A DNA stretch of 64,000 bases, from assembly GCA_964016885.1 (NCBI GenBank), contig OZ024743.1, forward strand, positions 217,620,001 to 217,684,000. The letters are read 5' to 3'. The translations under genes and the position numbers were made by a program. Under the pieces are notes generated by a model, which saw only the letters and a list, made by a program, of their open reading frames with translations, did no database searches and had not been told where the DNA came from. Positions 1-64,000 of this stretch are shown here, in pieces. This stretch comes from Eledone cirrhosa (lineage: Eukaryota). Within the stretch, counting starts at the first letter, position 1. Each line of letters begins with the position of its first letter.

Positions 1-700
1 GAGTTTGCTTCCTTGAATGAATGAAATATCATTCATTGAATTTTTGAAAACCATTTCAATTTCTTTCTGTGACAATTGGACTGGTTTTCGGGTAGAATTG
101 GAAACTGTCCTAAAAACTATTCTTTTCAGAGCAGTTTCCTTGCGAATTTCTACCGGAGAATTGATGCTGAAACACCATTCTTTGCGAAAGTGACATATCT
201 CCTAGCGTCCTTTAAAAGTTGTTCGGCATTTGTTATGTCAAGATATGTCAGTTCCTCTTTTTTCTGAACTGTCTGTGTAAAGGAGATTTTCGGTTTCTTT
301 GTGGAATTATCCGTGTTGGTGGTGTTGTCATTATTGTTGTTATTGTTGTTGTTATTCTTGTTGTCACCGATGTTGATATTATTCGTATTTTCCTTGGTGT
401 TGGTGTTGGTGTTGTTGTTGTCTTTGATGCTGGTATTATTGGTGTTGTCTTTATTTTTTCTTTGTTGTTGTTGTCATTGTTGTTTTTATCATTATTATTG
501 GTGTTGTTGTTCTTTTTGTTGTCATTGTACTGTTTGGTCTCATTTGTGTTGTTTGGATATGAATTTGTTTTTACAATTTCATTTCGTCTTTCCTTCTCCA
601 TAGTATCTATGGAGAAGGAAAGAGAAGAAGACGATGTTGACTGCGAGCTATGTAGTCTTACCGACTTTCCACCACCATTATCGTCGAACGCAGCGTTCAT
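1..700 (-). mobile_element. Possible degenerate ORF1 (gag-like) start of a Tx1/L1-type LINE, with Asn/Thr-rich low-complexity segment
   Basis: Minus strand reads a low-complexity NNN/TTT tract followed, across frameshifts, by KKPKISFTQTVQKK... and ...KRIVFRTVSNSTRKPVQLSQKEIEMVFKNSMNDISFIQGSKL, running off the window. Family assignment is by resemblance only. Confidence 0.3.
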
Positions 701-925
701 AACGTAATCAAACTTCTTACGATATTTTTTCCAAAATTCGATGGAGAAAAAGTTTTTCAAACGAATATTTCCTCCCTGTAGGAGCGAAAATGAGGTGACC
801 CACCACCTGAAGGTCCATACAGGGGGGGGGGTCAAGTTACACAATAATATAAAATTTACCTGAAACCTCACGTTTTTTTCTTACATAAATTAACGGAAAC
901 TTCTCCGCGAAGTTACACACGTCTG

Positions 926-926
926 G

Positions 927-1011
<85 letters not shown>

Positions 1012-1033
1012 TGATTGATAGATATATAGATAG
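926..1033. repeat. (GATA)n microsatellite
   Basis: Direct tandem TAGA/GATA units. Confidence 0.97.
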
Positions 1034-2159
1034 ACACGACTTCCTTCCATATATCTATCATTTCCCAAATACTTTTCTCAACAGTACAATAAAGAAATAA
1101 TTGTGCTTCTTGATTATATTTCGCTAAGTTTCTTCCACGCTTGTATCCCCTTAACGACAGTTTAATTAACGAATACTGTCTCATTATATAAAATCAATTA
1201 ATCTCCAGTTTTAATTAGCAATTAAAGAATCGAAACTGTCAGGGTTGCTTATGGTAAAAGAGGGCTGTAAATAATTCAAAATAGCATGGAAAAAATGAGT
1301 AAAACTTTAAAGTCTAAACCGAGCAGGAACGAATGTTATTATTGGTGCAGTGGAAGCGAGATTATATATCATTAAAATATTGTTATTGTGGATAACTTTC
1401 ATTGTTTTTATTAGGAGTATGCACTGGTTATACCTCATTGCAACTTTTCCAGAATAATGTCAGAATAAATTCCAGAATAATATTACAGAGAGAGCGGTAG
1501 TATGTATTGCACAATATTGGCTTTTGCATTACTTCAACGATAATGATTACTGATGAAAGTCACAGGCACCGAAAGACGAGCTGTTAGAAAAATGTGCTAC
1601 ATTGAATTATAATAATAATATAAATTACAATTGCATAATATCATTATATATATATAATGTAAAATTACCACTAAGGACTCCACTTATTCATATATAGGAG
1701 CTACGTCTAACGAATTTAAAGTAAGATGTAATACTCACAAACATAGTTTTAAAAATACCGCATTAGCTAATACAACATCTTTGGCTGAAACAATTAATAA
1801 TTATAGAAAAAAGAATATCAATTACAACCTGGCCTGGAGCGTGCTCAAAAGGGCCACCCCTTATCAAAATAACAGATATGAGTGTAGATTATGGTCCCAG
1901 GAACTTTTTGAAATAATGAAATCTAAGTATATCCTATTAAATAAGCGACAAGAATTAATTATATCTTGCAATCATAGCATTAGAAGAGCCTTCAAATATT
2001 ATAAACCTAATTAATATACACCTCATACTTATATTTTACATATTATTATAATTAGTTTTTTTTAATCTAGTTAACCTATAATTAGTACTTTACTACAGAG
2101 AACTCCATAATTTTATTTCCCCCTTAGAGCTCTCTTTTCCTAAAATTAATACCTAAAAG

Positions 2160-2490
2160 TATACCTATAAATTAATTTAATTTCCTGTTCTGAATCTAGA
2201 TTCCTTGTAGTTTATATAAGAGTGGTATTTCTAACTACTATCCTTATCCCAACATTTTACTTTCCTTCGTGTTTAACAACACTCTTTAATAACATCTAAT
2301 TCTTATTTATCACATTCATATGAATTAATATAAATTTATCCCTATAATCATACCTATCAATTAATTTAATTTCTTGTTATAGATCTAGATTCCTTGTGGT
2401 TTAAATAAGATTGGTATTTCTCACTAATACCCTTACCCTAAAATTTTACTTTCCTTCGTTTTTAACATTATTCTTTAATAACATCAAATG
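2160..2490 (+). repeat. Diverged ~190 bp tandem duplication in the PLE 3' UTR
   Basis: TACCTAT..ATTAATTTAATTTC..ATCTAGATTCCTTGT..TTTTACTTTCCTTCGT..CTTTAATAACATC occurs at ~2162 and ~2351. Confidence 0.85.
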
Positions 2491-2724
2491 TTCGTGTACC
2501 CTTCACTGGCTTGACCTCTTTTCATCCCCAAAGTATTCTTTTCATTCAAAGTATTCTTTACATTCAAAACATAAGTCTGCACTCCTCTACCCCTAAATTA
2601 AATTTCTACTGCTACTATTCTATCAACTTGACCTCTAACTACTTTTCTATTGGTCAATTCAAAACCTGTTCCCAAACAGACCTATTATATTAAATCTTTG
2701 TTGGGTTTTTTCAATAAACAAATC

Positions 2725-2860
2725 TCATCATTTCTGAAGACAGCATGTATCTGTGAAGGTATGTATATTTCCTCTGATATTTTGTAATATTTTTACATAG
2801 ATCTATATGATATACATACCAACACACATATACATCCTAGAAACGATCGTAAAATGATGA
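2725..2860 (+). ncRNA. Type I hammerhead ribozyme with ~100 nt stem II
   Basis: Stem I TCATCATTT/AAATGATGA; CTGAAGA at 2734; stem II ATGTAT..GGTATGTATAT/ATATACATACC..ATACAT; GAAA at 2840; palindromic CGATCG; GTA cleavage triplet. Confidence 0.85.
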
Positions 2861-3047
2861 ATTTTTTAATATAATGAAGTTGTTCTTTGTTTTTATTCAT
2901 TGTTTTTATTAATTTATCTTGACTCTGTTTACCTGTGATTTTCATCGAAAAGTTTTGAATGCCTCTTCTCTTTTCATGATATTTGGATTACATTGAGTTC
3001 TTCATACGGATTGGACACTACCGTATATTTTGGTAGATTTATCTATA

Positions 3048-3117
<70 letters not shown>

Positions 3118-3118
<1 letters not shown>

Positions 3119-3235
3119 GACGGTCGGCTGAAAGGTTCATAGACTGACTATGAAGGTTTGATACTAGAGCAGTGAAATCTTGCAATTTCAAATCTCATTA
3201 AAAGCTGCATTGTTTCTTTACAGGAGCTATTTTGA
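3118..3235 (+). mobile_element. Mariner-like terminal fragment
   Basis: TA followed by CGACGGTCGGCTGAAAGGTTCATAGACTGAC, similar in layout to the mariner TIR at 33129. No partner end found. Confidence 0.5.
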
Positions 3236-3324
3236 TAAATAAACCCCACTTAGTCATTCAATTAGTTTTGAAGGTTTTCTCACATATTAAGCATATTATT
3301 ACTGTCCATTATTTATAGAAGGAA

Positions 3325-3459
3325 TACGTCCCTTTACGATCTGAGTTCAAATCCTGCCGAGGTTAACTTTGCCTTTCATCCATACGTGGTCAATAAAATA
3401 AACTACCAATAATGTACTGGGTAATTGTTGGCCTTGTGCCAAAAGTAGAAACAATTATT
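3325..3459 (+). mobile_element. tRNA-derived SINE family 1, 5'-truncated
   Basis: B-box GTTCAAATCC, body GCCTTTCATCC..GATAAAATA, tail AGTAGAAACAATTATT; 10 further copies in the window. Confidence 0.9.
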
Positions 3460-3751
3460 TTGGTCAGCCTGTGAACTTTTCAGCCAACATAAGTTGCTGT
3501 TTTGTCTCGTCTCTTACTCCATATAACAGCACTTCGACATGTGTCAGTTGCTGTGACCCCAGTTGCACCTGCAGTACCATTGGTAGGTGTCGAAACTGCC
3601 AACGTCCATCTAAAACGGCCGACGACCCTAGAGTTCTGTCTTTCGTTTGTATTTTTGTTTTAAGGATTCCCCTTAATATCTTTTTTATTTTTTGCCTTGC
3701 TTTCGTTCGTTGTCTTGTTCTATCTTTGTTGATATTTCCTATGATTATCCT

Positions 3752-3822
<71 letters not shown>

Positions 3823-5574
3823 CGCGTGTGTGCGCGCGTGTGTGTGTTTGTGCGTGAGCGTGTGTGTGTGAGTGTGTGTTTTTTTTTATCTCTCCGAAGT
3901 GCTTGGGACGTCGAAAGGACCCATCCTTAATCCTTAATCCTGTGCATACAATAGGGAAGATGTCTAAGCTTGACGAATGGTTGCCCCACAATGTGACTAA
4001 CCGTAATGGTGAATGTCAGGCGCCAGCTCTGATGCCTCTTAAGTATGTATGTTTTTCCTGAATATTATTTGTATCAAATTTGTGGACAAAATACTCTGTT
4101 TACATAAAAGGTGATGAAAAATTGTGTCTCTATGTTAATGTCAAGTGCAAGGGTTCGTGTGTTGATAAAGAGTGTTTGTTACAACGGCAAGCAAACACTG
4201 GCCGACCACCTCATAAGGCGCTAATGTCCGTCTGAAATTGGAAAAGTGTTATCCAATACGAGCTGCTCCAAACAAAACCTCTGTTCTCTATTGCCAGTAA
4301 CTTGCTAGATAAGCGGCGAAAGTCGCACAGGTGCGCCAACACCAATGTCCTGTTCGATACTTTCATGATATCGCTCCGCCGCGTACATCAAGGATGATCC
4401 GTGAGAAGCCGTATTCGCCCGACTCCACGTTTGCAGATTATCACTTTTTTCTCACAATGAGCTGTGCAATGCAGTCAAAGACCTTCACAAATGAAGTCCT
4501 GCTATATTAGAATAATTCCTAGGTGATGGCAATTATTTTGACTTGTAATTTCCTAATTTTAAAACACGTCAAAGTCAATAAAAATTTGAAAAACGGACAG
4601 AACCTTCCGTCCAACTTAATGTATGACAGGGAAATGAGAAGTACACATGTTTCGACTTTAAAAACAGGTAAAATATCAACATGACAAATATTTATTTGCC
4701 ATAACACATAATATTCAATGCTAGCTGATCTTAATTTGCAACATTTGGTTAACAAATACCTGACATTATACAAAACAGGAAAATTGCAAACAGATAAATC
4801 ATAAATTATTAAGTCATATTACATCAGCGGATTTCATTGCTCAGGACAAATCACTCAGCAGTTGATCTATTAAAATGGCTTTGTAACAAAAAGCCTAACA
4901 GACACGATGCTAAAAAACGCAAATCCATTAAAACATCTACTTATGTGTGAACTGAAAGCCGAATATTGATATAAGCTGATGGCCTTATATCATAAACATA
5001 ACAATATGGACAGTACCTTTTCACGCTGTTTTACTCTTTTGTTCACTGTTGACAGTTCCTCTTCCTCTACAACGAGTTTTTAGTGTTACTTTCCTGTAGA
5101 AACCGTAAATTCGATATGGCTTTATGGCTGACAATGATGAAAACCAATTAATTGTGTGAAACACGAAAACGGTAAAAGCATGGGATGTTTCCACCTATAC
5201 AAAACCAGCTATGGTTCAAGTAAATATATTACATTCACGTGCTGTAGATTATACTTAGATCTAATAAGAATATGCGTAAATTCTTAGGCTCTAAGATTTC
5301 CACACTTTTGTAATTATGTAATCAAAGGTTTGCACGCAGACATAGGCGTGCATAGACATACTCACTGATGTGTTTTTATGAAGGTGATTGTGTTTGTTTA
5401 TTGTGCGTGTCAACATGTATCTAATTATGTAAGTATGTAAATGGAAATCAATATCTAAACTGAGAATCACTCTTATATAGCTGCAAATTATACACACACA
5501 CTTACCCATATATGTGTGTATGTATGTATGTATGAATGTATATATATATATGTGTGTACATATTTATTTATATA

Positions 5575-5643
<69 letters not shown>

Positions 5644-6334
5644 TTAGGGATGTTTTTTATCTGATTTTGTTTAAGGTCGGTGTCCCAGCATGGCCTCAGC
5701 TGCATGGTTGGAAGAGGTAAAAGAGTAAAACAAACAAAAGAATGGAGGAGGGTTCGAATTTTAGGACAGAAGACCTAATATATATATATACGTGTGTGTG
5801 TGTGTGTGTAAGACTAGTGCATCTCTACGTGGTCGTTAGTGCCGCGAAGGTGTTCTGTGAATTCAAGTATATTTTGTAAAAGATCTACAAATGAATCAAG
5901 TTTTAAGCTCGTTTAAATTTTGGAAATCAAAAAGTTTCTATTATGAAATCAACAGCTCTTGCTACCTACTTTAGAAAGAATTTTAATTTATGATTGAAGA
6001 TTCCCACCAGCGCTAACATTTGGAATTGTCTTGGATTTATTAACATATCTGAACTGCGTGTGTCTGTTTACGAGAAAGGAACGACAAACTAAAGGCGAAA
6101 TGTAATGATCAAGACAAACATGGCTGGCTTTGTTTTGGGGGCGACCTGCTATAAGAAAGGTCAGGAGAGAAAAGGGAAAAACTGATTTATCCAATTCAAT
6201 ACCAATGACCGTGAAGGATTATAAGAATTTATTTAGTTTTGAAATTTTATTCATTCAGTGAGTTTGAGGTTTGAAGTCGAACATTGTATAGTGAAAGTAA
6301 TATTATAACTTATCGTTTGTAGTCCATGATAATG

Positions 6335-7620
6335 AGTAAATAATAAAGAATGCGTCACACATTCTTAAGCGACTACTTGAGATATTGCAAAATTCCTTCT
6401 ATAAATAATTGTTTCTACTTTTGGCACAAGGCCAACAATTACCCAGTACATTATTGGTAGTTCATTTTATCGACCCCGTATGGATAAAAGGCAAAGTTAA
6501 CCTCGGCAGGATTTGAACTCAGATCGTAAAGGGACGTATTCCTTCTATAAATAATGGACAGTAATAATAAGCTTAATATGTGAGAAAACCTTCAAAGCTA
6601 ATTGAACGCTTAAGCATAAAGCAACCGGACAGTGTTTTACAACGGATATAAGCGATATTCATGATTTAAAATCTAAATTTAAAAATCGATCTATACGCAA
6701 AGAACTGTTAAAATAACAAGAAATTCAATTTGAGAAGGGACTAATTGCATCATACACAATTTAAAAGTTAATTACCAAATGTGGAAAGCCTCAAACTATT
6801 GGAGAATATCTCATTTTTGCAGCTGCGAAAGAAATTTGTAATGCTATGATGGATACTCTTGATATATCTCCGTTAATTCCAATTATTAACAGTTTAATAG
6901 CTGCTAAAATTGATGAAATGGAGAACGATATTGAAACTTAACTCAACGGTGATTTGAAAACAACTGAAGTATATTTACAACTTGATGATATGACATTGCA
7001 TGACAACGGAACTCTATTATTAGTTGATTTCACTACATTATTTAAACAGAGATCAGAACATTATTGAGGAATTCATGTTTACTGAATAAATGAAAATTCA
7101 CACAATATGTTCCACGAGATGGTTGGGCATTTTCCAATCATAAACCACGAGATGGTTGAGCATTTTTCAATCACAAATGCCATTGCTTACGCAACTAGGG
7201 TAGTTCCATCAATGATTGGTTTTCATAGGAAATGCGTTCACATTTAAAAGAAGCAATCCTAAATATTTTAAAGAATTCATGCCGAAATTTGGCTGCAAAT
7301 CATCTCAGTGTTGGATTACAAGAATATTTACATGTTCTAATAAAAAAAAGTAAATACATAAAGCGCTTCCTTTGAATACATCTATATCTCGTTAGGTTTG
7401 GCACGAAAATGAAGGCGTGTATGAATAGCTTTTATTACACACTGAAGTTTGATAACTTTCTAAAGGAAATGGTCTGCGACGTTTAAATGTTTTTCTTAAA
7501 TACGAACATAGACTGGTATATTTGTCCTATTTAGTCACTGAAAGAGATTATGTTAACAAGGTTTTAAGACCCTGATGAAATACCCAGCTGGGTTGTAAAC
7601 CCATTACAAGCTGATGCAAA
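6335..7620 (+). pseudogene. hAT (Charlie/Buster-type) transposase relic, interrupted by a SINE
   Basis: Translated fragments KCGKPQTIGEYLIFAAAKEIC, IDEMENDIE, LQLDDMTLHDNGTLLL, LLLHTEV**LSKGNGLRR and EIPSWVVNP match the hAT motifs KPHTIGE, LQLDEST and LHTEVRWLSKG. Many stops. Confidence 0.85.
6404..6538 (-). mobile_element. SINE family 1 with 18 bp target-site duplication
   Basis: ATTCCTTCTATAAATAAT at 6392-6409 and 6538-6555 flanks the SINE. Confidence 0.92.
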
Positions 7621-7978
7621 TATAGCTGATAGACATCTATAGAGAAAGGTAATTTATTACCTAAGGGATATTGAAGCGCAAAACTGTTTAACAATATGTC
7701 TATGAACTAATCTGTCCAAAGGAATAAAATGAATATCTCAAACATTGGCAAGACTATTTTTTTAATACTCGCATTTTCTTTACTCATCATATGCAGGAAC
7801 GTTACTAATTCAATTCAATTTTCAGATTCCACCGCTGCTTTTTAATCACATGGTGTTTATATATACATATGTAAACGAAGCGTTGAGTAACGTGTGGAAA
7901 TAGTGTTTTATTGGAAGGATAACACACAGACACACACACACACACATACAAACACACACACACATATATATATATACA

Positions 7979-8035
<57 letters not shown>

Positions 8036-8299
8036 TATTTTCCGTTGTGTTGTAATATAAATATTACATTAGTACAAATTTACCAGTACTCTTCTTTAAA
8101 ATAATTAAAAGACATTTTCCCACATCACACAAATACCACAAAATCCTAAACCCTACCACTATAAGACTGTCATACTCTACAGCGTTAAACCTTGAACAAC
8201 ACATAAAAAAGATCAATACTAGAAGGTTAAACGAAAACACTGAGAACTTAAGTACAAAGAACACAAAAAAAAAAAACAGTAAACAATACACTACAGAAC

Positions 8300-9061
8300 A
8301 TAAATAAACCACACCTAAGTTCGTCCGCAATACTACTCCAGAGAAAACCCAACGTACACAACTGTAACTGCACCTATCCTGACAACTGCCCCCTCGGCAA
8401 TAACTGCCTGGAAAAAAATATTATTTATAAGTGTACCATTAAATCCGGAGGCAACGAGTGGTATTACGTGGGATCAACGGCAACATCGTTTAAATCTCGA
8501 TTGTATAGGCATTCTTACTCAATAAAACACCAGAGCCAAAGAAATGTAACAACTTTAGCAGAAAAAGCTTGGACGCTCAGGGATAGCGATCAAAAGTTTA
8601 CCCTAAAATGGGAAAAATTAGCTAAAACCCAAAGCTTTTCCAGGAGCCAAAATTTCTGCAAATTGTGTAATCTTGAGATTTATTACATAATCACACACAA
8701 GAAGAAACTGCTGAATAACAGAATTGAACGAACATTATTCTGCCGTCACAGAACTAAAACCCTTTTTTCCCACTACAAGCCGAACATTACATAAAAGAGG
8801 GACATCCCCCAACTATATAAACCTTAATCTAGTTAGAAAAATATAAAAACAATCTCTTCTCAACATATATTAATAACCTTAAATTACCACACTAATAATG
8901 GAAAGATATGCTGATGAGAATAGGTACAAATATGCGATAATGAATGTGTCTAAAAACGTCCATAAGTATGTATATATATGTGAAAATGTATATAAATAAG
9001 TAAATATATATATATGTTTGATGTGTATAGTTAGATGTAAGTGTATTCATGTATTAAAGTG

Positions 9062-9126
<65 letters not shown>

Positions 9127-9836
9127 ATATGTGTATATGGATGTGTATGTATGTGTATGTGTGTACACATGGACTAGAGTATGTATGTATATATGTGTGT
9201 GTCTATACGTGTGTATATAAAGATAAGTTGAGTATGAAAATGTATACACATGAGTGCGTATGTATGTACATGAATACATGTGTGTATATATATGTGTATG
9301 CATGTGTATATATATGTAAGTATGAATATGTGAATTGTGAGTATATGTATTTTGTAGAGGTGTGCAAATATATTTGTTTGTGAATGCGTGGGTGAAAGGA
9401 TACGTACACTTGAAAGAAAAATTTAAGTCTGAATGTTAATTAAGTGCAAACACAAAACCAACCACGCATATCTTTACTATCTCTAATCCTTCTATAGATT
9501 TAGAAAAATAACCAATAATATATTCTATAAAAAATGTCAAAACAACAGATGGGAATCTAATTACTCACTGCCACCAAGAATTCTCACTGCTATCGAAAAA
9601 CCACTCCTTCAACTATTCTTCTAACAACTTCACCCCTCCCTCCTAATATTCTCTATAAAAACTAAATAGGTCCTCAGTAATATTATTCTGATGAAATGAC
9701 AGTAAATAATAACATTGAAATATTGAATGTCTGCATAACTACAAGTTTGTAGATAGCAGCTGTTTTAGGTTATGTAACTGTTATAGAAACACGTGTCAAT
9801 AAATTCCTTTCAACTAAACTGTATCCATTCAAATCT

Positions 9837-9840
<4 letters not shown>
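8300..9840 (+). mobile_element. 5'-truncated Penelope-like element: complete GIY-YIG domain plus 3' UTR/pLTR
   Basis: Open frame 8363-8794: CNCTYPDNCPLGNNCLEKNIIYKCTIKSGGNEWYYVGSTATSFKSRLYRH...CKLCNLE...LLNNRIERTLFCRH. An HHR follows at 9683. Confidence 0.9.
9683..9802 (+). ncRNA. Type I hammerhead ribozyme with ~90 nt stem II
   Basis: TTATT-CTGATGA(9688)-ATGACAGT...ACTGTTAT-GAAA(9786)-CACGTG-TC-AATAA; GTC triplet. Confidence 0.88.
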
Positions 9841-9905
<65 letters not shown>

Positions 9906-10181
9906 TATGCATACAAATATATGTAAACATAAATAAATAAATATATATATATATGTATATATATACATATATAAATATAAATAAATTAATAAATATATAT
10001 GTACGCATGTGAGTTGTGTTAATAAAGAGGTTTCGTGTGTAAAGCCAAACTTTTGACGTGAGAAATTATTTTTTAATTACTTTATTTATATATATAATTG
10101 CAGAATTATAATGTAACACTGCTTGTCTACGATAAATATATACACACAAACAAACGCACACACACACACATATATATATAT

Positions 10182-10229
<48 letters not shown>

Positions 10230-10271
10230 ATATATATGTGCACACAGCTGCGAAATTTCTTTCTATCGCTC

Positions 10272-10327
<56 letters not shown>

Positions 10328-11042
10328 TGTATTACATTTGTATATAGATACATATGTTTGTGTACGTTCGTGTGTGTGTCTGTACAATTTTAACAGGAAA
10401 TCTATCGGGAATCATATTTATTCAACGAATATAAAATAGCGAACTAGAACAGAATAAATATATTAAATTTAATAAAGTAAATTTGATCAATATTTCCATC
10501 AAAACGTTGCGGTTCTCTTTCTCCAAATATTTATATTGTTTTGGCTTTTCTTAAATATATTTTGCTTTTCAGTTTTCGTCAGTCATTTACGTCTGAAATG
10601 AAATTTTTATAATAAACGCTTTTTTTAAAATATGTTCCTCTATCCGAAGGGAGAATGCAGTAAATTTTATCGGTACATGATCTACGATATTCTGGATTTG
10701 TATATTAGGTAATGAAACGTTCATCTTCAAAATTTATTGTTAATCAACGTATTAGTTCACATCATCTATCTTCGTAGCATTTCTTGTCATTCTCAAATTT
10801 TATGCGATTACCGTGTTTTAAAATAAGCAGGATGGGCATTACGGATAAAACTGTCTCTTATTAATCTACAAAGGTGTTTCATCTGAAGAGAATGTGATGG
10901 CTTTAGTTGCTGTTTTGTTGTTCTGTGTGATGCAAAAGGCATTGTGTTTATTGACTAATTGATGATTCATTTATTTAATTCATTCATTCATCTAGCAAAA
11001 CTGGTAAATGATGGACACCCTATATATATGTTTATACTTATG

Positions 11043-11087
<45 letters not shown>

Positions 11088-11369
11088 CTTAATTTATAGT
11101 GAGACTAACCGTCATGATCTGGTTACTTGGGCTCGTATTCTATCGATTCGCACAACCTTTGTACTCTCTTCAATCGACCCATATTATAGAGTAGAGAATT
11201 ATGAGATTTGAACTCAACACTACCGGTTAACCTAACATCCGTCCTCAATTCTTGTAATATAGTTGTTCACAACTAGGAGGTAGATAAAGACATTTGAGAG
11301 TAAAATGTCTTATTTTAATACATAAACATCACCCTTTACTTTCTCAGTGCTTCCGGCATTGATTTCCTG

Positions 11370-11672
11370 AATAATTGTTTCTACATTTAGCACAAGTCCA
11401 GCAATTATCCCAGTGTATTACTGGTGCTTTATTTTATCGACCCCGTAAGGATGAAAAGCAAAGTTAACCTCGGAGGGATTTGAACTTAGACAATAAGGGC
11501 CGTAACTCTTTCAGCAAAGCATAGCGTCCGACCCTCTACGATACTGCCAATCCACCGTGATGTCATAAATAATTGTTTCTACTTTAGGCACAAGGCCAGC
11601 AATTACCCAGTGCATTACTGGTACTTTATTTTATCGACCCCGTAAGGATGAAAGGCAAAGTCAACCTCGGCG
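11370..11672 (-). mobile_element. Two tandem SINE family 1 copies (11370-11557 near full length; 11568-11672 3' part)
   Basis: Reverse complement of the SINE consensus, with A-box and B-box in the first copy. Confidence 0.9.
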
Positions 11673-14366
11673 TTGTCCTAAATAATGGACGTTATCTTGA
11701 AACCAGAATCCTATCCAATTTGCGGCCTAAAGAATAAATATCGCCAAAAGCACAGAAACACCTATTGGTGGTTTAAAACTGGGGACGGTTTGAAACCAAA
11801 GGCCAGAGCCGTAACTTCCCCGACTTTACCAATTAGCCTTCTAATATACACAATATACACTTCTTTAATTGTATATAATACATGATAAACACTATCACAC
11901 GTTAGAATGAATAGAGTATAATTCCGGTCAGTGTTCATACCATCGAGATCTAGACTGCTTGCTTGATACTAACTATAGCGACTGGGTCTTCAATTTCTTT
12001 CTCCCATTTGGAATTATTTCCTCTTCGAAATGTGAACTATGTTCATTGTTGATTGACGTTGTTTCGTGTCTAAAAATGCTCATTGGCAAGCATGTCTGTC
12101 ATAATTTGTTATATTTCCATAATTTGCTCTCAATAGAATCATCCAGTTTGTTGTTGCCAGTAAATGTCCCTTATCAATTACTGTTCCATGTTATTCTTGG
12201 TAACTGTTATGATCAGAAGCAATGCATATCTCGTTTTTATCTTCTTTAGTTGTTTTAGTTCCTTATTGTTGTTGTATTTATTAATATACTTATCTTGGAA
12301 TCCATCACCATTAGTTGTTATTGGTTAACTAACTATTTACAGATGCACTTTCCACTTATCGTCGTCTGTTATGAATCTCGATGGTTATCTATGTGGTATG
12401 TCAAGTCGATAGTAAACACGGTTAGATGATTATTACCGATGACATCTCTGACACCACATTGCTACAAATCAGCATTTCCAATATTCTTTTTTTTAGGTCT
12501 CAATTTTCAATGATAAGGACGTGAAAAAACAGAGGGTGTGGAAATGAATGATGAGATAGCTCATTCAATTATTGAACTGCGTACAGAAACAAATTATGAA
12601 ACCTGAAATATCTAATCAATTATGTTGAGAATAACAGAGTAACTGGATATAATACTGAAGAAGCAGGTTTTATAGATATACTAGAAATAAATTCTAGACT
12701 GCTTTAAAAAATTAGAGAGCCAAGGAAAGAAGCAAATATACAATCAATATGCCACGAAATAATAGTTATTTTCTCGAATGTATTTTTATTTAGAAAGTGT
12801 AAGTAAAACTGTTCATAAACAGTGAGTAAAATGCCTTACACGTTCCTACTCGTGTCACACTTATATAATATGAACCCAGGCAATTACACATGCAAAGATA
12901 TATTTCAAATGTAGCTTAGAAAAAACTATATGGGCAAAACTAATAGCCCATTATTTCTTATTGCACTATTCTATTATATGGGAATATATGGGAACATTTC
13001 CAGACTTCATATTTTTGTAAGTAACAATTATACTTGAACTAGCGTTTATTATAGATAAAGATTAAATAAATACGGTCAATGAATTGTTAAATTGTAGTTT
13101 GTAGCTTGCTGGACGAAGCTATCATCCAATTAAATACAAACATATTTCATCGTAAAGATTTCCCACACTTACATATGTAAACGAATTAGACACCAGTTCA
13201 TCATCATCAGTAACAGCTACCTAGCAACAACCAAACACTTTCAACGAAGCATACATAACTTGTCGTCAGAATCATTAATGATAAATATTTCAAGTTGAAG
13301 TTGAGGAAGTAGGAATCGGAGAATAAGTAATACGAAATGGCTGAATCGGCATACAGAAAATTGATATATCTCAATCCAATACTCACTCGATAAGTTTCAA
13401 CATTGATTTACTTTCTATGACCAATATCCACGACAAAAATAATTATCCGATCGCATTCACTTCTAGCCTGATAATCGTTGAAGATAATGTAATCTCATGA
13501 AATTTATTAACTTTATCTCCACCCATAAATATGTATCATTATTTTCTCCTTCATCTCATCTTAGAACCTTAAGTGCCCGAATCAACCCGGAGAAATTCAT
13601 AAGGTCACTCGACCGTCTAGAATAACAGTGAAATCCTTATCACATACGTTACCGTTTTAAGGCATGAAGAACCCATTGAACAATGCAATCCTTTTTTCAA
13701 TTATAAGTATATACTCTTAGACCAATAATAGAATCCACAAACCTCCCCTTTTTACCTGTCTTAAACTTCTACTTCATTTTATCTTTGTTTTGTAGTGCGT
13801 TTTATTTTTTCGTGTTTCTGCATGCGTTTGCGACTGCGTCTCTCTCTCTCTCTCTAACTCTCTCTGTATGCGTTTTTGAGTTTGTCAATTCAACATATTT
13901 TTTATGTGTTGGGGTTTGTATCGTTTGCTGTTTCGCTGTTTGTGTCTTATTTTGTGTCATTACTCTGTCTCCAGTAATTAAGTTGCGGGTTGTTACTATT
14001 ACAGTCCTGTCTTTTGTTCCGGCCAGCACTATTTTCTTTAATATGGGTGGCCTCTGGAATTTGTCTGATTGTTGCGTCAGTTCTATGTGTGGATTGGATC
14101 TTTATTTCTATGTTATCTATTGAGCACTTGTGTTCTAGTTTTGCGTGTTGGTATAGCACTGATGAGCTTTTTCTCCTCCTTAATTCCCCACTAGTGTTCC
14201 TTTAATCTCTCTCCTATACTACGAATTGTCTCTCCTATGTGTGTGTTTGTATAGTTTCTGTATCGTCCCTCTGCACATCTTATCCTAAAGACTAGATTTC
14301 TAGATTTACAGTTTATCTTTATGATTATCTTACCGACTATACAGTTTCTATCATATACATATGCTA

Positions 14367-14463
<97 letters not shown>

Positions 14464-15274
14464 TATATATCTGCCTGTCTGTCTGTTTGTCTGTTTCTTG
14501 CTGTGTGTGTGAGTACTTGTGAGTACATATTATCATATCTATCTGCGAAAATTTGAACCCCACTCCGACTTTCTTAAATCAATAATACTCCCATTCAATT
14601 CATTTAGAATGTGTAGCCTTTCCATATTTCATCTGAAATCTAATATTTGTCTCTTCTCCATTAGTTCCTATTCTAAGCTGTCAAGCAAATTTTTATGCGT
14701 TACATTTTCATATGTTCTAAACCCTTTAGCAACGCACTGAAAAACGCCCCAGGTTCAGCAATAGAATTTCTAGCTTTATGTACTAACAAGAATTTCTCTA
14801 TTATGCGTTGAAGTAGAAGCGAATAGGTGAAACAGTCGTAAAAAAATACATGAAATTAATTATACATTTCGAATTTACTCGTGTAAAGTTATAAAACTAG
14901 CCAAAATATTAACTGTTTCATTTATTTATATAGCTTTAACAATATATATAAAGCAAAATAAAACCAAACGCAGTTTAGATTTTTACCATAAAACTATTGA
15001 CAAACAATTCAGTAATGGATGAAAAGCATAATGTAACGACACAAACACGTTATGCTTATCCCATGATATGACATACCTACAAATAATATTTCCCCCAACG
15101 AATTATCTCTCAAACAAGTGAAGTCCCTCCCTTTCTTCCTATCAATCAATCGTCTTTTGGGGAATTGTAATCCTTGTATTTTTATTTCAATGGATTCTTT
15201 CATATTCTGTACACTTTTTATATTATAGATTTATATCTTTGTGGTAGATCAACAGTCAACCAGTCATACCAGTC

Positions 15275-15480
15275 GCCTCCCTCCACGCCACCGATGTTGT
15301 CCAAGAGAAAAGCAAAGACCGATACAGCTTAGCTCCCGTGACGTCGCAACTCATTTCTACAGTTGAGTAAACAGGAGCAACGTGAAATAAAGTGACTTGC
15401 TAGAGAGCACAAAGCATCAACCGGTCAAGGATTCGAATTCACAACCTCAGGATTGCAAGCCAAACACTAAGCCACGCGCT
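15275..15480 (-). mobile_element. tRNA-derived SINE family 2
   Basis: GGAGCAACGTGAAATAAAGTG..CTTGCT shared with copies at ~41430 and ~50090; B-box-like head on the minus strand. Confidence 0.75.
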
Positions 15481-15523
15481 TTTACTCATACAAACGCACA
15501 CACACACTTACAAATATATACAT

Positions 15524-15625
<102 letters not shown>

Positions 15626-15653
15626 GTGGTTACACAACAGTTAGTTCACCATA

Positions 15654-15693
15654 CCGAGAACAATTGTTTCACCTTCGCGGATCTTCAGCTCGG
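15654..15693 (-). ncRNA. Minimal type I hammerhead ribozyme
   Basis: CCGAG-CTGAAGA-TCCGCGAAGGT-GAAA-CAATTG-TT-CTCGG on the minus strand. Confidence 0.85.
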
Positions 15694-15778
15694 GATGTGT
15701 ATGGTTATAGGAACATAACCATACATGTCCCGAGCTGTGTATGGTTATAGGAACCAAGTTCCTATAACCATACACATC

Positions 15779-15817
15779 CCGAGCTGAAGATCCGCGAGGT
15801 GAAACAATTGTTCTCGG
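15779..15817 (+). ncRNA. Minimal type I hammerhead ribozyme
   Basis: CCGAG-CTGAAGA-TCCGCGAGGT-GAAA-CAATTG-TT-CTCGG. Confidence 0.85.
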
Positions 15818-15911
15818 TATGGTGAACTAACTGTTGTGTAACCACTTCTACCGAACTCGTCCCTTGGACTGAGTGCTCTACCACTACGGATATTACCTTG
15901 CAGTGTTCCAC

Positions 15912-15961
<50 letters not shown>

Positions 15962-15989
15962 TGAGAGCCGTAGCACGTCTTTCACGAAA

Positions 15990-16260
15990 ACAAGATTAGG
16001 ATTCCGAAAGACCATCCTTAGCAATGTCCATGATCTTTTCTGGCAAACAATTGCATGAGAAGTGGTTAGAACATGGAACGAATTTGTACCAGGTCTTTTT
16101 TCGTCTCACCAAATCATTTGACACACTGAACAGGGGAGCTTTGTAGAGAACATTGGAGGAGCTTTCATGCTCAGAAAGATTTCTGAGTATTCTGAAAGGA
16201 ATTCATGACGGCATGGTTGTTCGAGTGAATGTGAATGTAAAGCTGTCTAGACCCATAAAC
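15990..16260 (+). mobile_element. RTE/BovB-type LINE reverse transcriptase fragment
   Basis: GFRK..MIFSGKQLHEKWLEHGTNLYQVFFRLTKSFDTLNRGAL*RTLEELSCSERFLSILKGIHDGM matches the RTE motif MIFSLRQLQEKC..DLTKAFDTVNR..HDGM. Confidence 0.8.
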
Positions 16261-16449
16261 GCCAAGAATGGACTGAATAATATTTTGTCGAGAGAATTAC
16301 ACGCATATTAAATCTGCAAATCAATGTAAGTCCCTTGATGGTGTATAAAGGTACATTTGTTCGCAATACCCACAGGGCGTATTCTGATGTCATTTGGTAG
16401 ACATACTCAATCAGGGAGTGGCTGCCATCATACATATATATATATAGTA

Positions 16450-17365
16450 TTTGTGCTATGTGGGAAAGTGCTTGTTTAATAATTTGAAGACTCTAACTAT
16501 TCGTGTTCACTCGGACATGTTATAGGGTTGGTGGTTGTACTACCTAATCTGCCTGCGCCTATTTCTGTTAAGAGGGCTGGAGTGCTGTCAATGTAGGTAA
16601 TCTTGTCCATAAAGCGGCTGCGAGCTAGGGGCAGATGCTCTAAAAATATCTTCATTGGCTGAAAGACTCGTACTTCTAAGGTATACGCTTCTAACTAGAT
16701 TATTTGTAATATTTCTATAATCTATAATCTAGAGTTCACATTAATGTAGTTAATGGATTCGTTTGGTTTGTCGTAGGGCTAAATCAAAAATAGGAGTGGT
16801 GAGGTCTGTTGGATTGATGGATTACTTCAACCGAGGATCTTTTTGTTAATTTATCAATGTCCGAGCGATTGAGATTAATTAGCCGTACCGATGGTTTTCG
16901 CTAGAAGTTTGTTTTGCGGTCCTTAAATGTGAAGGGCGTGGAGTTCATCGGTAATGTTTTCGTCCGGCCTTCTACACTTAGGATTTTCGCGATCTCTTTG
17001 CCACTGGTATTTGTTTCGATTAGGAACCTATCATCTACGTTTTTGTAGGCGTTAGTAACAGCGTTTTGTCATCCTCTTGTACGTCAGCATATCCACCTTG
17101 TACAGGATTTTAGTTTTGTTGGAGGGTATATAGCGTTTAAGAAAAACTTTCATATTTAGAAGTTCGCCATTTAGGTAGGCGTGTAATGGTGTGTTGGCTC
17201 TACGGTACTTTACGTTTTTTAATCATTCGAAAGAGGTCATTTTCGAATGGTTCGAGCAAGGTGGTGGTAGTTGTGCCTTGTTAGTTTTAAATCGGAACTT
17301 TTCATCATTGGTAGATGCTTTGACAGAGCGCTGTCAACACCAATAACTAGGAACTTCTTTAAGTT
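16450..17365 (-). mobile_element. Penelope-like RT N-terminal relic
   Basis: EPFENDLFRMIK.., VTNAYK.., FTFKDRKTNF*RKPSVRLINLNRSDIDKLTK resemble the PLE motifs FENDL and TLKDHKENF..RLINP.KSEIG. Confidence 0.75.
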
Positions 17366-17368
17366 ATA

Positions 17369-17487
<119 letters not shown>

Positions 17488-19248
17488 ATGTATATGTATG
17501 CCTCTCTATTCCTATTTGCCTCTCTCCATATCTATTTATGCACCTGCGTGTATGTCTCTGTGTGTGTAAATGCATGGTATGTCTCTGCTCACAGAGATCA
17601 GTGTATAAGTTACCTAATACGCCAAAACGCATGAATAAATAAAACAAATTACCAAAATCAAAGGAAACAGGAATAGAGGATGAATAAAGAAGAATATTAT
17701 ACAGAGTTTTCAATGGTTTTATCTGTCTGTTTTCGTATCTATCAATCAGTGTATGGTTGTGAATAATTTATTGACTAAACTTGTATATATAAACAATTTG
17801 CATTAAATATAAAGCAGTGATATTTCGATCAATGACATGAAAACAAAATTCACATTTCGTGTCTTTCTTTTTCTTTTTGTACATTAGACGAGTTATTGCT
17901 GGAATTGTGTGGCTTTTTTTAGGACTATTAACCTCATCTATTTTGTTTCGTATTCACAAAATATTTTGGAACTGTATAGCATAATGGATTAGAACTTTGA
18001 AATATAAAAAACATGCGTTAAATATAAAAGACCTTTGTTCAAGTTTAGCCAAAATTGAAGAAAGCGTATGCATTATATTTTTTTTATTAACATTACCGTT
18101 CCACAAAAAAATAAACCATGATTGTTTTGAGGTTTGATTTGGTTTCTCAAAAGTACATCTGTTTATTGCCTCCAGGCATCATTTTTATAGATGTTTGGCT
18201 TTTATTTTATCAAACTATTTATTTTTCTTGGCAAATTGTTTTTTCGGCTATTTTGGAAATATTTTCAGTTGAAGAATAACTCGGAGTCGTAATATTAAGC
18301 ATATTTATTTTTTCTAACTGATTTATCAGTTAAATGTGAATTTAAATTATTTACTTTGGGAGAGTTGCAGCGGCAAGATTACCACTTATTCGAGAGAGAT
18401 ATTAATGTATTTTTGACCAGATAGAAAAGCAAAAGTTAAGTGCAATTTTTTTTATTATTATTTATAAATGTTTGAAATCCTACGCAATCTCTGTGCATGT
18501 CTTATGGTGATTTCACATCATAGTCAATATTCCATTGAAAAAGTTATATTCAATTTTAGAGATAGAACATTATTAATAACGATCTACAAAAGTCAAACAA
18601 GGTAAAGAGTTTAGTACAACTCACATATCCGGCATGGTGTTGCTACTGTTACTAACTAAAACAACTCTGAGCTTTTCCATGCAACTGTCATCCTGTCGAT
18701 TAACAGTTACATCAATTCTACATCTCACAGGTTATTATCTGTCCACAATCAATGTTATAGCTAATACAACAGTCGACTTTTCTCCGAACTAGCATGGCAC
18801 ATAACACTTTTCTACCCCATCCAATGCACCATCGACTCACATGATTTTTGTTGTGTCTAAATGACTGCATAAATAAAATACAAAAGATTTGATTAATAGA
18901 ACAGGCAAAACAAATTGCTCGAAGCACCATTTTAATATCATTTGATATGATAATTGGTTATGTATGGTCTGCAAAGTAAATGTGTAGACATATGTTTGTT
19001 TATTATTATGAGTAATTAAGTAGAGTTGATGAGGTTGAAATTTCTCAATTACAAGAGCCATTCATTTTTTAATAGGTCACAAAATGTCACCTCGAATCTT
19101 GTATCTCCCAAATACTGGCTAGGCGTTTTGAACCATTAAGCCAAGAAGCTTAGAATCATTAGACCACTATCCACGTGACAATTCTTAGCCATTTTGAATT
19201 CGTTTCTGGCGGGGATCATTTAAGAAAAATCTTTGTCCAATTGAGTTT

Positions 19249-19330
19249 GTTTCCTGATGATTTCGAAACTCGTTGATTTATCCAAGATCGGATATTTCCA
19301 AAATTCGAATGAAACCTCCAGGGTAGAGAT
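19249..19330 (+). ncRNA. Type I hammerhead ribozyme, extended stem II
   Basis: GTTTC-CTGATGA-TTTCGAA...TTCGAAT-GAAA-CCTCCAGGG-TA-GAGAT. Confidence 0.8.
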
Positions 19331-19502
19331 ATATTTGAAGATGTTGGTATGTTTATGTACACTTTTTCTTCTAACTTTGATTTTGTAAGTCTAGTCAATT
19401 TCTAAAGGCTATCAGAAATACTAGGTAATTTTTCTGTGGCTGTGAATCGCGGATAAAAAGCTATCATTTATTTATCTATTATTTCTTCATAGGTATTTTA
19501 TC

Positions 19503-19649
19503 GACGCCATGCTTTCCAGCATAGTTACGCCCCTTTACGATCTGAGTTCAAATCCCGCCGAGGTTGACTTTGCCTTTCATCCTTACGGGGTCGATAAAAT
19601 AAAGTACCAGTAATGAACTGGCCTTGTGCCTAAGGTAGAAACACTTATT
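19503..19649 (+). mobile_element. SINE family 1
   Basis: Matches the consensus; flanked by duplicated CTTCATAGGTAT. Confidence 0.9.
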
Positions 19650-19903
19650 ACTTCATAGGTATATTTTAAACTTACAACCTCGTTTAACTGATTTTTTGTA
19701 TGGTTGATTATGCTGGTTGGGAGAAGAAATATTGTATACATTTTATCTAATGATTCTATGGACTTACTTTCTTATATTTTGCTCTGATTGTTGATTATTT
19801 AATTAATTAATTCGTCATTGTGCCACACCGTAAATGGTTGCCAAAAACATATATATATATATATATATATGGCTCTGTCTAGTTTATGGGTATGTAAACT
19901 TCT

Positions 19904-19938
<35 letters not shown>

Positions 19939-19941
<3 letters not shown>

Positions 19942-20344
19942 AACAAGTAAGACCCCGACGGCTGAGCTCAAGCCGTTTCGACAGCTAATTCTGGACTGAA
20001 TGAAAATTTATTCTGGTATTTAAATAGCCGAGCTTATCAAGGGGTAATTCTATATCTGATAAAAGAGACAATCACCAGGATTGGTCACATCACAAGTTAG
20101 TAGTAAATCGGTGATGGCAAATTGGTGGGGGAAGGGGTAGCTAAATCTGCTGGTAGGAGAAAAAGGGAGAGGGGGTGGAGTAGACCCATTCATGCGTTGG
20201 TCGTGCCGGCTACAGCTGGGCGTGAGGTCAAATGGATACTGGGGAGGGGGAGGGGGAGGAATTCGAAACGGTAAGTAGAACAATGAAGGGTAAAACTATA
20301 AACAGTACTGAGAGAGAAAAAAAAAATAATAATAATTTCCTTCG

Positions 20345-20347
<3 letters not shown>
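19939..20347. mobile_element. HHR mini-element, family B, in (TA)n
   Basis: Left part is the reverse complement of 46482-46603. Right terminus TTTCCTTCGTTA is shared with the copies at 26559 and 46428. Confidence 0.75.
19952..20045 (-). ncRNA. Type I hammerhead ribozyme with U3-A8 core variant
   Basis: ACCCC-TTGATAA-GCTCGGCTA...TAGCTGTC-GAAA-CGGCT(TGAGCTC)AGCCG-TC-GGGGT. Confidence 0.8.
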
Positions 20348-20422
<75 letters not shown>

Positions 20423-20454
20423 GTATATGTATATATATATTTACTATAAATTTA

Positions 20455-21440
20455 TGTCCATAGAATTATTTGATAAGATATATACTCCATTTCCTCTCCC
20501 AATTAGCATAATCAACCACACAAAAAATCAATTAAACCAGGCTATAAGATTAAAAGGCACCTATGAAGAAATAATAGATAAATAAACGACAGCCATCTAT
20601 GCGCGATCAACAGCTATAGAATATTTACCCACCATTTCAATAGCACGTGGAAATCGATTAAATATATCGTCAACCATACACAATTAGGTATAAAATTAAA
20701 GTTAGAAGAAAAAATGCATATACACATACCAGGATTACATTTCTACCCTTAGGGTTTCGTTCGCTTTCGGAAATATCCTATCAAGGATATATTCTCGAGC
20801 TTCGAACTCATCAGGAAACAAACTCACTTGGACAAAGATTTTTCTTAAATGATCCCCGCCAGAAACGAATTCAAAGTGGCTAATAACTGTGACGTGGCAG
20901 TGGTCAAGTCAGAAAGAATGTGATTGGTGCCTTACGGCTAGTGGGCTGGTTGCTAGAAAGCGCAGCCTAATGTTGCCTCAATTGCATCTCAACCTTATAT
21001 AGGAGATTATCAAATATAAAGATTTACATATACACAAACTAGACAAAGTCATACATATTTTTTTGGCAACCATCCACGATGTGGCACAATGATGAATTAA
21101 TAAATTAAATAATTGTTTCTACTTTGGGCACAAGGCCAGCAAATACCCAGTTCATTACTGGTACTTTTTTTTATCGACCCCGTAAGGATGAAAGGCAAAG
21201 TCAACCTCGGCGGGATTTGAACTCAGATCGTAAAGGGACGTAACTATGCTGGAAAGCATGGCGTCCGACCCTCTACTGATACTGCCAATCCACTGCCCTC
21301 GTTTTAAATTAAATAATGAGAGCAATATACTATAAATTATGTCCATAGAATCATTTGATAAGATATCTACCCCATTTCCTCTCCCAATTAGCATAATCTA
21401 CCACACAAACTGACTTTGTCTAGTTTGTGTATATGTAAAT

Positions 21441-21445
<5 letters not shown>
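20455..21445 (-). mobile_element. Partial tandem pLTR-like copies with an inverted tail; SINE family 1 inserted at 21108-21298
   Basis: GTCCATAGAAT..GATAAGATAT..CCATTTCCTCTCCCAATTAGCATAATC at ~20456 and ~21341. 21411-21445 is the inverse of ~21016-21050. SINE TSD AAATTAAATAAT. Confidence 0.7.
20739..20819 (-). ncRNA. Type I hammerhead ribozyme, extended stem II
   Basis: GTTTC-CTGATGA-GTTCG...ATATCC(TTGATA)GGATAT...CGAAC-GAAA-CCCTAAGGG-TA-GAAAT; canonical core including G10.1-C11.1. Confidence 0.9.
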
Positions 21446-21508
<63 letters not shown>

Positions 21509-21509
21509 G

Positions 21510-21663
<154 letters not shown>

Positions 21664-22945
21664 GAGAGGAGGGGGAGAGAGATCAACGTACATAAGTAAA
21701 CCTATTTACCCGTATATATGAGTGTGCGTGTGTGTGTAAGTGTTTTTCTGTGTTCGGTTTTACCACACATCGATATGTGGTTTCGTGTGTATATAATTGA
21801 AACGTTGTACTTCTCTTAGTGTGAATGAGTGTATATATGTACATTTGCGTATAGTTGGGATTGGGTATATACATACTTATATCTGCATACGTTTGATCGA
21901 GCGTCGATCATTCTCCATACATAAAATGTAGCATGTTAACAGTTACACGCTGTAGCCTAGGTTAAGGTATTCATCTCTTTAGAGATGAATGTAATCAATC
22001 ATATTGAGAGTATATTATGAAGTTAGACACATTTTGTATAACAACATAGCTTATCTATACTTTCATGTGACATTTGTCATATGTAAATATTACAGAATGG
22101 TTGTTATCTTTGGAGATGATGATGTGAAATATGAGGATAGTTCTCTTATATCACTATGTAGTCGACGTTGCAGTTAGTTACAGCTCATTGATACACTATT
22201 TCATATGTATTATTCATATTGCTGAAGAATATTCTTCCCCCTACTACATGTAATATTTAATCCTCAGGTGACATACTCCCTCTCAAACATTAACTCTATT
22301 TTTGTACACCTTTTGTTGATTATTTCCAGTTAAACATTAATCAAACTAATCTATGACCAAATATATTCCTGGCATGATCATATATGTATTGTAATAGGAG
22401 TTAGAAATAATTACATTATCTCGTGTGTCCTCTCTTCACTTAAAAGAATAGAGGCTCATTTGAAAGGGATTTTGCTACTATTTTTAGTGGGACAAATCAT
22501 CATGCAGAAGCTACCTCGTTGACTCTTTTGCACGCTTGTAGATTCTGAAGCATTACTGTTGAGGCGAGAATAGAGATTAAAGTTTTGGGAGTGTGACATT
22601 ATTGATGATTTAGTTTATTTAGATAATATGTTTTGGTTTTATTTTCTATTTGTTTAGGCCATTTGGGTGAGATGTCAGATTTACAGATTGTTCAATGTGA
22701 ATAGCTGAGGCAGTGGAACATTGAACTTAATTCATTAAGAATTTAACTTGAGCCTTTGGGGTTACGAAGTTTGAGTACTGAAAGCTTTAAATCCTTAATC
22801 TCAATAACATATAAACAAATCCGACATTGCGAATAATTTAATCACGTCTACAACCCACTAAAGAGCAAGGGAAAATCTGTAAAACAGCTATTTCAATTTT
22901 AATTATGTGAAACAAGAAATGTTTCATAGGTGCATTGATGTAAAT

Positions 22946-23070
<125 letters not shown>

Positions 23071-23089
23071 AGCAAATTATAAACGTAAA

Positions 23090-23340
23090 CATGTAAGTAT
23101 GATTTTGAAACGGTGCGCGAGTTTGAAATTAGAAATTAGAAATTATAAGCTTTCACCGTATTTTAGACTAAAGAAATTTCTAGCCTGATAGTGGGGTTTA
23201 TATCCCTCGGAGAAATGGAAAAGGATGAGTGTTGCTGTACATGGGAGCATGTACAGCAACACTCATCTTTTTCCATTTCTCCGAGGGTTATAAACCCCAC
23301 TATCAGGCTAGAAATTTCTTTAGTCTAAAATACGGTGAAA

Positions 23341-23341
<1 letters not shown>
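23090..23341. mobile_element. Fold-back mini-element, family C, in (TA)n
   Basis: Near-perfect inverted repeat 23150-23243/23248-23341 plus a unique tail. Homologs at 34510-34775 and 37111-37212. Confidence 0.85.
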
Positions 23342-23391
<50 letters not shown>

Positions 23392-23424
23392 ACTGACATC
23401 ATAGGAATTTTCCGACTGCACAGC

Positions 23425-23760
23425 ATAAGGGTAGAGTGTGGATTGTATAGAGATGCCGCCCTCTTCACCTTCCGGAGCAATAATACATAACTATTGCAGC
23501 AAAACTAGAAAAACACAGGAACGCGTATAAGCTGTTATACGCGTTTTAGCAACTACTAACAACTTTGACCACAACGACGGTGAATTTCCTGGATGTGACA
23601 CTAGAGTTAGACACGGAAATACGTTGACCTTACCATAAGTCCAATAAAGATATCCGATATGTTAGCATCCACTCGAGCCACTCTAAATCGGAAGTTCATT
23701 GTCAAAGGGGTATCTGGCCGGATATCAGCTGTCAGCTAATGCTAAGTTATTTCGTCATCA
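23425..23760 (+). mobile_element. Penelope-like RT palm/thumb relic
   Basis: CGLYRDAALF (cf. GLYRDDGL) and TVNFLDVTLELDTEIR*PYHKSNKDIRYVSIHSSH. Confidence 0.8.
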
Positions 23761-23799
23761 TGTTTAACACTCTGTTTAAATATGTAAATATTCTTCTAG

Positions 23800-24620
23800 G
23801 TGGGTTTCCTGGGTGTTTATCTAATTTTAGATGAATAAACAATTTGAGTTGACTTAGGAAAAGTTTCTATCCCGTCCAGCTGCAGTCCATCATTATTTAT
23901 GTCTTTGTGATAACATTTTGTTTTTGTCAAGATGTATGGTGAACATCGGCAGCGTGGATGCAGCACGTTGTTTTGAAATTGTTCGGAAACCAAGAGTGCG
24001 TGTTGATTACAAAATATTCCTGCTCTGCCCTCAATCCAGCTGCATTGTAATTTCCATTTCTTTGTTTCCTAATCACGTTTTCCAATAACCTTTTCTTTCC
24101 CGATTCTGGCAAGGAACGAGCTTGTCTCTTGTTAATATTCGGAGAGGATGTTGTTCTCTTTGTGGTAGAATGTGCTTTTAACATCTTCATTAACATCTAC
24201 TACAGGTGCATTCGTTTAGCTAAAAGTAATGACACTGTCTCTTTATAGTGATATATTACGAGGCATGAATATATGAATGATTATCTGTAAACAAATGGTC
24301 CATCACCGATTTCATCTTCACAGTAAAACCGACTCCATAAGATGCGTTCTCTCCTTTCGTTCCTCCTACAAAAACATGGGACGATCTGAACCGAATTCTT
24401 GAATGTTTGCAGATGTTGCTACTCTTGTATTAGGTAAGGCCTGAATTTTCAACCTTGTCAGTTTGTGATTCACAAGAGCTGTTTTTAGGAAGATATTTTG
24501 ATGTTGCCTTTCATACCAAGCAAAGATCCGACGTTTCCTGTTCCTCTGTTTAAATAATAATTCCACAAATAAGGTGGCCTCTCGGATACAATTTCGGAGC
24601 CAGAGATAAATGTGACATCC
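23800..24620 (-). mobile_element. Probable PLE linker/GIY-YIG relic; 24175-24277 recurs inverted at 24779-24881
   Basis: The ~100 bp inverted duplicate is seen directly. Protein similarity is weak (RRERILW.., LDG..QIVY). Confidence 0.45.
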
Positions 24621-24660
24621 GATATTTTATCTAAATGTATTCTTTGTGTGTATATATATA

Positions 24661-24709
<49 letters not shown>

Positions 24710-25176
24710 ATGTGTGTGTGTGGGGGGGGGGGGTATATAACCGGTGAAGATCCATCTGTTCACAGTAAGAGCTATCAATCATATATTCATACCTCGTAAT
24801 ATATCACTATAAGGAAAAAGTTTCATTACTTTTAGCTAAACCAATGCACCTGTAGTAGATGTTAATGAAGATGTTAAAAGCAAATAACTGTATATTCGCG
24901 CGCGCGCGCGTGTGTGTCTGTGTGTATAAATATATATATATATATATATATTTATTAAAATAACAGATTAAAGTTTAAGCAAAGAAGCTATATACAATAC
25001 ATAAACAGAGAAAGCCTTAAGCGATACTCCGACCAACTCCATCTCACTCAACAAACATTAGAATATACTTAAGTATTATCCCAATTTAGTGTTTGGGGTG
25101 CTAACTAATCAGTATTTCGTGGATAGCTGGTTGTATTATTTTATATGAGACATTATTAAATAAATATTTCTTTCCT

Positions 25177-25299
25177 TCCAGACGGCCGTTTCGTTATAAG
25201 ATTTCTACAATTTGTGATAAATAATTTCCAGGTTATGCAGAAACTTGTATACAATCCATAGTTTTATACACAAGCGGGTCTTATAAACTCATCAGTGGA
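25177..25299 (-). ncRNA. Type I hammerhead ribozyme with branched ~95 nt stem II
   Basis: TCCA-CTGATGA-GTTTATAAGA...TCTTATAAC-GAAA-CGGCCG-TC-TGGA. Internal hairpins CTTGTGTATA/TGTATACAAG and TTTCTGCA/TGTAGAAA. Confidence 0.9.
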
Positions 25300-25392
25300 T
25301 GCCCAAATAATATCGATATAAGAATTATATCGATATTAATAGAATGGTGATGGTCTCCCTCAGCGCTAAGAAGAGACTGGTAGATTAGAAAA

Positions 25393-25992
25393 TCATATAC
25401 AAGCAAGTTCACAGGTTGATTTTTTTAGTTTCAGAAGATCCAGTTAAAGGTGAAAGCAGTGATTCTTTGCTTAAACTTTAATATGTTATTTTAATAAATA
25501 TTTGCTCTACGGTTCTTATATATTTGATATATATTTATCCTTATCGAGCCCTCTTTGGATTTTAGTCTTCAAATTTATTATTATTATTACTATATATATA
25601 TGGCGGTGGATTGGCATATCAGTAGAGGGTCGGACGCTATCCAGCATAGTTACGTCCCTTTAGGATCTGAGTTCAAATCCCGCCGAGGTTGACTTTGCCT
25701 TTCATCCTTACGGGGTCGATAAAATAAAGTACCAGTAATGCACTGGTTAATTGCTGGCCTTGTGCCTAAAGTAGAAACAATTATTACTATATATAGTAAT
25801 AATAATAATAAATTTGAAGACTAAAATCCAAAGAGGGCTCGATAAGGATAAATATATATCAAATATATAAGAACTGTAGAGCAAATATTTATTAAAATAA
25901 CAGATTAAAGTTTAAGCAAAGAATCGCTGCTTTCACCCTTAACGGGATCTTCTGAAACTAAAAAAATCAATCTGTGAACTTGCTTGTATATG
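25393..25992. repeat. ~200 bp inverted repeat with a SINE family 1 copy (25602-25785, +) as the spacer; further partial copies at 24950-24986 and 26410-26495
   Basis: ATATACAAGCAAGTTCACAG...TTTTAGTCTTCAAATTTATTATT and its reverse complement flank the SINE. Confidence 0.9.
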
Positions 25993-26488
25993 TTATGGCG
26001 TATATATTATATATACTGGTACATGTGTGCATATGGTTATGTGTATACGTGAGTTCTGCGTCTGTGAGAGTGTGCGGGTTCGTACGTATGTAGGGTGTAT
26101 ATGTGTACTTTGTGTTTTGGTTGTCGTACGTATGTATACATATGTGAATTTACATGTAGGTATGTGTGTGCGCGTTATATATGTAATTATGTGTGTATAT
26201 TTATATACGTTTATATAATTATATGTATACACGCACACACACTCACATATATATATATATATATATATATAAATATATATTTGTTTATGTGTATTTGGTG
26301 TATCTTCGTTTTTATCCGTTCTTTGCCAGGCAACGTTTCCACGAACCAAAGTATCGTCTTCCTGTCTTCCTTCGGTTGCAACGTTTTTTTAAATATTCAC
26401 TTCTGCGTTCAGAGATTGATTTTTTTAGTTTCAGAAGATCCCGTCAAGGGTGAAAGCAACGATTATTTGCTTAAACTTTAATCTGTTA

Positions 26489-26558
<70 letters not shown>

Positions 26559-26563
<5 letters not shown>

Positions 26564-26740
26564 AAGTATGACCTCGACGGCAGGGCTCAAGCCGTTTCAA
26601 CGGCTATTTCTGGACTCCAGAAATAGTCGTCGAAACGGCTAGAGCTCTGCTGTCGGGGTCATACTTTTTCCTATTTCCCACTAAGTATTGAGTATTCTGG
26701 TGCGTTATAGTCCATCTGGTTCCTTACCACAATTCCTTTG

Positions 26741-26743
<3 letters not shown>
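26559..26743. mobile_element. HHR mini-element, family B; fold-back copy retaining only the 3' half of the ribozyme
   Basis: Hairpin 26560-26670 with GAAACGGCT..GTCGGGGTC on both arms; tail homologous to 46600-46682. Confidence 0.85.
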
Positions 26744-26778
<35 letters not shown>

Positions 26779-27014
26779 AGGTTCTTTTTGTAAATCTATG
26801 TGAATATATTACCATGAAAGACAAATGAGTCGGAGATTATTAAAAGGAAGTAGACTCTTCTACATAGTTTAAGAACGGGCGCAGAATTCTCTCCTACATA
26901 AAAGCGAAACGATATTCTGAAATGTAAATCTGTAGTCATCTATTGTTTGATCTTCCTTGTTGTAATGAGCTTAAGTATCTTTTGCATGTCTGAGGTCCTC
27001 CAGTCCAAGAGGAA

Positions 27015-27035
27015 CTACTACTACCACCACCACTT

Positions 27036-27106
<71 letters not shown>

Positions 27107-27137
27107 GCTGCTGCTGTTGCTGCTGCTGCTACTGCTG
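27015..27137. repeat. Compound (TAC)n/(CAC)n/(TGC)n microsatellite
   Basis: Direct trinucleotide runs. Confidence 0.95.
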
Positions 27138-28299
27138 TCGCATGATAGTAAGAGATGTTCATAAAAGTACTAATGGGAAAAATTTATAGTGAGAAAACAA
27201 ATATTTTGTTTAGTCTACTCAACTCTGATCTGGCAAACGTATGATTAGAAGCATATAAAACATATTGGTATGTGATGTCTCAATTTTAGTTTTGAGAGGC
27301 AATTTTAGTTTTGAGAGGTATCATTTGTCTAGCAGGAGGATACCGTCAGTTTTAGAATCGCTAGAATCTCCTATCTCCTCATTTAACACGACAGTTCTGT
27401 TTAAGGAAACATCGGGCTGCTATTTCTAGCTGCTCGAACGACCTCGCAAACGTCCCTTCACATGTTCGATGAAATACGATATAACGTGGGAGTTGAGCAA
27501 TCTAAATATTTAAGGTACTTTATTTTCTTGGCATAGGCATTTTTTTGTTTTATTGAAGTTCTAGCCCAAAACTTTTCTTCTACGATGCTTTAGTTGAATA
27601 GTTTCTGCAAATGTTATTTGGGAGTGACAACAAACCAGTAATTTGACATGCTTAATGCGATGAGATGCAGCACAAAGTTATACCCAATTGTTAACCGAAT
27701 AGAATACGATAAAAGGAAATGGAAAGGTGTAAGCGAAGAAACGTTATTGCTAATAATAGGGTTTTTCACGTAAATCTCGATAAAATGCTCTCATGCTCAT
27801 GGCATATCATTACAACAAAATAATGCCCGGTAATATAGCGTGACCCATCTTGTCAGAAATCTCTAAAAGTTGAGTCAACAGAGCCGTGAAATGAATCGAC
27901 AAAAAAAAACAAAAAACAGTTTAGAATTGATAGAGTTAGAGAATCTGGTGTAACACGAATTTTGCAGTGGACATTACTCCCAGAGTAAGGGGGATGCGGT
28001 ACATGTGCCACTAGGACCACGTTTATTTTGTTGGTGCTGGAATTCAGAAAGATAGCAGGTTTGTTGAAAATGGCGCACCAAAAGAGTTTCATTACGGATA
28101 AGACATTGGATCCCCTAAAAAGAGAATGGAGAATGTTCAGCTAGATATAAATTGGTGATGTTAGCTTCACCTATACCTCCTTTTAGCTGAGTGTGTCGGT
28201 TGATTTGGTAATCGAGAGATGAGAAGCCATGCCATAACGTTGTTCAAACATACCAAAGTATAATTAATCCCAGTCAACAAAGACGGTACCAGCTATACT

Positions 28300-28800
28300 G
28301 TGAAAATGTGGCGAAATCATTTTAAATTCTAATCGACATCGGCATTCAATCGTGCAAGTTGTATGTTTGTTCAAAGAACTATTTGAAAATAGGATCATAT
28401 ACGCTGGCTGAGGCATCAAAGAATGTAAACGATTCAAGCTTGCTAGTGTGTTACATTTGGGATGCAGTCTTCTTCCGACGCCGATATACGAATTCGAATT
28501 CTGATCAAAATTGAACAAAATTTGGAGTCAACCTTACACAATCGCATGACTGAATATCAGCGTTTGGTGAATTTGAAGCCCGACACTTGAGCGAGGCAAT
28601 TTTGTCCATGCTGTGCCAAGAATGTAGAAGCCGAGACCTACTCTCACTCCAACACTGATCGCAAAACATCCTTCTGTATGCTGGAAATGCGGAGAAAATA
28701 ACTTTGTGAAATTTTCTCCATTCAGAAGATATGGTAGATATTCACGTTATGGACACAAAGAGAATCGTTGCTATGTTCGAAGGTACCACGTTCTCGACAC
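28300..28800 (+). mobile_element. Possible degenerate LINE ORF1 with zinc-knuckle remnants
   Basis: VCWKCGEN at ~28676 and YGRYSRYGHKENRC (CX2CX4HX4C spacing, Cys replaced by Tyr). Confidence 0.3.
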
Positions 28801-30354
28801 CTGGTTCAAAACAAGTAATAAATGTTCTGTACCAGATGATGTGTGTCGTTTTGGAGTCGATTTTGTTAGAACTACTTATGGAAACATTCGACTTGATCAA
28901 ACGGAAAATTCAAAACACTCGGTGGACCGGGTTGTAGTTCAAAGAACAGGTCGGCGCAGATTTCCGTTGCGAACTTTGCGGGTAAACCCAGAGCTCAGAA
29001 CATATAACGAAGCTTCAACGGGGCGAGATGATGCGAGGCTAAGGACGCAAAATTCGAACTCAAAACGTTCGGTGGACTAAAGTGAAGGTTGACAACCGAT
29101 TGAAGAAAATCAACCATTCAGAATACAATGTAGTTTTCAGTTATATAAGGTTACTTGGGCGAGTAGACAAATGAGAAGAATCCGTTTATATATGTTAATT
29201 GTTATCGCTATAAATGTACGCACTGTGTATGTTATTGTTAGAGACAGTGTACACGAGTGACGGGATTATACAAACTTTTCTGCACGTTCCAGCCTTTCTC
29301 AATACAACTGGTGGAGCAGCATTTCAGCAAATATTTTCAACGGGAATATCACCATCATTGCAGTATTGTGTGCAGGGGTGTTGTGTCTATATATACACAC
29401 ATATGAAATATATCAATTATATCCTCCAATATACCAATCCGTATAACATTTTTTATTCATTTGTTTTTCTATGCATCTACTTTTATTTTGCTTAGTTCTC
29501 CATCCATCAGTTCATCTATCCACCTTTCACCCAATCTTTATTTAAGCGCAAGCTATTCTGAAAAGTAAATTCTATATTTGAAGCAGCAGCAGGCCGTGGT
29601 AGTAATAGTAGAAAATGATGATGATGGAGATGATGATGATGATAAATATTTCAAATGAAAGGAATTCAGATAGCTAAGAAAGCAGCCAAGCACAAAAGAC
29701 ATAAAGAAATAAATAGAAAGAAAAAAAGAAAATTGAAAGATGCAAATAAAGGAAAAAAGCGTAAAAGAAACAAGCAATAAAGAAATAACAAATGCAGAGA
29801 AGGAAAGAGGGTAAAGAGAATATGATCTAAAACGTAACGATAACTCTAGCGGAAATAACACATGAATAATAATAATATATATTACACCGTTTGTTTGTTA
29901 TTTAATGTGAATATTCTGAGATGTAATTTATTGCCCTTTCATTTATTTATGTTTAATTGCTTTAGAAAGTTGGCTTCTTTCGTTATATATTTATTATTTT
30001 CTACCTCTCGCCTATACTACACCTTTACCTCACAGAATCTACATTTTGACATTTCTACGACTTTATTATTCTAAAAACATCTTTTTTTAAAAACAGTATG
30101 TTTTTTACATATTTGTTTATTTAATTAGTTTTATTTAGTTTTCTGTTTTATTTTCTTCTGCTTGTATGTATTAAAACAGACCCAGCACCACTTTAGAAAG
30201 ATTTAATGAAAAAAATAAGTTGTTTACCAATATATCCAACTAAACTTCATCCATTTACATGAATTATTTGTTTCTCTTCATTCGTACTAACTTTGTCATA
30301 GCCTTCAAAATATAATAATAATAATTATAATCTTCATCAGTACTAGGAACAACA

Positions 30355-30391
30355 GAAGCAGCAGCAGTAGCAGTACTAGTTGTAGTATTGA

Positions 30392-30468
<77 letters not shown>
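30355..30468. repeat. (TAG)n/(CAG)n microsatellite
   Basis: Direct trinucleotide runs. Confidence 0.95.
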
Positions 30469-31167
30469 TTTTAAAGCGTGTTTTCTCCGCGCAGTCGAAT
30501 GCTATGTATATCTTAGACACGTATAGTGCAGTGCATTAATATTCTGTTCCAGTGAATATCTTCTATGAAATATGTGCTGTGCCTAGAAAAAAAAGCTCAC
30601 ACTTAGGTTTTGCAACTACCACACAAAAGAAGGTAGTAAATGAAGAAATATACTAACGAATATACTCTAAAAGCGAAACATTGAAAATATCATTCGAGAG
30701 AAGTTGAAATACATATCAATCTAAATCTGGAGGATGCAATACCGAATGCACGAAAGCAGAGAGATATCAATACAATCCAAGACATTAGCACCGTATAAAG
30801 GTGCCGGAATATAAGTGGCTTCCAAATTGTCTCTGAACCATATGCAATGGAGCTGGTGTGGTTGTGTTTGAATATATCGGTTCGTCAGTGCTAATTTGAT
30901 AGACGCGTCAATGGTACAGTCAGCAACGTGGTCATGTGGTAGATGAGTTGTTCCTCATCCTATATATATCTTTCCCTGAGTTCAGTCTTTTTCGTTGCTA
31001 TGGCAATGCGGCTGGACTGCCGGTCGCTATATTTGATTTGCAAAGCTGTCTAAACGTATTGTTATAACTCAGGGTATTATTCTCCATCGAGTGCTGAAGC
31101 TAAATTCCGAATCTGCATTCGTTATCTTAGCCGCAGCCTAAAGCATCGTTAATGCTGTACTAAAATT

Positions 31168-31226
<59 letters not shown>

Positions 31227-31846
31227 AAAGAGACAGAGAATGTTTCCAAAAATGTATACACATATTTGTTAGAATGCTGTTGAACTATGTATATATTTTT
31301 GGGCGACACCTTCTATATATATATCATGTGTATGTGTGTGATTTATGAAAAATTGGAAAAAAATGTTTAATGTGTGTGTCCCAACTGAGGAGATGATAAT
31401 GGTCGGTCACAAACAAATATTTGTGAAAATCAGAAACGGTACCATTGAAGACGGAATGAAGTGAACTGAGGCTCCTGCGAAAATTTGAACTTCTCATCTT
31501 TCAGATGACGTGGTAGAGCAAAAGCGCCGCGAGCCAGCAATTCCGACTTTTTACATGTAGCTGTGTCGAACAGCTTTTTTAATTTACAGATGCGAGGTTT
31601 GATAACTTGCATGCTACTCTCTCCATGTTTGTCTGTCTCCAAGGGGTTTACTTAATTCCCTCAACTATTATTTATAATGGTATACTATTATATTCGTTTC
31701 TGTTCGGTTGCACGCATTTCAAATATATGTAATGTGTTAGTGTATGGGTGTATAGTGTGTATATATATAATATATATATACTCAAGGGCTGTGCCCCAGC
31801 ATGGCCTCAGCCGGATGGCTGGAAGAGGTAAAAGAGTAAAAGAGTA

Positions 31847-31880
<34 letters not shown>

Positions 31881-31883
<3 letters not shown>

Positions 31884-31957
31884 GGTATCCAAAATATGTA
31901 TATACACTTCAAAAACGTTATAATAAATATGCGTATACATTTTGGGAGGACACCCTG
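31881..31957. mobile_element. Tiny Tc1/mariner-type MITE; degenerate relative at ~31240-31313
   Basis: TA-CAGGGTATCCAAAATATGTATA ... TATACATTTTGGGAGGACACCCTG-TA. Confidence 0.7.
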
Positions 31958-33048
31958 TATATACATTGTCGCCTTAATAAAATAAATATTTAAACTGCTT
32001 CGGTATTGAGTAGACTTTTCTCTTTAGCCATCAACTACATACAGATTTATGTATATATATATATATATATATATATTTATGTGTGTGTGTGTGTGTGTGT
32101 TTGTGTTTGTGTGTGCGAAATATATTGGGTTAGCGCTGAATGATCATTTCATTTCTTCACAATTTTTTTCTCCCTTAAAGTCAAATATTTCTAGAATTTT
32201 GCGTATGTCATAAATTGTATAATTCCATTAGAAATCTAATTGTCTCACATGTAAATATATAGAGAACATTAAACACGGAGGGAGAGATCGACCGAGATAA
32301 TAGAACGGACAGAATAAGGACAAATAAAAAGGATGGTTAGTGAGAGAATGAAGCACCCAGATTACAGTGTGTGGATGTATTACCGACTAACTGACCATCT
32401 CAAAATTACACTTCTTTCACCTACTCGTTTTTTGTTGTGCCTCCCTCAACCACCAACGCGACCTGCTCCACTACAGAATGGAAGACGTATTTGGAGCTAC
32501 GCGTTATCTCATTTCGACTGTAATCTAACAGTAATATAAAAAAATAAGAATATATTCAAGAATAATGATAGGAGAAGGGGGAAAGCAGAGGAAAAGACGA
32601 ATGAGACGAAGTGGGGCGAGAATGAAAAAGAGGTTAAGAAATGAAAAATGGGAATGGGTAGTAGAGGGGTTAAAAACATTTGTATTCCAGTCGACCATCT
32701 GTTCAAGTGACACTCGTGACAACTGGCATAGTAAAACACTAAATTCAAATAAAATCATTATTTATTCATTTCTTCATTCGTTTGTCATGTTTATATGTTA
32801 TTATTTGTGGTTAATGATTTCCTATGCTGTTCTTTTGTTTTGTTAAAGGACATTTCAATAATTAAATAGATAGATAGATAAGTTAATAAATATAATAAAA
32901 ACGAGCTCACATTCACGAACTAAATGTCCTGCCATGTAAACTTCCTATTCACTGACCAACGTTGAAGGATTACACAATATACACACTTCGTCGTTCTGTC
33001 GTTAAAAAACAAAATACACCAGATAGGCGATATATATTTACAATTTCC

Positions 33049-33988
<940 letters not shown>

Positions 33989-33998
33989 TATATATACA

Positions 33999-34260
33999 TA
34001 TAATTGAATATAAAAGAGAGATAAACACAGATATAAACATACATGTGTTCAAATTGTAAGGGACCAAGTTCGCTAGGGTGAAAAAAACACTAACTATCAC
34101 AATATTTTTCACCCTAGCGAGCTTGGCCCCTTAACATTTGAACGCATGTATGTTTATATCTGTGTTTATCTCTTTTTTATATTCAATTATACTACACGGC
34201 TCAGAAAAACTTTTTTCTTTGAGCTATTTAATTGCAAGAGACTATTTTGAGTTTCTTCTT
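33999..34260. repeat. Fold-back element: ~85 bp inverted arms plus tail
   Basis: ATAATTGAATATAAAAG...GCTAGGGTGAAAAA / TTTTTCACCCTAGC...TTTTATATTCAATTAT. Confidence 0.85.
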
Positions 34261-34291
34261 ATTATTATAAATTATTATTATTATAAATGAA

Positions 34292-34486
34292 GGGCGGTGG
34301 ATTGGCAGTATCGGTAGAGAGTCGGACGCCATGCTTTCCAGTATAGTTACGTCCCTTTGCGATCTGAGTTCAAATCCCGCCGAGGTTGACTTTGCCTTTC
34401 ATCCTTACGGGGTCGAGGAAATAAAGTACCAGTAACGCACTGGGTAATTGCTGGCCTTGTGCCTAAAGTAGAAACAATTATTATTA
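34292..34486 (+). mobile_element. Full-length SINE family 1
   Basis: GGCGGTGGATTGGCAGTATCGGTAG (A-box), GTTCAAATCC (B-box), (ATT)n tail. Confidence 0.93.
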
Positions 34487-34509
34487 TAAATGTTATTATT
34501 ATTATTATT

Positions 34510-34770
34510 ATTATTATAAATGTAAGCTCTCGCCGTATTTTGACTAAAGAAATTAAAGAAATTATTTAGCCTGATAGTGGGGTTAAGAACTCTCTCGTAG
34601 AAATGGAAAAAGATGAGTATTGACATCAATACTCATCTTTTTCCATTTCTTCGAGGGTTCGTAACCCCACTATCAGGCTAAATAATTTCTTTAATTTCTT
34701 TAGTCAAAATACAGCGAGAGATTACATTTATATTAATTTCAAACCCGCTCGCTGTTTCGAAAATATTATT

Positions 34771-34775
<5 letters not shown>
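34510..34775. mobile_element. Fold-back mini-element, family C
   Basis: ~105 bp arms around 34620-34630; contains TAGCCTGATAGTGGGGTT..AGAAATGGAAAA.GATGAGT as at 23180. Confidence 0.85.
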
Positions 34776-34811
<36 letters not shown>

Positions 34812-34831
34812 TTTCATTTATTAACATTTTG

Positions 34832-34927
<96 letters not shown>

Positions 34928-34963
34928 TATTCAAAATGTTAATAAATGAAAAGAAAAATAATT

Positions 34964-35046
34964 TCATATCAAAATATGTATTTTATTATACATATTTCAA
35001 AGGTACAATGGTGTTTAAGTACGTGTTCATCAGACAAAATATATGA
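34964..35046 (-). ncRNA. Degenerate type I hammerhead candidate in fold-back element 34925-35240
   Basis: CTGATGA-ACACGTAC..GTACCTTT-GAAA-TATGTAT(AATAAA)ATACATA-TT. Proximal stem I is mismatched; distal TCATAT/ATATGA pairs. Confidence 0.5.
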
Positions 35047-35237
35047 TTTGATATGTGACATACCGCTACGGTTTTGATAATTCAATTCCAGTACTGACTG
35101 CCAATACTGGAATATTTTTCATTTATTAACATTTTGAATAATATTAAAAGCTCTAGGAAAATATTTGTTGAGTGCTTCTAATCTATTGTAATATTGTATT
35201 CTTTGAGTAATCAACGAACCATATTAATCTTTGGTTA

Positions 35238-35310
<73 letters not shown>

Positions 35311-35950
35311 GGAGGATCATTGTGTGTTGCCTTGAGAAGTTCATTTCTGTGACCTATCGAGATAATTTTACGGAGAGCCGGAATATTATTTAAACCCTCA
35401 CAAGTACCATTGAATCAATATGATAGAAGCAACTCAAGCGATGATTCATATATGTATGATTTTTTGCAGTTCGCTACATCAAGTTGAACGCCCGCATAGT
35501 AAAACGTAATAGAGACCCACTAATACCACTAATAGATAAAGAACACTTTGAAGAAGAGTGAGATCAATCCCTTAATAATGGAATGCACCGTTACGCACAC
35601 TTTGCGCTATCGCTTTTGGAGAATCGGGGATTTAAAATATGAAGGAGAAATGCACAGAACCCGACGATGGAAAGGAGGAAAAGAGACATAGAAGAAACAT
35701 AGGTACCTGTAACTTCTACGAGAGTGCTGCACATTATGGATTGAGATATACATCAAATATTTTCAAGTTGAAGGAGACGACAGGTACCAGCGGAATCGTT
35801 GGACAGCCGTAAGGAAGTAAGATTGTGCAATTCACTTCCTATTATGTAGGTATTCTGTCAAAGTATTTATATCACAGAATGTATATGTATTTGTAGTAAA
35901 GATAGCGGCAGAGATAGAGAGCGAGAGAGAGATAGAGAGTGAGAGAGAGA

Positions 35951-36028
<78 letters not shown>

Positions 36029-36754
36029 AATGAGGAAGCATAGATGCTAGACAAGTGAATATCAGAATATTTAATGCAAGTAGTTGAAAAATTAGAATAA
36101 ATAGAAATTGATGGAAAGTAGCATATATATATTATTGCCACCACACTACTAAATCTATATCAGTATACTCTGTTCCTGAAACTTATTTCACTTATCATTG
36201 AATAAAATAATTCTTGGTACGTGATTACACTGCCATAGATGCACAAAACATCTTGTGGTAGTGTGATTTCACAAATCTATTGGTACGGATGTATGTGTAT
36301 ATATATATATATATATATATACAGCCCCGTAATTGTAGAGCTAACACAGTTGAAAGGACTCGGCTGCTATTTCTAGTTGTCGATAATCCTATTCACGCCA
36401 CTTGGATGACGCTGGTACGATGTGTGTAGTTTTAAAAATGCAACACGTTCGACGGGTCATTCGCAGATTTGCATTTGCTGTGTAAACACAGATAGTTAAA
36501 TCTTCTCCCTTGTTGAAAATCCATGATTTGACTACTGTGAGTTTACGGATTAATGGTGAAATATATTTCTTTAATGAAATATATACAAGGAAGATTAATC
36601 ATTTTAAAAGGTATCTATATTTGAAGTTCTAGATAGTTAAACTTTAATTAGTTACCTACCTAGCTGTGTGTGATTACACACTTTACAAATTATCCCCTGT
36701 GACTGTTTCATGTGTTTATTTTAGATATATTTATATGTATATCAATTTCTAGTT

Positions 36755-37246
<492 letters not shown>

Positions 37247-37375
37247 GACTAGTACGCCGTGTCCACAGTAAATTCCAGATTGCGGTCGGGCTACTATATT
37301 TACACACTACTAGCCCAAGTGTAGAGTACTCTACTGAATAAGGGGCTTACTAGTTTAACACAGGCATAATCCTGA

Positions 37376-37495
<120 letters not shown>

Positions 37496-37915
37496 TACGG
37501 TCGATTCTAATTCGTAATCGTACCCACAATATTTTGACTCATCAGCAAAGTATACATTCACCGTATCGTACCTGAATTGTAAAGAAACACATCCTTAAGT
37601 ATATAAACAGGAATATATATTTATTGCCGTAGAAAATTTAGAATTCTTCAAAAATTATATATCTCTGGGAAGTATTTGTTTTCTCAATATAAGTTAATTC
37701 GTATTTTGGGACAAGAATTAGCTATTTATGGTTATTATATAATATTTAGTTTCCTTTTTTAATAAAATGATAAAATATAGTAAATTGCTAGGTTTCTATC
37801 ATATATGTAAATTATTTTCAAACATTTTTTTCAGAGGCATTTGTGTCTTACGACTTTAGATTTCATCTTCTTAGATTTCTTGAATTGAAAGTTGGAAACG
37901 CACACACAAATGTGA

Positions 37916-38063
<148 letters not shown>

Positions 38064-38337
38064 ATGTTACAAGTTGATGCGTACTTAATGTATATTATAG
38101 TATATATAGATTGATCGATATATTTATTAATGCAAACACGTATGCATTTTTATTTGTATGCAGCTTCATAATATTTTATTATTATCACATGCATTGGTTG
38201 TATCGTGAATTATTTGTCCTACAAATGTAAAGCTTTAAAATATCTTTCGTGCCTGCCATATAGTATATTTAAGAGTGAGAGAGAATGGCTAGGATATTAA
38301 AAGTGATAGACAGATACCAATATAGATGGATACATAA

Positions 38338-38389
<52 letters not shown>

Positions 38390-38413
38390 GGAGAGAGATG
38401 GGGGTGATATAGG

Positions 38414-38456
<43 letters not shown>

Positions 38457-40397
38457 TGTGTGTGTGTGTGTGTATGTGTGTGTGTGTGTTAGCATTACAT
38501 CTTCATAGAATGATTTTATTTTTTGTGTCGTTTTGGGCTTTGATTTCCAGAAACTAAACACCATTGTGCGGATGAGATTTCCTTTCTAATTTGAATTCAT
38601 GCGCGTTGATGAATTATGCTACATTGACTCAGCAGTGACCAAATATCCGCTTCAAATGCTACAATTTGCATCAATTTACTCTATATAATTACGTTAATAA
38701 TTCTCATGTTTGTTTTCAATTTGGTGTATGACAATCTAGTAGCAAGATAACTTCTTAACTGATATGACTTATTTAGAATTAATACACAGCGAAACGTACC
38801 AACACATTTGTAAGTGTATGAATGCATGTATATATGTGTGTATGCGTGTGTATGTGGGTGTTTATTCGTAGTAAATTGGAAAATGGGATTGCAAAGTCGA
38901 ATGATTTCTATATTCAAGCTCGAAGCTTTTCAGAGCCACACCAGCGTTTGAAAAATTGGTTACAATGTCAGAATATTTTTCTTTTTATATAGTAAATATT
39001 TCATAAGTCAGGGATTGTGAGATGAAATTGAAGCAATGACATCACGGAAAAACATTTCAGCCATTGAATAATTCAATCTGTCATATTTATTTGTTATTGT
39101 GAATGGTTAAATATTTTTGCTAGTCATTTAAGTGTTTCTTAATAACGTAAAATACTTTATATATACATAGAACAAATGATAGACATATATATCGACAGAA
39201 ATTATTATGAAAATACACATATATATTTGTGATCTATTGTTTAGGAATGAAAAAAAGAAGAAATACAGTTGAAGATTGTAATTACCAATGGAATATATAT
39301 TGCTAGGGAGAATGATGGCGAGGCAACGAACGGTGGAGAAACCAACAAATAGTAACGGTTAGAGAGACAAATATAGACCAACAAGATAGATTGGAAAAAA
39401 ACATTGAGAAAACTGTGCACCATATAGGCAAACAAATGTGAGAATTACAATCCTTCTAGTATTGAAACTCAGGATATTATTAACTCCTCCAACTACTGTA
39501 CTGTCTAACTGTTATGTTTTTCCTAACAACTGAAATGAGAACACAAAAAATATGTAAGTGAATATATATTGAAACAGTGACCCTTTGGCTATCATTGCTT
39601 CAATATATGTTTCAACGCGACCAAAAAATTACAAATCTCTCCTCTATATTTATATAGAATAAAGACTTCAAAATGTTCTGAATGCTCTGATTGGGCAATA
39701 GGTGATTCGCCCAATGTATGATACTAGTTTTGACCAATCTATTTTACATGCCAAATATTCACATATCTGCCTTTTTACCGAGTGGATTATTTTACATTAG
39801 TAGAAAAACAATGACTTTGTCTTACTTGATAGTTTGAAGGTGATCATTTCGATTCTCATATGTGGACTTACTGATATTAACTAAGGCTGGAACATTCGGA
39901 TAGCAGCATCCCTGAAGTAATCGGCCAATTATGAAACTAAATAGACAGCTTGTGTACTTTGGGCATTCCACGATGAAATGTCTTATTAATATCGGCCAGC
40001 AAATAGGAACAATTTAAGCACATGGGCTAACTGCTTTATCGACAATGTTGATGTGTGTTTACGGTTTTAAGTGGTGTACCCAACACTATGTAATAAATAT
40101 AGGGGATTTGACAGAAGCACTGCTAACACTTTCCACGTCCTCATTAAAGAATACTCTTACGATAATGATTCTTCTGTTAGAAATATCTAGAGAGAAGTCA
40201 TATCAAGGATATCATGGTCGTACACAGAAACATATAGAATGTTAGAATTTTGAATATTAAAAACATTATTCTTAATATATAGTATTAAATCGCTCTATTA
40301 AAATCTAACAAGATTTGCCTGGTTGGGGAAAAAATAAAAATTGTTAATCGAGACATATAACCAGATAAATGTATAAAAATAAAAGAAAAAAAAGAAG

Positions 40398-40493
<96 letters not shown>

Positions 40494-41073
40494 GACAACT
40501 AGGGAGGTGGGTAAATATTTCGAAAGAAATATATATTTAATATACTGAAGGAGTCACAGTTCTTACTTAAGAAACATCCTTTTATGACAAGATTATATAT
40601 TCATTGACAGCTACAGTCGAAACATACCAAAAGATGCACAAGTTAAAACGGGGACAGAAGTAATTTGTCTTTGTAATTTCAGGAGAACATCTAAAACATA
40701 TATTGAAAACATTCTTCTTAGTGTAAGCAAATCTTCCGTTAACTTCTTGAAGGTTCCGACAATAGCTGTCAATCAATGATACACTTGTTTTTCTCTGACG
40801 ATTTTTTTTTTCTTAATACGAACTGTTACTTTCAGTACATACTATGGCAATCGTTTCTTCTAAGACATTTATTCCTTCTTTTCTTCCATTTACTTTATAC
40901 TTTGACCTAAATAAAAATGTGTGTGTTTCCAATGTTTACATTTCATCTGACATCAGGTGAGAAAATAAATGCAGTAAAATGGTTACGTTCCTCCTAAGGT
41001 CATACTATTTCAATAAAAATTTGCATTTTACGTTTATGATGTATTGGCTCCTTTATTGGTTTGAACAAAAACA

Positions 41074-41116
<43 letters not shown>

Positions 41117-41427
41117 TTCATTTGTCTTTTTTGGCATTGTCTTTTATTTTAAAAAAAGCGTTCTACATTTGTTTTGGAACTCTGTATTATTCCAAGAAGA
41201 ACGTTTGTGTAATTTGCTTTCGTTAATCGATAAATAATACACTGATTTCAAATTATACAAATTTCCGAGCACTGACTGAATAGATAGGATCTTGTGCCGA
41301 AGTAAGCTTTTCATTTTAACAGGATCAGTCATCGCCAACAGCTGGAAGAGCATCACAGACACCCTCCACGAATATAATCGTCCTTTTTTCAAAATGTGAA
41401 TAGAAATGGAGAGACACTCACAGTGTG

Positions 41428-41680
41428 TTGGCTTCGTGGTAAGGGTGTTGAACATGATCATAATGTCGTGGGTTCGATTCCTGGATTGGGTTGGTTGTGT
41501 TCTTGAGCAAAACACTTAATTTCACTTTGCTCCAGAATATTCAGCTGCATGAGAGTACGAGCATTACCTGAGGTTTTAACCTTGAAGCGTCCTGTCGAGG
41601 GGGATGTTTTGTACTCTCAGTCGCGGAAACTGGGATAAACACCGGCCTGATGACCCTTCAGGCTCGTGACACACTGTAAA
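41428..41680 (+). mobile_element. tRNA-derived SINE family 2
   Basis: TGGCTTCGTGGTAAG (A-box), GGTTCGATTCC (B-box), TTGAGCAAAACACTTAATTTCACTTTGCTCC body. Confidence 0.8.
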
Positions 41681-42006
41681 AGTAACCGAGTGTATATCCA
41701 TTTTAGAATGTGCAAAAACGAAACAAAGAAAATCAATAAAAACAACAAAATTACGAACAAGAGTAGAAATACAATGTAATTACCATATAAGGGAAAAGTA
41801 ATTAAAGTGATATTGAAATATGATTCAGAGTTCCTTTTCATGTAAAATATACACAAGTCTTGCTATGGGTGTTATCAGCTGTGACCATGACGGTGCTACC
41901 TTAGAAGCCGCATAGAATTGCCACACACTACTATTTATGAATGCTATACGAAATTCGTCAAAGTTCTTCTCTCTAAAAGTTTATTTTAACAGCTAGAAAT
42001 TCAACC

Positions 42007-42080
42007 GGCCGGTTAGCTCAGTTGGTTAGAGCGTTGTGCTAATAACGCGAATGTCGTGGTTTCGAGCCCCATACCGACCA
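42007..42080 (+). tRNA. tRNA-Ile-AAT: tRNA-Ile(AAT), with mismatches in acceptor and T stems
   Basis: GGCCGGTTAGCTCAGTTGGTTAGAGC..CTAATAA..TTCGAGCCCCATACCGACCA. Confidence 0.7.
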
Positions 42081-42351
42081 GATTTAAATCCTTTCTTTTG
42101 CACTTCTTCCTAAAATATGTTTATCTTAAGACGATTCTGTCAATATATCTTTATCTCTATTATTTATTTACACATCCTCTGAAAAAGGGACGCTACCTAA
42201 TATATAGTCCTACATCTACAAACATGTCAAAGGAATTAATACATTACGATATTTTTGTGTATTATCTATTTTAATCATTTCAATAACTTCCTTACATTTC
42301 TTTACTCTGTTTTATTGAGTTGATTGCGAAATTTACAGAGAATTTTTAACT

Positions 42352-42425
42352 GGTTGGTTAGCTCAGTTGGTTAGAGCGTCGTGCTAATAACGCGAATGTC
42401 GTGTGTTCGAGCTCCATACTGGCCA
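42352..42425 (+). pseudogene. tRNA-Ile(AAT), T stem disrupted
   Basis: D and anticodon arms intact; GTGTG/TCCAT mispaired. Confidence 0.75.
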
Positions 42426-42785
42426 TACTTATCCCATTCTTATGTACTGCTTTCTAAAATTTTACTTATTTAATTTATTTTTATATGTAGGAAGCTTTTG
42501 GCTTTCTGTAAATAGCGGTCTTGTATTTGCTAGAAATAGAAATCTAATCAACTCTCATAAACAACACCTCGTCCACTTGAAAAAAAAGGTCACTTTCGAA
42601 AATGTAGTCCAATATCCACACAGTTTGCCAAGGGAGGTATTACCTGGAAATCATTTCATCTTAAGGCGATTGTGTGAATATATGTTTATCTCTATTATCT
42701 GTTTTATTCTCTTCAGAGAATATCATAACCTTTCTTAACTCTGATTTATCGTGTTAATTGTGAATATTACAGGTAGAATTTGGCT

Positions 42786-42858
42786 AGCCGGTTTCCTCAG
42801 TTGGTTAAAACCTCACCTAATAAGGCGAAAGTCGAGAGATTTAACACCATGTTGGCTA
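42786..42858 (+). pseudogene. tRNA-Ile pseudogene
   Basis: Degenerate; CTAATAA loop retained, B-box lost. Confidence 0.7.
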
Positions 42859-43165
42859 GATGTTTGGTTCTTTTACAATGTTATATAAAACTTTATTTTT
42901 TTTATATATTTAGGTCCTCATGGGCTCCTTTATAAATAGTCCGGTAAATAGTTACAACGTGATTGATATAGAAACCTAATTTGCTCTGAAAACACTACAT
43001 TCTCGTCTTTTGATAAATAGACACTTTCGAAAATGTAGACCTACGTTTACATGTCATACCATGGCAGTTAATATCTGGAAATATTTTTTATTTCATAGAA
43101 CATTATTAACTTTCTTTATTCTGTTTTATTATGTTAATTGGGAATTTTGCAGATAACCTATGTAT

Positions 43166-43239
43166 GGTGGGTTAGTTCAGTCAATTAGATCTTCGTGCTA
43201 ATAACGCGAATGTCGGGGGTTCGAGCCCCATACTGGCCA
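43166..43239 (+). pseudogene. tRNA-Ile(AAT) pseudogene
   Basis: D arm and acceptor stem mutated; 3' half near consensus. Confidence 0.75.
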
Positions 43240-43419
43240 TGTTTACTTAAGATTTAAATTAGAGTTTATAACTTTTCTATAAGCCTTTTAATCGGAGTAA
43301 AATTCTTGTTTTTTTTAGTTTTTATTCACATATTTCTATTGAAATGGGATTAGATATATATTATTTTTTAAATAATCAATGTTGGCTGATCCAAGCAAAC
43401 GACCAAGTTTAGTATGATA

Positions 43420-43780
43420 TAGTATACTATACTATACTATAATTTCCTATAATATACTATACTATACAATATTATTCTATACTGTACCATACTATATTAT
43501 ACTATACTGTACTATGCTATAAATATACTATACTATAATATGCTGTACTATACTATACTAAACTAAACTATTCAATACTATACTAAACTATACTATACTA
43601 TACTATACTATACTATACTATACTATACTATACTATACTATACCATACTATACTATACTATACTATACTATACTATACTATACTATACTATACTATACTA
43701 TACTATACTATACTATACTATACTATACTATACTATACTATACTATACTATACTATACTATACTATACTATATGTACTAT
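43420..43780. repeat. (TACTA)n satellite; other tracts at ~44615-44885, 48865-49100, 50220-50330 and 50620-50690
   Basis: Direct pentamer tandem repeats. Confidence 0.95.
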
Positions 43781-43890
43781 GTTATGGATATCTGAAATGT
43801 ATCTTCCTTATTTACTTCACATACCTCCATTTCCCACCTTTAATATATTATTCATTTTAAAATTTTATTTTGCCGTGATTCATTCTATCT

Positions 43891-43964
43891 TGCCGGTTAG
43901 CTCAGTCGGTTAGAGCGTCGTGCTAATAACGCGAATGTCGTGGGTTCAAGCCCCATACTGGCCA
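43891..43964 (+). tRNA. tRNA-Ile-AAT: tRNA-Ile(AAT), near intact (G1 changed to T)
   Basis: Full cloverleaf except the 1-72 pair; T-rich terminator downstream. Confidence 0.75.
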
Positions 43965-44313
43965 CAGTTGTTACAATTTTTTGCACTGATTTGTAAAATT
44001 TTACTTATTAAAAGTATTGTTATATGTAGGAAGGTTACCTTTTTGTAAATAATACTCAAAATGGTCTTCTACCTGCTGGAAATAGAAAACTAATCTGCTC
44101 TCAAAAACAACACATCATCGTTTTAAATAAAAGGACACTTTCGAAAATATGGTCCTATATCCACACAGTTTGCTTTGGGAGGTATTACCTGGAAATCCTT
44201 TACTCTTAAGGCGGTACTGTGAATATATGACTATCTCCATTATCACAGAGTATCATAATCCTACTTAACTCTGATTTATTGTGTTAATTGTGAATATTAG
44301 GGAGGATTTGGCT

Positions 44314-44386
44314 ATCCGGTTACCTCAGGTGGTTAAAGCCTCACCTAATAAGGCGAAAGTCGAGAGATTTAACACCATGTTGACCA
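44314..44386 (+). pseudogene. tRNA-Ile pseudogene (paralog of 42786)
   Basis: Shares the lesions CCTCACCTAATAAGGCGAAAGTCGAGAGATTTAACACC. Confidence 0.7.
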
Positions 44387-44984
44387 GATGTTTGGTTCTT
44401 TTACAATGTTATATAAAACTTTATTCTTTTTTTAATATGTAGGTTCTCATGGGCTCCTTTATAAAGAGTACGGTAAATAGTTACAACGTGATTGATATAG
44501 AAACCTAATTGGCTCTGAAAAACACTACATTCTCGTCTTTTGATAAATGAACACTTTCGAAAATATAGACCTACGTTTGCGTATCATAACATGGCAGTTA
44601 ATATCTGCAGATCTATACTATTCTATACTATACTATACTATACTATACTATACTATACTATATTATACTGTACTATACTATAATATACTCTACTATACTA
44701 TACTATACTATACTATACTATACTATACTATACTATACTATACTATACTATACTATACTATACTATACTATACTATACTATACTATACTATACTATACTA
44801 TACTATACTATACTATACTATACTATACTATACACTATACTATATTATACTGTACTATACTATGCTATACTATACTATACTATACTCTAATTTGTTATAG
44901 CATTTTGATATGGATATCTGAAATGTATCTTCCTCATTTACTTTGTCAAAATAAAACTTTATTTTACCAACTAAGGTATCATCT

Positions 44985-45058
44985 GGCCGGTTAGCTCAGT
45001 CGGTTATAGAATCGTTCTAATAACGCGAGTGTCGTGGGTTCTAACCCCATGCTCACCA
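44985..45058 (+). pseudogene. tRNA-Ile(AAT) pseudogene
   Basis: Several stem mismatches; T run downstream. Confidence 0.75.
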
Positions 45059-45523
45059 CAGTTAATCCTTTTTTTTTTTATTACTTTCTAAAATTTTACC
45101 TATCAAAATTATTTTTATATGTAGGCAGCTTTTGCCTAATTTGTAAACAGTATTCTAAATTGTCTTGTACCTGCTAGAAATAGAACCCTATTTCTATTCT
45201 GATCTCAAAGACGTACACGTTTGAAAATATAGTCCTACCACTACAAATTATGCCATGGGAGTTAATACCTGGAAATCCTATTATCTTAAGACGATTCTGT
45301 CAATATATCTTTATCTTTATTATCTATTTATAATTCGTCTGAAAAAGATTTCACTATCTAATATATAGTGCTACATACACAAGTGTGTCAAGGTAGTTAA
45401 TACATGGAGATCTTTTTGTGTATCTATCACTATTGTCTATTTTAACCATTTCACAGAACTTCATTACCTTTCTTTACTCTGTTTTATTGAGATAATTGTG
45501 AAAATTAGTAGTAAGCCATATAA

Positions 45524-45597
45524 GGCCGGTTAGCTCAGTTGGTTAGAACATCGTGCTAATAACGGGAATGTCATGCGTTCGAGTCCCATACTGGCCA
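45524..45597 (+). pseudogene. tRNA-Ile(AAT), probable pseudogene
   Basis: Acceptor stem intact; single mismatches in D, anticodon and T stems. Confidence 0.75.
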
Positions 45598-45867
45598 TGT
45601 TCACCTACATTCACAAATCATGCCATGCGAGTAATACCTAGAAATCATTTTTTTTTTTATTTTAAAGTGGCTCTATCAATATGTGTATAACTTTGCCTTT
45701 TATCCTTACGGGGTCGATAAAATAAAGTACCAGTAATGGACAGGGGATTAGCTGGCCTTGTGCCAAAAGTAGAAACAATTATTATTTAATTCAATTATTT
45801 CACATCATTAGTTTTCTTTATTCTGCTTCATTGTGTTATTTGTGTACTTTACCGGCAACATTTGTCT

Positions 45868-45940
45868 GGCCGGTTAGTTCAGTCGGTAGACTGTCGTGTT
45901 AATAGCGCTAAAGTCGTGGGTTCGACCCCCATACTGACCA
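45868..45940 (+). pseudogene. tRNA-Ile(AAT) pseudogene
   Basis: Multiple substitutions; B-box retained. Confidence 0.75.
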
Positions 45941-46378
45941 TATTTACTTAAATTAATGCTTAAAATGTTGCCATAAAACTTTTAATCGGAGTAAAATATG
46001 TTTAGTAAAATATATTTTTTGTTTTTGTTTTTTCAAAGGCGGTTATATTCATGTATATTTCGCATTTTCAGAGCCCCGGTCCTAACGCCTAATTTTTGCT
46101 GGACCGGCAATCGCTCTGTATAATCAGCTCCTGATTGTTACTGTAATTCTATAAAATCCAGCTTCTATGATTATTTTAGGCGAACGCCAACCAGCTTGAA
46201 ACAGACTGTCAGATACTCTCGCTTCTTTCGCTGAAAAGAAGTAAGTGACATCGTCACTACTTTAAAACTGATAGCGTATAGTCTTTTAAATGTTTTAAAT
46301 TAAACATGCGGTATGTTGCCAAATATACTATACAAACATTCATGTATACATCACTATTTCAGAGCACCAATCCTAAAA

Positions 46379-46427
<49 letters not shown>

Positions 46428-46429
<2 letters not shown>

Positions 46430-46679
46430 AGAATTATTATGTCTCAACAACAAACTTTTGACCAATCCTTTTGACAATCACCTATGGAATTAGCCCCCTG
46501 AGAAGCTCGGCTATTCAAATACCAGGATAATAATGTTCATTTAGTCCAGAATTAGCCGTCGAAACGGCTTGAGCTCAGCCGTCGGGGTCCTACTCGTTCC
46601 TATTAGCCACTCTACTACCCTAAGTATTGAGTACTTTGGTGTGTTATGGTCCATCTGGTTCCTTACCACATTTCCTTCG

Positions 46680-46682
<3 letters not shown>
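46428..46682 (+). mobile_element. HHR mini-element, family B, inserted in (TA)n within the tRNA array
   Basis: Absent from the paralogous site at ~48785-48802, which has only a short (TA)n. Confidence 0.88.
46493..46588 (+). ncRNA. Type I hammerhead ribozyme, family B (core CTGAGAA, C3-A8 mismatch)
   Basis: GCCCC-CTGAGAA-GCTCGGCTA...TAGCCGTC-GAAA-CGGCT(TGAGCTC)AGCCG-TC-GGGGT. Confidence 0.75.
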
Positions 46683-46721
<39 letters not shown>

Positions 46722-46969
46722 TTTTTCCAATAATCAATGTTGGTTTATCTGAGCAAACGACCAAGTCTAGTTTAAAATACTATACTATACTTTACTATAG
46801 TATACTATACTTTACTTAACTATATTATAATATACTATACTATATATAATATAGCATATTGTTATGGATATCTGAAATGTATCTTCCTCATTTACTACAC
46901 ATATCTCCAATTCCCACCTTTAATATTGTATTATAATAACTCATTAATTTGACAATTGTGGTTGCAACT

Positions 46970-47044
46970 GGCCTGTTAGCTCAGTTGGTTTGAGCGTCGT
47001 GCTGATAACGCGAATGATCTTGGGTTCGAGCCCCATACTGGCCG
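46970..47044 (+). pseudogene. tRNA-Ile copy with GAT anticodon
   Basis: Loop CTGATAA; 1 nt insertion in the variable region; acceptor stem mismatch; discriminator G. Confidence 0.7.
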
Positions 47045-47302
47045 CAGTTGTTTCATTCTTTTGCACTGCTTTCTAAAATTTCATTTTAAATGTAGGAAAT
47101 TTTTGCCACTTTTGAGAATAGCATTCTAAATGGTCTTCTACCGGCTAGAAATAAAAATGTAATCGGCTCCCAGCAACACATCCTCGTTTTTAAATAATAT
47201 AGTCCTATATCAACGGTTTGCCAAGGGAGGTAATACTTGGAAATCCTGATATCTTAAGGTGATTCTGTCAACATATATCTTCCTCAATTATCTATTTTAA
47301 TC

Positions 47303-47486
47303 ATTGGCAGTATCGGTAGAGGGTCGGACGCCATGCTTTGATGCATAGAGTTACGGCCCTTTCCAATATGAGCTTAAATCCCACTGAGGTTAACTTTGCC
47401 TTTCATCCTTACGGGGTCGATAAAATAAAGTACCAGTAATGCACTGGGTAATTTGCTGGCCTTGTGCCAAAAGTAGAAACAATTAT
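47303..47486 (+). mobile_element. SINE family 1 with TSD; 3' fragment also at 45688-45785
   Basis: ATTATCTATTTTAATCATT on both sides; empty site in the paralog at ~49418-49436. Confidence 0.92.
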
Positions 47487-47566
47487 CTATTTTAATCATT
47501 TCACAGAACTTCATTACTTTTCTTTAATCTTTTTTATTGAATTAATTGGGAAATTTACTTATGAAA

Positions 47567-47604
47567 ACCGGTTGGCTCAGTTGGTTAGGTCCCCATAATG
47601 GCTA
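47567..47604 (+). pseudogene. Internally deleted tRNA-Ile remnant (paralog of 49510-49574)
   Basis: CCGGTTGGCTCAGTTGGTTAGG joined directly to TCCCCATAATGGCTA. Confidence 0.65.
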
Positions 47605-48241
47605 TGGCTACGTATATTTTAAATTAGTTTTTAAATCGTCACTAAATACATTTTAAACATAGTATAACATTTTTAGACAGAAATGTTTGCGTTTAAAATT
47701 TTTTAGATTTCTTTTATTCATAACTATGTTTTCAAATATAATTATATATGCATTCATTTTTTTTCAGTAATCAGTGTTGGTTGATCCAAGCAAACGACTG
47801 ATTCTAGTTTAACAAGATGTAAGCACTCCATATATAATTATATCTTGTTAAACTACGTACGTCGTTTGTAATATAAATCTCTGAGTGAAACCTGGTTTGT
47901 TCTCGTTAATATATGTACATATTTATAAACTCTATACCATACACTAGCATAAATATATGTATACTGAATTTTACTATACTGTACTATAATATTCAATATT
48001 ATGTTATAGCATATTCTTATGGATATAATACTATACTATATTATATTATACTATACTACATTATCTTACTATAATATTTAAAAAAAATTAATATACTATA
48101 TTATACTATACTATATTATATAATAGCATATTGTTATGGCTATATGAAATGCAACTTCCTTATTCACTTCACATATCTTCATTTCCCACCTGCACTATTT
48201 TATTTTGTTAATAGTTTATTTTGACAAACTTAATTCTGACT

Positions 48242-48306
48242 GGCCGGTTAACTCAGTTGAATAGAGCATCCTGCTAATAACGCGAAAGTCGCGCCTCAAC
48301 TGGCGA
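48242..48306 (+). pseudogene. tRNA-Ile pseudogene lacking the T arm
   Basis: 5' two-thirds recognisable; B-box deleted. Confidence 0.7.
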
Positions 48307-48567
48307 TGTTTAGTTAAATTAATTCTTTAAATTTTGCCATAAAACTGTTTATCGGAGTAAAATATTTTTAGTAAAATATATTTTCGATTTTTGTTTTTAA
48401 TCATACTTTCCTTTTCAAATGTGGTTATATTCATGTATATTTCGCTATTTCAGAGTACCAATCCTAATGCCTAATATTTGTTGGACTGGCAATCGCTCTG
48501 TATAATCAGCTCCATATTATTACTGAAATACTATGAGAATCCAGCTTCTATAATTTTCGGTGAAGGC

Positions 48568-48631
48568 AAGGGAGTACGTGGCTCTGATGAACGACAACCA
48601 GCGTGAAACAGACTGCCAGATGCTCTCCCTT
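48568..48631 (+). ncRNA. Type I hammerhead ribozyme in the tRNA-array spacer (U16.1 changed to C)
   Basis: AAGGGAGTA..CT-CTGATGA-ACG(ACAACCAG)CGT-GAAA-CAGACTG-CC-AG.TGCTCTCCCTT. The paralog at 46181-46220 keeps GAAACAGACTGTCAGATACTC. Confidence 0.7.
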
Positions 48632-49222
48632 CTTTCGTCGAAAAGAAGTAAGTGACATCTCACTACTTTAAAACTGATAACGTATGGTCTTTTAAATGTT
48701 TTAAATTAAACATACGGTATGTTGCCAAATATACTATACATACATTCATATATACATCGCTATTTCAGAGCACCAATCCTAATATCATATATATATATAT
48801 ACATTTTTTCCAATAACCAATGTTGGTTTATCCGAGCAAACGACCAAGTCTAGTTTAAAATCCTATATTATACTTTACTATAGTATACTATACTTTACTT
48901 TACTATACTATACTATACTATACTATACTATACTATACTATACTATAATAAACTATACTGTACTATACTATACTATACTATACTATACTATACTATACTA
49001 TACTATACTATACTATACTATACTATGCTATACTATACTATAATATACTATAATATACTATACTATACTAGACTATACTATACTATACTATATATACTAT
49101 GTTATAGCATATTGTTATGGATATCTGAAATATATCTTCCTCATTTACTACACATATCTCCAATTCCCACCTTTAATATTATATTATTTTAACTCATTAA
49201 TTTGACAATTGTGGTTCCAAGT

Positions 49223-49296
49223 GGCCTGTTAGCTCAGTTGGTTTGAGCATCGTGTTAATAACGCGAATGTCGTGGGTTCGAGCCCCATACTGGCCG
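49223..49296 (+). tRNA. tRNA-Ile-AAT: tRNA-Ile(AAT) variant (paralog of 46970)
   Basis: Cloverleaf mostly intact; one acceptor mismatch; discriminator G. Confidence 0.6.
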
Positions 49297-49509
49297 CAGT
49301 TGTTTCATTCATAGGAAATTTTCAAAAATATAGTCCTATATCAACGGTTTGCTAAGGGAGGTAATACTTGGAAATCCTGATATCTTAAGGTGATTCTGTC
49401 AACATATATCTTTCTCTATTATCTATTTTAATCATTTCACAGAACTTAATTACTTTTCTTTACTCTGTTTTATTGAATTAATTGGGAAATTTGCTTACGA
49501 AAACTATTT

Positions 49510-49574
49510 GGCCGGTTGACTCAGTTGGTTAGGTCGTCGCACTAATTGCGTGGGTTCGATCCCCATAATGGCTA
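49510..49574 (+). pseudogene. tRNA-Ile pseudogene with deletion
   Basis: 3' anticodon stem and variable region missing. Confidence 0.7.
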
Positions 49575-50088
49575 TGGCTACGTATATTTTAAATTAGTTT
49601 TTAAAACGTCACTAAATACATTTTAAACGTAGTAAAACATTTTTAGACAGAAATGTTTAGGTTTAAAATTTTTTAGATTTCTTTTATTCATAACTATGTT
49701 TTCAAATATAATTATATATGCTTACATTTTTTTTATAATCAGTGTTGGTTAATCCAAGCAAACGACCGATTCTAGTTTAACAAGATGTAAGCACTCCATA
49801 TATAATTAAACTACGTGCGTCGTTTGTAATATAAATCTCAGAGTGAAACCTGGTTTGTTCTCGTTAATATATGTACATATTTATAAACTCTATACCATAC
49901 ACTAGCATAAATATATTTATACTGAATTGTACAATACTACACTATAATATACTATACTATATTATATTATACTATACTATATTATGCTATAGGAACGATC
50001 GACTTTCGTCAAATCGGACCGAGGGAACAATGTTTCCGTTGGTCTTTCCAATTGCTAATACTATCTATCGGTCGCAACTCCAGGTAGA

Positions 50089-50207
50089 AGGAGCAACGTG
50101 AAATAAAGTGTCTTGCTCAAGGACATAGCGCATCGCCTGGTCCAGGAATCGAACTCACAACCTTACGATTGCGAATCCAATTCTCTAACCACTCAGCCAC
50201 ACGCCTT
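50089..50207 (-). mobile_element. SINE family 2 head
   Basis: Reverse complement: AGGCGTGTGGCTGAGTGGTTAGAG..GTGAGTTCGATTCC..TTGAGCAAGACACTTTATTTCACGTTGCTCC. Confidence 0.85.
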
Positions 50208-50454
50208 CATATTATGCTATACTATAATATATTCTATACTATCTATACTATACTATGCTATATTATACTATACTATACTATACTATACTATACTATACTA
50301 TACTGTAATATATTATACTATACTATATTATGTTATAGCATATTGTTATGGCTATATGAAATGCAACTTCCTTATTCACTTCACATATCTTCACCCCCCC
50401 CCCCTATACTGTTTATTTTGTTAATAGTTTAATTTGACAAATTTAACTTTAATT

Positions 50455-50527
50455 GGCCGGTTAACACAGTCTGTTAGATCGTCGTGCTAAAAACGCGTTG
50501 TCGTGGGTTCGAGCCCCATACTGGCCA
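50455..50527 (+). pseudogene. tRNA-Ile pseudogene (anticodon mutated to AAA)
   Basis: D arm broken; loop CTAAAAA. Confidence 0.72.
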
Positions 50528-50813
50528 CGTTATGTATATATATATATATATATATATACTATGTTTTCTTCCAATAATCCATGTTGGTTTATCCGAGCAA
50601 ACGACGAAGTTTAATTTAAAATACTATACTTTACTATAGTATACTATACTTTACTATACTATACTATACTATACTATCTATACTATACTATGTTATAGCA
50701 TATTGTTATGGATATATGAAATGCAACTTCCTTATTTACTTCACATATCTCCTTTACCAACCTTTAGTATTTTATTATTTTAAAACTTTATTTTGACAAC
50801 TATGCTTCCAAGT

Positions 50814-50887
50814 GGCCGGTTAGCTCAGTCGGTTAGAGCTTCGTGCTAATAACGCGAATGTCGTGGGTTCGAGCCCCATACCGGCCA
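50814..50887 (+). tRNA. tRNA-Ile-AAT: tRNA-Ile(AAT), intact
   Basis: GGCCGGT/ACCGGCC acceptor, GCTC/GAGC D stem, TCGTG-CTAATAA-CGCGA, GTGGG-TTCGAGC-CCCAT, discriminator A, TTTT shortly downstream. Confidence 0.93.
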
Positions 50888-51239
50888 TTCTTACCTATAT
50901 TTTAAATTAACTTTCAAAATTTTACAATAAGCCGTTTAAACCTTTCAGCAATTTATGAGGAGTGAGGCCAATACCCGATAACAGCAACAGAGATTCGTGA
51001 ATCTTGGCAAATCGGAGGCAAATCGCCCGGTTTGAATGGTCTGCTCTATGAGTTTTACCTAGATATGTCAGACTCCTCCGATCTCCTCGAAGTGTTCTAC
51101 AACAACTGGCAGCACACGGGGTGATATCCAAGTTCTGCAAGATGGGGGGTAGTAACACTGATAAAGAAAGACGAGAACAAGAAGGACAATTTAGACAACT
51201 TCAAACCCACCCCAAAATTCATTTCTTTCCTCCCATCAT

Positions 51240-52400
51240 TCTTTACCATCCTTATTTTCCTTACCTTACTTGCTCTCCATATTCTACTTACTCTCCTTAC
51301 CCTCCGTACTCTCCATACCCGCCTTTCCCCTCTTGCTCTCCTTACCCAACTTGATCTCTTTACACTCCTTACATTCCTTGCTCTCCCTACTGTCCTTACA
51401 CTCACTGCTTTCCTTACGCTCCTAGTTCTTAACCCTCCTCACCCTCAATGATCTCCTTAGCCTCATTATCCTCCATACTCTCCTTACCCCTATTTTACGA
51501 TCCATGCTCTCCTTACCCTCTTTGCTCTGCTTGCTCTCCTTGCCCTCCTTGTTCTCCTTGCTCTCCGTACCTTCCTTGTTCTCCTTGCTCACCGTAACCT
51601 CCTTGCTCACCATATCCTCCTTGCTCTCTTTGCTTACCCTACCCTCCTTACTCTCCTTGCTCACCTTACACCCCTTACTCCAACTACCCTCCTTACTCTC
51701 CTTGCTCACCTTCCTCTCCTTATTCTCCTTGCTCACCCTAACCTCCTTACTCTAATTAATCTTCTTACCCTCCATACTCACCTTGCCGTCCTTGCTCACC
51801 TTGCTCATCTTACCCTCCGTCTTCTCCTTACTCTCCTTATGCACATTGACCTCCTTATTGTCCTTGCTCTCCTTACACTAATAAACCTACTTGCTCTGCT
51901 TTCTCTCCTCATCCCCTTACCTCCTTGCTTTCCTTACCAGCCTTACCATAATTTCTCTCATTCCTCACTCTCCTTACTCTCCTTCCCCTCCTCACTCTTC
52001 TTCCTCTCCTTACTATCCATGCTCTCCTTACTCTCCTTGCTCTCATAATTCGACTTAGACTCATTACTCTCCATACCATCTTTGCTCGCCTTACCTCCCT
52101 TTATCTCTTGCTTTCCTTACCCTCCTTGCTCCCTCTACTATCTTTTCCTTTCTTGCTCTCCTTACTCTTCTTACCCTACTTGCTCTCCTTACTTTCCTCT
52201 TTGCTCTCCTTGCTTTCATTACTCTCCTTGCTCTAATTACTCTCCATACATTCTTTGCTCGCCTTACCTCCCTTTATCTCTTTGTTCTCCTTAGCCACCT
52301 TGCTCGCTCTACTCTCTTTTCCCTCCTTGATCTCCTTACTCTCCTTACCGCTATGGCTCACTTTACCATCCTTGTAGGCCTTACCCCTTTGCTCTCCTTG
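51240..52400. repeat. Degenerate 9 bp pyrimidine-rich minisatellite (CTCCTTACT/CTCCTTGCT)
   Basis: Period-9 recurrence of CCTTAC/CCTTGC over ~1.15 kb. Confidence 0.88.
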
Positions 52401-52404
52401 CTCG

Positions 52405-52581
52405 ATGGTAGTGCTGGTGATATTATTGATGGATCTAGTGGTGGTCATAATGGTGATAATGGAAGTGGCGGTAGTAAGTTCATCGGTAGCGATATTGTGG
52501 TAGTGATGGTGGTGGTGTTGGTGGTGGTTGTGGCGATGTTTGAAGAACTATATTGTTGTTTTGCTATTATGATGATGATGT

Positions 52582-52641
<60 letters not shown>

Positions 52642-52770
52642 CAGCAAAAGCAGCAGCAGCATCAGCAGCAGCAACAGTAGTAGTAGTAGTAGTAGTTGTT
52701 GTTGTTGTTGTTGTTGTTGCTGTAGCAGCAACAGCAGCAACAGCAGCAGCAGCAGCAGCAGCAGCGACGG
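52405..52770. repeat. Compound trinucleotide repeats (GGT, TAG, GCA, GTT)
   Basis: Direct runs. Confidence 0.92.
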
Positions 52771-53067
52771 TGAAAGAAAAGATGTCAGTTAGAAATCGAT
52801 AGTCCGAACATTGGAGAGGGATTAAATTTCAAATTAAGAATACTGCTTCTTAATAATGAATTGGAATTATTTATTAAAAACGTCTGAATCGGAACCGATA
52901 CTGATTTAGAAACATTTGCTACTTTGTCCTTTGTTTTCGATTTGAGGTTTATAATGGTGGGCACGGACATGAAGTCACTGTTAAGGATGAATGAGGTGGC
53001 GTTAGCGCCATCAAGCTAAGGTAGGGATGGTGGTGGTGGTGGTGATTATATATGTACACACACATAC

Positions 53068-53122
<55 letters not shown>

Positions 53123-54169
53123 TGTATGTATGTATGTATGTATGTATATATAACAATATATAATAGTTTCGGGCTTTGTTAGATTACTGACAATTTTCGT
53201 AGTTTAATTACAAGATAGTTACATCGTTTAACTGAAAGAAAGGGGGGGGGGAGTTTTTGTTGATATCGTTGTTACAGTCGTTTTCCCGAATATTATTACT
53301 ATTATTATTATTGAGTGAGCAGAAGATTGATTAGACCGATCATCCGCCATGCATTCTCAACGTTCAAATCCTGAGGCATTATTTACACATATATTTAACC
53401 ATCATTACTAACTTCATCATGTTTTTGTTGTAGTCATCGTTGTCACTGCTAAGGGGACAGTGAACAAGCAGAATTCTAGATATTAGGTCAATTTGAATCC
53501 TAACTTCAAATGGTGTTTCGATTGACTTTGCATTCTATTTATATCTGGCATTCCAAAAATAAGAATTCGTGAAATAATACATAGGTTGATATAAACTGTC
53601 CATTTCAACGAAAATGTGTGATCTTGTTCCCACGCGAGAAGTCACCGATCAAATGAAATGTCTTTCTACAGCAGTCCTGAGAACGATTCTGCGCGCCGAC
53701 AGGATCTGTTTCAACAGAATCTACCCGAAATGAGCACTTATCAGTTGATATATGAATGTTGTTAATACTATGGTATGTTAGCATATTCTAACATATTTAT
53801 GGATAGATAATATATATATATATATATATAGTTAATGTCTTGAGCAATACTGAAGATCTATGCTAACCGTGACTAACCCCACTGAAAAGTTTCGTGAAAT
53901 AGTATTTTATAGACTATATAGTGCATTTGTAGATTTCCCCAAATTGACGGTTAAGTATTTCTTCTTAATTTTATTTTGAGTTAAGATTGTACTGCTTTTT
54001 ACCCAGCTTACACAAAGTCTGAGGATAAAGTTTCTTTGATTTGTTTTAAATTAAGATTGTATTACTTTTCCCATATCTTACATTAAGCATTTTTTCATCT
54101 TGATGTTATAGTCACTTATATGTCTGAATTATTGTTGGCTTTTTGCTTACATTAATTTCTCTATTTTTC

Positions 54170-54303
<134 letters not shown>

Positions 54304-54667
54304 TTTTTAACATATTTAAATCAATTGTGAAATAACAATTCTTAGTACAAATGTTGCATAAAACATCCAACTTGAGTCCCAAAAATTTCGGATCCGCAAT
54401 ATATTGTTATATCGCTCAAATATTCAATTTTGTATTATACATTTTATATTCAAAAAAGAAAATGGTTATAAATGGAAAAAAAACCCCTCTGTCTACACTA
54501 TATAGAACAGCCAAATAACAGCAATTTCACCAACATCAGAAACTAGATGCACCATCTACCCCATCACCCCTCTGTGTACACTAAACACAACAGCCAGATA
54601 ACGGCAATTTCACCACCACCACCACCAATATCAGCATAATAATAATAATTACTATTACTATTGCCTC

Positions 54668-55562
54668 AAGTTTTAGTTTTAACAAAATGTTTAATTCCAA
54701 TATTAAGAAAAATATGTCAACACATATACGCGACTAACGATAATTTCACTAAAGATAATTTCACCACCAATACCACCGCCACTGCCACGATGAAAACTCT
54801 GGTCAAGTCGACTCAAATTTCTACTCCAGCTTCAACACCATCACTACAGTAATACGACCATTCACCACCACCGCTGCCTCACTATCACTACCGCCGCTAT
54901 TCTCTCCCACTACCTCCTGCTAGTTGCTGCTAGCTCAGCACCGTCACCACCACCGCCGCCGCTGCCTCAATATCACTACCGCCGCTATTCTCTCCCGCTA
55001 CCCCCTGCTACATTGTAGAATTCCCACTAAAAGAGGAAAACATCAAAATATATAAATAGACTGAATTTATGACATTGTCAAAATAAAAAAAAATAAATAA
55101 AAAAATCAAAATAAAGTTTTAGTTTTAACTAAATGATTAATTCCAATATTAAGGAAAATATGTCAACACATATACGCGACTAATGATAATTACACTAAAG
55201 ATAATTTCACCACCAGTGCCACCACCACTGCCACGATGAAAACTCTGGTCAAGTCGACTCAAATTTCTACTCCATCTTCAACACCATCTCTGCAGTAATA
55301 CGACCACATCGCCACCGCCGCTGCCTCATTATCGCTACCGCCGCTATTCTCTCCCACTACCTGCTGCTAGTTGCTGCTGGCACAGCACCACCATCGCCGC
55401 CGCCGCCGCCGCTGCCTCATTGTCACTACCGCCGCTATTCTCTCCCGCTAGCCCCTGCTACATTGTAGAATTCTCACTAAGAGAGGAAGGCATCAAAATA
55501 TATAAATAGACTGAATTGATGACCCGGTCAAAATAAAAAAAAAAAAAAAATAAAAATAAAAG
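54668..55562 (+). repeat. ~445 bp tandem duplication, each unit with an internal ~60 bp repeat and an A-rich end
   Basis: AAGTTTTAGTTTTAAC..TTCCAATATTAAG at 54668 and 55114; both units end GTCAAAATAAAAAAAAA. Confidence 0.92.
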
Positions 55563-55749
55563 TAGCACAGCAACAACGAAAAACGTAAAGGAAATAAAAA
55601 TGAAGAGAAAAACAAACGGACGGACAGAGAAGGGAAGGGAAAAACTAAGTCAGACATTCAAACACTACATTACAATAAAACTTATGCTTATTCATTTTTG
55701 GGTTTTTTTCTGCCTGTTTGTTTGTTTGTTTGTTTATTTGGGTTCGTCT

Positions 55750-58700
55750 ACAGCGTGATAATGCCACACAAAAGTCACGTGGAGTGACGAAACCACCGGA
55801 GACAAGTAATGCACCGGTGGTTATGTAATCATACATTCGCCAATCCTCGATAAAAGTGTTTAAATGTCGAACCTAAACAGTTCGAATAACGGTGAAATGG
55901 AGACTAGAATTTCATGTGACAGACTCTCACCCAACAGGTGCTCCCTGGCTCAGCAGCAGGGACCTGGCTGTCAACCAAATACTGCTGGTGTCGGAGGAAG
56001 AAGAAGAAGGAAAGGGATCAGAACCAACTGGACGAAAGAATTGAATAGAACTGTTATGCAATGTTACCTGAAGAGTAACCCCAAGGAGAAAGGCTACAGG
56101 AAAAGGATGCATAACATCTGGAACGAGATTGGTCCATTTAAATTAGATGAACAAAAACTGGCCGGGCAGGCTCGGGTAATAAGAACTAATGGGTGGATAA
56201 GCGAGCTGGAACTGGAGGAACTGAGCAGAGAGATTAGCTTGGAGATGGAGGGTGGAGTATGCCAGGCAAACGAGCCAGTGGGAAATGAAGGTGAAGGGGT
56301 CGAGAGAACGGAGGAACCACCCGTAACAAACAATGATCTGAATGCTGAGATAAATAATACCTGGAACAGAGATACGGCCACTGGGGAGATGAATGCTGAC
56401 GGGCTAGGAAAAGATTTGGTACATATCCTAAACTTAGTGGTAGATAAATTGAACAATGATAGTGGGAGACCTATGAACCTAAGATTTGTAGACAAGAAAA
56501 AGTTAAAAGAAACAACAGCAAAGGTAAACAAAGTCATCCCATACCTTGAGGCGAGGAGCCTTCACCAGTGCAACAATATCCTCAAAGCAACAGCAAATAC
56601 AGTGAGGAAACTACTTGGTATAAAAGCGAGAGGAAACAACAGACAAGAAAGAGCAGAGCCTTGGTGGAAGAAACGACTGAGTGGTCAAATCAGGGAAATG
56701 AGAAATGACATTGGAAAGCTTGAGTCCCTACTGAATGGGACACTAAAAACCATAGACACTAAAAATAGACTGGAAATAAAGTACAAAACTAGGAGGAAAA
56801 AGCTAAATATTATCATAGAGGAACTGAAGCAACGCATTGTGGCAAAGAGTGCAAAAATTATGCGATACGAGAGCAGAGTCAGCCAGTATAGACAGAACGG
56901 CATGTTCGACAACAACCAGAAGATGCTGTTTGGACAGCTTGAAGGGAAAGAAAGAGGCAACGACTTGATCCCTGAGGCGGAACAAACTAAAGCATTCTGG
57001 AGGGGAATATGGGAGCAGGATGTTAAACATAATGACCAGGCAGTGTGGATTGAGACAGTACAGAAGGAGATTAGTGAACAGGCACACCAACAAATTGATT
57101 TGAGTATCACAGTTGAAACTCTTAAGGGGCAGGCCAAAAAACTAACCAACTGTAAATCACCTGGCCCAGATGGTGTGCAGGGGTATTGGATTAAAAACAT
57201 AACATCCCTCCACCCGAAACTGACAACCATGTTCAATGACTGCTTGATGTCAGGTGAGGTACCAGAGTGGTTGACAAAAGGTACCACAGTTCTGATAAGG
57301 AAAGACCGAATCAAGGGTAATGATGTTACCAACTATAGACCTATCACATGTCTGTCCGTAATGTGGAAACTGTTGACAAGCATTATGTCTGAGGAAATCT
57401 ACCATCACCTCCACACAAACAACTTGTTACCGGACGAACAGAAAGGATGCCGAAAGAAGTCACGTGGTACAAAGGACCAGTTACTTATTGATAAGATGGT
57501 AATGAGGAATTGCAAGAGGAGACACACTGGTCTTGCCGTGGGATGGATAGACTACAAAAAGGCATTTCACTGGTGCCTCATTCTTGGATCACCAAAAGCC
57601 TGGAGATATTCAAGGTGGCAGATAGCATCAGACAGTTGTTGGGAAAAAGTATGAAGTCCTGGGAAACAGAGTTAACATCAACTGGAGAATCCTTGGGAAG
57701 CGTGAAGATCAAGAGAGGTATCTTCCAGGGAGATAGTCTGTCCCCTCTGTTATTTGTCCTTGCCCTGATGCCCCTGACCAGTGTACTGCGAAAAGTGAGA
57801 GCAGGAGACAGGTTGGGAAAGGGAGGGCTTACCATCAATCACCTCCTCTTCATGGACGATCTTAAGCTCTTCGGGAAGAGTGAGAAGGAGTTGGATGTGC
57901 TTGTTGACACTGTCCGTATTTTCAGCAATGATATATGTATGCCATTTGGTATTAGTAAGTGTGGAGTCATTGTGATGACGAGGGGTAAGTTGAGCAGAAG
58001 TAACGGATTCCAGATACCAACAGGTGAGATGATAAAGGAAATTGACCCTGAGGAAGTATACAAGTATTTGGGCGTTCTGGAGGCTGATGGCATAAAGAAC
58101 AAAAAAATGAAGGAATTGATAAGAACTGAATACCTTCGGAGAGTAAGGAGCGTATTAAAGTCACATCTGAACAGTAGGAATGCCATAAGTGCAGTAAATT
58201 CCCGAGCTGTGTCTATTATTAGGTACAGTGCGGGAATTCTGAAATGGAATGTTGCTGAACAAAAAGAAATGGCTAGGAAGACTAGGAAGCTATTGACTAT
58301 CTACAATATGTTCCACAAGGGGAGTGATGTCGATAGACTCTATTTAAGGAGATTTGAAGTTGGAAGAGGTCTTATCAGCATAGAGGACTGTGTTCAGATG
58401 GAGAAAAACAACCTACACAAATACGTGACTGATAGTAAGGAGCCAATGCTCAGAACTGTACTGAAGGAGGGGACAATAGGCCAGGGGATGTCCAAGGAGG
58501 AAATAACATCAAGGAGAAAGAGCAGCCTTCAGGAAAAATCCTTTCATAGTACCTTCTTTGAGAAAACTGAATTTAGAGATCCACAGACATGGAACTGTTT
58601 GAAAAGAGGAGACCTTAAAAAGGCTAGAGAAGGAATGTTAATAGCTGCGCAGGAGCAGGCCCTCAAAACGAAGTGGTTGAAAAACCACATTTACAAGGAG

Positions 58701-59361
58701 GAGGCTAGCCCACTGTGCAGGATCTGTGGAGAGAGAGGGGAGACTGTGGCTCGCATTGTATCCGAGTGTAAACACCTAGCCCAGACTCACTATAAGGGCT
58801 GGAGACATGATGTAATGGGCAGGGTGATCAACTGGCACCTATGCAAAGTAAATAATTTACCACATTCTGAGAAGTGGTATGAGCATAAGCCAGAGGCGCT
58901 GATAGAAAACGATCAGGTGAAGGTGCTGTAGGATTTTAGGATACAGACGGACAAGAAACTGGAACACAATACACCTGACCTGGTGGTTTTGGACAAAGAA
59001 AAAAGATCGTGCCTGATTGTGGATGTGGCCTGCCCATTCGACACGAGAGTGCAAGAGAAGGAGAGGGAGAAAATTAACCGATACCAGGACTTAAAGTGGG
59101 AGGTAAAAAGGATTTGGAACTGCCATGAAGTCAAAGTGATCCCGATTGTCATAGGCGCACTAGGGACTATCTCAAAAAGTTTCCAGGGGTGGTTAAAGAA
59201 AATTGGCCCTTCACGCTTTTTGGAACGCTTCAAAAGGCATGCTTGTTGGGAACAGCAAGAACCCTCCGATACGTCCTGAATATCTGAGGCTGCAGGTAGT
59301 GGCTTGATATTCATTTCAACAAACTTTCCAGTTAACTAACATCAATGACTGAGACTCAAAA

Positions 59362-59393
<32 letters not shown>
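55750..59393 (+). mobile_element. Near full-length R4/Dong-type non-LTR retrotransposon (RT plus restriction-like endonuclease)
   Basis: Single long ORF 55864-59287 broken by a frameshift at ~57570, a TAG at 58929 and a terminal frameshift. Motifs KSPGPDG, YRPITCL, GIFQGDSLSP, FMDD, CRICGERGETVARIVSEC, PD..DVACPFD, PIVIGALG; (TAA)n tail. 5' boundary approximate. Confidence 0.93.
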
Positions 59394-59395
<2 letters not shown>

Positions 59396-60012
59396 TTTTC
59401 TTTATTAACCACAAGGGTTTACATAAAGTAGACATTAAGGACAGTACAGGACAATACAGAACGGTACAAATCGGCATTTCTGCGTGTAAAAAACAGAGGA
59501 TGTAATAAAATAACAAAGAAAAATTCCCCAATAGGGGAGAGACTTCCGAGGGACATTTGTGGAGAAAGCCCATTAAAAGACCACAGTGACCCTGACCACC
59601 AGGGCAAGTGCCCTCTCCCAGTTTTCCACCTTTAATTTACAGACACATACTCAGAGTAGGCCCATTCACTCGGGCCATACTTGCTTCTCTCACCCATCTT
59701 TCAACAAAATGCTGGGAAGAGAGCACTTCCCTCTCTACCCTGATTTTCCTTTTCAAATGAAATTTGAAAAAGTTAATCAGGGCATCACCGAAGAGGTAAG
59801 TGCTCGTCTTCAGCCCTTTCAAACGTGTCTTCCCATACTATCTCTTTCGCCATGGCCACCAGACAGATAAAAACTGCCTGCCCTTCCCGGCTAAAGGAAG
59901 AGGGCGGGGCAATCCTCACCATGGACACAGCTGATAGCTGGATCCGTCCTACACGTGACAGCAGGTGTTCGACATAAACCCACAAGTCAGCAATGCTCGG
60001 ACACTGGACAAG
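59394..60012 (-). mobile_element. 3' fragment of a Tx1/L1-type LINE
   Basis: Minus strand LVQCPSIADLWVYVEHLL..AMAKEIVW/KTRLKGL..FKFHLKRKIRVERE..FVERW (L1/Tx1 ORF2 C-terminus), then 3' UTR with AATAAA abutting the (TAA)n. Confidence 0.75.
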
Positions 60013-60014
60013 TT

Positions 60015-63000
60015 CGTGCAGGACGGTTAAGGATAAAACGCAACAAAAGAAAGTAAATGTCTAATGATAAAATCTCATACCGGATCGGCCGTCACCCGGG
60101 ACAAAAAGGGCCGCGTCCCTCAGAGAGGAACCAGACTGGGGTCGAAAAATCAGCTAATGGTTCAAACCATCCCATCACTTTGGAGCTGGAGACCTCCCAT
60201 AACCGGAATACTCCTACTGTTGGCCCTCCATGCTCACCACCAAGAAAGCCAACGAAAAAGAGAGAAAATTGGTCAAGGGAAGACAATAAAGGAGTCCTTG
60301 AGGCTTTTTGCACTGCCATATACTACCCATCAAATAGATCGAATACAGAACAGACATATATATACTGGGAAAAGGAACCCGAAAATAGAGGCTAGATTGA
60401 CAGTAACAAACTAGCCAATATACGAAGAAATATTGTTAAAAAAAAGTTACTAACTGATATAGAAATTGAACAGATCAAGCAATTAGCACAAAGTCAGCGA
60501 AGGGAAAATGAAACATGTGTCAGTGAAAACGAGGTAATTTGTAACACTTCGAATCCCAGGGTTGGGGCGGAATCACTGACAACAGAACAAATTAAAGAAA
60601 GGATCGAACAAATGGAGGGAGTGCATGCTCAAGATGAAACTCAAAATGAAAACAATGAGATCGTAAAGGATAAAGAAATGAATGAAAATGAACTTGCCAA
60701 CTTGAAGGATTAAATTATGATCGAATGGATGAAAATGAAAGAATCTGACATGGGGGAACGAGACACTCTCCCTAAGATCCAGAACTCCAAACAGAACCAA
60801 AAGATAATACACAAGACTAACATAATTCTCAAAAACATTATCATCACAAACAAACTAAACATTACTGATCTAAATCATCTCTATTATGCATCGGCTAAAG
60901 TCACCACTCACTTATGTGGAGACAAAATAAAAAATCAACGAAATTCCCACAAGAAACCTACTTGGCAAGAGAACATCAATCGCCAAATAAACCTTCTCCA
61001 ATCTGACATAGAAATTTTAACAAACTACAAAGTAGGTGAACATGTTAAACAAACTAAACTTAGAAAATTGAAAAGAAAATACAGAATAAAATATACAAGT
61101 GACATAGACATGCTGATAGAAATAATCAAGCAAAAAGTGTCGGCCAAAGCTGCTCGTATAAGGCGCTTTGAAAACCGATCTAGATTCTATAAGGACAATA
61201 ATATGTTCAAAAACAACCAAAGAAACTTCTACAGAAAAAACAATAACTGCTAAATCAATACCACCCAAGGAGGAAGTGCAAGAATTTTGGGAAAAGATCT
61301 GGGCCGAAGAAAAAGTTTAAAATATACATGCCCCATGGGTAGACAGACAAATGAAAGATACATCTCACCTTGAGTAACAAACATGGGAAAAGATAACAGT
61401 TGAAAAGTTGCGTTTGGCTCATAGAAAAACCAGCAAATGGAAATCCCCAGGAAAAGACATAATACCAAATTTTTGGATAAATGCCTTCACAGAGTCTCAT
61501 GAGCTGTTAGCCCAACTTTACAATGAAATAGTTAAGGAGCCAGAAATGATACCTTCATGGCTAGTTAACGCCATTACATTCCTGCTTCCGAAGAATGATG
61601 AGACAAACAATCCAAAAAATTACAGACCGATAACTTGCTTGACCACAATGTATAAAATTTTAACATCAGTCCTAACTGAATATACATATGACCACCTGAT
61701 AACAAATGACCTATTTCCCAATGAGCAGAAAGGGTGTAAACGAGGCTCATATGGCTGTAAGGATCAGCTTTTGGTTAACAAAATGATACTGGAAGATTGT
61801 CATAATAGACACAAAAATCTATCAATTGCTTGGATAGATTATAAAAAAGCATTCGATAGTTTGCCACACAGTTGGATTGAAAAATGTTTAGATATTTTCA
61901 AAATATCTCCCGTTGTCAGGAGGTTCCTGTCATTCAGTATGAAGACATGGAAAACGGCACTCCATTTGAATAGTGAAAAAAATCACTGGAAGCTGGAGAA
62001 GTTAATATTAATTGTGGAATCTTTCAGGGTGACTCTTTATCACCGCTTTTATTCTGCATCGCACATATACCATATATGAAATGCTCAATGAAACAAAACA
62101 TGGATACAAAACCATTAATCACTTATTCTACATGGATGACCCGAAACTATTTGCAAAAAAATGATGAACAATTGCAAGGGCTATTATCCACTGTAGAGCA
62201 GTTCAGTGATGACATTAAAATGGAGTTTGGACTAGATAAACGCGCCAAAGCAACGTTCACCAGAGGAAAGCTGCTGAAAAGTTCAGACATTAATCTTGAT
62301 CGGGGGAAAGTGATAAGAGAACTTGATCAAGAGGAAACTTACAAATATCTAGGTGTTTGTGAAGGAGACGGAATCAAGCACTCGACAAAGAGGGAAAGGA
62401 TAAGGAAGGAATGTTACCGCAGAGTAAGAGCATCTTAAGAACGGAATTGAATGCAGGGAATAAGATTGATGCCATAAACACGCTTGCCATACCAGTAGTA
62501 ACCTACAGTTACAATGTCATCAACTGGTCAAGCACAGAGATCCGTAGGCTCGATACAATCATTAGAAAATACTTAACCATGCACAGAATGCATCACCCTA
62601 AGGCAGATACAGATAGAATATATCTCCCTAGGAAGGAAGTAGGACGTGGGTTAATCCAGTTAGATATTGCGTTGAAAACTGCAACAATTGGATTATCTAC
62701 ATATCTAAGGGAATCACATGATTGGATGATCAAACTCGTTTTGAAACATGAAAGCATCAAAAGATCATACACCATTTACAAGAGATCATACTCCATTACA
62801 AAAGATGCACCAAGATACAGTAATGGACTACAAATCCAGAAGTTACATTTACTGCTGAAATAAAAAACACAGAAAAAGCAAATTAGGTAAAAGTAACTGC
62901 AAAGAAAGAACTGCTACACAAACTGGCTAAAAAATGGTAAGAAAAGCCTCTGTATGGAAAATACCCAGAAAGAGCTAACAATCCTGATGTTGACAAAACT

Positions 63001-63865
63001 TTAACCCATCAGTGGTTGGCATCCTCTGGACTGAAATCGGAAACTGAAGGACTGATTATATCAGCAAAAGATCAGTGTCTGCCAACAAAAAATTACCAAG
63101 CCAACATAATAAAAAATGGATGCAACCCATTATGCCGTGTATGTAAAAAACAACCAGAGACCATTGATCATATAATTTCAATGTGCAGTCCTATAGCTCC
63201 AACCGAATACCTAAATAGGCATGTCAGAGCTGCACAATACATACATTGGATAATGTGTAAACATTTTGACCTGCCCCATCAAAAGAATTGGTGGGAGCAT
63301 CAACCACCTCCCATACTTGAAAAAGATCACATCTCAATCTTGTGGAACTTTACCATCGAAACAGACCGAAAAATAGTTGCAAATAGACTTGATATAATAC
63401 TGAAGGACTTTAAAAAGAGGGTATGCCTGCTAATTGATATGTCCGTTCCAATAGACAAGAATGTATCTATAAAAACATTTGAAAAATTGAGCAAGTATAA
63501 GGACCTGGAGATAGAAATTGGAAAAATGTTGAAATTGAGAACTAAAAAAATGCCATTGGTTGTAGGCTCTCTAGGAATGATACCTAAGGGGTCTAATGAT
63601 TACTTATCGCAAATCCCAGGAAACCCGCGTATAGGAGAAATACAAAAGATAGTACTAATGGGAACTGCCCATATACTTAGGAAGATTCTGTCAATATAAG
63701 TACATCACAAGTCTAAACACCTAAAGATGCATGTGTGTGTATGTATGTTCTTTCTTGAACATGGCGGACCTTATTGTCCCTTGAGGTCACTGGTTGTGAC
63801 ATGGTGATAACTCGTATGGACATAAAGCAAGATAAATGCAACTGTAATGATAATAATAATAATAA
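60015..63865 (+). mobile_element. Second, more decayed R4/Dong-type LINE of a different family
   Basis: KSPGKDIIPNFW, YRPITCLTTMYK, IDYKKAFDSLPHSW, GIFQGDSLSP, HLFYMDD, CRVCKKQPETIDHIISMC, RLDII..IDMSVP, GTAHILRKIL. Many stops and frameshifts; (TAA)n tail. Confidence 0.92.
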
Positions 63866-64000
63866 TTGTTTCTACTTTAGGCACAAGGCCAGCAATTATC
63901 CCAGTGTATTACTGTTACTTTATTTTATCGCTCCCGTAAGGATGAAAGGCAAAGTTAACCTCGGCGGGATTTGAACTCAGACCATAAAGGGCCGTAACTC
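63862..64000 (-). mobile_element. SINE family 1 inserted in the LINE (TAA)n tail
   Basis: Reverse complement of the SINE 3' portion, running off the window. Confidence 0.9.

Follow-up and report, generated by a model that had tools for sequence, protein, structure and literature searches.

Long-armed type I hammerhead motifs in Hydra-type Penelope-like elements of Eledone cirrhosa

The motif at positions 2725-2860 of the window (the whole 64,000-nt stretch of Eledone cirrhosa DNA analysed here) is real and conserved. It is a long-armed form, specific to its lineage, of the hammerhead, a known ribozyme, and is carried by a known clade of retrotransposons, the Hydra-type Penelope-like elements (PLEs). 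Its identity as a hammerhead motif and its fold are secure. The copy in the window is a solitary, truncated insertion that probably has little importance of its own. Searches with short-spacer descriptors overlook tens of thousands of hammerheads in this one animal genome, and the lineage bears on the question of why PLEs retain hammerheads. With arm lengths that run from 58 to 126 nt, a young element that seems intact and a likely RNA start now mapped, models of cut-or-copy choice and decapping become testable.

The focal hammerhead and its host element

The focal motif is a type I hammerhead, open at stem I, with an intact core, and ranked first by stem I among 12 hammerhead candidates across the window. 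All of its features lie on the + strand. The strands of stem I, TCATCATTT (2725-2733) and 2852-2860, form 9/9 pairs by direct reading, as the earlier note had described. The catalytic core was also read directly as CUGAAGA (DNA CTGAAGA, C3-A9; 2734-2740) and GAA (G12, A13, A14; 2840-2842), such that all elements of the consensus (CUGANGA ... GAAA ... NUH) are present. The gap between the core halves, CTGAAGA at 2734 and GAAA at 2840, is 99 nt; this is stem II (2741-2839; computed fold -28.8 kcal/mol), matching the long imperfect hairpin previously proposed. It comprises a core-adjacent C.A mismatch, two long helices, a conserved internal loop (A(G/A/U)U / UAG) and an apical hairpin. Stem III is the palindrome ACGATCGT (2843-2850), predicted to pair between copies. 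The earlier note had recognised the palindrome correctly, but gave it 6 nt rather than the 8 nt obtained when A15.1 and U16.1 are counted in. The predicted cut follows A2851 (H17 of a GUA triplet; 2851..2852), the hammerhead consensus position. With stem III counted as an inter-copy palindrome, the motif has three helices, and these covary.

The canonical G10.1-C11.1 closing pair is absent, being replaced by C.A in the focal copy and by A.A or U.U in sister families, which may slow catalysis. U.U at this position has been reported as tolerated in the available text of PMC3088659, and many Hydra hammerheads in the accessible rows of PMC8557442 File S2 also show core-adjacent mismatches. A 181-nt region around the motif folded better than 198/200 shuffles (z -2.74). 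Folding alone cannot choose the strand, since the opposite strand gave z -3.45; the strand is set by the core. The focal copy has a change of its own at 2751 that breaks one pair of stem II, and nearly all of the family depth in family-wide contigs has the pairing letter at this position.

The motif lies within a 5'-truncated Hydra-type PLE with TA-rich flanks (1650..3045, +; ends approximate, set by colinear copies). This insertion has 93-95% colinear matches to many copies, spanning 1636-2917 or extending to ~3045. The hammerhead sits 720 nt downstream of a 118-aa GIY-YIG endonuclease remnant (1658..2014, +), the C-terminus of the ORF, recognised by its motifs against the part of the PMC8557442 alignment at hand. 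The 3' UTR contains a tandem duplication of ~190 bp (2143..2489, +; 2143-2300 versus 2332-2489, ~85% alike), found in most copies reaching that far. Just upstream of the ribozyme, AATAAA (2713..2718, +) is a predicted poly(A) signal, kept in 8/11 aligned focal-lineage copies; the remaining 3/11 stop, or pass into different DNA, at this position. Subfamilies can be aligned with one another from AATAAA, across the ribozyme, as far as the first 3' end, whereas their UTRs upstream of this block cannot. An optional 'tail' (2918..3045, +) separates two preferred 3' ends, which are candidate reverse-transcription start sites comparable to those described in the passages seen of PMC11167929. A 211-nt query against the 3.0-Gb genome gave 2,081 first-look candidates, and the 40 that were scored were all at least 96% alike.

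An intact relative from the same lineage carries an uninterrupted 813-aa ORF (L207:4129-6567(-)), flanked by two hammerheads with 116-nt stems II. It is a single ORF, reverse transcriptase then C-terminal GIY-YIG, with the motifs RWR, DKT, YRDD, CxCx5C and YIG and without CCHH; RWR is found in the focal family and RWK in two sister families. This is the Hydra-clade set of an RWK-type motif, DKT and a CxCx5C linker. There were 116 homologs of the ORF at E<=1e-10, and Pfam matched no family to either the ORF or the endonuclease remnant. Insertion characteristics included a (TA)n target, pseudo-LTR tandems and inverted 5'-truncated partners. Units measured 3,294, 3,564 and 6,450 bp, above the descriptive length of <3 kb for the clade, and two further full tandem units were found in other families. 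Judged by its motifs and a by-eye fit to the available published alignment (PMC8557442), the element is a Hydra-clade PLE. The GIY-YIG remnant upstream of the focal motif and the intact Hydra-type ORF between two such hammerheads bear out the earlier assignment to the PLE hammerheads. In the focal family the ORF lies 720-760 nt upstream and ~310 nt downstream of a motif. ORF starts in these elements fall 170-390 nt past the cut. The youngest subfamily (L207:600-4130 (-)) has a 3.5-kb 3' UTR made largely of microsatellites, in a 6.45-kb unit with an intact ORF.

Other identities were considered and rejected. A retrozyme or SINE was discarded as the focal family has its own ORF; the elements are not the short non-coding tandem monomers of animal non-LTR retrozymes. 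A miRNA-like hairpin was discarded as the Rfam matches fell far below gathering scores. Elsewhere in the window, at 42007-50887, there are ten + strand tRNA matches, several of them degenerate, with an Ile (AAU) anticodon loop in the alignments.

Maintenance, abundance and distribution of the long arm

Conservation was assessed within the focal lineage, using 32 non-redundant rows from 86 clustered copies plus one added, and across 8-9 other families, using 24 rows aligned by sequence only. The core was unchanged in 32/32 focal rows except at N7, which was also the sole core position varying at 5% or more in the family-wide contigs (built from four runs of unrecorded kind). In the focal lineage, 95.8% of stem II cells were paired and 8/43 pairs were changed on both sides, five of them in the basal helix, with a covariation score of 0.129 versus <=0.052 for slid controls. 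Across families, 18/28 pairs were changed on both sides (score 0.49 versus <=0.137 slid), these counts being lowered because some rows are misaligned. Both comparisons favour the drawn structures over slid versions in part because the structures came from member sequences, and cell counts are inflated by relatedness, as cells are not independent events. The family-wide contigs repeat paired change at 2747 and 2833. G.U outnumbered A.C at stem II pairs by 51:9 cells (focal) and 60:20 cells (cross-family), although by columns only 12:7 and 12:11; this excess points to the sense RNA and argues against DNA-level palindrome repair as the sole cause of the paired changes. As read from these alignments, stem II is maintained as an RNA fold through paired changes. 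The earlier note had staked its reading on covariation in stem II and on a core kept in the family, and both were found.

The unpaired parts of the arm are also conserved. A two-loop motif (a bulged A beside U.G/U-A, then an A.G loop) occurred in 17/24 cross-family rows, compared to 0/24 antisense rows and 18/960 fold-preserving shuffles, the descriptor having been derived from the very rows scored. The focal lineage has the upper loop only (79/86 copies), and the bulged-A form was absent from it (0/84). Two introns were considered. One inside stem II, suggested by a GT-rich site and a conserved YAG, was rejected: the internal loops that contain the YAG letters covary, and the contigs from runs of unrecorded kind showed no GT..AG joint in stem II. 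One in the downstream 5' UTR was not supported, as the AG/TYGAGC sites (slash at the joint) are copies of a twin hairpin motif common to distant relatives. Of 20 distant Hydra relatives (L211-L283), most were seen by eye to have this twin small hairpin (GCTC ... GAGCAC) in their 5' UTR, between the hammerhead and the start codon. It is eroded in this genome (L070, L071, L087), and the two preferred 3' copy ends lie near or ahead of the motifs.

We scanned the genome for the core halves at set spacers, with the reversed pattern as control. Core halves 55-140 nt apart gave 44,179 matches versus 2,961 for the control, i.e. a long-armed excess of ~41,000 spread over many families. By spacer class, there were 16,723 matches versus 1,066 at 55-84 nt, 19,288 versus 855 at 85-110 nt (the focal design) and 8,168 versus 1,040 at 111-140 nt. 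The last class is mostly one very homogeneous focal-lineage subfamily of 115-116 nt that carries the intact ORF. A sample of 90 matches comprised the first 30 listed per spacer search and is non-independent, since neighbours were included. In this sample, the four free stem III letters formed a perfect palindrome in 72/90 matches (chance 1 in 16), with six different palindrome sequences, which agrees with the dimer-type stem III put forward at the outset, and stem II folding z was below -2 in 66/90. Arm energies ranged from -29 to -47 kcal/mol. The 156 distinct motifs taken from the loci fell into 26 clusters, some of which are chance matches. Eight motif groups had a Hydra-type endonuclease 90-950 nt upstream of the motif; for two branched-arm families, no endonuclease link was found near the motif.

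The window contains further hammerheads. A long-armed one at 9688 (+) has a 91-nt rod and follows a Hydra endonuclease remnant (~8360-8780), and another at 25295 (-) has a 96-nt branched arm and belongs to a family with 1,638 first-look candidates; both come from families other than the focal one. Two inverted pairs, 19254 (+) / 20814 (-) and 15784 (+) / 15688 (-), have stems II of 49-50 nt and 10-11 nt. Just upstream of the focal insertion (1550-1580) there are hammerhead-like core halves with a short spacer and no clear stem III.

Relatives outside this genome have short arms. From 449 related metagenome stretches, 77 loci were retained and scanned with spacers allowed to ~190 nt. This identified 67 hammerheads in 54/77 loci, every one with a stem II of 10-25 nt. 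Such relatives have the same layout as the long-armed elements; in 23/77 loci the same scan found no hammerhead. In a tree of endonuclease fragments, 50/51 rows from this genome formed one clade (support 99), separate from 47 metagenome rows, and one fragment fell outside it on a long branch. The tree was made by a quick method from 142 columns, with possible compositional bias and no published reference rows, and its rows L208 and L189 bear the names of families to which neither is linked. Among the relatives sampled, long arms are limited to this genome. Given the short stems in relatives and the single clade, the long arm looks derived and probably arose once. The CCHH-type PLEs of this genome retain short stems II; this second PLE type, with a CCHH endonuclease and short-stem hammerhead cores, was observed at L073:7772-9100 and L075:2-3540.

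The comparisons with published systems that follow refer to the available passages and supplementary rows of the papers cited. In agreement with the statement that described PLE hammerheads are mostly minimal, stem II in the Hydra rows of PMC8557442 File S2, Hydra-1_oBim among them, measures 3-7 bp and is closed by a loop of 3-10 nt, an octopus hammerhead being as short as the rest, and the longest in that file (spike-moss PLE-X) are ~50 nt. The elements described here resemble those Hydra-clade PLEs in having a type I hammerhead in a pseudo-LTR with an intact core and near-palindromic stem III, in their protein motifs (RWK/RWR, DKT, CxCx5C, no CCHH) and in their (TA)n insertion with tandem and inverted copies. 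They differ in a stem II of 58-126 nt with internal loops, in an even, perfect 8-nt stem III palindrome (9-10 nt with a central loop in most Hydra rows) and in units of 3.3-6.5 kb rather than under 3 kb. They share with minimal dimer PLE hammerheads (Cervera and de la Pena 2014, PMC4209133; review PMC6765202) a short palindromic stem III, predicted dimer-only cleavage and many heterogeneous families per genome with mostly solitary copies. In contrast, those minimal forms have a helix II of 6-8 bp with a conserved G10.1-C11.1 and number thousands per genome, compared to ~41,000 above control here for the long-armed class alone. Type I hammerheads in chrysovirus and fusarivirus 5' UTRs (PMC13725137) likewise precede an ORF. 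They have no evident loop I-II contact, occur in RNA viruses and have a monomer-competent long stem III and a 'long helix II' of 6-8 bp; this is what 'long' means in the literature passages available. We found no report of a long-armed hammerhead in the literature searched, though Lunse et al. 2017, the Terminon paper (2017) and the PMC4209133 supplement might list some; the available portion of the octopus repeat survey contains no mention of ribozymes.

The proposal that a long stem II would escape standard descriptors held in part. A stem of 99 nt exceeds the spacers used in the core-only searches of Craig et al. (7-17 and 35-50 nt in the text available of PMC8557442). Rfam reported no hammerhead at the focal motif at either threshold, but it also reported none in 4/4 loci of short-stem relatives, and hence its failure is not caused by the long stem.

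Copy ends and predicted dimer cutting

Copy ends were mapped at 30 loci picked on the sequence that follows the cut, which gives unbiased ends for one subfamily only. Exactly 125 nt before the cut lay 9/43 of the 5' boundaries, and 17/43 lay within -127..-115. In three of the nine the element abuts a SINE-like end that has letters in common with the site. Over all loci, 18/90 and 7/23 distinct copies ended 7 nt before the core, in sets biased towards complete motifs. Given this pile-up at window position 2727 (+), transcription likely begins there, with the ribozyme forming the first 125 nt of the RNA; such a start would leave 7/9 nt of the 5' strand of stem I. The sequence at this point (TC/A, slash at the start) is one we take to be initiator-like. 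A G preceded 8/26 ends at the putative start (~3 of the 26 misclassed) versus 0/89 continuing copies, only a hint of cap copying. Element 5' ends at this point were repeatedly joined to the end of a common SINE-like repeat (L046, L072, L101, L106, L315, L317), and in L372-L374 the fold-back point of head-to-head copies is precisely the stem III palindrome.

At the other end, copies terminated +67 and +195 from the cut site, so the 3' hammerhead of the template was uncut or religated. Starts at the cut site were rare: of 36 pattern matches, 30 were examined and 13 were true truncations. The control site 8 nt upstream gave five matches, three of them palindrome fold-backs. As cut-site truncations are only ~3x control and A-rich starting letters favour junctions, they are weak evidence for cutting. 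Their rarity makes uncut RNA the likely usual template, which fits the anole PAc element: according to the passages seen of PMC11167929, its hammerhead needs the element's protein in order to cut, and uncut RNA is its dominant template. This Poseidon element also shares the two internal priming sites that define an optional tail. It differs in its short stem and in an ORF that begins inside stem II, compared to an ORF 170-390 nt past the cut and a tail of ~130 nt here.

Computed folds support pairing between copies for the focal sequence. The focal copy alone adopted the active monomer fold at only 1.4%. With two focal copies on one RNA, the double hammerhead was the lowest-energy fold (-80.5 versus 2 x -36.2) and inter-copy stem III had a probability of 0.997. 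The two-copy gain was 6.4 kcal/mol, in comparison to a mean of 0.9 kcal/mol for 37 non-palindromic in-silico controls. The youngest-subfamily copy (L207) behaved differently, with an inter-copy stem III probability of 0.056 and a two-copy gain independent of the palindrome. For most of the remaining families, the active dimer under strict constraint fell far below the best fold, the constraint being crude for bulged stems I. The focal hammerhead is thus predicted, from these folds, to cut solely when two copies pair via the stem III palindrome.

Candidate roles of the long arm

Our working model is a hammerhead in the leader of a capped RNA that cuts only as a dimer, its arm serving as a protein docking handle for the choice between cutting and templating; taken whole, we judge it evenly poised between right and wrong. 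Transcription from the pseudo-LTR would start 7 nt before the core, and read-through beyond the next AATAAA would yield an RNA with one hammerhead at each end. Each hammerhead alone would be off, as the folds predict. The two ends of one RNA, or two RNAs, would pair via the palindrome with swapped stems I to form the double hammerhead. Cutting would take away the capped leader together with the 3' segment holding the priming sites, and would therefore have to be restrained in insertion-bound RNAs, the uncut RNA being the form inserted. The long arm would bind the element's own protein, which would govern whether the RNA is cleaved or stays intact as a template.

Protein binding by the arm is the least supported step of this model. 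The conserved internal loops favour the protein-binding or regulatory platform suggested in the earlier note, whereas length variation by slippage points to loose constraint over much of the arm. A single protein site is less likely because the arm is more varied in length and shape than expected: the focal lineage does not have the bulged-A motif of its sister families (0/84), two families have branched arms, and lengths run from 58 to 126 nt with slippage repeats. The most specific version, an allosteric, protein-gated 5' leader whose 60-125-nt arm is recognised by the element's reverse transcriptase, the protein then deciding between end-to-end pairing with self-decapping and template use, is a tentative proposal that we consider unlikely to be correct in full. 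If it were true, the ~40,000 motifs would be a major undescribed structured-RNA class of the genome.

The arm could instead be tolerated growth, i.e. a peripheral arm that grew through slippage in a lineage rich in AT and microsatellites and is kept paired only to spare the core, with no particular ligand. We regard this as a serious rival, if somewhat unlikely. The spread of lengths, the (TA)/(TG)/(CA) runs, two to four repeats of a 10-nt unit in focal-lineage arms, the occurrence of both rod and branched arms and the 3' UTRs of the same elements, swollen to 3.5 kb with microsatellites, are all consistent with it, as is the confinement of long arms to one clade (50/51 rows, support 99), for which one founder event could suffice. 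However, unpaired and wobble letters are conserved across families despite helix turnover, and the upper loop is common even to the focal lineage (79/86). The short stems II in CCHH-type PLEs of the same genome indicate that the host does not lengthen every hammerhead.

A translation switch appears quite improbable. Here, scanning would be blocked by a hairpin of 100 nt lying only 14 nt from the cap, and cleavage would either free cap-independent translation or decap and silence the RNA. The putative RNA start 7 nt before the core, the arm energies (-29 to -47 kcal/mol) and the ORF start 170-390 nt past the cut would suit such a role, and type I hammerheads in fungal-virus 5' UTRs drive cap-independent translation in the accessible text of PMC13725137. 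This precedent is limited to viruses and plant reporters, however, and relatives with 10-25-nt stems and the same layout do without the arm.

A transcriptional role, in which the arm is a DNA-level internal promoter or masks both the site of poly(A) cleavage and the downstream element to give a read-through template, is very improbable. In its favour, the arm spans +15 to +113 from the putative start, the region of the Penelope internal promoter in the part seen of PMC2377424, and AATAAA precedes the start by 14 nt in the focal lineage and lies <=25 nt past the cut in 32/90 sampled matches. However, the side on which AATAAA lies differs between families, and the double-sided changes and G.U excess are signatures of an RNA fold rather than of a promoter.

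What the first reader, a model, noticed from the sequence alone, without database searches (positions are those of the whole stretch)
25177..25299. HHR whose stem II contains a multi-branch domain
Seen: fully canonical core (CTGATGA-G...C-GAAA-CGGCCG-TC) and a ~9 bp basal stem II opening into two further hairpins. Inference: an accessory domain grafted onto stem II, as in engineered aptazymes, which might modulate cleavage. This is one of the best candidates for an active ribozyme here.
Basis: partly seen in the sequence, partly recalled or inferred. Interest (0 to 1): 0.72.

Follow-up and report, generated by a model that had tools for sequence, protein, structure and literature searches.

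The report
Branched, knotted hammerhead in Penelope-type repeat
This is a complete hammerhead ribozyme motif with an unusually large two-hairpin arm, lying in a cut-down copy of an abundant non-coding repeat that is likely moved by Penelope-like jumping genes; the arm's fold is kept by paired mutations and is predicted to brace the ribozyme through a small knot rather than act as a sensor, and cutting is untested.

Summary
Observation confirmed, on the minus strand: intact type I hammerhead core, 4-bp stem I, 9-bp basal stem II opening into two hairpins, palindromic stem III. It lies in a 406-nt, 5'-truncated copy of a non-coding repeat (units about 680-760 bp, five subfamilies, fixed 3' end, mostly beside (TA)n, partial tandems): a retrozyme-like element, likely mobilised by Hydra-clade Penelope-like elements (PLEs), whose own hammerheads here also have 90-100-nt stems II. 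No autonomous partner was found. Between subfamilies hairpin IIa shows 4 two-sided and 2 G-U changes and hairpin IIb is invariant, so the branch is under selection. The junction linker GCCCR is complementary to UGGGC just 5' of stem I in all subfamilies, a predicted stem I-II docking pseudoknot; three unrelated families show the same placement (one-sided or no covariation). No evidence for an aptazyme-like switch. 'Best candidate for activity' is doubtful: the monomer is predicted to misfold (+6.2 kcal/mol), the palindrome favours a dimer, this copy is solo and has lost a linker G. No RNA data were available. The scan noted long-armed and branched PLE hammerheads before, in this and other genomes. 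New variant of a known kind.

The parts
24989..25394 (-). 5'-truncated solo copy (406 nt) of subfamily A of a non-coding PLE-type repeat (full unit about 755 bp)
   Evidence: 94% over 407 nt to the unit in L028; 92-98% to other A copies; 27 full units 715-809 bp, most 747-761
25301..25305 (-). UGGGC, 5' strand of the predicted pseudoknot, 1 nt upstream of stem I
   Evidence: invariant in 5 subfamily majorities while upstream letters vary; pair counts
25296..25299 (-). stem I, 5' strand (UCCA)
   Evidence: U-A to C-G change in subfamily B
25289..25295 (-). catalytic core CUGAUGA (C3-A9)
   Evidence: sequence; Rfam alignment
25279..25288 (-). basal stem II, 5' strand (G10.1, bulged U, 8 bp)
   Evidence: top pair reads A-U, U-A or G-U across subfamilies
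25275..25278 (-). junction linker CCCG (family GCCCR; first G deleted in this copy), 3' strand of the predicted pseudoknot
25243..25275 (-). sub-hairpin IIa (10-12 bp)
   Evidence: 4 of 10 pairs with two-sided change, 95% of cells paired in 26 sequences; mean pair probability 0.97 in context
25203..25242 (-). sub-hairpin IIb (7 bp UUCUACA/UGUAGAA plus a 3-bp inner stem)
   Evidence: invariant among 5 subfamily majorities; 98.9% of cells paired
25193..25201 (-). basal stem II, 3' strand
25181..25192 (-). GAAA, palindromic stem III ACGGCCGU and C17; predicted cut between 25181 and 25180
   Evidence: palindrome reads ACGGCCGU, ACGAUCGU or ACGAGUCGU across subfamilies; cut site from hammerhead numbering (established knowledge)
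25177..25180 (-). stem I, 3' strand (UGGA)
24989..25176 (-). conserved 3' segment ending at the family's fixed 3' end, 184-190 nt after the cut site; likely reverse-transcriptase binding and start region
   Evidence: ends at +184 to +190 in 30 of 30 loci selected to cover this segment; 77-81% identity between A, B and C against 52-65% for the 5' 440 nt; role inferred from PMC11167929

Best explanation
This is a type I hammerhead motif in a truncated copy of a non-coding, partly tandem repeat that is likely copied into (TA)n sites by a Hydra-clade Penelope-like reverse transcriptase, and its two-hairpin stem II is likely a structural brace for a ribozyme predicted to cut as a dimer. Shown: motif, repeat anatomy, five subfamilies, covariation of hairpin IIa and of the stem III palindrome, and complementarity of the junction linker GCCCR to UGGGC just 5' of stem I. 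Inferred: (1) a transcript carrying two units, or two transcripts, pairs through the 8-nt palindrome to give both cores a stable stem III; (2) the three-way junction holds GCCCR single-stranded so that it pairs with the 5' tail; the 4-bp stem I, the 4-5-bp knot and hairpin IIa would stack beside stem III, core, stem II and hairpin IIb, giving the stem I-II docking contact that fast hammerheads need; (3) cutting trims the element's RNA, with possible circularisation, while the borrowed RT starts about 190 nt downstream of the cut site and usually copies through an uncut or re-ligated site. This particular copy is likely a dead-on-arrival insertion with a weakened knot.
For: Repeat: 1629, 1613 and 2265 first-look candidates for subfamilies A, B, C, 40 scored each; 258 exact 26-nt matches across the A cut site; 2 clan copies in 400 kb of unselected DNA. 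Fixed 3' end and variable 5' ends; 29 of 30 junction-selected A loci show an upstream partial unit; B trimer with 679-bp period; no stop-free frame over 64 aa in A or B units. A coding PLE in the same genome has the Hydra hallmarks RWK, DKT, CxCX5C, CxxC and CxH (against PMC8557442 section 11); Hydra elements target (TA)n; two coding families carry 91-99-nt stems II with palindromic stem III. Covariation: (96.9% of cells paired; 7 pairs with two-sided change; slid controls 31-48% paired). Dimer: active dimer -60.3 against two monomers at -53.8 kcal/mol; the active dimer is also favoured in single A, B, C and F copies, where the active monomer is 2.7-6.2 above the MFE. Knot: the only helix of 4 bp or more between accessory loops and 33-nt flanks kept in all 4 larger subfamilies; 0 of 2000 flank-column shuffles gave as good a helix; U-A/U-G exchange and C-G to U-G in 11 of 41 B copies. 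Same placement in 3 sequence-unrelated families J, K, M; in K the 5 knot pairs are 97.5% paired and invariant while 2 of 6 basal stem II pairs covary (8 sequences). Such knots raise activity 20- to over 100-fold in tested hammerheads (PMC3088659 section 7).
Against: No cleavage, expression or RNA-end data. No coding element contiguous with the unit among 204 family loci, so the Hydra link rests on shared traits, not homology (no match beyond simple repeats). The knot has no two-sided change in either family tested. It is absent by my test from 5 of 10 long-stem-II families, including both coding ones (D, E); combined shuffle p 0.055 with A and 0.28 without. A 9-bp stem II is longer than in docked hammerheads and I could not model the geometry. 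Subfamily B has U-U at 10.1-11.1, and B, C and F often carry GUU or GUA triplets. My prior prediction that partial tandems start at the cut site was not replicated (6 of 63 raw, 4 after removing TA overhangs, 3.4 expected). In a PLE tested in vitro, cleavage needed protein and was not needed for insertion (PMC11167929), and only 1 of 9 Xenopus retrozyme dimers cleaved (bioRxiv 2026.07.22.740005).
Confidence: 0.55

Rival explanations
1. The branch is a binding site for the PLE protein: it recruits the RT/endonuclease to the non-coding RNA, and may let the protein switch on cleavage; the knot is incidental.
For: Hairpin IIb is invariant in sequence across subfamilies while IIa covaries. Long stems II are shared with coding Hydra elements. 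The Anolis PLE hammerhead cleaves only with its protein (PMC11167929). The accessory domain is 72-77% conserved against 52-65% for the 5' part of the unit.
Against: In the Anolis element, templates cut back to +20 of the ORF, past most of stem II, still worked. Copies that start downstream of the hammerhead are common, and the 3' segment is at least as conserved (77-81%). Families D and E share no visible sequence or junction with this domain.
Confidence: 0.22
2. The ribozyme is weak or silent and the branch is kept for RNA stability or compaction (for example of a circular unit); the knot, if formed, holds an inactive state.
For: Circular units fold more stably than shuffles (A -209.7 against -168.0 +/- 5.9 kcal/mol, 12 shuffles). 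29 of 30 copies selected to reach the cut site run through it. PLE hammerheads are weak in vitro (PMC4209133).
Against: Core, stem I and the palindrome are kept across five subfamilies with compensatory changes. 4 exact copies start at the cut site after TATATA against 0 at a same-context control site and 258 intact.
Confidence: 0.13
3. One reading: the branch is an aptamer-like sensor that allosterically gates cleavage.
For: Stem II is where engineered aptazymes are grafted (PMC12192606 figure legend); the domain is conserved in fold.
Against: The basal stem is a stable 8-9 bp, not a weak communication module (pair probability 0.86-0.87). Loops vary, no Rfam aptamer matches, and the host is a selfish repeat.
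Confidence: 0.05
4. The unit is only the terminal repeat (pLTR) of a coding PLE not sampled here, rather than a self-standing non-autonomous element.
For: Searches return only the 40 best-scoring places, so rare full-length masters could be missed; truncated PLE ends dominate such genomes.
Against: Head-to-tail units of 680-760 bp without ORF in A, B and C; 0 of 204 loci with a contiguous ORF.
Confidence: 0.05

Closest known systems
Type I hammerheads in PLE pseudo-LTRs (Cervera and de la Pena 2014, PMC4209133; parts 1-2 of 4 and passages read)
   Same: Type I topology, short stem I (4-5 bp), larger helix II (7-8 bp) with a bulged base near its 5' end, small palindromic helix III, dimer requirement, mostly solo truncated copies.
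   Different: Helix II carries a 78-nt three-way junction instead of a small loop; predicted knot with the 5' tail.
Hydra-clade PLEs and their hammerheads (Craig et al. 2021, PMC8557442; passages, section 11, File S1/S2 in supplement parts 2-3 of 59)
   Same: (TA)n targets, hammerhead near the 3' end, palindromic stem III; the coding PLE of this genome has the clade's protein motifs.
   Different: The 26 Hydra rows of File S2 have stem II of 3-7 bp and loop II of 3-10 nt (read by eye); this motif spans 96-97 nt there. The element has no ORF, and its 3' end lies about 190 nt after the cut, against about 45 and 70 nt in the two coding families seen here.
Animal non-LTR retrozymes / non-autonomous PLEs (PMC7229834 parts 2-3 of 6; bioRxiv 10.64898/2026.07.22.740005 parts 1-3 of 5; MRC1 passage in PMC8557442)
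   Same: Non-coding, low-GC tandem units with one type I hammerhead each; likely PLE-mobilised; unit length within the 51-972 bp range of the preprint.
   Different: Longer than the 170-400-nt circles first described; mostly 5'-truncated solos and 1.x-mers; non-canonical large stem II; circular RNA not shown.
Hammerheads with a stem I-stem II pseudoknot (Perreault et al. 2011, PMC3088659; sections 6, 7 and passages)
   Same: [quoted passage not shown]
   Different: Here the stem II strand of the knot is a linker of a three-way junction after 9 bp, not a terminal loop or tail; their stem-length analysis excluded repetitive type I motifs.

Membership tests
Type I hammerhead ribozyme (Rfam RF00163) | Core CUGANGA...GAAA...NUH around three helices, open end in stem I | tested here: met
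   covariation in stems I and II
Type I hammerhead ribozyme (Rfam RF00163) | Score at or above the Rfam gathering threshold | tested here: not met
   19.6 bits against GA 34, with a 92-nt insert in loop II
Type I hammerhead ribozyme (Rfam RF00163) | Site-specific self-cleavage after H17 | not testable with these tools
   needs in vitro assay; genomic 5'-end test inconclusive
PLE-type dimeric hammerhead | Short palindromic stem III, unstable as monomer, stable as dimer | tested here: met
   palindrome kept with two-sided change; computed energies
Non-LTR retrozyme / non-autonomous PLE | Non-coding tandem or partial-tandem units with one type I hammerhead each | tested here: met
Non-LTR retrozyme / non-autonomous PLE | Fixed 3' end, variable 5' truncation, microsatellite targets | tested here: met
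Non-LTR retrozyme / non-autonomous PLE | Expressed as linear and circular RNA | not testable with these tools
   no RNA holder listed
Non-LTR retrozyme / non-autonomous PLE | Homology to the pLTR of an autonomous PLE | tested here: inconclusive
   none to family E; 0 of 204 loci with a contiguous ORF; only 2 of many coding families examined
Hydra-clade PLE (autonomous) | ORF with RT (RWK, DKT), CxCX5C linker and C-terminal GIY-YIG endonuclease | tested here: not met
   the unit has no ORF; met by the separate element L091
Pseudoknot-docked hammerheads (Perreault 2011) | 4 or more base pairs joining the stem I and stem II peripheries | tested here: met
   5 bp in the family, 4 bp in this copy
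Pseudoknot-docked hammerheads (Perreault 2011) | Compensatory (two-sided) covariation or mutational rescue of the knot | tested here: inconclusive
   only one-sided changes: 3 of 5 pairs; none in family K
Allosteric ribozyme (aptazyme) | Ligand-binding domain joined by a weak communication module | tested here: not met
   stable basal stem, variable loops; no aptamer family match; ligand response itself not testable

The most novel reading that the evidence does not exclude
A natural hammerhead architecture not found in the papers searched: a long stem II opens into a junction or internal loop whose first strand pairs with the 5' tail of a short stem I. It recurs with different letters in at least four unrelated retroelement families of one genome and makes dimer-dependent PLE hammerheads fast at physiological Mg2+. 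Published PLE hammerheads might then look weak partly because constructs or descriptors left out the distal arm and the 5' tail.
Probability: 0.35. Interest if true: 0.62.

Novelty: new variant of a known kind. Interest (0 to 1): 0.42.

Why it matters
Why PLEs keep hammerheads that barely cut in vitro is an open question. This family gives a direct test: a natural peripheral domain with a predicted docking helix, five natural variants, and simple knock-out and rescue mutants. It also shows that standard models miss a class with thousands of candidate copies in one genome because loop II is 80-100 nt long. As a single locus the finding is ordinary: one damaged copy of a mobile repeat.

Tried and rejected
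Covariance model R1 had a structure string off by one column and was not used; R2 replaced it. No genome-wide model search was possible, so more distant relatives were sought only in held loci: R2 found only this motif as a strong hit in the window and 2 clan copies in 400 kb. No RNA holder listed; runs X1-X9 are DNA or of unknown kind and say nothing on expression; they show family-like pieces in organisms A, B and C and 3'-biased depth. Cut-site footprint: 3 of 29 junction-selected A loci start exactly at the cut site, one being the query's own locus, and 1 of 30 in a second sample; the prediction written beforehand failed in 63 further B, C and A loci after dropping 3 query loci, 1 duplicate and 3 without an alignment; mis-placed the cut site and was redone. 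Fisher test of pair-keeping changes between against within subfamilies was not significant when one-sided changes are pooled (6/3 against 35/50, p 0.17). Hydra ORF fragments near family copies (L109, L111, L115, L154 and others) were rejected as neighbours; L111 and L115 are separated by (TA)n, L154 by unrelated sequence. My first label 'Neptune' for the coding PLE was dropped for Hydra. Pfam and PDB sequence searches gave nothing for the 785-aa ORF; the protein search gave 419 mostly unnamed relatives. The inverted repeats flanking the copy (24948-24986, 25394-25598, 25788-25992) belong to another repeat, not to this element. Luense et al. 2017 on dimeric PLE hammerheads is not held; it is cited only through PMC6765202 (passages). 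Supplements of the bioRxiv preprint were not seen and may list similar long motifs.

Full report
Observation. The motif is real and lies on the minus strand: stem I UCCA/UGGA, core CUGAUGA, G10.1-C11.1 plus 8 pairs with one bulged U, two hairpins (25275-25243 and 25242-25203), GAAA, the palindrome ACGGCCGU and C17 at 25181. The minus strand folds into this shape (z -2.39); the plus strand does not (z +0.94). Rfam lists nothing here at gathering thresholds, but Hammerhead_1 aligns at 19.6 bits with 92 nt looped out. A descriptor gave no long-stem-II hit in 30 simulated windows.

Context. The genome is a 3.0-Gb animal assembly. The motif belongs to a dispersed repeat: 1629 first-look candidates, the 40 scored 96-100% identical, and 258 exact matches of a 26-mer across the cut site. 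Copies share a 3' end 184-190 nt after the cut site (30 of 30 loci selected to cover that segment), mostly followed by (TA)n, and have scattered 5' ends. The full unit is about 755 bp (27 units) and has no stop-free frame over 55 aa. Of 30 loci chosen for the unit junction, 29 show a partial unit before the junction. The window copy is a solo 406-nt piece, 25394-24989, set among pieces of other repeats. Related subfamilies B (679 bp, a trimer in L032) and C (about 700 bp) have the same anatomy. Clustering 167 distinct hammerhead sequences gave five subfamilies of 79, 41, 28, 9 and 3, plus 7 singletons.

The mobilising enzyme. Two coding PLE families occur in the same window. One has a 785-aa ORF in tandem copies with RWK, DKT, CxCX5C, CxxC and CxH, the hallmarks of the Hydra clade, which inserts into (TA)n (PMC8557442 section 11; lead from earlier scan notes). 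Both families carry 3' hammerheads with 91-99-nt, rod-shaped stems II and palindromic stems III. Published Hydra hammerheads have stem II of 3-7 bp and loops of 3-10 nt (File S2). I found no sequence homology between the repeat and family E and no ORF contiguous with the unit in 204 family loci. The Hydra link is therefore an inference from target site, end structure and hammerhead style. The anatomy fits non-autonomous PLEs and non-LTR retrozymes (PMC7229834; bioRxiv 2026.07.22.740005). A start of reverse transcription inside the RNA, downstream of the hammerhead, was shown for an Anolis PLE (PMC11167929) and would explain the fixed 3' end.

Is the branch under selection? Yes. RNAalifold predicts both hairpins unaided. 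In 26 sequences from five subfamilies 96.9% of cells pair, against 31-48% for slid controls; 4 of 10 pairs of IIa change on both sides and IIb hardly varies. These counts share ancestry, so I also compared events: between the four larger subfamilies the IIa/IIb pairs show 4 two-sided, 2 G-U and 1 broken state, whereas rare within-subfamily changes split 3, 30 and 48. Pooling one- and two-sided changes the contrast is not significant (p 0.17). The G-U exchanges point to RNA of this strand. One break is fixed in most of B (A-A in 37 of 41).

What the branch may do. Searching for helices between unpaired accessory nucleotides and the 33-nt flanks, kept in all four larger subfamilies, gave one: UGGGC, 1 nt 5' of stem I, with the junction linker GCCCR; 0 of 2000 flank-column shuffles matched it. 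Changes are one-sided only (U-A/U-G; C-G to U-G in 11 of 41 B copies). Pseudoknots joining stems I and II are common and strongly activating in other hammerheads (PMC3088659). Of ten long-stem-II families sampled from 1.2 Mb of held sequence, four (this one, J, K, M) pair the strand after the basal stem II best with their own 5' flank; one more is second best and five show nothing, including both coding families (binomial 0.013 with this family, 0.053 without; shuffle-combined 0.055 and 0.28). In K the five knot pairs are invariant while the adjacent stem covaries. I take the knot as likely but unproven. A stack of stem I, knot and IIa beside stem III, core, stem II and IIb is my inference; no 3D model was possible. 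The window copy has lost the first G of the linker, which cuts the duplex from -7.4 to -4.0 kcal/mol.

Activity. As a monomer the active fold is 6.2 kcal/mol above a misfold in which the core pairs with the cleavage triplet (probability about 3e-5). A double hammerhead through the palindrome is -60.3 against -53.8 for two monomers, and one copy each of A, B, C and F behaves alike. These energies ignore tertiary contacts and the knot. The palindrome changes as a palindrome (GGCC to GAUC; GAGUC in B), as expected for dimeric PLE hammerheads (PMC4209133; PMC6765202). No RNA run was listed. A genomic footprint of cutting is inconclusive: 3 of 29 and 1 of 30 A copies begin at the cut site and 4 exact TATATA-flanked starts were found against 0 at a control site, but a prediction written beforehand failed in 63 further loci (6 raw, 4 after removing TA overhangs, 3.4 expected). 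Most copies run through the site, so the template was mostly uncut or re-ligated.

Comparison and novelty. It works like, and is by sequence a member of, the PLE-type dimeric type I hammerheads; its host fits non-autonomous PLEs, with expression and partner homology untested. It fails the test for an aptazyme. I found no description of a branched 97-nt stem II, or of a knot made from a junction linker, in nine paper searches; Luense et al. 2017 and the preprint's supplements were not seen. Earlier notes of this scan report long-armed and branched PLE hammerheads in this and other genomes, probably including this family, and knots in other families; they are unchecked and I count them as leads only.

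Verdict. New variant of a known kind; interest 0.42. The element identity is well supported, the dimer model moderately, the docking role of the knot least.

Noticed in passing
window 2726-2859 (+), with 1658-2014 (+): Hammerhead with a 99-nt rod-like stem II, 8-bp stem I and palindrome CGAUCG, about 700 nt after a GIY-YIG-type fragment. A family-D match lies downstream of that domain in 10 of 12 loci; 3' end about 70 nt after the cut, into (TA)n.
   Followed up: partly
window 9683-9802 (+), with 8252-8794 (+); L091: Hammerhead with a 91-nt rod-like stem II and palindrome CACGUG in the 3' UTR of a very young Hydra-type PLE (785-aa ORF, tandem period 3578 bp; 150 of 150 scored hits 99-100% identical, 60,873 candidates).
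   Followed up: partly
window 20737-20821 (-) and 19247-19332 (+): Family J hammerheads with a 48-50-nt stem II, longer stem III and a predicted UGAGUU/ARCUCG knot placed as in the finding.
   Followed up: partly
L145:1980-3144, L118, L274, L049, L243, L005, L236: Family K: units about 530 bp apart in L145, hammerhead with a 52-nt stem II, palindrome CUAAUUAG and an invariant GAGAA/UUCUC knot beside a covarying basal stem.
   Followed up: partly
window 15652-15695 (-), 15777-15819 (+), 36824-36868 (-): Small hammerhead-like motifs with short stem II; the first two have the palindrome CAAUUG.
   Followed up: no
window 42007-50887 (+): Ten tRNA matches, anticodon read by eye mostly as AAU (Ile), several degenerate, interleaved with short-period repeats.
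   Followed up: no
window 55864-58931 and 60057-63699 (+); 33159-33958: Two broken non-LTR reverse-transcriptase ORF sets and a transposase-like fragment, labelled by eye.
   Followed up: no
L095:1571-1580 and the matching site in subfamily C: Splice-donor-like AG/GUAUGA near the start of the A and C units with a pyrimidine-rich AG about 300 nt on; PLE terminal repeats are known to hold introns. Not tested.
   Followed up: no
window 24948-24986, 25394-25598, 25788-25992, 26407-26524: Inverted and direct pieces of another abundant repeat surround the copy, and a third repeat sits at 25600-25790.
   Followed up: partly
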